In this document: positions 1 to 64,000 of the stretch, piece by piece
Layout of the letters: each line of letters starts with the position of its first letter
Numbering within the stretch: position 1 is the stretch's first letter
Assembly: GCA_036785375.1 (NCBI GenBank)
Contig: JAWMAR010000023.1
Location: 6,634,001 to 6,698,000, forward strand
Origin: Leucoraja ocellata
Lineage: Eukaryota
Direction of reading: 5' to 3'
DNA length: 64,000 bases
The notes under the pieces: generated by a model
What the model saw: only the letters and a program-made list of their open reading frames with translations
Database searches by the model: none
Told to the model about the DNA's origin: nothing
Made by a program: the position numbers and the translations under genes

Positions 1-59
1 AAAAGTAAAAAGAATAAGTTAGCTTGGCTGGAGTTGTTTTATTTGAGAAATAGGCTCAA

Positions 60-375
60 GGGAGATTTGAAGAGAATATATAAACTACAGGTGAATCTGG
101 GCAGTGTAGATAATGGAGGATATTGCCTGTGGTGGAATGTTTGAATCTTGGGGCCACTGGTACAAAATAAAGATGAGATTTAATAATAAAGAAAATCTTT
201 TAATATGCAATGTATGGTTGGAATGTGGAATGTACCACCTGCAGATGTGAAGGAGGTAAGTTCAGCTTTGGCTCTCAATAGAGCAAATATAGTGAAGAAA
301 AAATTACAAGGTTATCGAGAATTGATCTGGTAGAAAGCCAGCACAGATATGATGTGCTATAACCATTTTATGATT
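60..375 (+). mobile_element. degraded CR1-type LINE 3' fragment
   Basis: Decayed match to the CR1 ORF2 C-terminal/3' region seen elsewhere in the window (ggagatttga...tataa, ggttggaatgtggaatg); boundaries approximate. Confidence 0.5.
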
Positions 376-1914
376 CTGGGAGATAGACACATAAAGCTGG
401 AGTAACTCAGCGGGACAGGCAGCATCTCTCGAGAGAAGATCTGTGTCTCCAACCCTTTCCCTACTTCAACCAAAATCTGCCAATTCAACTATCTTTTCCA
501 AATGGCTCACTTTGCATTTCCACTCAATCCCATAGTCCCTAATATAAGTCTCATGCCCTGTTTACCTCATTCTATCTCACTACACTTCATCTTCCTTATA
601 ATCTGCATTACCTTTCAAAGCTGACCTACAGAGCAGACTGTTGGGCACCTCACCCTTATTGCTTGACAGCCTTACCCTCTGTCCTTACAGTTCCAGTGAC
701 AGGACCTTAAAAAAAGTCCAGCTATTGAATTTGATCAATAACCCAGTGGCACAATAACGAAATCTAGCCACTGCACGTAAGTGATTTTTACCTACTCAAG
801 GTTGGCCGCCTCAAAATTGTGTCATGCTTTTCTTTGCTGTTATGGAATTCTGAGGTTCCTGTGTTAGACTGACAAAGAAACAATTATAGGATACATATAG
901 GACTTTGCCTGCTTTTTCTGTCAAACATATTGGAGACACCACCTGACAAAAGTAGGTGCATGTTTAACAGTGGAAACAAGAGTTGATAAAGGCTGAGTAC
1001 TCTAAGCTGATTTACAGCAGAACATCCCTCTATAATGTACAAACAAAGGAACTGGTGTGGCAGGTTATGCAGTATCCAGGGCATGCTGCCAAATGTACAT
1101 AACCCAGTGTTTCAGATTGCATGTTTTTTTGTTTCTGTATGGCATGCTTCTCAGATGCAGATGATGGGTAACCGGGCTTGTTTATGTTCCAAAGACACTT
1201 GCGCAACAAGACCCAGAAGCAAAGTTCTGGCCATACTGGTATTACTGGATCAACAAAAGATGGGATTTTCTCTTTCTTTTTTTGTATTTGTCACCAAGCA
1301 ACCAAGTGTTTGTGTTTTAACCCTGGGTTTTCTGACTTCCTCTTTCAGAACATTTCCAGTCTTTGCTCCGGGATTGCATCTTTGAGCTTCAGATTTTCGT
1401 TTTAGCCAGGTTTTGAGCATTTTAATTTATTTTATTTTGCACAATAATTTTTTAATGAAAGATGTAAATAGTTACAGGCAGTCTATCCTCTGCAGTAGCA
1501 ATCTTATTTCTCCATAAGGTTCAAGTCTAAATAGAAAAATGGTTCAGAGGTGAGAAGTTCAGATTCCTGCAGCGATGGGATCAGTTCAGAGATACGAGGG
1601 AACTGTTAAAAGGGTGCATGGCACGCACCTTAACAGAACAGGGATCTTTTCTTCTATGAAGAAGGACTAAATCAATTTAGTAGGTAGATGAAACATGAGA
1701 AATATGGCTAAGAAAGACAAATAAAAGAGTTCCATTATAGTAGGGAGGGAGATGGGAACCAAATGCACAATAGGCTGGGATGAGCTTTGAGTGAATGCAC
1801 AATGCATGGTTATTAGGTTGCCCCAAGGCTTTGTAAATTCTGATTACATATTCAAGAGTTGAACAAAGATGTTTAAGAGGAAGAAGTAATTAAGGGTCAA
1901 AGATAAAATCTATT

Positions 1915-2415
1915 TGGTACACTGGGGACACGGCCAGAGGCCTTTATCGAGGCGCCACGGTCTCAATGCCTTCCAGATCGGGGCCTCGTGGGTCGGACGG
2001 AGGAGCCGGGCCTCGTGGGTTGGAGTCTGGGTCGGTGGAGCGGCCGACGGAGCCTGTGGCTGGGGCCCGGGTCAGCACCATGGAGGCGTGAAGTGGGGTG
2101 TTGACAGCGGTGAAGCGTTGCGACGACGGAGCCTCGACGGTGGGGAAACCCTCACGGGCGACGGTCGATGACAGCGTGGAGGACCACCGTGAGGGGGGAG
2201 GGGAAGGACAATGGAGTGGGTGGGAGAACAAAGGACAATGGGGACCCGGCTTGGGGGAACTGCTGTGAGGGGGGGAAAGGGGGAGGAGAACAAAAGGAGG
2301 AGTCGGCGTGCTTTGTAACTTTGTCAGTGGCATAGGTGGCTGCTATTTGTGTACGTTTGGTATGCAGCAAATAATTTCACTGTGCCTAGTCACATGTAAC
2401 AATAAAGTATTCCAT
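1915..2415 (+). mobile_element. GC/CpG-rich non-autonomous retroposon with Rex1/L2-type 3' tail
   Basis: Abrupt GC-rich block ending in tttcactgtgcctagtcacatgtaacaataaa, the same tail motif found on Rex1-type fragments in this window. Confidence 0.55.
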
Positions 2416-2900
2416 TGGTTAGAATTAAGGAACAATAGAGACGCTACCACCCTACATAGATCATAATATATTCCACCAAATAGCAGGATAAGACAGCTGA
2501 ACTAACTTGCAGACAATGCCAGAAAGATTTATGAACTTCAGGTTCAGAAACCAATAATTGTCCTAAATAAAGACTGGATAGAGTGCAAATAACAAAGAGG
2601 GGTGGAATTCCTGAAAGGCATATACGCAAACATTAATTTCCAGACCAGACAGGAAGAAAGCAGAATTGTATCCAGTTTTAAAACATGAACCAGGGTATAT
2701 TTCTGTGCTGGAGAATTGGGGGATGAATGATCATAATGTTAGTAACTTTATAAAAGTTTTGAAATATATCAGGCAACAGAAATTGTTAAAAAATATAACT
2801 GAAGAACAGTTAAATTTAAAGAGTTGGAAGGGACCAAAATACTAGATTTCTGTGGGAAATAATGCTGAAAATCGAACAAGCCATCGGCATAATGAAGAAC

Positions 2901-3153
2901 CGTCTGAAGAAAGGACACGACCCAAAACGTCACCCACTCCTTCTATCCTGAGATGCTGCCTGTGCTGCTGCCTGTGCTGCTGAGTTACTCCAGCATTTTG
3001 TGTCTATCTTCGTCAGAATCTTCCAGCCCTCCCTTGATCTACAGAATTGCAAATGTTGCAAAAAACAAAGTGCCCGATGAACTCAGCGGGTCAGGCAGCA
3101 TCTGTGGAGGGAAATAGATAGGCAGCATTTTGGTCGGGGCACTTCTTCAGACT
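2901..3153. mobile_element. two opposed copies of the Penelope-derived terminal repeat
   Basis: ctgaagaa...aaacgtcaccc...gagttactccagcattttgtgtctatc, followed by the opposite-orientation aactcagcgggtcaggcagcatc...cttcttcagac. Confidence 0.75.
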
Positions 3154-4894
3154 GTTCAAAACTTTGCTTTTTAGAAAGATTATAGCTTTGATTAAAGCAA
3201 CTATTGAAGTGAAAGTGGAGATGTTGGAGATTGGTTGTTTTGTATACTGGAGCAAAGTATATTTATGCTTCGTAGAGTCAGTTTTAGTACCATGGGTATG
3301 CCTTCACCATAAGGATTGCAGTGGTATAAGATTATTCAACAACGCCAATTTCTTAAAGAAAATTAGGGATGAAAAATAAATGGATGTTTTGCCAGTAATG
3401 TTCACATTCCTTGAATAAATAAAACGTTATGCAAAAGTAGAATTAATTGGATTGTTCTCTCAAAGGTCCAGCACTGGGAAGATATACTAATTGATCTCCT
3501 TACTGCTGCATCATTTTCAGATCCAAACTCCATTCCAAAGAATTATGTACATACCTAACTATTCATCTCAGAAGTCAAAAGTTACACGTCAAGAAGGGAT
3601 GCCAATTCTCCCGAGTTTCCAGAATGTGAAGATTAATCATCAAGGCATTGCTGCAAACAATCAAATTGAAATTAATTGAGCATTGGGTGCTTTTTTTTCA
3701 CATTTTTTAAATACATCTATTCCTTACAGAAGGGGAATTAAGGCTCTTTGATTGCAATGCCCTGTTGAAGGTCAAAGAGTGTACGAGGAACCTCTGGAAG
3801 TATGTTCAAAGTTGCCAATCCTACATTGAAATGGACATGGGTTACAGAGTCGTAGAGAAATACAGCATGGAATCAGGCTCTTCAGCCCAGTTATATGTGT
3901 TTTATATTTATTTCATTTCATTACCCATCGCCCATGAAACACTTGACTACCCTTACTGTAAGCTGAGTGTGATTTTTCAATTTTTAAAAAAATTTGGATC
4001 AGTTCTTTAAGTGTTTTAGTATTTTTATTGCTTTTATGTTTGCTACTATCAGCAATTTTTGGTTATCAAAAAAAATTGTTAAAGCTAAAATATTTCATGT
4101 TCAATAGACTGCAATTAACTTAATGATAACAGTGATTACTTATCGGCTCAGAATTTACCTTAATTCTATCTGTGGCAAGTTCTTCCTTCACTTTTATATA
4201 ATTGTGAATATGTTGTGGTTTTATGCCCTATTTTTCCTGCAAATTAACTCTTCTGGCCTTTTTCATATTGTCCATCACTGACCAACCCGTCCCACAAATA
4301 AAGGGGATTGGTCAGTAATCCATACGCAGGATTCAAAAGCCATATCTTGAAACAAAATGAATAGAAATGGAAGCTCAGCATGTTTTCCAGTTTGGTCTTT
4401 TAGATGTTTTATTTCTGGTTTTCAATTAGTTCAAAGTTCAAGTCTCAAAACTATAAGCATGTTCGTGTCTGGTTTATGCCCCAGCCTGTAACTCAAGCTC
4501 TTCATTGTATTATATATAAATCATTAGGCTATTTGATCGGATTTCAGTCTATATCTTATTCCAAGTATCCATTATTTTTCTATAAACTATCCAAGACATT
4601 GACTGGATTCCAGCCTGTAGCTCATGTCAGGTATACATTATTTTATGCTTAAATCACCAAATACATTTGATTAAATTCTAGCCTGAAACTTACTCTTGTA
4701 TATTGTATTCTTCATATAAATGATGATTACATATTATTACGTAGGATTAAATATGATGAGCTTGCTTGGGTGCCTGTGAATGTGATGCTTCTGCGACAGA
4801 ACTATAGGATGATCTGATGTGATGCTGACAACTGCTGTGTGATTTGTATGTCTTGTTTGTACGTGTACTTTGTCTTGTTAATAAATGCTGAGTG

Positions 4895-4958
4895 CAATAA
4901 ATAAATAGACAAATAAATAGATAAATAAATAGATAAATAAATAAATAAATAGATAAAT
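4895..4958. repeat. (AAAT/AGAT)n microsatellite
   Basis: Direct tandem tetranucleotide repeats. Confidence 0.9.
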
Positions 4959-6351
4959 ACAAAGAACCTATCAATTCGGTTCTAGATTGCAGTCAAATAT
5001 AGTAAGTATTTCTATAGCTTCTAAAGTAAACAATCACTCCCCAAATCCCCACCTTACTCACACTGTGACATCGCCCCTTACTAGATTGGGTTCCTTCGAT
5101 ATGAATCTGTTCTGTAAGGCCTCCAGCTGAATCTACTCCTGTGAGAAGATTCTGACTGAGTTCACGTTTTGGCCAGTAAATCAAAGAAGGATTTGAAAGC
5201 AAGTTTTTATTTTTGATTCCCCAAAGCCATTTGATGAACTTGCGCTACAATTTCTGTCTCACAGCAGCCATCAATCTCATTAAATGGCTGGGCTTTATTG
5301 AGGAGCAAAAGTTTAATAAAGAATCTTCTTTATGAAAATCACAAACTCTTAAACCCATCTAACTGCACAACAAATGAACCTACAAGGTATGAACTGTGTC
5401 ATGTAGGTTGGAAATGAGCAAAGGTAGATATCAATAAAGGTTTCTCTTTATATTGCACATCTACTGTAGAAAAATTAACCTAAAAATTGCTCTCAGGACT
5501 GTTTGCAAACAAACAAAATAATGGCTAACAGACAAGGAAAAATTATTAAAAGTCTGATTAAATAAATAGAGTTTAAGGAAAATCTTGGAGGAAAAAGTAA
5601 AATTAAAGTAGACCAGAAGCTTGGAGAGGGAATTGTAAAACTGAAAGAAGCATAGGAAGGTATGGCAGTCATTTGAATAAATTCAAAGAAGCTCAAGTGG
5701 CCATAAGAAGAGTTATGGGACTGGCAGAATTTACAGAGATACATCATGGAGTTTGAAAAGCAAGAATGAGAATTTAAAATCCAGGTGTTTCTTAATTGGG
5801 AGCCATTGTCGGCCAGCGGGTGGAGGGATGTCCAAATTAGGACAACAGGCAATAGAGTTTTAAATATTTAGGCAGCGGAATGAGAGAGCCAGCCAGGAAT
5901 GCAGTTGCATAGTCAAATCCAGAGATAACAAAAGTGTGGATGAAGATTTCAGAAGGAGATTAATAGACACAGAGACCAAATCAGGTAACAGTACAGCATC
6001 TTTGTAATGCAATGCAATTCAATATTAAGTGTATTACCAAGATTATGAACAGGCTGTTTCACTTTTTAAAATTAGAAATGTAGCCGATGGCTATGGAACA
6101 GACTTGTGCAGAGTACTGAAGACCATAATTTTGATCTTTCCACATACTGTTAAAACTTTTTTGCCCAGGTGGAAATATCAAGACTAGAGAGCATGGCTTT
6201 AAGGTGAGAGGGACCAACTTTAAAGGAGATGTGATGGATGCAGTGTTTACATTATGGGTGGCATGTTGCCAGTAGTGGTGGTGGAGACAGATACAATAAG
6301 AACGTTTACGAGGCTTTTGGATATGTACATGGATTTCCAGAGAATGGAGGG

Positions 6352-6485
6352 AAGGAAGGAACTGCAGATGCTGGTTTAAACCGAAGATAAACACAAAATG
6401 CTGGAGTAACTCAGCGGGACAGGCAGCATCTCTGGAGAGAAGGAATCTGTTACATTTCAGGTTGAGCCCCCTCTTCAGACTCAGG
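6352..6485 (-). mobile_element. Penelope-derived terminal repeat inserted into a CR1 3' fragment
   Basis: aaggaactgcagatgctggtttaaaccgaagat...ctcttcagac, flanked by CR1-like sequence (about 6165-6560). Confidence 0.75.
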
Positions 6486-7745
6486 GAGATAAGATCAGTT
6501 TATTTTGGCATCAAGTTCTGCACAGACCCGTGTTCCTGTGCTATACTGTTCTATGTTCTATGTATAGAACAAACTGGTTTCCCCTGGATTGTGCAATTTC
6601 TTTTGTTCAGGCATAATTGATGTGAGGCTCTGGGCTCTGGTTCAAGATATAAAATGGATTTTATGTATCCTGGGCATCCAAGGAAAGGAAATTATCAGCT
6701 ACTGAATGAAAAAACATCAGGTTCCACCAATGAGGAGACTTCTGTGGTCGGTAAAATTCACGTCATACAAAAGTCTAGCAGCGTATCGTTGATTAACTAT
6801 AACTGACACCAGTTGCTGATTTCTCAAACATCAAAATTGTGGCAGGAACCACTGACTAGAAATGGAGATCGACTAACCACATAATTACTGTGGCTAAAAG
6901 AATAGTTCAAATGTCAAACATTCTGTGACAAGAAGCTCACTCCTCTGATTTCCCAAAAGCTTTTGATTTACAAGGCACAGATCAGGAGTGGAGAGAATAC
7001 TCTCCACGCAAGATTTAAACATTGAACAAATTAAAACAATTTAATTGAATGTCACTTTATTCATTATCTTATACATTCATTTCTTTAGCAAATGTGCTGC
7101 ATATAAGATGCACGGCAGCAATTCACCAGGGCTACTTTAAAAGCACCTCCGGAACCAATTACTACTACCACCAGGAAAACCAGACAGGCGTTGCATCGGT
7201 ACACCACCATCTACCGATTTCCCTCTCAGTCACACCTCATCCTATCCCGGTAAAAAACGGAGGATGCGTCATCCTTTGGTCAAATTCTCAGAATTCCTTA
7301 CCATGATTTCCTTACCCATCGCACTATGGAAGCATTTTCTGCACATAAACTGCAGCAGTTCAAGAAGACAACTCATCTTCTTACGTATTCTCAGAGCAAT
7401 TTGAGAATGACCATAAGTACTGCTTTTCCAAACTATTCCAACTTACCCAAAAAATATTCTTCAGTTCATAATATTAATCCAAATAAAAATCACTTGAGCA
7501 ACTTGCACTGTCCCCAACTGCACCACTTTGGTTTATTGAGCACACTCCAGCTTCCAAGCCCAATGCTTTATCACAAGTTCTGTGAAAAATTGTGTCCCAA
7601 TGATCCACATCTCCAGGATAGAACTTGGACAATATGTCTGGGAAAGCAGACAAATACAATTTGAGTTAGCTTGTACTCTTCGGTTTGGCTTGAATATGCA
7701 ATATACTGCCTGAAATTTCCAAACATCCACACTCAACAGTAATCT

Positions 7746-7799
7746 GGGGTGGAAGATTGCAACCTTCACCTGGTCCGCCCTGTTTCGACGAATGCAATC
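7746..7799 (+). ncRNA. minimal HDV-like (CPEB3-type) self-cleaving ribozyme
   Basis: P1 GGGGTGG/CCGCCCT with G1-U wobble; P2 GATTGCA/TGCAATC; P3 ACC/GGT; L3 TTCACCT; J4/2 CGAA with catalytic-C equivalent at 7789; P4 reduced to TTCGA. Confidence 0.8.
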
Positions 7800-7886
7800 A
7801 ACCTGGCGTGCACAATCAAATAAGATCAAATAGAACAAGTTGTCCTACAACTTTAGGCTGTGCACGCCATAAGCACGAAGAAGAAG
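7746..7886 (+). mobile_element. 141-bp non-autonomous retroposon: 5' HDV-like ribozyme, 3' stem-loop and (GAA)n tail, with 11-bp TSD
   Basis: Perfect direct repeat AACAGTAATCT at 7735-7745 and 7887-7897; (GAA)4 tail 7877-7888; hairpin TGGCGTGCACA 7804-7814 / TGTGCACGCCA 7859-7869. Confidence 0.85.
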
Positions 7887-10215
7887 AACAGTAATCTAAT
7901 TCTGGGAGGAACTCAGTTTCGGTTCAGTTTAGTTTATTATCACATGTACTGAGATACCGAATGGCCTACCCTTGCACCTATTTTCTATGTTTCTATGTTT
8001 CTAAAAGCTTTTTGTTGCGTGCTATCTATTCAGAGAAAGACAATGCACGATTACAATCGAGCCATTGCTGTGTTAAGATACATGATAAGGGAATAAAGTT
8101 TAATGCAAGGTAAAGCCAGCATAGTCCGATCAAGGATAGTCCGAGCGTCACCAATGAGGTAGATAGTAGTTCAGCACTGCTCTCTGGTTGTGTTTTTCGT
8201 GTCTAAGATATCAGATCGTTTTTACACAAAAGGAGACATGTCATTAAATGTTGAAATACACATTTATTTTTTTCCAGTAGTACTACTATTCTAGTAATAT
8301 TAATATTTCTGTTAAAATAACAAACATGGATTTATATTATACAATTTCTGTACCAATGTATTGCTCCAATTAGAAATTGTAGAGGATAGGCCTGATTTGA
8401 TTGGATCTCGTAAAAATATCCAGTCAACCTTCCAGTCTTTGTGGAATTAGCTTCATTTCAAGATGTCACGGTGTCTCTACAGTTGGATTAGGCTCCCCGG
8501 GGCTGGTGGAAGTAAGATTAGTCAGCTTCCCTAAACCCGGTCACTATCCAGTATAGAAATTGAATGTGTAGGATATTTCAAACAGAGCTGAAGTGGTTTA
8601 GCTGTGATTCTCCCCAACAAGCAAATACTCCCACGGTGAATTATAATGCAAGGCACAGATTTCAGCAATTTCACAGCGGGCAAAGACAAAAAACTTTTTT
8701 TTCAATAATAAACTTTATTCACAACTGTTAGAACAAACAAGCCTAAGTATGTTCCATAATGGATGCATCCAATAAAGTAGCAGATTGATAGGTTCCTGCT
8801 ATACACACCCTCTTTAATTCAGGTACACCCAGACAACTAAATAATATTTTCATTGTTTCAGGCTGAGTAGCCTTTTTGTCTCTGATGTATGTTCAGCTTG
8901 TGAGGAATGTCAGTTCCAAAAACTAGACTGTCCACATAATTTCAAGAAAATCTTAAACAAGCATGCTGGAGTGGAATTTAACATACCACATAATATCTGA
9001 TGATTCTAGCCTTCCAGAAAATCCCTCCCTGTCTTTTCAATGTCATTGTTTCAAATAGTCTGCAATTTAGACACCCTCTGTGACCTTTACCTATAACGAG
9101 CAATACTGCATCGCACCCAATTTTTTTTGTTCTTAAATTTACTTTAGTTAATTTACTTCTTCCTGTGTTACTTAACTGGTCAGCATTACTGGGAACTGAG
9201 GGTCATTGGGATTTTGTATACAACCAACTATTTTTAAAAGCAACTTTATCGTTAGTTCTTGAGTTATCTTTTGTTTCCTATTCTTTAGAATTGGCCTTTC
9301 TAGATGGTAGATTTCACTGAATAGTGAGACCCTGCCTGACAAGCCATGAAAAGTTGCAACAATGCACTTATAAATGAAACACCACACATCTAAGGTACAG
9401 CAGAATGAAGAGTGCAAATACTTAGGGTGGAGCATCAGGTGACAATTAATGAGCTACTTTGCTTTGGGAAACATTGAGCTTTTCTGTGGGAGCAGCACAT
9501 ACAAGTACAGTGTATCTCATAACACTCTTGGTGTGTCCTATAGATAGTTGTACCTCGGTACACGTGACAATAAAATAAACTATCAGATTAAGATTTTTAA
9601 AAGTTTGCAGGTGAGTTGGTCCCAAAGGATACACAGACATACTTTGTTCCTTCAGGTTCATTATTTATGGCATAGACCAATTACATTTCTCATCAATGGT
9701 AACTCTCAAAATGTCATAGAGGATTCAACAATTTCCATCGAACTGAATGTGAAGCATGTAGTTAGAACATTTTGCTGGAAAAGGCAATTGACCGGTACTT
9801 GTGTGATATAGATGTTACTGTCCATTTATCAGTCCATGTGTGAATGTCATCCAGATCTTACTGTATGCAAATACTTCCTTATTTTCTGATGTTGTAAATT
9901 AAATTAAACATTGCACAAGCATCCCTTATATTATAAGGAAAATCACTGATGAAGCAGTTGAAGATAATTGGTCCAGAACACTGTTCTGATGCCTTTCAGT
10001 TGAAATGATTGACCTTCAATCATCTAATAAGTTATTGATGTGCACAATCACCTTTACCATCTTTACCAATGTTAGGTATGAAACCAACCAATGATTTCCT
10101 TACTTAGAACATAGAACTGCGTAGCACAGGAACACAATGTTTCAGCCCACAATGTTTGCGCCAAACTTGATGTCAAGTTAAACTGATCTCATTTGCCTGG
10201 TACATGATCCATATC

Positions 10216-10790
10216 AAAGTCAAAGTCAAACTTATTCGTCACATGCACCAACTAAGGTACAGTGAAATTAATTTGCCATGCAGCGATACAGTTGAAAAAA
10301 AGAACACACAATACGCAATAGAATTTAACACAAACATTCACCACAGCTTCTTCACTATGGTGGAAGGCAACAAAGTTTAGTCAGTCCTCTTCCCTTAGTT
10401 CATCAGTGGTCAGGGCCATAAACCCTACGTAGTCGCCGCTACGGACGGCCTGATGTACAGGCCCTCTCGTCGGGACAATCGAAACTCCGACGTCAGGACG
10501 GTCGAACACACTCCGCGGCTTGGAGTACCCAAATAGGCTACTTTCCGACCAGAGACCCCAGCTTCAGGATGTTATAGGCCGCAGGCCGGCAGTTGGAGCT
10601 CTTCTCCGGCAGTCGGATCTCTTCTCCGTCGATCCCCGGCAAGGGATCCCAGATCCCGGATGGTAAGTCCATGCCACACCTGCGGCTAGAAGCTCCGCAG
10701 ACCACAGCCCCCACGATGCCGAACTCACCAGGCCAGTGATCGGAGCACTCCTTTCTGGCAACCCCTGGCAAGGGATTGCCGCCGCACCTC
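10216..10790 (-). mobile_element. GC-rich retroposon with Rex1/L2-type tail, nested in a CR1 3' fragment
   Basis: Minus-strand tail tttcactgtac...catgtgacgaataag(tttgac)n; CR1 tail sequence flanks it on both sides (about 10105-10215 and 10790-10990). Confidence 0.6.
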
Positions 10791-12559
10791 TATTCCTTGC
10801 ATTTCCATGTGCCTATCTAAAAGCCTCCACTATCAAATCTGACTGCACCACCACCCCTGGCAATGTGTCCCAGACTCCCATGTGTAACATACTTGCCCCA
10901 CACATCTCCATTAAACATTCCTCCTCTCACCTTATAGCTATGCCTCTAGTGTTGGATCTTTCCACCCTAGGAAATAGTCCCACTGACTATAATTTTACTC
11001 GCATTTTGTCAAATACTGCCTTGATGTGAAGAGCAATTACTTTCACCTAGTCATCTATCTGAGGTCTACAATGAAGTCTTGAGCCAAGTGGTCCTCAGAA
11101 AACCCAACTGAATAAAAGTGTTCAAGTTAGCATTGAGTAAACACTCTTCATGGCATTCATATACATGTTTCACTCTGTTAATGATAAACATGGACCAATG
11201 AACAATTAAATACATTATATTTGTCCTGATAGTTATGGACACATTTCTATAATATTAGGTGGAGGCTAGACTTGCAGTATACTGGACCAGCTTTCCTAGA
11301 GACACTCCTTGTTGAACCACAGCGCAAACTTATCAGGTTCTATGATCTTTGGTATACCCCGTGTTCTCAGATGTCTTTTGATTTCATGAAGAATTAATTG
11401 GATAAAGTCTGGCTTCTATGAAAGTGGTGACCTCTGGTGGATGCTGATATGGATTATCTACTCGATTCTTTAGGTTGAAATGAAGACTTCAGCCTATGGC
11501 ACTTTCTGTTGAGGATGGGCATGCTCCTTAACCATCTTCTTTCTGTTGGTTCTGTAATTATCAATCGCCATTCTCAAATGGATATAGCAGGACTTGGAAC
11601 TGGTTTGATCCTATCTTTGTGGGATTGTTTAACTGTGTCCATTGTATGTTATTTTCACTGTTTAACATAATAGTCCTACACTGCACCCATACCAGGTTGG
11701 CACTCACTGTTGGATATGCTGGTCCTACTCCTGGCAAGCACTTCCTTATTCCTCATTGAACCAGGGTTATTCTTTTGATGTAATGGTAAAGGTAGAATGA
11801 AGGTTATCCCTGCCATGCAGCTTCACGCATGATTAGCTACAAATCTGCTGCAGCTGATAGCCCAGAGCACCTCATGAATTCCAAATATTGGCTACTGATC
11901 ATTTTTTAACCTTAACTTGGCATAATAACACTACCACAATCAATGTAGGGCATCCTCAGTAAACAGGTGACACTTTGGGCTAGCTTACACTTATTTTTAC
12001 CTGATAGTTTCAAATGGAACTAGTTGCTAAACGCATAGAGGCTCTGTGATATGGACTGAAGATATGATGCTATGAGTAAAACCAGACAGACTGTTCTTTG
12101 ACTAATGTGAGAAACGGCTTTCCAATTTTAGGCAGAGATCTGAAAATACCCCACAAGGCTGACTTTACAGGGTTAACTCATCTGGGTGTGTCTTTGCTAG
12201 TGCCTGAAGCTGAATTGTCCTTCCGTTTTATTCTGATTGCATTTTGTTACCAGGCTGATATAACTGAGAAGCTTGCTGAACCGTTTCAGGGTACAATTAA
12301 GAGTCAATCATATTGCTGTGAGTCTTGAGTCACACGTATCTGCCAGACTGAATGATGAATGTCAGACTTCCTTCCCTAACAGGGGTTAGTATTCCAGAAA
12401 TGCCCAGATCATTTAAGAGCTGCCATGGAATATGGACTTTATTTTGAAAAGTTGGAATACTTAATAGAATGTGTACCTCTCTTTATAACTCACTTCTAAC
12501 CATTTCACAATCTCTTCTGGTTTACAACAATTACAAATAGTTGCCAGAAGTGAAATGAG

Positions 12560-13290
12560 AGTATGACCAATGTGGTGTGGGTCCCTGATAATGCCGGCTG
12601 TCTTTCTGAGGCAGCACCTCCAATAGATCCCTTCGATGGTGGGGAGGTCAGTATCCGTAATGGACTGGGCCGTGTGTACTAGCTTTTGCAATTTCCTTTG
12701 TTCCAATGTTCATCCTGCACCAGAAATCGTTGGTGAACCATGCAAAGGAAACCAGGCCTGAATTTTGTCAAGTTTTATCTGCATTCAGATATGAAAAGTC
12801 TCTTAACATTATTCATTAGAGTGGATGCTTAATTAGACTGGAGCCACATCCAATGTGAACCTCTCATCACTTCCTCTCTTGTTCCTCTCCCTCTCCCTCC
12901 TGTACACCTTATTTTTTCTTTCCTGTAAAGCACCTTGAATTGCTGTTTGCACGAATGGTGCTATACAAATAAACTTGCCTTGCCTTGCCTTACACCTACT
13001 CTTCCAACTACGTTTGCAGTGCCAAAGGCGGAATCATGGAGACGTAATGCATAAACTATGGAGGAAGCAACATAAATACCTTAGAAGAGGAAGGCTGAGG
13101 ATCCACAAACCTGTTTCATTGACGGATCGGTGGTGGAGGAAGTCACCAACTTCAGGTTCCTGGACGTGAACAATCTCTGAAGATCTGTCCTAGACCAGCA
13201 CATTGATGCAATCATAAAGCGAGCCTATCAACGCCTCTACTTTCTTAGAAGATTGTGGAGATTTGCTATGTCGACAAATGCTCTCTTCAA
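12560..13290. mobile_element. Rex1/Babar LINE fragments (12560-12705 minus; about 13025-13290 plus)
   Basis: Translation RKLQKLVHTAQSITDTDLPTIEGIYWRCCLRKTAGIIRDPHH and a VEEVTNFRFLG-like segment typical of Rex1 RT C-termini. Confidence 0.7.
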
Positions 13291-13875
13291 GTGAAGTGAC
13301 AAGCCTACTGAACTGATCGTATGTGAAGCAAGCTCCTTGGGTTGTTCCACAAAGATTTTCAAGATTGTAATGACATGCTTAGCAAACATTCATGCTAACC
13401 TATGCAGTCTACAACAATCATATATATTTTTTCATTATTTTAACCTTGGGTTTTATTTTCCTCCCTCATTTTCCCTCCATATATCTTTTCTCTTTTTTCT
13501 CTTCCTTCTCCCTCATTTCCTATTTTTCCTTCCTTATTCTTACCCCTCTCTTCATCAATCATTATCAGTATGACTAATAGACGTAATGTTTCCTGCAAAT
13601 TGATCTGGAAGAGGTTACTGCCTTGTCCAGAATGTGTGTTCTGTTTTTGATATGTTTGAACATGGCTCCCTCCTCCTGGGGCTTGTGTAACATTCAATGA
13701 TCAGTCATGCTACTGCTATTCACAAACACTCAATTATTATTCAGGCTCCAATATTATAATTCCATGAAAAACAGGTAATTCTGTGGGCAGGAAATGAGTG
13801 ATTAAAACATCAAGAATGACGCTGCGACTGTTAGACTTTAAAAATATTTTAAAAATCAATCCTACTCTCAACAGA

Positions 13876-14008
13876 ATGTGTAGGAAGAAACTGTAGATGC
13901 TGGTTTACACCGAAAATAGACACAAAATGCTGGAGTAACTGAGTAGGACAGGCGGCATCTCTGGATAGAAGGATTGGGTGACGTTTCGGGTTGAGACCCT
14001 TCTTCAGG
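13876..14008 (-). mobile_element. Penelope-derived terminal repeat with intact minimal hammerhead core
   Basis: Minus strand 14007-13980 reads CTGAAGA-AGGGTCTCAACCC-GAAA-CG-TC. Confidence 0.75.
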
Positions 14009-14609
14009 CCCTGTCTATTCTCAACAGTGTTATTTTATCTGATCCCACCCAAAATGTCTCGGAACAAAGCCAGATTTTCAATTACACCAAATCAGGAAAT
14101 GGGGATTAACCTAGAGAGCGGCATGATATGAGGACTACGTCTGAGAGTGGGGGATGAAAAGAAAATAGGAGTACAAGTGTTGGAGAAGGAGTAATATAAA
14201 TGTAGCATTTTGTCTGTGCCTTTAGCTTTTATGTGACTTAAAATCACAACCTATTGGCTAAGTGAGGTCATATATCCCATTGTTCAGAACCAACAGGAGA
14301 GAAAGGCTTCTAAACAGTCAGACAGACAGCATTTTCATGTTGGGATGGTTCTTCATCCCATTGAGAGATAGCACTTTCAGGGTAGAAGGGCACCTGAACC
14401 ATAATGAAAATCAGCATCTTCAGTGGAGGATGGGATTGAACCAGAGGGCTTTCTGGGAGGTGGTGTCCCAGAAACCCGGTCAGAGCATCTGCAGGGATCA
14501 TTTGGCCCTGAATCCAGGAAAAGTCAGCTTCTTTCCCGCGAGAGAGAAAGGGAAAAAATTAGTTCTTGCAATCTGTTAAATCAAAAATAATTTTGAGGCG
14601 ATGGTTGGC

Positions 14610-14828
14610 ATACTGCGTACATTATTGTCCATTATGTTCCATTATTTATTATGTAAAAGAATATGTGTGTTATGATTGTGTTTATAATTTGTTTGGTTGT
14701 TTTGTTGTTTGTCTTTTGCACAAAAGTCCGCGAGCATTGCCACTTTCATTTCACTGCACATCTCGTATGTGTATGTGACAAATAAACTTGACTTGACTTG
14801 ACTTGACTTGACTTGACTTGACTTGACA
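14610..14828 (+). mobile_element. Rex1-type LINE 3' end with (ACTTG)n tail
   Basis: tttcactgcacatctcgtatgtgtatgtgacaaataa followed by about 9 ACTTG units (14785-14828). Confidence 0.7.
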
Positions 14829-14904
14829 TACATGTCCTTCAGCATTTGGCACCTCTGTTTTGTTTACATTGTCATTTGCTTTAACTTCAGCCAATTAAAC
14901 TATG

Positions 14905-15770
14905 AGACAGACACAAAAAGCTGGAGTAACTCAGCGGGTCAGGCAGCATCTCTGGAGAAAAGGAATAGGTTACGTTTTTGTTCAAGACCCTTTTTCAGAC
15001 TGTGGGTCAGGGGGAATGGGAATGAGAGATACGGACAGTGCTTAGGAGATATAAATGAAAGATATGTAAAAAGCAGCGATAATCAAGGAATTGTGGAGTA
15101 CACGATTGGCTACTGTTGGATGTGGGAGAGGTGACAACGAGTAAACAGAGGGACGCAACAGAATGACAGTAAAAATAACGGTCTGAAGAAGGGTCTCGTC
15201 CTGAAACATCACCCATTCCTTCTCTCCAGAGATGCTGCCTGTCCCACTGAGTTACTCAAGCATTTTGTGTCAATCTTCTGTGTAAACCAGCTTCAGCAGT
15301 TCCTTCCTAAATAGTAAAACTTATATGATGACTAGGATGGGGGAGGGATGATGAGGCAAGGGTTTCTTGGTTAGATAAATCAATATTTATACTACTGGGT
15401 TGTAAGCTGCCCAAGTGAAATATGATATGCTATTCCTCTAATTTACATTTGGCCTCACTCTGACAATGGAGGAGGCCCAGGACAGAAAGGTCAGTGTGGA
15501 AATGGGAAGGGGAGTTAAAGTGTTTGACAACTGGGAGATCATGTAGGCCGAGGAGGACTGGGCGAAGGTGTACAGCGATGCGATCACCGAGTCTGCGCTT
15601 GGTCTCGCCGATATATAGGAGCTGACACCTGGAGCAGCGGATACAGTAGATGAGGTTGGAGGAGGTGCAGGTGAACCTCTGCCTCACCTGAAAGAACTGT
15701 TGTTGGTCCCTGGGCAGTCGAGGGAGGAGGGATAGGAACAGGTATTGCATCTCCTGCGGTTGCGAGAACG
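14905..15770 (-). mobile_element. Penelope-like element remnant: GIY-YIG endonuclease region plus 3' terminal repeat, with an opposed terminal-repeat copy at 15180-15310
   Basis: ORF 15430-15870 contains FTCTSSNLIYCIRCSRCQLLYIGETKRRLGDR..H...PVVKHFN (GIY-YIG with Cys/His motif); the downstream sequence ends in the same ~130-bp repeat dispersed through the window. Confidence 0.9.
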
Positions 15771-16339
15771 GGAGCTCTGATGTGACAATAAAGAATAAAT
15801 GATACCGAGCCCTCCCAAAAATAATAGACCTAGAGAATGAAAATGTACTCTGAGTTCCAATTCTAATCACAGAAGGAAGCTGGAATCCAAACCCGATTCA
15901 GTGAGTAAGTTATTAGTCACTGTAAGGCTCCTCGTGACGGAGATACTATAATACTGAAGGAAGTATGACATGCGATCTGACCCATGCATTTAATTGATTG
16001 ATTCAGCATACTGGCTAACTATTGCAACATATCAGTTGGGTGACTGAACTGTGTATTGGCAACAATCTATGGCTATTATGTAAGTTGACCGTTGAGAGGT
16101 CAGAGGAAGCCAAGCCAATTACCGACACATGACACACTGGATCAATGTGAAATGCTGAATAGTTAACATTAGCCAGGTGACACTGCCCCTCCAAGTCAGC
16201 AGGCAATGTGGCTGAAGTTTTATTCCGTAGGTTTGAAGCTCATAATATAGGCCAGAGCATTATGGAGGGAGATTTTATCTTTGAGATGAGATGTTAACCT
16301 GTTGGAACTCTCACATGAATGTAAAAGGTCCTGTAGTGC

Positions 16340-16600
16340 CAGGAGATACAGCATGGGAACAGGCCTTTCACACCACCGAGTCCATGCATTTACTGTAGCT
16401 TCATATTATCCCATTTTCTCATCCACTCCTGGCACACCAGGGGCAATTTACAGAGGCTAATTAACCCACAAACCGCCACATCTTTGGGATGTGGGAGGAA
16501 ACTGGAGTACCCAGAGGAAACCCACGTGATCAAAGGGAGAATGTGCAAACTCTACACAGGCAGCAAAGGTCAGGATCTAACCCGGGTCTTTGGAATGCTT
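16340..16600 (-). mobile_element. V-SINE/HE1-like tRNA-derived SINE
   Basis: tgtgggaggaaactggagtacccagaggaaacccacg...gggagaatgtgcaaactc is the reverse complement of the V-SINE core. Confidence 0.75.
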
Positions 16601-16694
16601 GGTGCAATACCAGGCAAAGTCTAAGAGCCTTGAGCCCGTCATTTATTGCACAGAACTGGTGGCCGCTTTGATTTCAACAACTGTATACTAACCA

Positions 16695-16823
16695 CCTGAA
16701 GAAGGGTCTCGAACCGAAACGTCACCCATTCCTTCTCTCCAGAGACGTTGCCTGTCCCACTGAGTTACGTCAGCATGTTGTGTCTACTATCGATTTACAC
16801 CAGCATCTGCAGTTCTTTCCTAA
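16695..16823 (+). mobile_element. Penelope-derived terminal repeat with minimal hammerhead core
   Basis: 16696-16723 CTGAAGA-AGGGTCTCGAACC-GAAA-CG-TC. Confidence 0.75.
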
Positions 16824-17099
16824 CCATCGCACATAATCAGCTGGCCCATGTATAGCTTCCAAGTTGAGCGATTACATCAAAGTTTTCTAAAGGATTGGTG
16901 TCGGTAAACTGGAGACATGAACATAGGTACAAACAGAATTACATGTGAGTTACCCATAGTGACACCTCCTATCACATGATCTTATGATCTTAGGGACAGA
17001 GGATGATGAAACTACACAGTACCTAAAATTCTTAAAGAAGATCTATCTGTTGCAAGAACAATGCTTTGGATTCCTTGGATATATACCAGATAAAGTTGA

Positions 17100-19160
17100 T
17101 CAAGTTCAGTCACGTCAAGTTGAGTTTATTGTCAGATGCACAAGTATTGTGAACTACAGATACCAATGAAAATCTTACTTACAGCAGCATTACGGATGTA
17201 AAGACTCGCACAACACACAAAAACATAAATTCTAGTTTAGTTTAGTTTATTATTGTCACATGTACCAAGGTACAGTCAAAAGCTTTGTTTGCATGTTCTC
17301 CAGTCAAAGGAAAGACCGTACATGATTACATTCAAGCCGACTACACTGCACAGATAAAGAGTACAACATTTAGTGCAAAACAAAGTCTGACAAAGTCTAA
17401 TTAAAGATAGTTCAAAGGACTCCAATGAGGTAGACAAGGAGGTCTATGATGTGATTATCTATGACATGATGGTGGATGTAGATAGGAGGTCAGGGCCACA
17501 GAGAGCACCATTCAGTTACCTGATAACAGGTTGGAAGAAACTGTTCCTAAATCTGGAGGTATGTGTTTTCAATCTTCTGGACCTCTTGCCTGACGGGAGA
17601 GAGGAGAGGGCGAAGAGGGTGAAACTGGTCCTTGTTTATGCTGGTGGCCTTGCTGAGGCAGCGTGAAGTTTAGATAGAGTCAATGGAAGGGAGGTTGGTT
17701 TGTGCGATAGTTTGTGCTACATCCACAACTCTCTGCAATTTCTTGCAGGTTTGCATGGAGTTGTTCCCAAACCAGGCTGTGATGCATCCTGATAAAATAC
17801 TTTCTATTGCACATCTGTAGAATTCAGTGAGGGTTGTTGGGGATGTGCTGAACTTCCTAAGTCTTCAAAGGAAGTAAAGGCATTGGTATGCTTTCTTGGC
17901 CATAGCTTCAATGTGGCTGGTCCATGACAAATTGCTGGTGATATTTTTTCTTAGGAACTTGAAGCTTTCGACCATCTTCACCTTGGCACCATCAATGTAT
18001 GTACTACTTTGTTTCCAAAAGTCAATCACAATTCTCCCTTTGTCTTGCTGACAATAAGGAAGAGGTTAAATACACAAAATGCTGAAGTTACTCAGCGGGA
18101 CAGGCAGCATCTCTGGAGAGAAGGAATGGGTGACATTTCGGGTGGAGACCCTTCTTCAGACTGATAGTGTGTCTCTCTTTAGTCCACCATCTGCAGTTCC
18201 TTCATACACAATAAGGGAGAGGTTGTTGTCTTGGCACCAGGTTAAAAGGTTCTCAATCTCCTTTTTGTACTCCGGGCCACTGTGGTGGTGTTGGCTGCGA
18301 ACTTGTAAATTGAGTTGGTAATTAGCTGCAGTCATGAGAGTATAAGGAGAATAGTAGGCTGAAACCGCATCCTTGTAGGGCACCAATGTTGAATTATCAT
18401 AGGGGATGATTTGTCACCCATCCTCACTTATTGGGGTCTGTTGGTCAAGAAGTTGAGGATCCAGTTGCAGAGGGGAGTGCTCACTCCAAATTCCACGTGT
18501 TTGGTGATGAGCTTGGTTGCGATAATGGTATTGAAAGCAGAGGTATAGTCGGTGAACAGGAGTTTGACTTAGGTGTCCTTCTTATCCAGGTGTTCTAAGG
18601 ATGAGTGTAGGGCCAGGAAGATGGCATCAGTGGAGTACCTGTCATGGTGGTAGCTGATCTGTAGTGGATCAAGGCTGCTTGGCAGGCTAGAGTTAATGTG
18701 TGCCATAACCAGCCTCTCAAAGCACTTTATGATGGTGGATGTTAAGGCCACTCGACAGTAATCATTAAGGCATGACATCTTGATTTTGTTTGGAAAAAGG
18801 ATGATAGTAGTCTTCTTGAAGGAGGTGAGTACCTCCAAACAGAATAAGGAGAGATTAAAGGTGTTTGTGAACACCCCTACCAGTCAGTCCACGCATTTTG
18901 TAAGGACATGGAAAGACTGTGCAATACATGTCGACCTGTTGTGGCAATAAGTAAATTGAAGAGGATCCAGATTATTTCTGAGACAGCAGTGCCATAACCA
19001 GTGCCACTTAATTACGGTGGGTATAAGTGCTACTGGACAATAGTCATTGAGGCAGGTCACAGTGCTCTTCTTGGGCACCAGTATAATAGATAAAACTTTT
19101 TGAAGCAAGTGGGAACTTAATTCTGTGGAAGTGCGAGGCTGAAGATGTCCTTGAATACTC
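17100..19160 (-). mobile_element. Rex1/Babar LINE remnant(s) with degraded RT; Penelope repeat inserted at about 18070-18210
   Basis: ORFs 18569-18874 and 18884-19108: FKKTTII..P.K..SCLNDY..VALT..I.KCFERLV...I...LDPLQ..Y..NRST motif occurs twice; tail near 17100-17270. Confidence 0.85.
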
Positions 19161-21029
19161 TAGCGTGTTGGTTCATTTGCATTAACAAAAGAGGCAATGT
19201 ATAATCCTTTTGCAAAGGTCTGCTTTGGCATGAATACCTCGCTGCTCATGGACAGCAGATGCATGACATTGATACAGAAATATGCTACCACTGCCAGATC
19301 TGAAAACAAAAAAAATAATTCTGGGCCTTCTCCAACAGCAACACTGCCACCTTCTGCAGCTGATAAAATTGTTTCAGTCAATCTGCTCCTTTGTATCTGT
19401 AAACATACACACCCTTTGCTACTAAATATTAGCATCACAATTCTGGTGTGGGTTAGGACTAAGACCAAATACGCTTAGTCCTATGATGCAGCAGAAAGAC
19501 TGAAAATGTAGGAAACGATATGCTAAATCATCACGTGACAGCGACGTCTGGTTTAAAAAGTCTACATCCTCATTTATTTCCTCTTCCACAGTTATTTATT
19601 CTACATTTGTAGCATAACCTGTCTGGCAGCCCATGTTACACTATCTTACTGCTGCACGAGTGCCCTTTTTGTTCCATCGATTGACCAGTTTGTTGCTGCA
19701 TGAATACATTTAGAAACTCAATTCACCAGACTGAAAAGCTCACAATGTAAAATAAACTGGAGTTGAATCTTTCCCTCAGAGAGAATACCAAGGAAATCTA
19801 TGTTCAGCAATTACCTGGGGAAATAAAGGAAACACGCACTCACACCTGCTATTAAATGTTGGATAGTGTGCATGGATATTACAGATATGATATGGTGTGT
19901 GATTTACATTACAGTATCTTAACCAATATCATAGAGTACTGCAATAATATTACCGAGTACCTGCACTTTTATCTTGATACTAATATTTGTCACACAACAT
20001 CATCACTGTTTTAAGATATCCTAATTAATATTACAGTGCCTGATTTATATCCAGATTAATTAATGTGAAATTTGTCTTTGGAATTGAAAATGGCTTGCTC
20101 TCATTCTATTTTCATGGTTTCTGAGGTGACAATTTCTGGACTGGAGCAGTCCTTCCACCATTTACACAAGGCTTCCATGCACTCTTAATGCATGGAATTG
20201 ATTCTCAATATCATTCCAAATGTGCCTTCTCTACTTTGAGTGGCCATGAGCTAGCAATTCCAGGAAGCAGTGAAGATGTGACATTTTTCAAGGAGGCTTT
20301 GTGTATATTCTTGAAATGTTCTCAGTTCACCTGGTAATCGTTTTCTGCAAGAGAGGCTGGAATAGCGTATCTGTTTTGGAGACTCTTGTGTCAAGCATGT
20401 CAATGATGTGGCTTGCTCAGCACAGCTAACCGTGTTACTAGTAACTGTGTTACTGGTGCTTCAGTGCTAAGGATGTTGGCCTGGGGGAGCACACTGACTT
20501 GGAATAGTTGAAAGAAAGAATGCAGATCACAAACTAGTTTGCTTTAATGAATGTAAACTAAACTCTGCAATTTTATTTAATATGGTGGGACAGCTAGAAT
20601 TCTGTGTCATACGACACCAGTGGCTTCCTGCAGCAACATATTATGTTATGTTCCATCCAAGTTGCAGTCGATGACGAGAGAGGCATACTTGTTTCATTGG
20701 ATGATTGAAGGGAGCGGGGGAGGGTTCTGTGGAGCATGATGACCTGGGGAGTGGGGGGGGGTTAACAACTCCACATGGGAGACAATGGTGCCCTGCATAC
20801 AGAAACTGGTCACACTACTAATGTATAGAATCAAAAGTACTAGAAATGAATAGAACCAATAGCACTAGAAATGTATAGGTGGAACAACATTATGAATGTT
20901 TTTCTCTACTTTGGATTTCTTGTATATATTTTTATCAATAAAGTTTATTTTGAAATAATAAAGCTACAATGAAATTACAGCCACAATTCAGGCATGATGG
21001 TAGAAAATGGCTGCTTTAAAGATACACCT

Positions 21030-21460
21030 TTGTCAGGCAAATTGGATGAGAAATGTCATCTTCATAAAGTGAGTTTCAGTCAATATTTGGTAGTCATCTG
21101 TGTATATACCCCAATCTCGAAAGCTTTGTTTGAAGCCAAGGAGATCTTCAATCTTGAAAAAATACCTGGTCCATATTTCAGAGGGAACAAGCTGATCTTT
21201 CTGATCAATATCAACGTTGGGGTTAGAAGGGATACAACCCTCTGGCAAGGTATGATTAGTAAGGGAGGAGTGGGGAAGGTTAACTCCAAAGCGGTTATTT
21301 TCCTAACAAAATGTTTAGAACAAGTCTTGTCATATTGGACATACAATTTGTCAGAAGGACTGTCCCAAAACCTCATGGAAACACCACCTGTCCAAGAACA
21401 GACCTCTATTATACTAAATTACTGTCCAAGTGAGAGATCGCAAAGATATCCGTATCATTT
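21030..21460 (+). mobile_element. RTE-clade LINE AP-endonuclease remnant
   Basis: ICVYTP...KEIF...KLIFLININVGV.RD...WQGMI.K.GVGKVNS resembles the RTE APE motif YAPT..KE.FY..KLILLGDFNARVG.D...W.GVIG..G.GK.N. Confidence 0.7.
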
Positions 21461-22349
21461 ATGTGTAAGAAGGAACTGCAGATGCTGTTTTACACCGCAG
21501 ATAAACATTAAATGCTGGAGTAACACAATGGATCAGGCAGCATCAGGCAGGTTGAGACCCTTCATCAGACTGAGAGTCAGGGAGGGGAACGCTAGAGGCA
21601 TGGGAAGGTACCGAACAAAACACCAAACATCATTTATACGAGACAGCTACTGATGATTGCTGGAATAGTCTATAATATTCTGGAATATTAAATAATTATG
21701 ACTGATGTTTGATGAAAGAATGATTTGAATGAATATATCTTTCACATTCCGTTCAGAATATCCCAAAGCATTTTCTATCCAGTGAAATGTTTAAAATCAA
21801 TTATGTAATGATAGAAGTGTGTAAAATCATGAATATTTCCATTAGATAAAAAATAAACAATAAGTTCAGTAAGCAGAGGACACAGATTTAATGTCAAGAT
21901 TCAAGAGTGTTTAACTGTCATATGTACTGAAACGAAATGATGAAATTCTTACTTGCAGCAGCACAACAGGTTTGTAAACATTGGTAAAACTATCAATAAT
22001 GACACGTGGAAATATAGCATGTGACTGCACACGCCGTAAATCGCCTCCCACTCAGTTTTAAACAAATAAAGTAATACTCTGAGTCTAATCTAGCTTGCTC
22101 CATGTTGCAGCAGCAGTCAGTGAACGTGCTGCACTTCATGTCACTCCTTTCTGCGTGACTCCCTTCAGCACGCTAGTAGACTGATATAATTGCACAATCC
22201 CTCTATTGTTTAAACTCCTGGTGTTGGTTCTTTTTCAAATTATGGATGTATTATTTTAATTTCAGTTTTAACACAAGAGTTTCTATTTAAAGGAGAGGGA
22301 ATGAAATGTGACACAGCTAGCACCAGATGCAAATATTATTTAAAAACAT

Positions 22350-22770
22350 AGCACCACTTGGTTGTGATCTTGTCTGTTAGAAAGTTATGGGCTCAAGTAT
22401 CCTCTCCAGAGACATGAGCAATATAATCTTGATTAACATTCCAGTGCAGTTGTAAGGGACATTCTGTTGTCATTTTCTTTCAGGTAAGACAATAAATGCA
22501 GCTTCTGTCTCGTCTCTCAGGTGGATATAAATATTCCCAAGGTATTAATTGGAAGAAGCACAATTGCCCTCATTGCTCTGGCCTATAATTATTTCCCACA
22601 CAACATAATTTAAAATATGGTTTGCTCATGTCACAATGTGTTTATAGAAGCTTGCCACTTAGTTAGCTGCTCTATTCCTACAGTAGCAACTGGACGGCAA
22701 AAACACTTAATTGCTATTAAACACCTTTGAATGTTCTGAGATCAGAAGTTAATACAAGGCCATTGCTTTA
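22350..22770 (+). mobile_element. ancient DeuSINE (SacSINE1-like)
   Basis: gggctcaagt...ctccagagacatgagca...tccagtgcagt...ctctcaggtggat..aaa..tccca matches the DeuSINE/SacSINE1 consensus as recalled. Confidence 0.65.
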
Positions 22771-24099
22771 ATCGTTTCAAGACATGATAAGTATAAACTC
22801 ATCAAGGTGCAGAGAATAAGGCAATGTTCCTGGATTGAAACAAAATAAATCAGGAAATAAATATAGGAAACACCAATGAGACCTAACATCAGACTAGAGC
22901 TTTGCATTCCTACATCTCTTTCACTTAAATACTAATTTTCCAATTAAAGCACTGGCCCTCTAATTTAAAAAGAACAATAGATTCCTGAACGGGTAGGTGC
23001 TAATCATTGTATTTTTCTGACTTTTGGGAACATTTAATATCTTTTACTATTTATGTAAATAAATGTTTTTGTTGTTTATTGTTATTGGTGGATTTATCCT
23101 CTGCATATTTTTGGTTATTCTGTCTTGTGTTCTCCAACATAATCTCTGTGCAATTGTTCATGGATTTTTTATTTCCATTCTCCCTCTGCTTCTCTCTATT
23201 TCAGTTATCCTCACTTTCTGTATCTCCTACTTTTTCACAATCTCTCCATATCTTATACCCTTTTCTGTGTATTTTCCTTATTTCCATCACTGATTGTTTT
23301 CTATTATTTCTTCTCATTATTTGCTCCATTTTCTTTTGTTGCTATTTTTTCTCACTTTCTGATCCCTTTGTAGCAGGTATTTGTGTCTGTCACTATCTCT
23401 GTTCCTATCAGTCCTTCCTCTCCTTAAACCAGTTGTACCAGTCCACTCCCTCTCCTGCCTTTGAGCTGCCCTAAGCAAAACCCAGTAACAGCCTCACACC
23501 TTCCTTTTTTTTTAAGGACATAATGTTCTGCACAGCTTTTGTTAGGTTTGTCCTTAAAAGAATCACTAATACTCCAGTCAACTATATTGACTGTAAATTG
23601 AGGAATAAACTAATGCTTTTATGGAGAAAAGTTTTTGTCAATCTTTGGCTCTCAATTCCCTTGCAACACAAGTCCAGCCTTTAACCCTTTTGCTGCTGTA
23701 TTTCATAAGAACTGTGATTTCAGTCATACTTTCTATCCCTGTGATGTCTGTAATCCTCTGTTTTAAATCTGCACATTAAACTGGGTCCCAATTCTGAATG
23801 CTTGATTGGTTTTTAAAATCCAAAGCAGCTGCAGAAGCATAACTAAAAAGTTGGAAGTGTAGTTAAACATGTTTTTAAGTATTGCTCAAAACAGCTGTGA
23901 ATTCCCATCAAAATTCATTGAAGTTCTGGCAGCCAAAGGGTGGGAAAAGGTAATCAATTTATCCACTGCATTGTAACGAAATGTGAATCCTCCTCTGCCC
24001 TCACTATTTAAAGCAGTGGCTGGGTTGGGCATTAGTGCATTAGTACATCTGTACATAAACATTCTTCTGGAATATTAAAGCATGACTGTGGCTATTTTC

Positions 24100-24790
24100 A
24101 AAACATAGAACATGGAACCTTACAGCACAAGAACAGGCCCTTTGACCCACAATGTCTTTGCTGAACGTGATGCTAAGACCATCATTTACCGACCTGCACA
24201 TAATACATATCCCCTCCATTCCCTGCATATCCAAAGTCTCTTAAATGCCACTATCATAAATGCCCCAACCACCAACCTCAGCAGTGCATTCCAGGCATTC
24301 ATCATCCTCTATGGGGGGGGGGGGGGGGGGGAAGCTTGTCCAGCACAATTCCTTTCAACATTACCCTCTCACCTTAAAACTATGCCCTCTATTATTTAAT
24401 TTATCCATCCTGGGAAAAAGGTTCTGACTGTCTACCCTATCTATGCCTCTTAGAATTTTATGTATTTCAATCAGGTCTACTTGCAACATCCAGCATTCCA
24501 GAGCAAAATAATTCGTCTGTCCAACCTCTCCCTGTTGCTAATACCCCCTAATCCAGGCATAATTCTGGTAAACCTCTGCACTCTTTCCAAAGCCTCCACA
24601 TCCTTCCCGTAATGGAGCTATCAAAATTGCACACAATGTTCCAAAAGTGGCCTAACCAAAATCCTATAACTCTACATCACGACGTCCTGACGTTTATACT
24701 CAATGCATACCATATGCTTTCTTTTTGATTCTATCTACTTGTGCTGCAACTTTCCAGGAATTATGGACTTGGAACCCAAGTTCCCTCTGT
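24100..24790 (-). mobile_element. CR1 LINE 3' fragment
   Basis: catagaacatggaac...acagcacaagaacaggccctt tail plus decayed ORF2 C-terminus. Confidence 0.75.
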
Positions 24791-27094
24791 ATAAAAGTGG
24801 GACAACTCATGAAAGAAAGGAAGCAAAAAGGGAGGAGAAAATGTAATAGTTATCAATTGCAAACACATATATATTTGACCAGCAAAACAAAATTACCATC
24901 TTAATCAGTTGATTCCTTGTAGGCCATCAGTAGTTTTACTGTGGATAAGTCCAAGTTAAGCATTTGGCAAATGCAAGACTGACATCAGGGAGAATATGAG
25001 GCCAATCGGACTCATTGTTTGTTGATGGTTAAGTTTAATTTCAGCCTACGGATCATGCTCAACATTTAGTGGGTTATAGAATAAAAATATTATACATTCA
25101 GGATTAATTGCCAGCCTCATTCAGAGAAGACGCAAACATAAATGGAGTAGGAAAAGGAAATGTTAACATTACCTGGTATACATTGATTTGATGAAAGTTA
25201 GATATAAAGCACATTTTGAGAAGCGATGAAAGGGAGCATCTAACCTGGGCCATGGCTGACTTGGAAATGCTTAATGATGAAGTTGCTTTTGCACCAAGAG
25301 TGACATCTATCACTCAAATGAAAGCAAGCAAAAGCCTAAAATCTGAATTCCATCTAGAAATATTCTGAGGGCTTGAAATTCTATAATCTATTATATATTA
25401 CTAACTACCACGCTTTAGTTTGTAGCTTCTATAAATATTGTTCTTCTTCGGTCTCTTCAACAATCTTCTTCAGAGCAGAACAATAAAATGTTGTTCCTCT
25501 TCAGTCTATTATTTTTTTAAATCATATATAATCCAGGTACTTTTACTCAAAATAGATAACGACCAATTAGAGGTAATAATGAAATGTGATTCATCTGCAA
25601 ACAACATTGCAAAACCCACCGAGGACTGTTCTGAAATTTAACTAATATTCTGTGCACAAATTAATTTGTCGATTTTGATTTATTTCCCATGGCAAACCTT
25701 GACAAACAACCATGTTTCTTTCCCTCCGTCTTTTGAATCACTGATTCTTCTTAGGATACCCATGACATGTGTCTCTCATACCTTATGCAGGAAACCAAAC
25801 TATGGCTGCTCATGGAAACAAACTTTTTTCTATGGTCTATTCACACCTGGATTGTGCTTGAGAAATGCTACATAATGTTTGCCAGGATTGGAAGATTTGC
25901 TAGATTTAAAAAAATAGTATTACTATTGCAAGCTTCTAATCAGTGAGAAAAAAGTAGGCGTTGACATGTAGGCTTACACATACACAACAATTATGCAGAT
26001 ACAGAGATATACACACAAGCACAGATACACAGACCCACACACAATCTGTGATATCAAATGCATTTATTTTAGTGACAAGCCTGCCCATATACTCTTCACA
26101 TTCATCCAGGTTGTTAAAGATAGAGAAGGTGGGGAGGATTTAGAAAATGGTTTGTTGTACAAAATAGCCAGGGAGAGTGAAGACATATATTTATTTATAT
26201 GCAAATACCTATACAAATACATGTCAATGTACACGCTCCTGAAGGGAATACTGCAAGCCAAGATTTTTTTTTTCTGGAGGAACTCAGGGGGTCAGGCAGC
26301 ATCTATGGAGTGAAATGGGCAGATGGGATTTTGGGTCAGGACTCTTCCTCTGACAGTTTAAAAACTTTTGCATTCATTTTTGCAAATTTTAAAGTAACCT
26401 TTTATGGCCTATACCTTTTATGCACGGAATAGATAATATCTGGAATGTGCTGCCAGAGGAGGTGTGGTGTCAGATACAATTACTACCTTTGCGAGGCATT
26501 TAAGAAAGACATTTAAGTAGGCAAGGCATAAACGCACACAGTTCTAGTATAGATGGGCAAAGAGATCAGCATCGACATGGTTGGCCGAAAGGCCCTTTTC
26601 ACTGCTGTAAACCTCTGTTACAAAACTTTAGATGAACGGATCTAGCCAACCAAACGTTTAAATGCTCCTCCGGCACTTCGTGTCTTCTTTTGTATCTACA
26701 TTTCCTTGTTTCTACTTTAAACATTTAAATGTACTGATACATGAATCTTGTACCAATCTAAAAGCCACATTGCCAGGCAACACAAAACAGAAGACATAGC
26801 CACAAGGAACTGCAGCTGCTGGTTAATAAAAAAAACTTAAGATCGATGTTGTTTCAATTTGCCTTTGTATATTGGCTTCTGCAAGACTTAAGTCATTTCG
26901 ATGGACAGTGGTGGACCCCACTAAATTAAATTCACAATAAAACTGGTTTCACTTATCTCTTCATTGCTACCTTTTCAGGTTAAGTGTTAAATGAGGATAA
27001 AGGACGAGTGGTCACAGTTTTTAATTTTAGGTTTGTATTTTCCCTTTTTGCAGATAATTCCTCTTTAAGGCAGAGGTAAGTAAGTGTGCTGACT

Positions 27095-27180
27095 GTAAGC
27101 CGTGGGCGGGAGGAAGACGTCCTGATAATGACATCAGAATTCAGAGCCCGCCTTTATTAAGCAAACTGCGGAGCATATTG
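27095..27180 (+). promoter_or_regulatory. ERRFI1: putative ERRFI1 core promoter
   Basis: CpG-enriched patch with EGR/GC-box-like CCGTGGGCGGG (27100-27110), CRE/AP1-like TGACATCA (27129-27136) and TATA-like TTTATTAA (27153-27160), followed by a strong splice donor. Confidence 0.6.
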
Positions 27181-27184
27181 CAAC

Positions 27185-27335
27185 AGAGAAACATTTAATT
27201 AGACTGAGGAGCTAGACCGAGGTAGAGATGAAAAGCAGCCTGCAGAAATGTTGATGTATCCACTGCTGATCTGAGCCGGGACGATTGAAGAATTTACGCC
27301 GGATTTCCTGCCCCATGAAATCCATCAAGAGGTAG
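27185..27335 (+). other. ERRFI1: putative non-coding exon 1 of ERRFI1 (start approximate)
   Basis: Tandem donors gag|gtag|gtaagt at 27332/27336, downstream of the TATA-like box; mammalian ERRFI1 has a non-coding first exon. Confidence 0.55.
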
Positions 27336-29874
27336 GTAAGTTTCTCGCCATTCACTGGTCTCCGTTGTCTCAGTTCGCTCGTTCCGAATATATTTGATCG
27401 GGAAAGCTCGCTCATAAATTCCATATTAAAATTATTTCTCATTATTTTTATCTAAATCAATCCGGCTTCTGATTAGTTTGCTGCAAATTCCTTTGTTAAA
27501 ACTGCAATATTTTCCAAGTAACTCGACACGATATCGTGTTTATTGCGCTGCCAAATGAACAAAATGCCCTATAAATCATTAGCCTTGAGCTACTCCGATC
27601 TGTTTAATATATAACCTGAACTTGCAAGTGTTTTACACCATTTCAAAATTGGTTCCAAAATAATTGTTCATGCAAAAATGGTACAAGAGAATGGTTAAAA
27701 TTAACTTTATTAAACTTGGTGTAGTATTAATTACGAGACCTTTTTGTAAAAATAAAAATATTACTACAATATTACCGACCTCAAGATATGTGCATCGGAT
27801 AAAAGATGTGTTTCTGAGTTAGAGAGTAAAATGACTTGACCGGTACCTGGAGTTGGACAGACACTGGCCTCCAGGTCTGTCCAACTGTCCAACTATATAC
27901 TTCCTCCTCTACTGATTGTTTTCAACCAGCAAATGATAGAGATAATGTTCAAATCTATCAGCGATTGCGATAGATTTGTTATTAAAGGTCAGTGAAATTC
28001 ACAACTAAATTCTTCCTTCTCATGTATGCTGTGGCATTGTAAATCTTTTTCTGTCTCTCCAGTAGCAAGGCATCCAGGTTTGGAAACAGTCCAGTGAATA
28101 AAGATTTAAAGTGACATTCTCGCCTCTGTCCGTTTCCTGCAGTTGCCCCCTTTTTAAAGCAGTTTGTTTACAAGAGGCAAACGATACAGTCTAAACCGTC
28201 TGCACTGTGCTTTTCTTGGATTTGTTCCAAAATACTCAAATGCATTACATTTTCAGATGGTAACTAATTTTTCTAATCCCGTGAAACACACACTAGCTTT
28301 GAACACATGGCACAAACACATTTAAAAAACTGAAGATAACTATATATGATGCTCCCGGGGTGCCCTGAAGAAATGCTCCAGTACTAATTGGATGAGAAAA
28401 TATTTAGATAGCAACTTAAAGCATGTGTAGGAAGGAACTGCGGATGCTGGTTTAAACTGAAGATAGACACAAAATGCTGGAGTCACTCAGCAGGACAGGC
28501 AGAACACTTAAAACATTTGTTCTGGTAGTGGCATGGTGCCTAACTATCTTACAAACATATCTGTTTTCCTGCCGGATACAGTCCTCCAGTTGCTTACTGC
28601 CCCAATATCCCAAATGAGTCATTGATTTTCATGTGGGAATTTAAACAGGGAAACTCATCAGGGGTCCAACTGGTGGAGTGCACATAGCATCCCGACTTGT
28701 GTAACTAACACTTATTAAAGACGGTTGCAGGATAGTAATAAAATGTAGGTACATTGACTGATTTCTATCACCCTTCTCTAACCTAGAAACTTTTTGGATG
28801 TGCAGTTGCAATCCTTGTGGAATAATATCCCAGAGAACACAAATTCAAATTACTTTACTCAAGGTAGCTTGAGCATTTTCTTTTAAATTAAGTTTGTTTC
28901 AAATTAAAATAATGTAATCATAAATGTCAAAATACTGTACTCTGGGGAGAGGGGAATGCAGTATTTAATGACCACAGGGGAGTGTATCATTGAATAGAAC
29001 ACCATAAAAAGGCACTGTTTACCTTGCCATGTTTGTAACAAATCTTTGAGCTATCCAATTAATATCACTCTTAATATTTTACTAGAGCACTGCAATTTTT
29101 TCCTTCGTAATTAAATTTCTAACCAACATCCTGTTGAAATGCATTATTATATTTCAATCTTTCTGTTTATATTAAAAAAAAAAAAACATTTTGAAAAGAA
29201 ATATCAGTTATGGATATATTCAGCAGTTCTGAGTTTGTTTCATCTGGATTTTGTTTTTCCTGTTGGCATCAATAAACTGTAACACCACAAATCAGTAATG
29301 TAAAACATTATAGGTGTTATTACTCGTACTCTGACTGTTCTTGCAACAATAACATAGGAAAGCTCTGCTAACATAATGGACATTGAAAAGATGTATTCAA
29401 TACTAAGATGCTGCAAGCTTCTTTCTCGCTCGGGTGTAACATATCACCTGGAATCAGCATTTCTTTCTCCTCTGATGGCTCATCTTGTGTTTGAATAAAT
29501 GGAGACAAGCCTAAATACAAGTGCTTAAATCCGACTGAAGTAGCTTCTGGGATGCACAAAGCCTTGCTTCCATGGTACTTTAAAATGAGGGGAGAGGGTG
29601 TAAAATTTGAGGGTTTTTCTGAACCTTTATTTATTAAAGCTAAATCTATTGCTGGCAGCAGCTCGGCTCCAGAATTAAGCATTGTGTGTTTTGCCTAGAA
29701 TTATATTTCTAAACTGAGTAGCTGCTGTCAGCATTAGAGATCTTTTCCTGTTGGGTTATACTGACTTTGATTTTGGTGAAAAGCTGAAATGATTGCAAAT
29801 GTGGCATTACTGTCTGGCGGTTTTGGTAATAATAATATAATGTATAAAGAGAGGATACGTGTTTAAAAACAACA

Positions 29875-30370
29875 AAACAGTACAGCACAGTAACAGTCCC
29901 TTCGGCCCACAATATCCATGTTGATCATGATGCTAAGTTAAGCTAGTCTCCTCTGCCTGCACGCGATCCTTAGCCCTCCATCTCTATATATCCGTGTGCC
30001 TATCCAAAAGCCTCTTTAATTTCACTTATTGTATCTGCCTCCAGCACCACAGCCTCTATAAAATTATACCTAAACCTATGCCCTCTGGTCTATGATATTT
30101 CCACTCTGGGGACAAAGGTTCTGACTTTCTACCCTATCCATACCTCTCATAATTTTATACACTTCTACCAGGTCTCCCATAAGCCTTCTGATGCTCCTGG
30201 GGAAAACTGTTCAAGTTTGTCCAACCTCTCCTTGCAGTTAATATCCTTTTGAACTAGGTAGTATTCTGGTGAACCTCTTCTGCACCCTTTAAAGGCTCCA
30301 CATCCTTCCTGCAATAGGGTGAACAGAATTGTACGCATTATTCAAAATGTGGCCTAACCAAAATACTATA
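29875..30370 (-). mobile_element. CR1 LINE 3' fragment
   Basis: aacagtacagcacag...cccttcggcccaca tail and decayed ORF2 end. Confidence 0.75.
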
Positions 30371-30520
30371 CGTTTGTTTAGTTAGATTGAAGGTATGTAT
30401 ATGGATCGTTGGTATCCTCTTTGGATTGTGTTTTTAAACTTGTGGCAGTTTTCTCCTAGCCCATTTTATCTCCTACAATCTCAGATTGCTGCTTGCTCCC
30501 CTCAGGATCTTTGCCCATGT

Positions 30521-30777
30521 AAGACATATTTACTGTGTAAACTTGAGATGCTGTAACAAGCGATTTAATCATTTTAGACCATGTTTTCTTTCACCTGAAA
30601 TTCAATAGGATCACGGTCAAACATGGAACAAGAACCCTGACAGAGAATTCTTCCCTTTCCTTGCTCATACTGGTTGTTTGTTATACTATCTAATATACTA
30701 GAATTGACTATTTAAATTATAAATTTAAGAGGAATCAGGCAGGTGGCTTAAAGCCAGATTGTAAGAAGCATCTGTCA
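30521..30777 (+). repeat. arm 1 of long inverted duplication in ERRFI1 intron 1
   Basis: Reverse complement of 33286-33539, with about 6 substitutions and one 3-bp indel. Confidence 0.95.
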
Positions 30778-31994
30778 GGCAGCATCCATGGAGGAGATGG
30801 ATATTTGACACTTTGGGTATGGACTCTTGTTCAGACTGATGGACCCGCTGAGTTCCTCCAGCAGCTTTTATTTTTGCCCAAGATTCCAGCATCAGTTGTC
30901 TCGTGTGAATCTAGTTAACATTGATCTCCGTTCAAAGCATATTGGGTTTGAAAAGGTTTAAATAATTAACGATAGAACCAAGAAAATATATAATTCATCT
31001 AATTCCGTTTGGTGATAATGCAGTGTTTAACTAGTTTGAGGATGTTCATTTAACACTGGGGTCCTCATTGTGTTCCACTGCACAGAAAGGGAATAGCATC
31101 CTGAGAATCATAATGCTGTGTTTCCGTCGTCTACATTTTCCTGTAGAGATTCATCTATATTTCATGGTGAGTTGCCATACTGGCTCAGTGCATTGGACTT
31201 GGTCTGTTAAGGTAGTGTGACTGGAAGGTCTGGGTAGTCAATTGTGCAGTGTGCTCTCTAAGTTTCTAAATTGTGCACAGCACATGCAGAAACTCTCTAT
31301 AAGTTTCTCTTGACTAGTGATATTGCTCTTCATCTTTAACTCTATTTACGGATAGCAATCTAGCCCCCCCCCCCCGCCCCCCCCGGCATCCATCTGAATG
31401 TTCCACATGCTCTCTGCATCTTCATTTTTAGCTGGTATTGTTTTCCTGTGTAACTGATGGAGAGGAAGTGAAGTCACTACTTGAGTATTGATGAGTAGAG
31501 TCAGTGTAATCTGCCACTCCCTTTGACATCATTCCCCTTTCTATGAAAAGGTTACACACTGTCCTTTGAAAAGTAGAATTCTAAAATTGGTGCCTAGAAA
31601 GGGGGCCTGGTCCTTTTGTAACTGAGGATCCCAGAGACTTCTATTTAAAGCCGAGGCGATCGAATATCTGGATAATATAGGAAAGCTTATAAACTTAGTT
31701 ATCGAAAGTAGCACCAGATTATTTAAACCATTGAAATATGGGCTTTAGCAATCCACATCAGAAATGAACCTTGTTTCACGTCGTGGACATGTCAGGAAAA
31801 AGGAGTGAGGTTGCTTCTTACCTTTTTCTATTCCTTCTCTTTTTGTATCAATATTATCATGGTTAGTGCTGAATTTTCCTTTTCCTGCGATTCAAATCCA
31901 TTCGTTTATTGTAATTATAGCTAATTTCTTCTACATTTTCCAGGATCTCAAACCTAATTTGATTTTGGGAAAGGATTTTTCCATACCAGATGCT

Positions 31995-32340
31995 AATTTA
32001 AAAGGACAGGAGCATGAAGCCTCACTCTAAATATTTTACTGTTCCACTCTTAAGTTTAAGGTGAAGAGGAAAAGAGTTGGCAGGAATCTGAGGGCTAACT
32101 TTTTCACACAAAGGGTGGTGGGAGCATGGAACAAGCTGCCAGAGCAGGTCGTTGAGGCAGGGACTATCTCAATGTTTAAGAAACAGTTAGACAGGTACAG
32201 TGCATGGATAGGGCAGGTTTTGACGGATATGGACCAAGCATGTGGGCAGTTAGGACTAATGTAGCTGTGACATGTTGGCTGGTGTAGGCAAGTTGGGCCA
32301 TAGGGCCTGTTTCCATGCTGAATCACTATGACTCTATGCC
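31995..32340 (+). mobile_element. CR1 LINE 3' fragment
   Basis: Translation RNLRANFFTQRVVGAWNKLPEQVVEAGTISMFKKQLDRY; ctatgactctatg tail. Confidence 0.85.
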
Positions 32341-33285
32341 TCTAATCTTCTAACTGTAATTCACTTTATTTGTTTTCCATTTTCAGTTCGTCAATGACCA
32401 ATATCATTTCTGGTCAAAGGGTGCCATTGGAGGCACATATTGGGCTACAAAATGAGTGGCATAGTTAAAAGAAAGTCCACCCCTCTGCCCCATGTGGGTA
32501 TACAGGGTTGTTGAATTCTTGCCTTTGTCCTGTCTTCCTCACTCCCCCCCCACCCCCCCCCCCCCCCCCCCCCCCCCCCGCAAAAAAAAAAAACTCTTAA
32601 AATGTAAATCCTTCAAATAAAACTGAAAATTGTGGATTTAAAGCACAGGTTAGTTAGTACCTATGATAAGTAAGGTGTGTTTTGGCTTTGTCTGTAGATC
32701 TTTTTAAAATCAGAACCTGCTCAAGGAAATTCCAACCATTAGAGTTTTTGTTATAAGGCACAGACACTGGTCTTTTTACCCATTGAGATTGTGCACCTAT
32801 TTATACTGATCCTATGCATATCCCGTTTTTTGTTACATTTTCTTCTTGCACTTGGGCAATTAACCTCCAAACTGCATGTCTTTGGGATGTCTGTTGGTTT
32901 ATGAGATCACTTGGTTCTGTTGCATGCTGTTTTTGCTATTTAGCAAGCAGACAGTCCAGTGTTGTAGTTTTAAATGTGCCTGGTTCTACACCCAGCATGT
33001 CCTTGTGTATTCATTAAACCAGGGTTGGGCCTCTGGCTTGATGGAAATGATAGTGTGAGGATGTGCTAAACTGTCAGGTTACAGATTACGATAACCTACA
33101 ATTCTGAGTTTATCCCATTTAACATGATTTTAATGCTACACAACATTGTCGAGATACAAGGAACTGCGGACGCTGGTTTGTGAAAAAGACACAATGTGCT
33201 GGAATAACTCAGTGGGTCAGGCAGCATCAACATCCCCCCTCACATGTATCCACCCATCACCACTTGCCAGGCTTTGTTTTGCCCT

Positions 33286-33539
33286 TGACAGATGCTTCTT
33301 AAAATCTGGCTTTAAGCCACCTGCCTGATTCCTCTTAAATGTATAATTTAAATAGTCAATTCTAGTATATTAGATAGTATAACAAACAACCAGTATGAGC
33401 CAGGAAAGGGAAGAATTCTCAGTCGGGGTTCTTCCATGTTTGATCGTGATCCTATTGAATTTCAGGTGAAAGAAAACATGGTCTAAAATGATTAAATCGC
33501 TTGTTACAGCATCTCAAGTTTACACAGTAAATATGTCTT
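33286..33539 (-). repeat. arm 2 of long inverted duplication in ERRFI1 intron 1
   Basis: Reverse complement of 30521-30777. Confidence 0.95.
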
Positions 33540-33955
33540 TGTTTTTGATAGTTTGCCCTGAGAATGAGGACACGGGGGCTTTGTTTCCACAAGGACTAAG
33601 ATCTTATGGTCACTCCTACCAATACTGTCATTGACAAATACATTCACTTGAGATAAAGTGCTGAGGATAAAGGCAAGATTATTCCTTGTGTTAATTTCAT
33701 CTGATTACCCGACATGTCCTTTCTCAAATCAGAAAAATCTTAAGATTATTGAGGAAGTACTATACTACTCAATTTCCTCAATAGCTCTACTTTGATAGCG
33801 TGAAGAGAATACTGCAGCTATTGGTTGTGACTACAGAATATTGATTGGTTGAATAATTCAAGACTTGTTTTTTGTCAAGGAATGCAAGACTCTGTTGACT
33901 TGAAGAAGAGAGCACACAGACTTTAAAGGATTGGTGTCATCTCTAAATTGCCAAC

Positions 33956-34077
33956 ATGTCGAGTGCTGGACTAGCAGCACAGGAGATCCACAGTCCACTG
34001 AGTAATTGCTTCATGCATGGTACTCATGGTGTCATCAACAACAAAAGCTGTTGGAATCCGTCAAGTACCTTGGACAA
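33956..34077 (+). CDS. ERRFI1: ERRFI1/MIG6 first coding exon (exon begins about 33880)
   Basis: ccaacATG in good Kozak context; MSSAGLAAQEIHSPLSNCFMHG...CW resembles human MSIAGVAAQEIRVPL; donor AA|gtaagt, phase 2; acceptor tttttgtcaag at 33879. Confidence 0.92.
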
Positions 34078-34836
34078 GTAAGTCGCTCAAACAGGGTACC
34101 ATTTGGTTTTGGAGGTGATATCTTAATTGATGAGGAAGGTAGTATGATGTAGTGGTTTTACCTTCAAACATCTTTCTGTGGAAGCATATGAGGTTTCTTT
34201 GCAAACATAGTGGGTAATTATCATGCTAAGGCTCAAGTTTGGTGGTGTTGGGTCCGTGTCGGGATCGGGGCTGATCTAGAGTAAATTAAATTTGCTGTAG
34301 TTGCTGAAACTAGTACACTGAATGGGAAGCATGACCTTCCACAACAAGTCATTGGGAAAATGGAGAGGACTAGAGTTGATTCATCAATCACATAATAAAC
34401 ATTGCACAATAAGATTATATTGTCATGTCAGTTGTGCTGATACTTTAAAGGACCTCCATCAGGGTTCAGACTGGTAAATTAAGATCTTGTTACTTCAATA
34501 TGGGATCTTGCTGTGCAGAGTAAAATAATAAGGCTGATACCTAAGATGAGAGGTGGGTTGGGTAGAATTAGTTGTGAATGTGTTTGGGACTTTCAAGCCC
34601 TTTTCAAGTATTTTCTTAACAACTTTGAAAAAGTAAAAATCATCAGTACCATGAGGTTTCCCAGGACTCATTTGAGGAATAATTTTGATTTCATAATGGA
34701 AAGAGAGGGTTCAAGGCTGCTGTCTCGGAAGGATGGGATCAGAAGAGATCAAAAGGGAAAATCATTTGTGTTTTACTGATGGACAGTTTACGCGGATATT
34801 TGAAAAACTTTTATTCTGTGATTTCTATTTTTTTAG

Positions 34837-34922
34837 CACCTTCTTTGCAGACACCACGGCTGTGACCTGTGCTCTGAATGCTGCTCCCCATAAACGGCCC
34901 TACAGTGTACCTTCAACCAACC
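34837..34922 (+). CDS. ERRFI1: ERRFI1 second coding exon
   Basis: ttttag| ... C|gtaagt, 86 nt; phases join the flanking exons in frame (NTFFADTTAVTCALNAAP...). Confidence 0.85.
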
Positions 34923-35489
34923 GTAAGTATCTCACTCGAGTAGGGTAAATGTTTGAACATTTCTGTTTTATACATAAATTACTTTTGATAAAAGTAATTG
35001 TGATGGTTTATTTTTAAATTATTTATTTGATCATTTGGGGGGGAGGGGGGGGGGTGGCTGCTATTGACAATGCCAGCATTTATTATACATTTTCAAATGG
35101 CCCTGCACTAAGGAACCAGTTGGGAGTCACTCTGATTGTTGTGAGAAAAACCCACATAACCTGTGGGGGGTGGGGGGCTTGGGAAGACTCCTTATAACGA
35201 TCATTCGTGGGCAATAAGCACCAGCCTTGACAATTATTTTTGTTTCTCCGTGTTCGTTTGGTAAACTTTTTTTCATACTTGTTGTAATACTGTGAAACTA
35301 TTTCACATGAACTGAGAAAATCTCAGGCTCTGAGACCAACTCTTGGTTGGTCTTCAAAATAATTCTTGAGAGGGATGCTGATTAACCAGTGGCACTGGAT
35401 CTCCGAACTCTGCAAAATGCAGAAGGAGAGAGAGAAAGCTGTGAGATGTTTAACATTTTAAAAGAAAATCCTTTCCTCCCATGAAATAG

Positions 35490-36646
35490 GACAAGACGAG
35501 GAGCCATTTGGACTGAATAGATACTGCTGCTTTGGAAGATCATCCTTCCACAAGATACGACCACCACCTCTGAAAATGCAAAACTCTGAGGAATCGTTTG
35601 TACAGCTGGAAAAGGATCAGGTTTTGCCTCATTTTAAGAAACTCTCAGTAAACAGCACAATGTTGTCACCACCTCAAACACCAGTGAGGGGAGCAACTGC
35701 ACTAATTAATTTTGGATGTTCCAGTGACCGAAGCTCTAAGCCGCTCCCCCCACTGCCTTTCCCTTGTGATGAGTTATTCGATGATGTGGACAGTGAGGTT
35801 GAGTCCATTACGAACTCTGAAACTGACTTGCTCTTGCATGATAACCGACCATTGGGCTTCAGATATGGCGCTCCCAGCAGAAGGAGTTTCCGTGGATGTG
35901 GGCAGACCAACTATGCCTACTCTGAGAGTATCAGTCGCACTAGATTACCAGAGAGTTGCCATGTTATAAAAGATACTTGCCTGGAAAATAAAGAGGTCAC
36001 TGTACAACCTGTTAAGCCCCACCGTAAATTACGGCGTTCGCATTCGGGCCCAGCTGGATCCTACAACAAGCCTACCATACTGAAAAATGCAAGTTGCCTC
36101 TCAAACTCATTGACAAATACCAGTGAGATAAAGCCTGAGATTCCCCCTCGAGTACCCATACCCCCACGGCCAGTGAAACATGACTACCGGAGATGGTCTG
36201 CAGAGGTTATGTCAGCCATGCACTGTGATGAGGACAAACCACCAAAGGTTCCTCCAAGGGAACCTATGTCCAGAAGCAATTCACGCACCCCAAGTCCCAA
36301 AAGTCTCCCGGCTTACCTCAATGGGGTGATGCCACCAACACGAAGCTTTGCACCTGATCCCAAATATGTCAGCAACAAAGTCCTCCAACGGCAAGCAAGT
36401 GATGGGGCAACGACACGGGTACCATGTATTTTGCCAATCATTGAAGATGGGAAGAAGGTGAGCTCGACACACTACTACTTGCTTCCTGAGAGACCTCTAT
36501 ACCTTGACAAATTTGAGAAATATTTAGTAGAGACCCAAGCCTCAGAGGAATCAAATGATTGCACAACAGAGAGCTTCAAGACATTTGCTTTGAGCAAACC
36601 AGTAACAATTAAACAGAAACTTGTTTCCAATGTGGACGCTCCTTAG
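35490..36646 (+). CDS. ERRFI1: ERRFI1 last coding exon (ERBB receptor feedback inhibitor 1, 454 aa total)
   Basis: DQV..FKKLSVN, RRSFRGCGQ.NYAY, LRRSHSGPAGS, PPRVPIPPRP, DYRRWSAEV, PKSLPAYLNGVMPPTRSFAPDPKYVS and PCILPIIEDGKKVSSTHYYLLPERP (EGFR-binding segments); acceptor atag at 35489 is in frame. Confidence 0.98.
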
Positions 36647-38136
36647 TAGCAACAAACAAGCAGCAAGGAACTATCCCAGACTAATCAAGTCTCCTGGTTT
36701 ACAGGACCAACAGAAAAAAAGAAAGAGTTATAGAATGTGATTCGAATATCTCAGCAAAACTCTATAAAGTATGCGTAATATGACTTGACCATTATCTATA
36801 AACCCGAAGTCCTTGAACAAGCCACAGGGAACAGGATGCCCAGTTAAGGTTTTGCTGTATAATTGTTTTATGACATTCTCATCAGGTTCTCTCAGTTATT
36901 TTTATTGCACTTTATCTACTCTTGGACCTTTGCAACAGTGAAGTAGACATCGGGCATGGTTAAAATACTAATTATATTTTGCCAGGTGCAGTACACAGTA
37001 AATCTCACTGTGTTTCTTAACTAGCACAACAAACTCAAGATTAGTTTCTCTGGCCAAAACCCTTTATCAAATTGTTCAGAGACCCTTGAGGTTGAGAAAT
37101 TGCAGCAATTGTTGCTGGGCAGTGTGTCATGCTTGGTATTAATTCACCTCAGGAATGCTCAATGAAGGTCACCTCTCACTTAATGGCTATTTAAGTTTAA
37201 AAAAAGTATTATGTTCAAGTGAAGGGATAGAATTAAAATAACTTTTAAGCACAGAACTGCCACAAGTTCATATATCTGCCTCTTTCTTCCTGCCAACCCA
37301 CCTAAAAATTTGTAGCATTTGTGTTATGATATTGGAAAATCCTAAAGTTGGGAAGGAATGGAGTGGGCAATCTATTTAACCTAGAAAGTTAGCAATCTAC
37401 CTGCTGCTCTTTCTTCTTTATTTCCTCCCCGCTTTGAGTAGAACAGAAGTAATAGTCATGAATGTGATTGGAGGAAGAGGAGAATATGCTGTGGGTAGGG
37501 GCTGGTGGTAGGAAGTCTTCTACAATGTGGACATCTACTCACAATCTGTCATTCACCACATATCGGCACTGTTCTAACATTAACGCACAATATTATCTAC
37601 ACTCATTCAAAAAATTTGCAGATGATTACTGGCAATTTATAAAGATTTGTTGCAGTCATAGCCCTTTTGGGTTCAAGACTGAAGTCTGGTTCTGACTAAC
37701 TTCCCTCTGATATCCAAACGCTCATTCTAAGTGATGATAAAAATGGTTCATGAAAGGTATCAGAGTACAGCCCACTTTTGCCCTTGTGTACATATCTACA
37801 TGGTGGGCTGGGGCCAGACACCAGATTTCAAATGAGAGCCATCAAGTCAATAATAGCTACTTTCCCAGAGTTCTATCCATCAAAAAAAGAATGCTGTTTG
37901 CAGAGGAATATAATGATTTCTATCTTTTGGATTGTGTGGCCCTTTAGTAAGGTCAAACCTTGGGTTCTCCCAAACTGGTGCTTAGCAACACTCGATCAAC
38001 TGGAATTGAGGGAGGATGAAGCATAATCAAGAGAAACCATTCTGGAATGAGGTGGCAGAAGAGTGTTGGGGCTTTCTCACAAAGCTCCCAGTGGAATACC
38101 TGTGAAAAGGGAGTTTCAACTAGTGTTTGACTTGGA

Positions 38137-38142
38137 AATAAA
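38137..38142 (+). terminator. candidate ERRFI1 polyadenylation signal AATAAA
   Basis: Canonical hexamer about 1.5 kb after the stop; a more distal end near 38.6 kb is also possible. Confidence 0.35.
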
Positions 38143-38929
38143 ACATACTTCTCTCTTTCTCCCCCCCCCCCCCCCCCACTCCCTTGTATATGAATGTCAG
38201 CGTATTGATGAAAATTAGAACATTCAAAGATAAACTGTTGTGCTCTAAAACAAAACGAGATAGGGTTGTGTAAAGGGAACTATGGTAAGAGGCTTGATAT
38301 TAACCCACAAGCTTGTTTACATGATAAAGGACTGGACTAGGGACCTACATGAAGAATCTTGCAGTTACTTGTTTAGGAAGTTTTACATGTTAGAAACCAA
38401 TTAACTGCATGTAACATAAATGAAGGCCTATATTTCTGCTATTGTATACTCACTGGCTGTAACATATTTTGTTTCTATAATATTTGTTGAAAAGCTACAG
38501 AATAATGTTTCTGTGGTTCTGTGCAGTATTATTACATTTATTTTTCAAAAAAATCTTGGCTCTTTTAAATTGTGTTGTCAGAGCTTTTGATTTCTATATG
38601 TGCCCCTCTCCCAACACTATTGAATGATAATTTTGTTACTGTGATAATGTAATGTAAAATCAATGAATGATCAGCAATACACCTACACACTGTTTAAGCT
38701 TGACCTACAAGTAATTCACAAAAAGTATCTGCCTTGGGGCATGTTATAGACTTTTTGTTCTCCTGTAGACGAGAGCAATAAGTTACAGATGTTGTGCTAG
38801 GGTGGGCCCTGTAAAACAAACCAGCTGCACAGGAGTCAATTGTACCCTCTTGTTTGGCGTCTATAGATGTACAGGAACTGAGATTGAAATGCACACACAT
38901 GCGCAGAACATAATAGAATCAATTACTAG

Positions 38930-40850
38930 AACCATAGAAAATAGACGCAGGAGTAGGCCATTCGGCCCTTCAAGCCTGCACCGCCATTCAATATGATCAT
39001 GGCTGATCATCCCCAATCAGTACCCCGTCCCTGCCTTCTCCCCATATCCTCTGACTCAGCTATCTTTAAAAGCCCTCTCTAGCTCTCTCTTGAAAGTATC
39101 CAGAGAACTGGCCTCCACCGGCCTCCACTCTGAGGCAGAGAATTCCACAGACTCGCAACTCTGTGAGAAAAAGTGTTTCTTTGTCTCTGTTCTAAATGGC
39201 TTAGTTAGCCCTTATTCTTAAACTGTGGCCCCTGGTTCTGGACTCCCCCAACATTGGGAACATGTTTCCTGCCTCTAGCGTGTCCAAACCTTTAACAATC
39301 TTATATGTTTCAATAAGATAACCTCTCATCCTTCTAAACTCCAGAGTGTACAAGCACAGCCGCTCCATTCTCTCGGCATATGACAGTCCCGCCATCCCGG
39401 GAATTAACCTAGTAAACCTACGCTGCACTCCCTCAATAGCAAGAATGTCCTTCCTCAAATTAGGGGACTAAAACTGCACACAATACTGCAGGTGTGGTCT
39501 CATTGGGACTCCGTACAACTGTGGAAGGACCTTTTTGCTCCTATACTCGACTCCTTGTTATAAAGGCCAACATGCCATTTGTTTTCTTCACTGCCTGCTG
39601 TACCTGCATGCTTACTTTCATAGACTGATGAACAAGGACCCCCCAGATCCCGTTGTACTTCCCCTTTTCCCAACTTGACGCCATTTAGATCTGCCTTCCT
39701 GTTTTTGATACCGAAGTGTATAATCTCACATTTATCCACATTAAACTTCATCTGCCATGTATCTGCCCACTCCCCCAACCTGTCCAAGTCGCCTTGCAGA
39801 CTCATAGCATCCTCCTCACAGTTCACACCGCCACCCAGCTTTGTTCAATCTGCAAATTTGCTCATGTTACTTTGAATCCCTTCATCTAAATCACTGATGT
39901 ATATTGTAAATAGCTGCGGTCCCAGCACTGAGCCTTGCGGTACCCCACTTCTCACTGCCTGCCATTCTGAAACGGACCCGTTAATCCCTACTCTTTGTTT
40001 CCTGTCTGCCAACCAATTTTCTATCCATGTCAGCACTCTACCCCCAATGTGCCCTAATTTTGCCCACTAATCTCCTATGTGGGACCTTATCAAAAGCTTT
40101 CTGAAAGTACAGGTACACTACATCCACTGGCTCTCCCTTGTCCATTGTCCTAGTTACATTCTCAAAAAATTCCAGAAGATTCGTCAAGCATAATTTCCCC
40201 TTGGTAAATCCATGCTGACTCGGACCGATCCTGTTACTGCTATCCAAATGTGCGGCTATTTCATCTTTTATAATTGACTCCAGCATCTTCCCCACCACTG
40301 ATGTCAGGCTAACTGGTCTATAATTTCCTGTTTTCTCTCTCCCGCCTTTCTTAAAAAGTGGGATAATATTAGTTACCCTCCAATCTACAGGAACCGAACC
40401 TGAGTCTATGGAACATTGGAAAATTATCACCAATGCATCCACCATTTCTAGAGCCACTTCCTTAAGTTACCCTGGGATGCAGACCATCAGGCCCTGGGGA
40501 TTTATCAGCCTTCAGTCCCATCAGTCTATCCAACACCATTTCCTGCCTAATGTGGATTTCCTTCAGTTCCTCCGTCGCCCCAGATCCTCTGGCCACTAGT
40601 ATATCAGGAAAATCGTTTGTGTCCTCCTTAGTGAAGACGGATCCAAAGTACCTGTTCAACTCATCTGCCATTTCCTTGTTCTCCATAATAAATTCACCTT
40701 TTTCGGTCTTCAAGGATCCAACTTTGGTCTTAACTAATTTTTTCCTCTTCACATACCTAAAGAAGCTTTTACTGTCCTCCTTTATTTTCATGGCTAGCTT
40801 ACCTTCGTACCTCATCTTTTCTCCCCGTATTGTCTTTTTCGTTATCTTCT
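38930..40850 (-). mobile_element. CR1 LINE, 5'-truncated, frameshifted RT
   Basis: ORF fragments [77 protein letters not shown]. Confidence 0.95.
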
Positions 40851-41659
40851 GGTATAAAGTGGAAGCCAATTTGTGCATAGCAAACTCTCTGACCGATATG
40901 TGGGGAAAAAACCTCAATTCCCTCTCTGTGTCTAATTCCAGCTTTCAGTCTCTCTCATCCCCCAAGCTGATTCAGTAACTCGAAGCCAGAGTTCATAGAG
41001 CTTAAAATGTAACGGCTTAAATCAGGTGGTTAGACACATCTCACAATATATCATTCAACTCTGAGGATTATCGGAAAATTTACTTTTCACCCAAAGGAAC
41101 ATGAGAAATTGCATCATGCCATTTGCAGATGTTTGTTCTTCAAGTGTTCAAATTCTAATTCTGCTATTGTTACTGGAGAATATTTGTGCCAAACTCTGAC
41201 TGTGCAGCTTCAAGTGAAGAAAACATCAGGAATTTGGTAAGTAGAGTAAAATTCTGATATTCCAATAAATATCCCTAGCACATGGACTGACAGATTTTCA
41301 GGATTATTGATTGCTATTCCTGTTAATACCCAAATATACTTATATTTTACTTGATGCACAGTAGTAAAACACATTTTTCAGTGAGTTTAAAGGAAATTGA
41401 AAATACACAAGCAGACTAAGGAGTGAACCAGATGTTCAACCATTGGATTCAGGATTTCTGCAAAAAAAAACTGATACTGATTATCAAGAGTTTTATCAGA
41501 TGGGAATTCAGTTTAGAAATAGTTCTGTGTAGGCACGTATAGCCCTGAAAGCTGTGTTGCCTAACCAACATCATGGTTATGGGAATCTCATGAGGATTAC
41601 AGAGGGATTTGGAGTGGGAAGAAGAGGATCCAGTTGTTCTCTTGCGGATTTTGAGGGAA

Positions 41660-43453
41660 AAGATATACATTCATTTGCAAATACAGGGGTTGATTAATTT
41701 TAGTAAGTATGGTTTTATGCATGGAAGATCATGTTTCATGAATGTGATTTGAGTTTTTTGAAGAAGTACTCATGAAGGTTGATGAGGGCAGGGACATATA
41801 AGACATGCTCTTATATGGACTTCAGCAAGCCTTTTGATACGGTTTCGCATTATAGTCTGTTCTGGAAGGATAATTGCACAGATCCAGGCAGAACTAACTG
41901 GATACAGCATTTGGCTTAATGGTAGGAAGCAGGGTGTGCTGGACTAGAAGCCTTTTGACTATTGCTGTTTGTCATCTATATCAACAATATGGATGAGATT
42001 GGCAAACTTGCAGATTACACTAGATGGTATTGTGGACAGTGAATATGGTTATCAAAAATTACAGCAGGATCTTGATCAGCTGAGCAAGTGGGCCAAGGAA
42101 TGGCAAACGGAGTTTAAGTCAGACATGGCAGCACCTTTACAGTGAACCGTAGGGCCCTGGTGAGTGTTGCAGAGCAGGGCTAATCATATAGAAGTGTATA
42201 AAATCATGACGGCAATAGATAGAATGCACAGTTGTTTTACCAGGGTAGAGGAATCACGAACTAGAGAGCATAGGTTTAAACTGAGAGAGGAAAGATTTAA
42301 TGGAACCTGAGTGGAAGGTTTTTCATACAGACAGAGCCTGGTGAGTACATGGAACCTGCGAGAGGAAGTATTTGAGGCAGGTACAATAACAACATTTGGG
42401 CAGGTACATGAATTGGAAATATTTGGAGGAATGTGGGCCAAACATGAATAAAGAGACGAGCTTAGATAGGGCTTATTGGGCCACTGATGAGGTGGGCCAA
42501 AGAGCCTGTTACCATGCTAGGACTTTCAGTATAAGTCTAAGTCAACAAGCAAAACCATGACACATCTATGGATCAACCTTGGAGTTACATGCATATTGTT
42601 TGCGGATGACGCAAAGCTGGGTGGCAGTGTGAGCTGCAAGGCGGATGCTATGAGGCTGCAGGGCGAGGTTGGGTGAGTGGGCAGATGCATGGCAGATGCA
42701 GTATAATGTGGATAAATGTGAGGTTATCCACTTTGGTGGCAAGAACAAGAAGGCAGATTATTATCTGAATGGTGTCAGATTAGGAAAAGAGGTGGTGTAA
42801 TGAGACCTTGGTGTCCTTGTACATCAATCACTGAAAGTAAGCATGCAGGTACAGCAGGCAGTGAAGAAAGCAAATGCTTGTTGGCCTTCATAGCGAGAGG
42901 CTTTGAGTGTAGGAGCAAGAAGGTCCTACAGCAGTTGTATAGGGCCCTGGTGAGACCACACCTGGAGTATTGTGTGCAGTTTCGGTCTCCTCATTTGAGG
43001 AAGGACATTCTTGCTATTGAGGGAGTGCAGCATAGATTCACCAGGTTAATCCCCGGGATGGCAGGACTAACATATGATGAAAGAATGGATCGACTGGGCT
43101 TATATTCACTGGAATTTAGAAGGAAGAGAAGGGATCTTATAGAAACGTAAAATTCTTAAGGGATTGGATAGGCTAGATACAGATTCCTGATAGTTGGGGG
43201 AGTCCAGAACCAGAGGTCACCGTTTAAGAATATGGTGTAGGCCATTTAGGACTGAGATGAGGAGAAATATTTTCACCCAGAGAGTTATGAATCTGGAATT
43301 CTCTGTCACAGAGGGTGATGGAGGCCAGTTCACTGGATGCATTCAAGAGAGAGTTAGATATAGCTCTTAGGGTAACGGAATCAAGGGATATGGGGAGAAA
43401 GCAGGAACAGGGTGCTGATTTTGGATGATCAGCCATGATCATATTGAATGGAG
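41660..43453 (+). mobile_element. CR1 LINE fragments (older 41660-42520; younger 42596-43453)
   Basis: ALVRPHLEYCVQF...EGVQHRFTRLIPGMAGLTYDERMDRLGLYSLE; gatcagccatgatcatattgaatgg tail. Confidence 0.9.
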
Positions 43454-44074
43454 GAGGTTAAGGACAGGCAGATCAGTATGGGAATGGGAAGGTGAATTCT
43501 ACTGGTTAGACATTTTCTGCTTTGTGATATTGCAGCATCCCCTACTGTCCAGTATCTGCATCTTGTCCACAACAACTTAATCTTTACAAAATTGTACAGC
43601 ATTAAAAATATCTACATGAACACTATTCTCAGTCAAAAAAAAGTCAGAATTCATGGAAAACTACAGTAGATCCATAAGGTTCAATTGGCGATCGTATAGA
43701 GCAGATTCTCATTTTTACAACCCAAAGCAAGGGCTATGTCTGGGATCCTGTTTTGTACAGCAATGGCAAGTTAGAGACATGCAGGGTGGCTATCAAGTGA
43801 TGGTCAGAGTAGAATGCAAACCAGGACAACATTACTTTTGGATTCTCCACAATGATGAGGAAAGCTGCAGGGGAGAAAATGAGAGCACCTTCCAGGGTCA
43901 TACAACTGCTACATCTGTAATCTTTAGTGTTAAATAAAATGATCCTATTTCTAGTTTTCTTCAAGATTTTGTAAATTATTATCCGATTGATAATGGAGAC
44001 AATATTGATGATTCCTGTACCTACATACTATCTCGAAATCAAATATGTGGGGAGATCAAATTTGTCAATATTCC

Positions 44075-45710
44075 CCACTATTTAACAAAGGAGAGTGAAA
44101 CTGCGGAACTACAGACCAGTTAGCCTGACATCATTAGTGGGTAAAATGCTATAAGCTATTATTAAGTTGTACGTGGAATTTTAGAAAACATAGGAATGGC
44201 CAGATTCAACAAGAATTTATGAAAGGGATATCATGTTTTTTAGATTAGAACTTGCAGAATAGATAAGGGGTAAACCAGTGAACATATACTTTATATGAAC
44301 TTTCAAAAGACCTTTGATAAGGTAGCAAGGAGGATATTAAACAAAATAAGAGCACCTGGAATTGGGGAAAAGACAATGGCATAGATTTTGAGCTGATTAA
44401 CAGAAAGAAATCAGAGTGCAGAAAAAACAGAACAATTTTCAGACTGGGAAGTTGCAACTAAGGCATAGAGCTGGGCCCAGCTGTTGACTTTCTACATCAA
44501 TGGTTTAGGTGATATGAAAAACTATATCCAAACTGGCTGATAATACAATGATGGCTAGTTATGTTAGAAAGAGGGTGCAGAGAGGTCAACAATGGGATTT
44601 GGTGAAGCTAAATGAATAGGACATAGTAATTAAAATACGTTGTGAAAAATATGAAGTCATCCATGTTATGAGCAGAATTGGGATGTACTCAACTCCCTCT
44701 AATCTTACTACCAATTGCTCTAGTTATTATTCCACAGGGGTCGGTGCTGGGGAAGCTACTCTTCACGTTGTATATTACTGATTTGGACAAGGGGATTGAA
44801 GGCTTTGTGGCCAAGTTTGCGGATGATACGGAAATAGGTGGAAGGGCGGGTTGTGTAGAGAAAGCAGAGACTCTGCAGAAGGACTTGGACAGGTTGGAGA
44901 GTGGGCAGAGAAGTGGCAGATGGAATAAGTGCGGAGGCATGTATTTTGGTAGTAGGAATAAAGGCGTAGACTATTTTCTAAATGGGAAGAGAATCCAGAA
45001 ATCAGAGGTGCAAAGGGACTTGGGAGTGCTGGTGCAGGATTCCCAAATAGTTAACCTGCAAGTTGAATCGTTACTAAAGAAAGCAAACTAAATGCAAGCA
45101 TTTATTTCAAGGGGGCTTGTATACAAAAAATGGATATAATGCTGAGGCTCTATAAGGCGCTGGTAAGGCCACATTTGAAATATTGTGAACAATTTTGGGC
45201 AACATATCTGAGGAAGGATGTACTGGCTCTGGAGAGGATCCAGAGGAGGTTTACAAGAATGATCCCATAAATGAGTAGGTTATCCGATGACCGTTTGGGG
45301 CCTGTACTCGCTGGAGTTTAGAAAAATGAGGGGGGAGCTCATTGAAACAAACAGAATAGTGAAAAGCTTGGATAGTGGATGTGGAGAGGATATTTCCACT
45401 TGTGGGAGAGTCGAGGATTAGAGATCATAGCCTCAGAATGAAAGGACGTTCTTTTAGGAAGGAGATGAAGAGAAATTTCTTTAGACAGAGGGTGGTTGAA
45501 TACGTGGAATTCTTTACCACAGATGGCTGTGGAGGCTGTCAGTGTATATTTTTAAGGCAGTTATAGACAGATTCTTGATTAGTACAGGTGTCAGATGTTA
45601 TGGGAGAAGGCAGGAGAAGGGTTAGGAGGGAGAGATAGATCAGCCATGATTGAATGTTGGAGTAGACTTGATGGGCCAAATGGCTTATTTCTACTTTTTA
45701 TCACTTATGA
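44075..45710 (+). mobile_element. CR1 LINE fragments
   Basis: PQGSVLGKLLFTLYITDLD.GIEGFVAKFADDT...LQKDLDRL. Confidence 0.9.
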
Positions 45711-47049
45711 ATTTATAACCTAGTTATTGACTCCTCTGCTAAGGAAATGTCTCACTTTCTAAGCTTCTCATAATTTCTAAACCAGTGCAGCACAGGAACG
45801 GGCCCTTCGGCCCACAATTTTGTACATAATTGTGTACCTTAGAATATTTGTGGTTCCTAGATAAAGTCTCAAGAGCATAAATGATCCAGCATTTGGTCAT
45901 AATTAACATAATTCCTGGATTAACTCTTCGAGTTTGGTTCCCAAATTTAGCTTCAGAAAATAAGCATTTCCAAGATTAGGTTCCAGCAAATATATAGTAT
46001 ATAGATTTTGACTAAGAATGTAAGTGGTTGTGAATTTGGTCTGTTAGTCGAAATGATCTCGGGATCCTTGGCATAGGTGGTTACTGAATTAGAGCTTGTG
46101 GTCCCATGATTTGGTAATTCAGAAAACATGGCACTTTGTTTTAATTTCTCGTGATGATTGACCTCAGGATTTGTTCCTCTGTGGAAATGGTCCACAAATT
46201 TGGTGACAGAGCACACACACTCTTGCTATCTTGATGCAACCCAGATTTGGTTTCTCAGTTTAAATCAGGGTTGCATAACGATTCGTGGAAGGCAAGATGT
46301 ACAATCTAAACCATTTCTGATGGCCATACACAAGAAACTGATGTTTTGTAATATGCCATTCAGTAAAATACATAAGAGCTAAATGGTTTCTTCAAAACGC
46401 TAATTGGTCATATTGGACACATTAATCTGGGATAGATTACAGGTTAAAATTGTAGTTGCAGTGGTAATCATAGAAGATGATATTTCATAAATCTCAGCAG
46501 AGGTATATTTCAGTGAGACAAAGATGAGTATAGACCTTGACTCAGTGCAAGTGATTCCTGATTTGGTTTAAATGAAAATTCTTGCTGCTCTCACAACCCC
46601 CTTGTAGCTCACTTCATTTAATAACTTACATTTTCACACCTCTTTATTTCAGCTTCATGTTATTCCCTTCAATGTAAGAGAACGCTAGTTCTTTTCAAGT
46701 AGATTGGATTCTTCCTTATTTTACAGACCAGTAACTTGGTTGTGGGGTTGGGAGATATGGTAGAGCAATGGTCTTTTGCTGCTACATTTTGTACATGTGC
46801 ACACACAATGTGGCCACTGTACCTTGGTGGGAGTTAATGTTTTAGGCGTTGGACAAATTGCCAGTCTAGTAAATAGCTTTGTCCTTGATGACTTTTTGAG
46901 TTCTGTTGGTTTTGGGGAAACAAGCGTGTAGTGTTCCTTTACAATCCTTATGTACCATGTGAAGAGTGGAAATTCTTTCAAGACTGGTGATCTCTGACTT
47001 GCTTTAAAAATCATAGCATTCTTGATGATGGTCCCGTTAATTTCCAAAT

Positions 47050-47465
47050 AAATGGGACTCCCCAGGATGCTGACGGTGGTTAACGTCGACAATGATGATG
47101 ATGGCACAGACAGGCCGTCAAGAAGATGCGTGACGATTCTTGGACAGGGTCATGTGGACAGTTCGAATGTTAGTGGTCACTTTTCAACGAATGTCTACAC
47201 ATTATCGATGTCCTCCTTTTTTGCATTGACGGCCAAAACTGGTTTTAGACGACGTTTCTCTCAAAAGTCAACCGTGGAGCGACCGACATCCGCGCGGCCT
47301 CATCGATCGACGCTTGGAAGCTTCAAACGCCAACCGTCAGGTCGCGTGAGGCAGGTGGGCGGGAACCACGGAGGCTGTGAGTGAACAAGCAGCGAGCGCG
47401 CGCCACTGGTCCACACAGCCCGGACAACGGCATGTGGCATGTGGCGGGCTCAGTCGTCCTTAAAC
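47050..47465 (-). promoter_or_regulatory. orphan CpG-rich promoter-like island
   Basis: Dense CpG with GC-box/E2F GTGGGCGGGAA 47355-47365, CHR TTTGAA (minus strand, 47322-47327) and YAACNG sites; no recognisable repeat tail. Confidence 0.45.
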
Positions 47466-47759
47466 CCAATTTAATTTTTATTCTCATCATAATTGGGCGT
47501 CGAATGTTGATATTGACCGCCGTTACTCTCGCCCATCCTACCTCGAGTCATGATCGTTCTGATATTCAAATAATTTCTTAACACACACTCTCATTCCTAT
47601 TCTCATATATTTTTCCTTTAATGATTCTCTTACTACTCTGCATGGTAAATTTGACATCTCGGCAGCGTGACCCTCAGATCGTAATGCTGTTGCGTATCCC
47701 CAATTGACCTGGCTTCTCCGTGGAGTTTGCACGCTCCAGCTGTGGCGCGCAGGTTTCCT

Positions 47760-47950
47760 TTAGACTTTAGAGATACAGAAACAGGTCCTTTGGCCCACTG
47801 AGTCCTCGACGATCAAAGATCACCAATAATACACTAACCTACACGCATTAGAGACAATTTTACATCTCAGGAAGCCAGTGTACCTTTGGAGTGGGAGGAA
47901 ACCAGAGCACCCGGAGAAAACCCACGTGGTCATAGGTAGACTGTATAAAC
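47760..47950 (-). mobile_element. V-SINE/HE1-like SINE fragment
   Basis: gtgggaggaaaccagagcacccggagaaaacccacg core. Confidence 0.7.
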
Positions 47951-48609
47951 CAAAGATACTAGTACAAACTCCACGGAAAGTACAAACTTCCTCCTTGGGA
48001 CTCTGGGTCCTCCCACATACAGAACGTACAGTGGGATTTTACCATAGAAAACTAGTGTTGGAGGAATTGCTAGGTATGGAAATACAGCAGATTACAGGGA
48101 AATAAGTGGGGAGATGCTGCTGATGAGATTGCTCTGGGCTGGCATAGAGGATAGGCTGTATGCCCACCCCTGCACTATATGGAAATATGGGTAACTTGGC
48201 CTTGGACATAATAGTGTAAAGTGCAATAAAGTCCCAATGGTTCATTCCTGGGAAATTTAATTACTGTATAGCTGAAATGTAAACACTGTAATATATTGCA
48301 TGTAGTTATAGCTACTAATTAACCACTGAGCAAATAAAGTCAAAAACATCTTTAAAGTTACAAGCAACCAACCATGTCTTGCAGCTAGGCCCACATAAAT
48401 CTAACACACAAAAAAATACATTTCCATTAAATTTGAAATGGTAAATGCATTCAGCTTCCTTCCTCTCTCTCGAAGGTGCTCTCATTTTGGTTGAGGTCCT
48501 GTTGTCTGCAGGTGCTCGACATTCATTACGATTTGGTCCTGCTCTCTGAAGTTGATTCTTATTGGAAATGGAGTGCACTGATTTATTTTCCAGTACATCT
48601 CACTGTGTT

Positions 48610-49060
48610 AGAGTCATAGAATTGTGCAGCATAGTAACAGGCCATTCGGGCCACTGTGTCTGTGCCAACCATCATTCCTACTAATTCAATTGACTAAACA
48701 TGTTTACCTAGATTAATTCCATATTCTTTATGGCCTTCTTTTAAGTACATGTCCAAATGCCTCTTAAAAGCTGTTATTATTTTCTCCCTCCACCACATCC
48801 TCTGGTCATTCATTTGAGATACTTTCCTTTGTATGACAAATTTACCCCTCAGATCCCATTTAAACCTTTCACCTTAAAGCTATGCCCTCTAGTTTTAGAC
48901 ATGTCTACCGTGAGAAACAGACTAGCTATCTTTCTTATCTATGCCTGTCATTATTTTATATACCTTTATCACGTCACCTCTTTGCTCAAGGGAATACAGA
49001 CCCAAGCCTACCCATTATCTTCTTATAACTCAAGCCCTCCAATCCAGGCTGTTCTTATGT
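48610..49060 (-). mobile_element. CR1 LINE 3' fragment
   Basis: agagtcatagaatt...aacaggccattcgg tail plus decayed ORF2 end. Confidence 0.7.
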
Positions 49061-50722
49061 AAAACCTAGATATTAAGGACCGCCATGTTAAATACATGGA
49101 TGAAAAGATCCATCCCCCATGTCCATTGATTTGAGTGTAGATTAGATACGGTGAAAAGCCTCACTGGTTACTGCTTGCTTTATGAGTCTTACTGAGTATT
49201 TGCAACATATTTTGGCACGTAGATGAGCATGTAGATGCTATGAAGTCATGCACTGGACACATGGCCATTCTGGCAAATATCTTGACTGAGATTCCAAAGG
49301 AAACACTACAGGCTTGGAGTGGATTTCTGCTCACTGAATACATTTAAGTTACGAATAAACCAAGAAATGCAGGTGCTGGATTACAAAATAATGACAAAGT
49401 GCTGGAGTAACTCAGCGGATGGAGAACATGGATTGGTGACGTTGAAGATACTACTTTGTAATTTTTTTCAGCTCTTTCCCATCTGCCCTGTGTGATGGAC
49501 CACATTTGTGTGTTGGGGCTCATCAGTGATTCTTAGTTTTAGAACATAGAAAAGTACAGTACAGGCACTTCGGCCGACAATATCTGTGTGGTACTTGATG
49601 CCAAGACATACCACTCCTTTCTGCCTGCTCATAAACCATGTCCCTCAATAACTATGTGCCTATCTAAACACAGAAATGCCACTATCGATTCCGCCGACAC
49701 CACCATCTCTGGCAGCGCGTTCCAGGCACTCACCACTCTCTGTGTAAAAATCTTAATCCACACATCTCCTTTAAACCTCACCATTTCCATCTCACTCTCT
49801 CATTGCAGATACCATTCCTTCCACGGAAGGCTTAACATAAGCTTCATAAATCCCAGTATCTAGATTGTTTACAGAAAAAGCTGAACCCGAAAATTGTGAC
49901 TGTCCAGTCTGAAAAAGGGTCCCACTCAAAACACTTTCTGTCCATTTCCCTTCCACAGACGCTGCCTGATCTTTCTGCAATGAAGCAGAATTAGTGTTCT
50001 CTAATCTTGCAATAATGAAGTCATCCCAACAACAGTGGGAAGCAAGTGTTGAATTTGGGATTCTACACTTCATGAAGAATCACCCCCTTTAAATAATAAA
50101 ATGCAACATGTCTTGTTTTATTTTTTCACACATATTTTCCATGAATTGCAGAGATCCAACACAACTTAAATTACTGAAATCAGTCACTGCAAATGAAACA
50201 ATTGAGAATCTTAACAAGGTGACACATAGCTGTAACAATATTATCAGCATGTCTCAAACTTCCTTGTTATCACAGTGCAGATTTGAATTTCAGGCCTAAT
50301 TCTCTACTATGACAGGAAATACCATTCATTTCCAGCATCTGCAGTACTTTGCATCTGAACTACTGTAGAACCTTCAACAAAAGAAGATACCAACATGTTT
50401 CATTTGGACATTATCAGGGGAAAAAAACCCGATACTGAGCCAAGAGGAGATATTTGACCAAAGAAATGGTTAAAGTAGTAGAATTGTAAGGGGCATTATT
50501 TTAAAGAATGGAGTCCTCTCTGAGAACATCAGATTTTTTTAAAGGTGACAAACAGTGTTACTGTGTAGCATGCATGGATTTTAGCAGGATGCTTGAGAAA
50601 GTCAAGATTGAACATAAAAAGAAAGGTCCTATAGAATCCAAGGGAAGAATGACATGTTGCACTTCTTTCTGCTACACTGTAAACACTAACAGCTAGAGGA
50701 CCAGGTGAGGGACTGAAGCAAT

Positions 50723-51654
50723 TTAATTTGCATCATTCTGCCTCTTCGTGTAATCCTGAATGCAGGATTGGAAATAAACCATGGTGTTATTCTGTGGCAT
50801 AAACAAAATGATGTAACATTTTGGAACAAAATAGCCCAGAGCAATACTAAAGGCACTAGTGACAGTTAGGAAAGTCTGTATGTATGAGGTGTACCTTTCC
50901 TGATTGGGGGTGACCATTGATGTCATATACAGAATGTAATACACAAAACAGATCATCATACTGAAGGCAATGAACTTAGCCTCATTGTAATTTTTTGGTA
51001 GGTCTCTTCCCATATAAGCAAAGATGAAACATGCTACTGTTAGAAAAACAGTGTAAAGAAAACTGAGAGAGAAGCCAATGGTGTTACCAATGTTGCAGTC
51101 CAGGACAATTGCTTTCGTAATGATATGCCCAAGAGTGCTGGGTGGGCCTGTAATCATCCACACAGTGCAAATGATGATTTGGATGAAGGTGCTTAAAAAT
51201 ATGAATATGTACTGTCCATTATATTTAACCCAATATTCGTGGGCCTTGGGCAACTTGGCAGCCAGTTTAAAGATACAGACAATTTGAAATGACCTAACCA
51301 AGATACAAGACAGGCAGATGGTGAAGCTGACTGTGAAAATCATCTGTCTTATTTGGCAGGATGCTTTGCTTGGTTTGTCAATGTAGAAAAACGCACAGGA
51401 AAAGCTACAGATTATTGATGCAAGCATGAGAAAACACATTCTGCCACCAGCAGACCTGACAACTGGAGTGTTGTAATTAAGTATAAAGATGATTACTATG
51501 ATAATGGTCAGCAAAAGTCCACCATTCGTCAACATCAATAGAAATATAGAGAAAGGTGCATGCCATTCCAGATAGTTTAGCTCCCGTTCCATGCAGTGAT
51601 GGCTCCTTGGAGGTGACCACTGATGCCAGAGACAATCCACACAACTGTAGGGAT
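50723..51654 (-). CDS. TAS1R1-like: T1R taste receptor A exon 6 (end of Cys-rich domain plus 7TM)
   Basis: TPVVRSAGG.MCFLM, CLSCILVRSFQIVCIFK, LPKNYNEAKFI.FSM, PKCYII, FQSCIQDYTKR; acceptor ttgcag; 932 nt. Confidence 0.96.
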
Positions 51655-52968
51655 CTGCAACAAATTTAATTATGATTAATTCACATGGAGGCCAAGGACA
51701 CTTTAAAGAAACTGTGCTGTGCACATTGGATATGGCAAAGCACCGGATTTGACCCAAAGGTTATTTGGCCTGAAGAAGGGTTTCCGAGCCATAAGTCATC
51801 TGTACATTCCCTCGACAGATGCTGCCTAACAAGCTGAGTTCCTTCAGCACTTTCTTTGACTTTAACAATTTATTGAAAAACTCCCACTCCTTTCAGCAAT
51901 ATTGTCAACCACTTCTTTGAATTTTATACTGTTGAAATCTGTTATAATTCTTAACTTCAGCCTTGCTCATGTTGATTTTCCAGGGGAGACTTTATCTCAT
52001 AGACATGAATAACGTATAGAGCAAATTTTCTTATACACTCTTGGTAAAAAAAAGTCCTCTGGGAGTCCTAGAATACAAAGAACAGGATGAAAGAAAAGTG
52101 ATTGGGGGAAGATTACATGTTGAGCTACCCTTGGACTGTAAACAGGTAAGTGTTCTAGTATTCATTGAAGATGGTAACTACATTTGGTTTACCTCATAGC
52201 TGCCCACTATAGGATTTGCTACATTAGTCCTGATGGACAGACTTTAAACAGGTAGATACAAGAAACTGCAGATGCTGGTTTACAAAAGAAAAAAGACACA
52301 TACTGGAATAACACTGTGGGTTAGGAAATATCGCTGGAGAACATGGATAATGACGTTTTGGGTCAGGACCTTTCCTCAGAGCATCTTAAAGAGGTGCTAG
52401 ACATGTGCTACAGCACATTCTTGGCTAATATAGTAAGTTGCAGACTTCTGTTCACAGTGAGTTTGTGTTTTCATGTAACCTTTTAGGGGATTTAATAGGT
52501 CAATCACCTACTGAAAAACAGAGGCACTTTGTAGACTTCCAATTTAAAAAAATGTTATTTTTAACTCTTTTCTCATCAGTTTCAGAGTGTGAAGCAACCA
52601 ATTGCCCACAAAGATTCTCTCATTGCATTACTGAACATAATTCTAGGTCCAAAGTTATAGTAATGAATTGTTTTTGTTCCATTTTAATAACCCATAAATT
52701 CCTCTCCTCCCCCCTCCCTCCACATGTGGAGTTAACTAGCGGCTGGTTTTCTGCAGAAAGAAATGGGATCTTGGCTGAATAAAAACCAAAGGTCTCTTTG
52801 GTTGACTCAACCAATGAGGCAAGAGAAGAAATGCAAGCTATTTTGAACAGATTTTCCTATTAGAGGTAAGCAGTTGCAGATGGTGTGATATTTTACAATC
52901 CAATGAGGTCAAGGAAAAAAGTAAATCAAAAACTAGGTGAGGAATAGCGGATAAAGAGGCTTACTGAC

Positions 52969-53089
52969 CACTTTGATTGAGGAATGTTCCAGAGGGACAA
53001 TCTTCACAGTTGTAGCAGCAAGGAAAAATCCCTCTTGGGACTTTCTTCTGTCCAGGTTCACACATCGTTGAACAATTAGAAAATGGAAT
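52969..53089 (-). CDS. TAS1R1-like: T1R receptor A exon 5 (Cys-rich domain; missed by the ORF track)
   Basis: ccag|IPFSNCSTMCEPGQKKVPRGIFPCCYNCEDCPSGTFLNQS G|gtcagt, 121 nt. Confidence 0.95.
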
Positions 53090-53299
53090 CTGGTGGATAA
53101 AATACACAAGACCTCTCTAAGCTTCATATAGAGACCCAGCTATCATTGTAGAAATTAATTTTGCTGTGGAGTGGGGTTGGAAGGGGGAAGACATGGTAGG
53201 TATCTTCCCCATCCAAAGGCAAAAACATTGGTTTTTTTCTCTGGAGCTTCGTAACAGTTCCACAAGAACAAAATTATTAAGTTTTTACAGCGTTCTCAC

Positions 53300-53512
53300 C
53301 AAGTTATCTTCCGAATTCCACTGGATTAAGGATGGATTGATGCTGATCTTTCTTGTAGCTGGCATGTATGAACCAATAGTCTTAAAGTCGACTCCGACTC
53401 TCGTCCAATCCCATGAAACAATGTCATAGCCAACTGGTGGGTCTCCGTTCTCATCAAAATAGAGAGTGTAATCTTGAAGGTTAAATTTCACCGTCTTTAA
53501 TCTGCTGAGTAA
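53300..53512 (-). CDS. TAS1R1-like: T1R receptor A exon 4
   Basis: acag|LLSRLKTVKF...YFDENGDPPVGYDIVSWDW...IQWNSEDNL|gtgaga, 213 nt. Confidence 0.95.
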
Positions 53513-54385
53513 CTGTCACACAAATAATTGAATGCAAATACATGATATCAACATTGAGATTGGGCAGTTCAACCAGTAGGTTTGACATTGTTTATAATTC
53601 ATTCAGTCATCACTGAAATTCTAAATATCACCGGTGTTTGGCTCAAATTCTTTAATTCTACTCGACTGATTTTCCTTACTACTATTTGAGTTTGATTATC
53701 TATTTAATTATGTTTTTGTTGAATTAATTATTGAAAGGTGAGCATTTGGATGTTAAATTTATTAATTGTGATTACGTTTCAGGTTAGATTAGGGGCAAAT
53801 TCTGAGATTTAATGATTTACTTGTCAAGGGCAAGTCTTAAGATCAATTGCTAGGTAATGGCTCACAGTTAAATCTTAAAATTCAAGTTTAAAATATGTCT
53901 TGGGGTTCATTATGCATTCAGTTTTAGGATGTAGACACAGGTACTGCAGATGCTAGTTTACAAAAAAAAAACACGGCAGTCTGAAGAAGGGTCTTGACCC
54001 AAAACGTCACCCATTCCTTCTCTCCAGAGATGCTGCCTGTCCCGCTGAGTTACTCCAGCATTTAGTGTCTACCTTCAATTTAAACCAGCATCTGCAGTTC
54101 TTTCCTACACAAAAGGGAAACTGGAGAGTTGGAAATTTTGGGTAAGGGATATGAGCAGTGGATGAAGTTCAGGAAGATGATGAGGTGAAATTGAGGGATA
54201 TGGGTAGTAAACAAAGTTGGGGGGGATGGGGATAAGATAAAACTGAGGAATAAATGAGGGTGAATGGGATGGATGTGTTAATAAACAGGTTTGTTGTGCA
54301 CGAAGGGCTTCTCTGATTTCCATTAATTTTGACGCTCTCATATATCTGCCTAAATGTGAATCACACTGGATGGGCATACACCTAC

Positions 54386-55144
54386 CTGCCATGGGAGGAA
54401 GCTTTGTGTTCTATCACACTGTGTCGCATTACATTGGAGTAGATCGTGCAATGCATGGGCCACAGCATACACAGCTGAGTATACATTGTGTGAGATTCTC
54501 TTCTCCAGGCTGGGTGATGAAAAGTTTAAATGCTTAGCCTTCAGCCAATCACATTCTTGATCACAGGTGCCTCTGTTAATGGTACACTCTCCCAATCTTA
54601 GGCCTGGCACGATCCCTGAGTAAATGTGGTTCAGAGGTTTGTCTAGGAATTCCTTAAAGTGTGTCAATTCCCCTTCCTTAACCGCTATGCCAATAACAGT
54701 CCCAATACTCTCAATTCTTGGTATTTTTGTTATCTCCTCCGACAATGAAATGGCCTCACTTACGATCCACACTTTGGAAGTAAGATTTTGAGCCACAACA
54801 AAACTGAAAAATACTTGTGCTATTAACTTATTGGAAAAGAGAATTGTAACATTGACAGTGCTGCTGATGTTGTTAATGACTTGGTTGATAATCTCGGGGG
54901 AAGTAGAGATGATACCCTGATACGCAATGCAAGTCCCCAGCGCCGAGGCCATTTCCACCACTTTGGTTAGTCCATTGCGTCCATATTCATTGTCACTGCC
55001 AACAACAGCAATCCAGTTCCAATGGAATTCCTGGATCAGTAAAGCCATGGCTTCTACTTGATTCTTGTCACTCGGAATAGTCCGGAAAAATGACGGGAAA
55101 CGCATTTTGTCACTCAGAATCTCACCAGATGCCAGGTAGCTAAT
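54386..55144 (-). CDS. TAS1R1-like: T1R receptor A exon 3 (Venus flytrap domain)
   Basis: ctgcag|ISYLASGEILSDKMRFPSFFRTIPSD..Q...FHWNWI...YSAVYAVAHALH.LL.C...PWQ|gtaggt, 759 nt. Confidence 0.96.
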
Positions 55145-55687
55145 CTGCAGAAGCGGAACAAATACCTACGTTAATGCAGAATTTCACAAACAATGAGGTA
55201 TCTTTATGTGCATTTACTGTCAACTCATAGTAAGACAATCTGTGTAAGATTGCATAAAAAGCAATAAAGGAATAAAAATGAACAAATGATTTGCCAATAA
55301 TTGAAACAAACACCAGGAAGAATTCCCTTACTCTTTATCACATATTATGTGCCATAATATCTTTAATATTCGCCTGTGAGGGCAGAAGTGGCCTTACCTG
55401 AAAGGTAGTTATCTGCCAGTGCAACTACCCATATTGCTGCATTGCTCTCCCGGTAGGGATTCTTATGTTCAAGTCCATTTTGGTTCAGAGATGTGCCACC
55501 ACTAAGAAATATACTCATCCAGAGTAAATCACCTTTCCTTCAGGTCGTTCCATCCAAAGTATAATATGGGGTTTACTGATAAAAGTGTTAGGATCCCTAG
55601 CTGCCCTCTTGTTCAGATGATGAACGTACTGCCCGCAATAACATCTCACATGTTTTAATACACCGTTAGCCTAGTCTAATCAGAACA

Positions 55688-55853
55688 AGCTAGAGTAACT
55701 CAGCGGGACAGGTAGCATCTCTGGAGAGGTGAGTGGGTGACGTTTCGGGTCGAGACCCTTCTTTCTCTCCAGAGATGTTGCCTGTCCTACTGAGTTACTC
55801 CAGTTTTTTTGTGTCTATCTTCAGTGTAAACCAGCATCCGCAGTTCCTTCCTA
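55688..55853. mobile_element. fold-back pair of Penelope-derived terminal repeats in T1R-A intron 2
   Basis: gagtaactcagcgggacaggtagcatctctggaga ... tctccagagatgttgcctgtcctactgagttactc forms a near-perfect inverted repeat. Confidence 0.8.
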
Positions 55854-56234
55854 AACAAATCAGGACAATATTACCATATCAAAGGAGATAACAGGAGTGA
55901 CCAAAAATGTGAACTTTAACAAAGCTGTGGAAGGATAAGAGTCATGTGGAGGTCGTAGAGGGCAGAGGTAAAGGAAAGGGGTCTTTTAGAAATTAGAATC
56001 TGATTAACAGAACATTCGAGCATGGTGAAGTTTGGATGTAATGGGACAGAAGGTATTTTCAAGATTATGGAGGATGAGATATTAAAGTATTTAAACCCAA
56101 GGACAACAATTTAACTTTTGATAAAGGAACCATAAACATACGTAGATTATCATGAACAGTAGGAATGAATAAATTGGGCTTGGTGCAGGATAGCTAACAA
56201 AAAATATAGTTATAGTTGTTCAAAACACTGCAGA

Positions 56235-57036
56235 TGCCACATTCTGAGTATTGTGTTCGGTTTTGTTAACACTACTAAAGGGACAATGTCATTATGCTGG
56301 AAAGACTGCAGAGATGATTCACAATGACGTTGCCAGGACTTGAGGGCCTGAGCCATCGGAGGAGATTGGGGAAGCTAGGATTTTATTCCTTTGAGGGTGT
56401 GAGGCTAAGGGTGATCTTATAGAGGTGTATACAATTGTGAGGGGAATTGATAGGGCGAATGCACAGAGACTTTCACTCTGGAGAAACAGAGAACACAGGT
56501 TTAAGGTGATAGGTGCCTGAGAGGCAACTTTTTCAGAGGGACGTGGATATAGGGAATAAGCTGCCAGAGGAGGTACAATAACAACATTTAAAAGATACAT
56601 AGACAGGTACATGGATAGGAAAGGTTTGGGGGGATATGGGCCAAATGCACGCAAATGGGATAAGCTGTAATGGGGATAAGCTGTACTTGGTTGGCATGGA
56701 TAAATTGGGCGAAAGGTCTGTTTCTGCATTGTATGACTGACTCAATGAGATTACCTAAAATTTACAAAAGTAAAAGGATAGGAAGGTTACCATCAGAAGA
56801 GTGTGTCTTTACTCAAAGAGTGGTAGCTGTATGGAATGAGCTTCCAGAGGAACTGGTGAAGGCAGGTTCGTCTTTATCATTTAAAAATAAATTGGATAGG
56901 TATATGGAGGGGAAAGGAATGGAGGGTTATGGTCTGAGTGCAGGTAGATGGAACTAGGTGAGACTAAGTGTTCGGCACGGACTAGAAGGGCCGAGATGGC
57001 CTGTTTCCGTGTTGTAATTATTATATGGTTATATGG
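56235..57036 (+). mobile_element. two adjacent CR1 3' fragments in T1R-A intron 2
   Basis: FTQRVVAVWNELPEELVKAG...FKNKLDRYM; (ttatatgg) tail. Confidence 0.85.
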
Positions 57037-57801
57037 TCATTAAGATTGTAGTAGGAGGCAGGGCCATTAGCTGTTATAAAAATAGAGATTAGGCTTGGTT
57101 GCCTTATGAATTTAAACGCATGATGTAAAGCTTAAACAGGAACCAAAGAACTTTACTGGCTCAGCCAAAGGTAGAAGACATAAAAAGAGGTGAGGTATCG
57201 AGAAGGTATAAAACATGTAATCTTGTAGACAGCAGCTTCCATAGTCCAAATGTTGAGATGGAAGAATTTACAAATGTATTGAAGACTGGATGTCAGAAGA
57301 GTCGAGGAACCTGTGGTATTGTGAATACAGTCATGAAACTGGATATAATACAGTGGAATGTTTTGCATAAATAACATTAGTACTTTTAAGCCTTGTCGAC
57401 AGATGTCACTGCCAAGGGCAGCCTATTTCATTTCTGGTATGTGATGAATTTGCTGCTCATGACCTGGGCAGAGGAAAATCAACCATTTCTAGATCCAATA
57501 ACTGTCCAGTGACATTGGGTGGAAATCCATGATCATGGCCTTCAATATAGTTTGCTAAAGTACCCCGACAAATTGTACAAACATTCAGTACCTAATTTCT
57601 TTAACATAATTTATGGATGTTTACTGAGGCCTTAAACATCTTCAGAAGACCTGATCCTTGTGAAAGCCTTCAGCAGTGATTTTAAATGAGACCATGACAA
57701 CAAAGCCAATTTGAGCATTACGGTAAATTAAGAGAACTGAAACCTGGGCAAACTGCATCTATTGCAGCTCAGACATTAACAAGAATCATGGTGAAACTTA
57801 C

Positions 57802-58105
57802 CTGAGGAATGAGGAAGAAACCTGAAACTCTAGCAATGGTAATTGCTATTTCGCTTGAAGCTGGCCCAATAATAGCGATCACTCTGGGCTGATAGGATGT
57901 ATAATTGTTTAATATCTCCACTTCTGTTCCTTGCTTGCCCGACAGGAATCTGAACATGGTCTGAATATCCACAACTTCAGAGCAACTGTCAGCAATATCA
58001 TAGCCCAGAATAACGCCTGGCAACAGCTCAGTTGAGTTATTAATTTCTTCAAGGGCAAATCTCATTGCTTGGAAATAGATGAACATGTCTTTCTTGAAGA
58101 TTGAC
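57802..58105 (-). CDS. TAS1R1-like: T1R receptor A exon 2
   Basis: cttag|..FQAMRFALEEINNSTELLPGVILGY.I.DSCS...NYTSYQPRVIAIIGPASS...FLIPQ|gtaagt, 304 nt. Confidence 0.96.
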
Positions 58106-58461
58106 CTAAGAAGATATCATTTATTTAAATTAAACTTTTACGGGCAAGAAAATTACTGTATAGCTCAAGAATAACATGGTAGGTAATTTTCACAGGTGTC
58201 AGACATTTGGACAAACATAGGAAAGTGAAACTTGCGAGACAGAAAAACGACCTATCCATTTCACTTACAGGTCATTGAAAATAAAAACGATGTTCCTGAT
58301 TAACATAGGTATATTATCTCGTCTGATGAGTTGAACAGACACAGACATGAGTTGGGAAAATCACTGTGTTGAGGAGCTTTGGGAACCAAAGGTCCGAAGT
58401 CATAAACATACACCACTCGTCGTCAGATGTTTCAGAGTATCAAGTAGACATTTTCTTAAAC

Positions 58462-58870
58462 AAAACACAAAATGGTGGAGAAACTCAGCGGATCAGGCAG
58501 CATCTGTGGAAGGAATGCATAGACAGTTTCAAGTTGGGACTATTCTTCAGAATGATAGGTGTAGAGGGGAGATAGCTGAAAAAGAGGTGGACAAAACCTC
58601 GCCCCAAATCTTCACTCATTCCTTCTCTCCAGAGATGCTGCCTGTCCCGCTGGGTTACTCCAGCTTTTTGTGTCTATCTTCGAGCCACAGGTGAATATAG
58701 GTGAGGAGGGCTTTTGATTGGCAAATGGGTGGCGTAAATGACAAAGGTTAGAGGTGAAAAGGAGACAAAGGGTGTCAGACAAGGAAAGGAGTGAAATTTA
58801 AAGTAGGAAAAGAGTTGTGGGTGGAAAGGGATGGGAGACTCAGTTGGTGAGTGTACGTTTCCCTGAGTTG
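58462..58870. mobile_element. Penelope-derived repeats (opposed copies plus adjacent 3' region)
   Basis: aactcagcggatcaggcagcatc... and cattccttctctccagagatgctgcctgtcccgctg... Confidence 0.7.
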
Positions 58871-60225
58871 CCCAAACAATGAATATATATCTGACCACGT
58901 TTTAACCTGAGATCCCACTTCCAGCAGCTGGATACAATACTTATTGAGATTTATGGCATGGATTCAAGAAATATGAAAAAAACATTCAGATGGAGAGCTG
59001 CTCCTATTCCTAATCCAATGGAACACGTCCACATTGTGAGGCTGACACCTGCCAAACCCAATGTGCAACTCTGAAAAATCCAGGCCAGCAACATTAAGGT
59101 CAAAACATTACTGTCTCCATCTGTGCACTTCAGCTTGATGTGAAAGTGTGATAGCAAGTTCAGGTAGGGTGAAGGAGTGTCCTCAGATGTCAAACTTAGG
59201 AGTGAGATAAAAACACAAGTCGTAGAAAATATTATCATGACTAGAATCAGCAACAATTAGAACAATTAATGTGGAATTCTATGGTTTGAAACATGCAACT
59301 TGTTGGTTGATTCCCATTAAATCTACACTTTCATTAGACCATGACAATGAAATGCCCCAGCTGTAATTCAGTTTTGGATATTTGTTACACCACATATAAA
59401 CCATCTGAATCATTTGACTAGAATGCAACTTATTCCTCGATAATATGTATAAAAAACAACCGTACTTCTCAGTCAGTAACTTTCTTGATGACTTTGAATA
59501 TTCTATTTTTATAATTTATTAATTCATGGCAATTGGACATGACTGACAAGGTCAGCATTTATTACCCATTCTAAATTGTTCTTCAGAAGGTCATGATGAA
59601 TACTTCAAATACAAATAAGGCAATACTATGTGTTGTGCCAGAAGTTAGTGGAGCAATATAGAAACAAAGGCAAGTTCGACTTGGATAGAACTGAAAAGTC
59701 AGAGGTTAGGCTTAAACTGTACGCAAGTTTGATTCAACCACGACCAGGGTAATGGTTGCAGTATTAATCTCTATATTTTAAAGATGATTTTGAGATCATG
59801 GAGAAAGTGCAGAGAATTTTTACAAAGATGATACTAGAAATACGAGGGTGAGAATATCACGAAAGGACAATGTGACTGGATGGCTATCCTCTTGGGCAAA
59901 GTTTGAGCAATGACCCAACTAAAGTTTTAAGATGATGAAAGGTTTTAATTATGTTAATACCCAGAGAATATTTAATTTTGGGGGGAAATCTAACCAGAGG
60001 CCATCATCATAAAACAATCCCTAAGACATTCAATAGGAAATTCTGAATTTCTTGACCAAAGGCGGTGAGAATGTGGAATTTGGTACCATATGGGAGTGGT
60101 TCAAGCAGATTGTATTGATTCATTTAAAGAGAGAAGGACAAGCATTTATGGGACGGAATTATGCTGATCTAAGGAAAGACAGGAGGAGTGGAACAAAGGT
60201 GACAGCAATAATTGGTTATTAATAC

Positions 60226-60360
60226 ATGTGTAGGAAAGAACTGCAGATGCTGGTTTAAATCAAAGGTAGATCGCAAAATGCTGGAGTAACTCAGCGGGGC
60301 AGGCAGCAACTCTGGAGAGAAGGAATGGGTGACGTTTCGGGTCGAGACCCTTCTTCAGAC
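60226..60360 (-). mobile_element. Penelope-derived terminal repeat with consensus minimal hammerhead core
   Basis: Minus strand 60358-60331: CTGAAGA-AGGGTCTCGACCC-GAAA-CG-TC. Confidence 0.8.
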
Positions 60361-60390
60361 ATACTGCCTGTTTCTGAGCTATGTATCCTT

Positions 60391-60498
60391 TGTAATCCTA
60401 CATATATCATGATTGATACAAACAAAACCTGTAATCATACATATAACATGACTGATACAAACAAAACCTGTAATCATACATATAACATGACTGATACA
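60391..60498. repeat. 39-bp tandem repeat (about 2.8 copies)
   Basis: tgatacaaacaaaacctgtaatcatacatataacatgac is exact at 60414-60452 and 60453-60491, with partial flanking copies. Confidence 0.9.
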
Positions 60499-60641
60499 TT
60501 CAGGCCGAACACAAGAACCTCTATACATAAAGACACCAGCAACATACACATAGAGCATGTACATGTATTCATGGTGTGATAGTTATAATATCTCATCAAG
60601 GATGAGTTTTACGCACATAATTTTATTCAGCTGTTACTTAC

Positions 60642-60826
60642 TTCTCACAGCTGGGTACAACAGGCTCTGATCGGTCAACATCTTCAAGTGAGGTAGAGTG
60701 AATAGGAAACAAGCCCCCAATCACATACTCTCCTGGTGAGGTTAATATTCCCGAGCATCCTTCTGAGACAACTCTAATTGGTTCCACTATTGTGGAGTAA
60801 ATATACAGGAGCAAAAGGAAGTACAT
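60642..60826 (-). CDS. TAS1R1-like: T1R receptor A exon 1 (signal peptide; full CDS 2514 nt, 837 aa)
   Basis: MYFLLLLYIYS...PGEYVIGGLFPIH...PSCE AA|gtaagt, 185 nt, phase 2. Confidence 0.94.
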
Positions 60827-62193
60827 TTTGCTACAGAAATGAGATGGAGCTCTCTGTGCTTGGAGGAAGCTGATTTTGCCATTTCAATTTCTTTTAAAGA
60901 ATGCAGTGTGAGGGATGGCTGAAGAGCCAAATGATTGTTTGCATAATATTTCCATAATATTCACTGTTCACTTAAGTTGGCTTTAATGCACATACACCCC
61001 CACATCATCACAAAGATCCCATTCCTCATCTTCAGCTTGTCCCATGATTTAAGTCAAGACTGTTTAATTGTCATAGGTCCTGACAATGGAACAATGACAT
61101 TTTACTTGCAGCAGCTTAATAGACCCATAAATGCAATACACATAAAATATAATATATTTTTAAAATTCAGTAAATTAATAACTAATACCAGTGCAAAACC
61201 CCCCACAGTTTTTAATACAAAGATAGCCCATAGAAGTTCATAGTTGCTGAGGTTAATTTTGTGTAATGTTCAAAATCCCGAAGGTTGTTGGGAGGAAGCT
61301 ATTCTTGAACCTGATGATCATAGTTTTTAGGCTCATGTACGTTTTCCAGATGGTGGGAGCGGAATGATGCAACCACTCGTTATGCTCTCTATCTTGTATC
61401 TGTAAAAGTCCAAAATAGACATTGACATACCGAATCTTGTCAACCTTCTAAGGAAGCATAGGTCTTGATGATCTTCGGAGATATGCATGCCCAGGAACTT
61501 AAAACATGTTGACTCACTCTAATGCCATCTATCAATGAAGACAGGTTTGTGGATTGTTGGCTTTCCCCTCCTAAAATCAACAATCATGTTGGTTTTGCTG
61601 ATGTTGGGGGCAAGATTATTGCTCAGGCACCATTCAATCGAATTTTCAGTCTCCCCCCAAAATTCGAAATGGTTCCATGCTACTCAGGGTTGTTGCAATA
61701 ATGCTGAGAGTTAATATGCAAATTAAAATGTCTCCCCCCCCCCCCCCACCCCCCACCCCCACCACTGTTACCACCATCCTCCGATGTGAAGGCACAATGG
61801 TCTCCATAAAGTCAGTGGTAGGATTAATGGGTTTGCTGGGTAGATGGCTCTAAGGGATTTGATGTTGAAGTTGGAGTTTGGATCGGTGGGTTTAACCTTT
61901 GCCTAAGGGACTTGTTTATCTATTCTTGTTTCTACGTTTGTATCAAACGTTTGTGCCCTTTCCCTTTCTACGAATCAGGTTCATAAAAAAACATTGACCT
62001 TGGATTACTTTTAACCGGAAATATAATTCATTGGTTAGTTGAACATCATTCAGCATGTGTAATATATGCAAATATCCTCAAATTAGGTAATCTAATTATT
62101 TGATTACAAAGAAAACAGATAAAAATGTCCACAAATAAAGTCGTGAATTTTCTGTTTGCACAGTAGGGAAAGACCAATTACTTGTCAGTTAAA
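60827..62193. promoter_or_regulatory. divergent promoter region between two T1R genes, with octamer motifs
   Basis: ATGCAAAC (minus, 60937-60944), ATGCAAAT 61716-61723 and 62066-62073, ETS-like ACCGGAAAT 62014-62022. Confidence 0.6.
61045..61660 (-). mobile_element. degraded Rex1/Babar LINE 3' fragment inside the T1R intergenic region
   Basis: tttaattgtcat...gaacaatgacattttacttgcagcag tail and ggaagctattcttgaacctg / cttctaaggaag.atagg segments shared with 17100-18050. Confidence 0.7.
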
Positions 62194-62390
62194 ATGACTT
62201 GTTACATTTCGCTGTCGGGTTTCCATTTACTGCTGGCCGTGGCTTCTCTAACCGAGGCATCAGGAGTTCATGGAATCAATGCAGAGTACATGGTGTCTGG
62301 AGACTACATCCTTGGAGGACTGTTCCCTTTTCATGAGAATAGCATTGGTCTAGCTCAACGGCTGAAGCCTGAAAGGGTGACTTGTAACAG
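62194..62390 (+). CDS. TAS1R3-like: T1R taste receptor B exon 1
   Basis: aaaATG; hydrophobic signal peptide; GDYILGGLFPFH...R.KP..VTC; AG|gtaaga, 197 nt, phase 2. Confidence 0.92.
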
Positions 62391-63418
62391 GTAAGAAACT
62401 ATCATCTTTAAATTCTCTCCTCACCTGAAGATGTGGACCTTCCACTTGAGTGGTAGGATCCACCTGCCCAGAAGGTGCTTTCCAGGGCTCAGTCCTCCCA
62501 TGACTGTACTTCCCTGATTTTACCGACACCCAAAGTGGCTAACCTGAACATTTTCTTTCAAGCACTCTAGTCTTCTTTTAAAATCAAGATTGAATCCACG
62601 ACTGCCCCTGTCCAGACCCTAACTACTCACTGCATAAAAAGGGCTTATTTCGTATTACATTTTGCCAATTACCTTCATTCTCTGATCACTATGGTAGTGT
62701 AATGATTACGTTTCTGGACGAGCAGCCAGAGATTTGACTCTCACTGTGGCATTTAGAGAATTTAAATTGATTAAATGTCTGGAAATTCATAAAATCTAGA
62801 CTTGGTAATGGTAACCATTGGATGGAACTATTGAAACTATTCAATAGTTCATGAAACTATGAGTGTGCAAGAAATCTAATAGGTTTATTAATGCTTGTGA
62901 TTATCTAGTCTGACCTACACATGACTCTAGATCTATCAATGAGGTGACCTCAACCACCTCTTTAACTCAGGGGCAGTTAGAGGTGCAGAACATATGATGG
63001 CATTGGCAGTGATGTCCACACCCCACAAATAAATTAATTAAATTGACTCTTACCCTTTCCGCCATGATCTGCACTTAAAATTAAAAAAAAATTAACTCTT
63101 AAATGTCCAGAAACCAGCAATGAACAAGTCCAACAGTTTTATACAATAATCAACATTAATTGTCCCATCAGATTCCTTATCTGAGTCCACTGAAGCAGAA
63201 GCAGTGAGGGACTTCCCAGCAGTTGGCATGTGAGCCACTCTTTCCCCTAGGCCAGGCAGCAGTTCAGACGTGTCTGATGGCTCAACATCCTCTAATCCAA
63301 CTTCAACTGGATATATTTTTTCCATCGTATATTCTTCTGTTTGTGTTTCCTCTCCCTCTAATGCAATCATTAGATTTTCTGAGCTGATACCTCAACTTGT
63401 TGTTTATCTCTGTTTCAG

Positions 63419-63719
63419 CTTTTACCCTTATGGTTATGGGATGTTTCTGGCAATGGCGTTTGCGATCGATGAGATAAATAACTCTACCTCCCTATTGCCG
63501 GACATACATCTGGGTTATGAAATCCACGATGACTGTTTCGAGTCACTGGCTTCCATCCTGCCAACTCTTGTATTTTTATCCAGTGACAGAAGGAGTGAGA
63601 TTGATGTGCTCTGCAATTACACAGAGTACAGGAGCAGTGCAATAGCTCTGGTGGGACCATGGACATCGCATCAGGCAATGATCACAGCCAAATTGTTCAG
63701 CTTATTTTTATTTCCACAA
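63419..63719 (+). CDS. TAS1R3-like: T1R receptor B exon 2 (gene continues beyond the window)
   Basis: tttcag|..LAMAFAIDEINNSTSLLP.I.LGYEI.D.C.E...IDVLCNYTEY...GP...ITAKLFSLFLFPQ|gtaagt, 301 nt. Confidence 0.94.
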
Positions 63720-64000
63720 GTAAGTAACTCATGGTTTGCTGTATAACTTGGTTGGAGACATCAGAAAACAAGCAGTAGCGAATCGGTACCAAGTTTTACA
63801 TTCAGCTGAAATGTGTGGAAAAGGACACCAGGTTTAGTCTAAAATCTGCTGCTGTTGCGCTTTTTGCCTCTGTCAATCAACAACCGTCTATTGTGCTTTT
63901 TGCAAAGTGAATTTATCTCTGCCAGTCTCCTGTTAACCAGTTGTGTCCCAAGTTCTGCTCATTTGTGTTGGTTGATTTCAAACAATAGCCCGGCTTCAGT

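Follow-up and report, generated by a model that had tools for sequence, protein, structure and literature searches.

Ribozyme-headed, internally deleted LINEs are already known, and two groups of them resemble the element that we describe here: the NARTc, RIME and SIDER elements of trypanosomatids are short, combine both ends of an Ingi-group LINE with about 77 shared 5' bases, and bear an HDV-like ribozyme at +1 (PMC4035085, PMC3383444), while the R2 SIDEs of Drosophila consist of a 5' ribozyme fused to the LINE 3' end through an internal deletion, and are moved in trans (PMC3414825). PMC5786205 names six LINE clades that have 5' ribozymes, the Vingi clade not being among them; Vingi 5' ends are printed in the same source and are not called ribozymes there. 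Minimal HDV-like forms that have no P4 have been reported almost only from phages, and four theta ribozymes have been seen to cut themselves in vitro (PMC10879173). The CPEB3 ribozyme has been reported from mammals, with none found elsewhere and no outgroups (PMC8233481).

The element is located in a window of 64,000 nucleotides (the whole stretch of DNA that was analysed), and all of its features are on the + strand: a 141-base insertion at 7746-7886 is flanked by 11-bp direct duplications of AACAGTAATCT, at 7735-7745 on the 5' side and at 7887-7897 on the 3' side, and the last base of the 5' duplication, a T, immediately precedes the predicted cut (position -1). The insertion is genuine: Logan runs X3 and X6 (organisms C and E) have an unoccupied orthologous site with the 11-mer as a single copy, whereas run X12 has a filled one; an earlier note on this DNA had described an insertion between perfect 11-bp repeats, and each of its coordinates holds. 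All three runs carry the family, in copies that have unrelated flanks across the 7745/7746 boundary, and at least half of the element's words are present in 18 of the 23 listed Logan runs (nine organism codes), four of which may come from the source of this DNA. Run X3 also has about 18 extra bases at window 7716-7734, corresponding either to a small deletion upstream of the insertion here or to an insertion in X3. Elsewhere in the window, a Mig-6/ERRFI1-like exon is located at 35462-36646 (+), with the element on the same strand and 28 kb upstream of it, and class C taste-receptor-like GPCR exons are located at 50723-63746 (-).

The insertion is composed of three parts: a head (nt 1-77, 7746-7822) that is common to the 5' UTR of a partner LINE at about 86-90% identity, a 22-nt junction (7823-7844), where 7837-43 pairs with 7847-53, and a 42-nt tail (nt 100-141, 7845-7886) that is also common to the partner LINE and comprises the last codons, the stop, a short 3' UTR and (GAA)n. 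An 11-bp stem, formed by 7804-14 with 7859-69 and thus extending over 7804-7869, couples the LINE-5'-derived to the LINE-3'-derived sequence (folding z -4.6, 0/200 shuffles); the ends of the partner LINE itself form a weaker duplex.

The first 54 bases of the head (7746-7799) are predicted, from a descriptor, from covariation and from theta-like core letters, to form a P4-less HDV-like ribozyme. In nested double-pseudoknot order, the stretch contains P1 (7746-52 with 7775-81; 7 bp, including G1-U), P2 (7755-61 with 7793-99), P3 (7762-64 with 7772-74; 3 bp) and a 7-nt L3 (7765-71), together with a single P1.1 pair, C7767-G7782 (C22-G37), a linker TTCGA (7784-88) in place of P4, and J4/2 CGAA (7789-92), which begins with the predicted catalytic cytosine at 7789 (C44, the C75 equivalent). 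The earlier note had given all of these parts, and a C at 7770, in this order, and each position that it names stands. When both strands of the window are scanned with an HDV descriptor, which was composed with knowledge of the element, this one site is returned; 150 shuffled windows and 100,000 shuffled elements yield no site. Judged by this descriptor, the HDV-like fold is not due to chance. The comparison with the Rfam CPEB3/HDV models that the earlier note had called for is negative: the 7746-7886 copy has no HDV/CPEB3 match at E<=10, and two family heads that have G25 (L065 and L268) have none at E<=1. The nested MFE of the 54-mer, obtained with a method that does not include pseudoknots, is unremarkable (z 0.08).

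If the element were an ordinary polymerase III SINE with a coincidental fold, its SINE-like size, its duplication and its simple-repeat tail would be accounted for; what decides against this reading is that the best A box has 3 mismatches and the best B box 2-3 (in line with the claim that clear Pol III boxes are absent), that the tRNA search is negative and no Rfam small RNA is found, that the head derives from the 5' end of the LINE itself, and that the shuffled elements never fit the descriptor. The SINE reading is largely refuted, and we give it next to no credence.

The predicted fold has been compared in 18 heads from 7 groups, i.e. in related sequences that were picked by patterns containing L3 and part of P1: pairing is present in 91% of the cells for P1, P3 and P1.1, and the covariation is 0.47, against 0.14 for shuffled heads (0/500 shuffles reach the observed value) and at most 0.12 for slid ones; the count of pairs changed on both sides in this P1/P3/P1.1 test is not above that of the shuffles (298/500). 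P2 has been compared with the catalytic C positioned by the best P2 pairing, in groups of 2-12 heads, except for 83 heads of the 7746-7886 family: it is Watson-Crick in 49/49 majority cells, and six of its seven pairs have changes on both sides. The C22-G37 pair of P1.1 is present in 17 of the 18 sequences, as in CPEB3, with U-U at the second P1.1 position, and C-N-A-A of J4/2, with the catalytic C at the same place before P2', is the majority string in 7/7 groups. In this genome, the covariation of P1, P2 and P3 extends over six Vingi-like families. The compensatory changes that the earlier note had asked about are seen between families; within the family itself they are absent, all changes there being one-sided.

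In genome G000 (3.44 Gb), a 35-base pattern from the head has 2,905 exact matches and a 30-base pattern from the interior has 3,688, with 0 for both reversed controls; 3,688 is thus the minimum copy number of the family, and the cross-matching of the two patterns (8/30 and 7/30) gives an estimate of about 11,000-16,000, i.e. about 10^4. The 5' boundary has been examined in the first 30 loci of the internal-pattern matches, chosen regardless of their 5' end (29 read, 4 flagged as duplicates): the start is at nt 1 in 22 copies, at nt 2 in two, at nt 3 in one and at nt 6 in one, while the head is absent in three; 24 of the 29 have a duplication, whose end is no more than 1 nt from G1 in 22 cases (control, 1/60). 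A second, head-selected set of 72 distinct full-length copies has duplications of 8-15 bp in 58, ending within 1 nt of G1 in 48. With 24 of 29 copies starting within 1 nt of G1, the coincidence of G1 with the insertion boundary, which the earlier note had described, is borne out across copies; the insertions are dispersed and their duplications vary. The base at -1 is T in 39 of the 72 copies (background 0.28, p 2e-6); HDV cleaves best after T at -1 (PMC1874588), and target choice alone can explain the excess. In run X18, which is only guessed to be RNA, a contig covers nt 1-77 plus the upstream flank; contigs carry no start information.

An identical boundary would be obtained from a transcription start at +1, if the 5' end were set by an RNA polymerase II promoter located inside the element, within its first 77 bases; the fold would then be a ribozyme that is vestigial or slow, or would serve mostly as a protective 5' cap or a protein-binding site. 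Such a promoter is favoured by the extension of the head common to the LINE for 23 bases past the fold, and Pr77 of L1Tc is both promoter and ribozyme (PMC3383444); the two can indeed coexist in one head. The leading G residues speak against it, being exactly four in 54 of the 72 copies and five in 8, with no dominant extra-G cap signature, as does the pairing, which has been kept through many double changes and around an invariant catalytic core in six families. We consider this promoter reading unlikely, while leaving it appreciable weight.

A G occupies position 25 in 20 of the 26 copies compared and in 90-93% of the depth in three Logan runs; the C at 7770 is thus a minority letter, as the earlier note had suspected, and a likely weakening one. 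The U20-G25 reverse wobble can form in the family majority, not in the 7746-7886 copy. G25A strongly impairs an HDV ribozyme (PMC13635239). Because the 7746-7886 copy has C25 where about 90% of copies have G25, and because its 5' flank can pair with P1, it is probably a poor cutter, with activity expected of the G25 majority form. In J4/2, the subfamily change from CGAA to CTAA is common (15-38% of the depth in Logan runs), and 4 of 26 copies no longer have C44; this loss and the lack of compensatory changes within the family are what neutral decay predicts, and together with the one P1.1 pair, the missing P4, the three headless copies and the lack of an Rfam match they weigh against a ribozyme. 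A copy of the CTAA subfamily is located inside a tandem repeat unit of about 2 kb that is repeated many times (L080-L090, G000:C1:19.26-19.43 Mb).

The proposal of a bipartite non-autonomous element is supported by the partner LINE, with which nt 1-77 and nt 100-141 are both shared. One of 30 loci found with the tail pattern (L170) is a coding 3' end that carries the element's tail; a search from L170 has given 918 candidates, of which 40 were scored, and most of 29 oriented loci share nt 100-141, while a pattern specific to the LINE 5' UTR has 31 matches. The duplicated pair L295/L296 represents the full-length, decayed LINE, with the same G1 start, the same tail and an 8-bp duplication; L296 has 3,294 bases, and L295, which carries a later insertion of about 1 kb, has 4,222. 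The decayed ORF comprises an APE-like N-terminus, an RT domain and a C-terminal CxC..H..C motif; RNase H was not found in the four pieces scanned, which make up less than the whole ORF. The short element is equivalent to LINE nt 1-77, 22 unassigned bases and the last 42 LINE bases, without the ORF.

The earlier note had expected an autonomous element with both termini, and this part of its proposal is answered by L295/L296; it had also expected an RTE-type LINE as the mobilising agent, and this part is not supported, the LINE with both ends being Vingi-like. RTE elements likewise have bipartite derivatives (PMC5786205); as single-ORF elements without RNase H, they would to that extent suit. 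Over long stretches, however, the partner has 35-45% identity with an Anolis APE-RT protein of 939 aa, and its identity with a further family of this genome, family A, is 31-44%; it has the CxC..H..C motif, and family A (APE + RT; 3,126-3,143 bp in 3 copies) matches Repbase Vingi-2_Gav (3,128 bp) in length and head. On these grounds, which are those of sequence comparison, the partner is a Vingi-like LINE of roughly 3 kb, with a single ORF encoding APE and RT, and not an RTE; mobilisation by an RTE-type LINE appears very improbable.

Other candidate partners have been rejected. An RNase H search for an I/Nimb partner has given 150 matches, and 0 of the 30 loci examined held the element's ends or tail; a pattern that sought a LINE containing the mid stem has given 75 matches, almost every one of them the short element with indels; family A has a different 3' end. 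An AAG-tailed LINE (L151-L180) accounts for most tail-pattern loci, yet it is a different LINE, with a 3' hairpin and variable 5' truncation, and its tail presumably resembles Nimb/I tails. A PDB search has returned distant RTs only. As a separate observation, 18 of the 30 partner 5'-end loci L265-L294 (about 13 after merging duplicates) have the extreme 5' part inverted, head-to-head with a downstream part of the element; the downstream part is mostly far away and the junction is usually within 13 nt of G1, which looks like twin priming favouring the RNA 5' end.

The reading that we prefer, and hold to be probable, is that of a ribozyme-headed, internally deleted copy of a Vingi-like LINE that is freed by cleavage before G1 and copied by the LINE protein. 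Its observed basis is made up of the two ends held in common with the partner LINE, of that LINE itself, of the number of copies, of the duplications ending at G1 and of the covarying fold; from there, RNA polymerase II read-through of the host would supply the RNA, Mg-dependent cleavage just 5' of G1 by C44 would likely free a unit-length RNA, and the Vingi protein would recognise the tail and carry out target-primed reverse transcription in trans.

A pattern requiring other P3 letters has found further heads in the genome, and 56 of 59 scored heads match RF00622 above the cut-off (35), with up to 64.7 bits in sister heads. Families A, C, D and E have heads with a full P4 that pass RF00622, followed in at least some copies by Vingi-like ORF sequence; homologues of family A, of 920-960 aa, occur in Anolis, sea urchin, amphioxus and insects. 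Heads of family D are near the Rfam CPEB3 consensus, including the P4 stem (57 and 56 bits for L320:1501-1571 and L327:1501-1579; also L331 and L335), and L327/L349 looks like an internally deleted element. The same head is found at the 5' ends of Repbase Vingi-2_Gav, Vingi-4_Crp and Vingi-1_BF, with a matching stretch at 395-451 of Vingi-2_SPur (Kojima 2018 supplement, PMC5786205); compared by eye with the Rfam CPEB3 consensus, Vingi-2_Gav has 2 differences from G2 to the start of P4, and 0 in J4/2 and P2'. Since sister elements start with near-copies of the CPEB3 ribozyme, the mammalian CPEB3 ribozyme is likely to have derived from such a Vingi-like element. The tRNA-headed alligator SINE2-1_AMi carries, at 61-127, a Vingi head with a CPEB3-type P4 and altered L3 and P1 (PMC5786205 supplement), the alteration being as expected if an active ribozyme would remove the tRNA head.

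Family F (L181, L186, L190, L192, L194, L195, L200, L204, L205 and L210) is a second short family without P4, of about 150-185 nt, with another P2 and another tail. Most of its copies begin with four G, one short of a 7-bp P1, and 8 of 9 heads are without G1 in the standard register; that the family has nonetheless been amplified and spread is a point for the promoter reading.

The element's family departs from its sisters at P3 ACC/GGT and at TTTCGA before the catalytic C, and agrees there with a subclass of theta ribozymes: the TTTCGA linker is present in 317 of 7,704 published theta rows, and L3 begins with TTC in 23 of the 24 rows displayed (PMC10879173). CTAA and CGAA both occur as J4/2 in theta ribozymes. 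This match to theta cores counts against the promoter reading. In IMG/VR, we have found 23 loci with a theta-like core, of which 18 fold by the rule applied and 7 are near a tRNA; one viral contig (L381:301-329) has the element's core and exactly its linker, but an unrelated P1 and an unrelated P2, both of them fully paired. Its P1.1 consists of one pair, so that a two-pair descriptor would miss it, and there is no tRNA in its vicinity. A GTDB scan for the core has given one match (L382), which does not fold. Convergence on a working minimal core is the likelier origin of the theta-like core; its capture from a phage or bacterium we regard as improbable.

Our literature searches have returned no Vingi ribozyme, no P4-less vertebrate ribozyme and no link between Vingi and CPEB3; parts of these findings may be anticipated in Kojima 2011, Repbase, Dfam, patents or Ruminski 2011, the last of which may include Vingi-type heads under other names. 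We rate as evenly balanced the broader proposal that Vingi is an unrecognised ribozyme-headed clade, that one of its 5' ends was domesticated as the CPEB3 ribozyme, and that the head described here shrank to an active P4-less, theta-like form, which in number of copies would exceed any other minimal HDV-like ribozyme known from a vertebrate. If it is true, Vingi would be one more LINE clade that generates its 5' ends through self-cleavage, the CPEB3 ribozyme would gain a source and natural outgroups, and a phage-type minimal ribozyme would occupy about 10^4 places in the genome of a vertebrate, with sense intronic copies able to cut pre-mRNA; Vingi UTRs are in use in RNA gene-insertion platforms (PMC13708176), and a self-cleaving 5' UTR would matter there.

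Compared with the known systems, the element shares with Vingi LINEs and their bipartite derivatives a parent of about 3.1 kb that has one APE-RT ORF and no RNase H (PMC5786205, PMC13708176). It differs from NARTc, RIME and SIDER in its vertebrate host, its Vingi-like parent without RNase H, its lack of P4, its (GAA)n tail, its roughly 10^4 copies and its ribozyme, which is predicted; R2 SIDEs occur in small numbers and in 28S rDNA only (PMC3414825), whereas the element's family is dispersed and abundant. L3, the single P1.1 pair and J4/2 of the family majority are like those of the CPEB3 ribozyme, but the element's head has no P4, other P2 and P3 letters and no RF00622 match, and the mammalian ribozyme is single-copy and intronic. 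With theta ribozymes, the head has in common a length of about 54 nt, a short linker in place of P4, a P1 of 6-7 bp, a J1/2 of 1-3 nt and a P2 of 7 bp, while those in the published table have two P1.1 pairs (PMC10879173) and the element has one; theta ribozymes belong to phages, often behind a tRNA, whereas the element's ribozyme would head an animal retroposon with no tRNA upstream.

Follow-up and report, generated by a model that had tools for sequence, protein, structure and literature searches.

The closest described system is the chondrichthyan TAS1R cluster reported by Nishihara et al. (PMC10781636), whose sampling, as given in the accessible portion of the paper, left skates outside. 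In elephant fish, three T1R6 were tested with T1R3C and T1R4, T1R6-2/T1R4 being the sole responder; T1R6-1/T1R3C gave no response, and the authors allow a technical cause for such blanks (accessible portion of PMC10781636). Clear responses to sucrose, proline and alanine were obtained with T1R6.1 and T1R3C of red stingray and great white shark in a 2026 preprint, for which the red stingray pair was cloned from oral tissue; its main text, taken without the supplements, contains nothing on linkage, synteny or promoters (bioRxiv 10.64898/2026.08.28.746343). Regarding regulation, the octamer ATGCAAAT, located within 300 bp upstream of TAS1R4, was proposed as a POU2F3/Skn-1a site, and for the remaining novel TAS1Rs the accessible portion of the same study reports that Oct sites were not seen (Nishihara et al., PMC10781636). 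The accessible part of a POU2F3 preprint holds no octamer data on T1R promoters, and TAS1R genes are not mentioned in the catshark genome paper. The matched switching-on of T1R subunits in taste cells is little known. The mammalian genes lie megabases apart, with distances of 5 and 12 Mb separating human TAS1R1 from its two TAS1R relatives (accessible portion of PMC10781636).

In this work, we analysed a 64,000-nucleotide stretch of Leucoraja ocellata DNA (hereafter, the window), for which an initial annotation had proposed a self-contained, co-regulated module of two divergent taste receptor genes with a bidirectional promoter. The divergent start codons lie where that annotation had placed them (60826, minus strand, and 62194, plus strand), with exactly 1367 bases between them, and the opposite strands and outward-facing 5' ends of the two genes give the geometry of a bidirectional pair (Table 1). 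The minus-strand gene encodes a six-exon class C GPCR with ANF_receptor (Venus flytrap) and 7tm_3 (7TM) Pfam domains, and the TAS1R family assignment of the plus-strand gene was made on the 2 of its 6 exons readable within the window. A 39-bp unit is repeated three times in tandem at 60391-60507, in intron 1 of the minus-strand gene. One bulk RNA run from an unspecified tissue, sampled at ~5%, yielded essentially repeat-derived reads and was uninformative on expression; an Rfam search of the window gave no match, and a bacterial promoter scan, irrelevant here, stayed at chance level.

Table 1. Features of the divergent TAS1R6-1/TAS1R3C locus, in window positions.
Feature	Position	Strand	Description
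TAS1R6-1	50723..60826	minus	intact; six exons, GT-AG; open 837-aa frame ending at 50723
TAS1R6-1 exons	60826-60642, 58105-57802, 55144-54386, 53512-53300, 53089-52969, 51654-50723	minus	
Candidate proximal promoter of TAS1R6-1, single-copy	60827..61051	minus	depth at single-copy level in the three related genomes
Two tandem octamer-like motifs, TATGGAAAT and TATGCAAAC	60937..60956	minus, sense	129 and 118 bp upstream of TAS1R6-1 ATG
Decayed 5'-truncated end of a non-LTR retrotransposon	61052..61690	minus	right edge ~61660-61695; from depth and tblastn
Exact TATGCAAAT	61715..61723	plus	478 bp upstream of TAS1R3C ATG, just right of the insertion
Exact TATGCAAAT	62065..62073	plus, sense	octamer 128 bp upstream of TAS1R3C ATG
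TAS1R3C exons 1 and 2	62194-62390, 63419-63719	plus	in frame, 166 aa open; exons 3-6 beyond the window

The identity of both genes was resolved by two trees, a 47-row quick IQ-TREE and a 33-row FastTree, evaluated by local support without bootstrap. In both trees, membership of the minus gene in the TAS1R6-1 clade and of the 166-aa plus-gene fragment in the TAS1R3C clade received a local support of 100. The minus gene clusters with the elephant fish, catshark and whale shark T1R6-1 of PMC10781636, and the plus gene falls within the chondrichthyan T1R3C group, sister to the bony vertebrate T1R3; the reference proteins were paired by eye with sequences in the accessible supplement of Nishihara et al. 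(PMC10781636). Over the compared stretches, the skate TAS1R6-1 is 79% identical to its Hemitrygon orthologue and the TAS1R3C fragment 76%, exon 2 of the latter having its best match in the skate Rhinoraja (92% identity). The plus fragment displays 63-76% identity to shark and ray T1R3C versus 38-40% to shark and ray T1R4; against elephant shark, the values are 46% for T1R4 and 32% for T1R3C, the latter being a model that lacks part of the compared region. TAS1R4, a guess for the plus gene prompted by the octamer, was ruled out by sequence and by trees, in which the gene lies outside the clade of chondrichthyan and lizard T1R4. The earlier labels of T1R1/2-type (minus) and T1R3-type (plus) are therefore correct at branch level, since TAS1R6 is the chondrichthyan sister of TAS1R1/2/5, the genes themselves being TAS1R6-1 and TAS1R3C. 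The skate TAS1R6-1 preserves the serine, aspartate, tyrosine and glutamate residues at the positions taken to be the amino-acid contacts of T1R1. No loci carrying TAS1R6-1/TAS1R3C genes were found in metagenome scans.

The two genes, their cluster and the pairing of their orthologues are already in print. The annotated heterodimer partnership gains support from the working receptor of the stingray and white shark orthologues; since these pair, we infer with good grounds that TAS1R6-1 and TAS1R3C also pair in this skate, provided that TAS1R3C is whole.

The locus constitutes the TAS1R6-1/TAS1R3C end of an old, published chondrichthyan TAS1R cluster (accessible portion of PMC10781636). Among relatives, the RefSeq number of T1R6-1 directly adjoins that of T1R3C in 4 of the 5 species having both (Hypanus, Hemitrygon, Mustelus and Scyliorhinus torazame, with S. 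canicula as the exception) and are found on contigs of equal size in all five; in the former four species, T1R4 takes the next RefSeq number on the T1R3C side. Furthermore, T1R6-1 and T1R4 stand two RefSeq numbers apart in Mobula birostris, Narcine and elephant shark, which have no listed RefSeq T1R3C, and T1R3C and T1R4 are consecutive in M. hypostoma, Cetorhinus and Carcharodon, which have no listed T1R6-1; in whale shark and zebra shark, contigs are equal-sized and RefSeq numbers non-consecutive. Layout in relatives was deduced from accession order, which carries no orientation; on the proposed check of whether the arrangement is kept in other chondrichthyans, this order speaks indirectly for adjacency in sharks and rays. 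For elephant shark, coordinates are available for TAS1R4 (3907115-3912856, minus) and TAS1R6-1 (3921155-3926461, plus), under other gene names that were resolved here from the sequences, and TAS1R3C is absent from the gene list in the accessible part of that report (Sharma et al., PMC6368271). The 8.3-kb gap between both genes could hold a TAS1R3C of 5-7 kb facing away from TAS1R6-1. From RefSeq order and the room left in the elephant shark gap, the unit probably comprises three genes, TAS1R6-1 <- -> TAS1R3C -> TAS1R4, and the description of the pair as self-contained is unsupported and probably wrong, because TAS1R4 comes next after TAS1R3C in sharks and rays. Linkage is moreover unnecessary for pairing, since T1R6-2/T1R4, the pair that works in elephant fish, is split between contigs of differing length in all 8 sharks and rays having both. 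Ray TAS1R4 proteins are labelled "extracellular calcium-sensing receptor-like" in RefSeq, and are therefore hidden from name searches.

Downstream of TAS1R6-1, the large coding exon of ERRFI1 (Mig-6; 35462-36646, plus strand, PF11555) lies tail to tail with it at ~14 kb; ERRFI1 is not mentioned in the accessible text of PMC10781636, and no PARK7 gene was found in the window by short motifs. In the interval onto which both ERRFI1 and TAS1R6-1 face with their 3' ends, a CpG-rich patch (47000-47750; CpG o/e ~1.15, GC 51%) contains two long open frames with no Pfam match, and could be a promoter or a young repeat.

The insertion that had been described in the gap is real and spans ~640 bp. In three related genomes, ~95% identical to the window, contig depth rises to 350-26,000 over 61018-61656 versus ~7-60 on the flanks, and the left edge is sharp, with loose contig ends at 61052. 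The insertion is the stop-broken end of a LINE ORF on the minus strand and resembles a second copy at 18041-17775 (tblastn E 1.7e-6); PF09004 is matched with an E of 0.072 on the insertion and of 2.5e-12 on the related copy, in the latter case beside an RVT_1 match. These features are those of a high-copy, 5'-truncated LINE end with an RT-linked C-terminal region, presumably Rex1-like, and rays belong to the taxa in which Rex1 coverage is highest. More decayed copies of this LINE type are found at 17742-18883 and 13081-13296, and other retroelement debris in the window includes a weak GIY-YIG match (15433-15897, minus), which we take to be Penelope-like, and an RVT_1 match (40041-40466, minus). 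The insertion is carried by all three relatives and is therefore older than their split; none of the three displays an empty site, and no target-site duplication of at least 6 nt was found. In the three relatives, contigs of single-copy depth extend from both genes into this insertion, and none spans the whole gap. Without the insertion, the ancestral gap would have been shorter, as the initial annotation proposed, at ~730-760 bp.

Bidirectional pairs have, by definition, start sites less than 1000 bp apart, and are often associated with GC-rich CpG islands (accessible parts of PMC8424196 and PMC12672016). Taking ATGs, which are not start sites, as a proxy, the spacing in the skate is the full 1367 bp at present and ~730-760 bp once the insertion is subtracted. 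The gap has a GC content of 38% and a CpG o/e of 0.30, is not a CpG island, and does not qualify as a classical bidirectional promoter.

Octamers are the other distinctive component of the gap, and were scanned for with a motif fixed beforehand from the published TAS1R4 result. Two exact octamers are present in the 758 unique gap bases against a mean of 0.08, a count reached in 1 of 1000 first-order Markov simulations; each proximal 200 bp taken alone gives 23 of 1000 simulations, these reaching 2 motifs on the TAS1R6-1 side. Upstream of TAS1R6-1, TATGGAAAT and TATGCAAAC differ from the octamer by one mismatch each. Exact TATGCAAAT occurs four times in the whole window, twice in the gap, and four one-mismatch hits are reached in 12 of 627 sliding 1367-bp windows, of which 3 can be the gap itself and ~9 are others. 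Divergence from one relative, as judged from the 40 of 281 differences listed, is unevenly distributed: only 1 of the 15 differences listed in 60668-61017 falls in 60827-60976 (binomial p ~0.003), and 12 are listed in 68 bp of mid-gap (61783-61850), the listed differences reaching 61922 at most, short of the octamer at 62066.

The best reading of this anatomy, drawn from sequence, is that it fits two separate octamer-bearing proximal promoters better than one bidirectional promoter. We assign a probability of about 0.5 to the reading that a POU2F3 octamer module fronts each gene, with both genes being on in the same taste cells and their closeness adding shared chromatin. In this mechanism, TAS1R6-1 and TAS1R3C would constitute one class C GPCR heterodimer, predicted for the skate to sense sucrose, proline and alanine. 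The AT-rich sequence next to each gene, which holds an octamer ~120-130 bp upstream of the ATG, would serve as a separate proximal promoter; the octamers are probable binding sites of POU2F3/Skn-1a, a POU factor of taste cells that would thereby switch both genes on in the same cells. The back-to-back position would provide shared open chromatin and perhaps a shared middle octamer, so that the layout would help co-expression of TAS1R6-1 and TAS1R3C without guaranteeing it. The exact gap spacing appears unimportant, because a 640-bp LINE is tolerated between the genes. Speaking for this mechanism are the identity and integrity of the genes, the functional pairing of their orthologues, the neighbourhood in relatives, the exact octamers in unique gap sequence, the low divergence next to TAS1R6-1, and the unlinked yet working T1R6-2/T1R4. 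Weighing against it are the silent elephant fish T1R6-1/T1R3C pair, the single mismatches in the motifs upstream of TAS1R6-1 together with the recurrence of four such hits in other 1367-bp windows, the Oct sites reported for TAS1R4 but for no other novel TAS1R, and the position of TAS1R3C exons 3-6 past the window end.

The alternative that survives best is true shared bidirectional control, the model of the initial annotation, according to which the ~750-bp ancestral interval is one element, the same octamers serve both genes, and selection maintains the layout so that subunit expression matches. We regard it as doubtful, although the pair is functional in orthologues, the adjacency of T1R6-1 and T1R3C is kept in sharks and rays, elephant shark TAS1R4 and TAS1R6-1 diverge across 8.3 kb with room for a compact TAS1R3C plus a short gap, and DTX3L/PARP9 offers a precedent. 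Against it, the two genes carry separate octamers, which follow the sense orientation of the respective gene, a LINE sits mid-gap amid fast-diverging sequence, and there is no CpG island; in addition, start sites are probably more than 1 kb apart now, with co-expression of human pairs weakening with distance, and other T1R pairs work unlinked.

Carpet sharks provide a further point for shared control, namely a possible joint decay of TAS1R6-1 and TAS1R3C with TAS1R4 being full length in 4/4 species. Whale shark T1R3C and bamboo shark T1R6-1 were called pseudogenes and bamboo shark T1R3C is missing from the tree in the accessible portion of PMC10781636; gapped models were found here for whale shark T1R6-1 and zebra shark T1R3C. 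The whale shark T1R6-1 has an X in exon 3 in addition to its gapped RefSeq model, and carries no pseudogene flag in the accessible portion of PMC10781636. A joint decay of the two genes in this group, with retention of TAS1R4, is only hinted at by these signs, because similar model gaps occur in other species; the hint bears more on the subunits being partners than on their promoter being common. A more specific version seems unlikely to us; in it, the ~750-bp ancestral interval would act as a compact control element, driven by POU2F3 and working in both directions, by which the two subunits of a sugar and amino-acid receptor have been tied together since before the chimaera split from sharks and rays. 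If true, such an element would preserve the original regulatory logic of the T1R heterodimer (one octamer module, two subunits), explain the apparent joint decay of the carpet shark genes, and make the octamer known from TAS1R4 a feature of all three genes in the cluster.

A historical leftover, in which the arrangement is the trace of a tandem duplication plus inversion, regulation is independent and distant, and the octamers arose by chance or are unused, is considered quite improbable. In its favour, gene order in chondrichthyans changes slowly, other parts of the window also hold clusters of one-mismatch motifs, and axolotl TAS1R3A1/TAS1R4, which is not an alpha/beta pair, diverges too, with ~109 kb between the genes. 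TAS1Rs are also found side by side in many lineages regardless of pairing (accessible portion of PMC10781636). Nonetheless, a leftover fits poorly with the enrichment of exact octamers and their matched position upstream of both ATGs, with the low divergence upstream of TAS1R6-1, and with the adjacent genes being exactly the functional partners. Lastly, decay in skates, with TAS1R3C broken downstream of the window and no heterodimer formed, is highly improbable. TAS1R3C could be broken, since its exons 3-6 are beyond the window and since residues 599-721, part of the transmembrane region, are missing from the Rhinoraja T1R3C model (annotation noise or decay); in addition, neither a skate T1R6-1 nor a skate T1R4 is named among the 120 matches listed for each. 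Against decay, the TAS1R6-1 frame is uninterrupted through all 837 aa, as is the frame of TAS1R3C in exons 1-2, 5 of the 9 exon-1 differences listed in one relative are silent with 3 of the 4 changes within the first 15 residues, and gene models of other species have similar gaps.

We consider two features to be the apparent additions of this work, as they were not found in print: the shortness of the divergent gap, and the presence of octamers in front of TAS1R3C and of TAS1R6-1. In the accessible literature, subscription journals excepted, no head-to-head layout, shared promoter or octamers are stated for TAS1R6-1/TAS1R3C, and the accessible text of PMC10781636, figures aside, describes no head-to-head pair or shared region and an octamer for TAS1R4 only; elephant fish gene directions are drawn in its Fig. 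3a and Extended Data Fig. 7. Here, the partner genes of a receptor with known ligands have their starts less than 1.4 kb apart and an octamer in front of each, and therefore a short fragment would directly test both POU2F3 drive and a shared element.

Several described systems resemble this locus in part. The genes ora1/ora2, which we take to encode V1R-type receptors and not subunits of an obligate heterodimer, differ in this respect from the skate T1R pair. They are alike in being chemoreceptor genes arranged head to head, a layout that elephant shark and teleosts have both retained (accessible part of PMC4728799). DTX3L/PARP9 likewise are close, opposite-strand genes whose products bind each other, but pairs of this type usually have CpG islands, whereas the skate gap, known from sequence only, is CpG-poor with a LINE in its middle (accessible parts of PMC8424196 and PMC12672016). 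The T1R6.1-T1R3C receptors of stingray and white shark are the direct orthologues of the skate pair, with ligand responses having been measured there and the genes alone being described here. Finally, the cluster of Nishihara et al. and the skate locus share gene clades, six-exon structure, side-by-side genes and ATGCAAAT close upstream of an ORF, and differ in their flanks, which are DVL1 and MXRA8 in the former and ERRFI1, downstream of TAS1R6-1, in the skate (accessible portion of PMC10781636).
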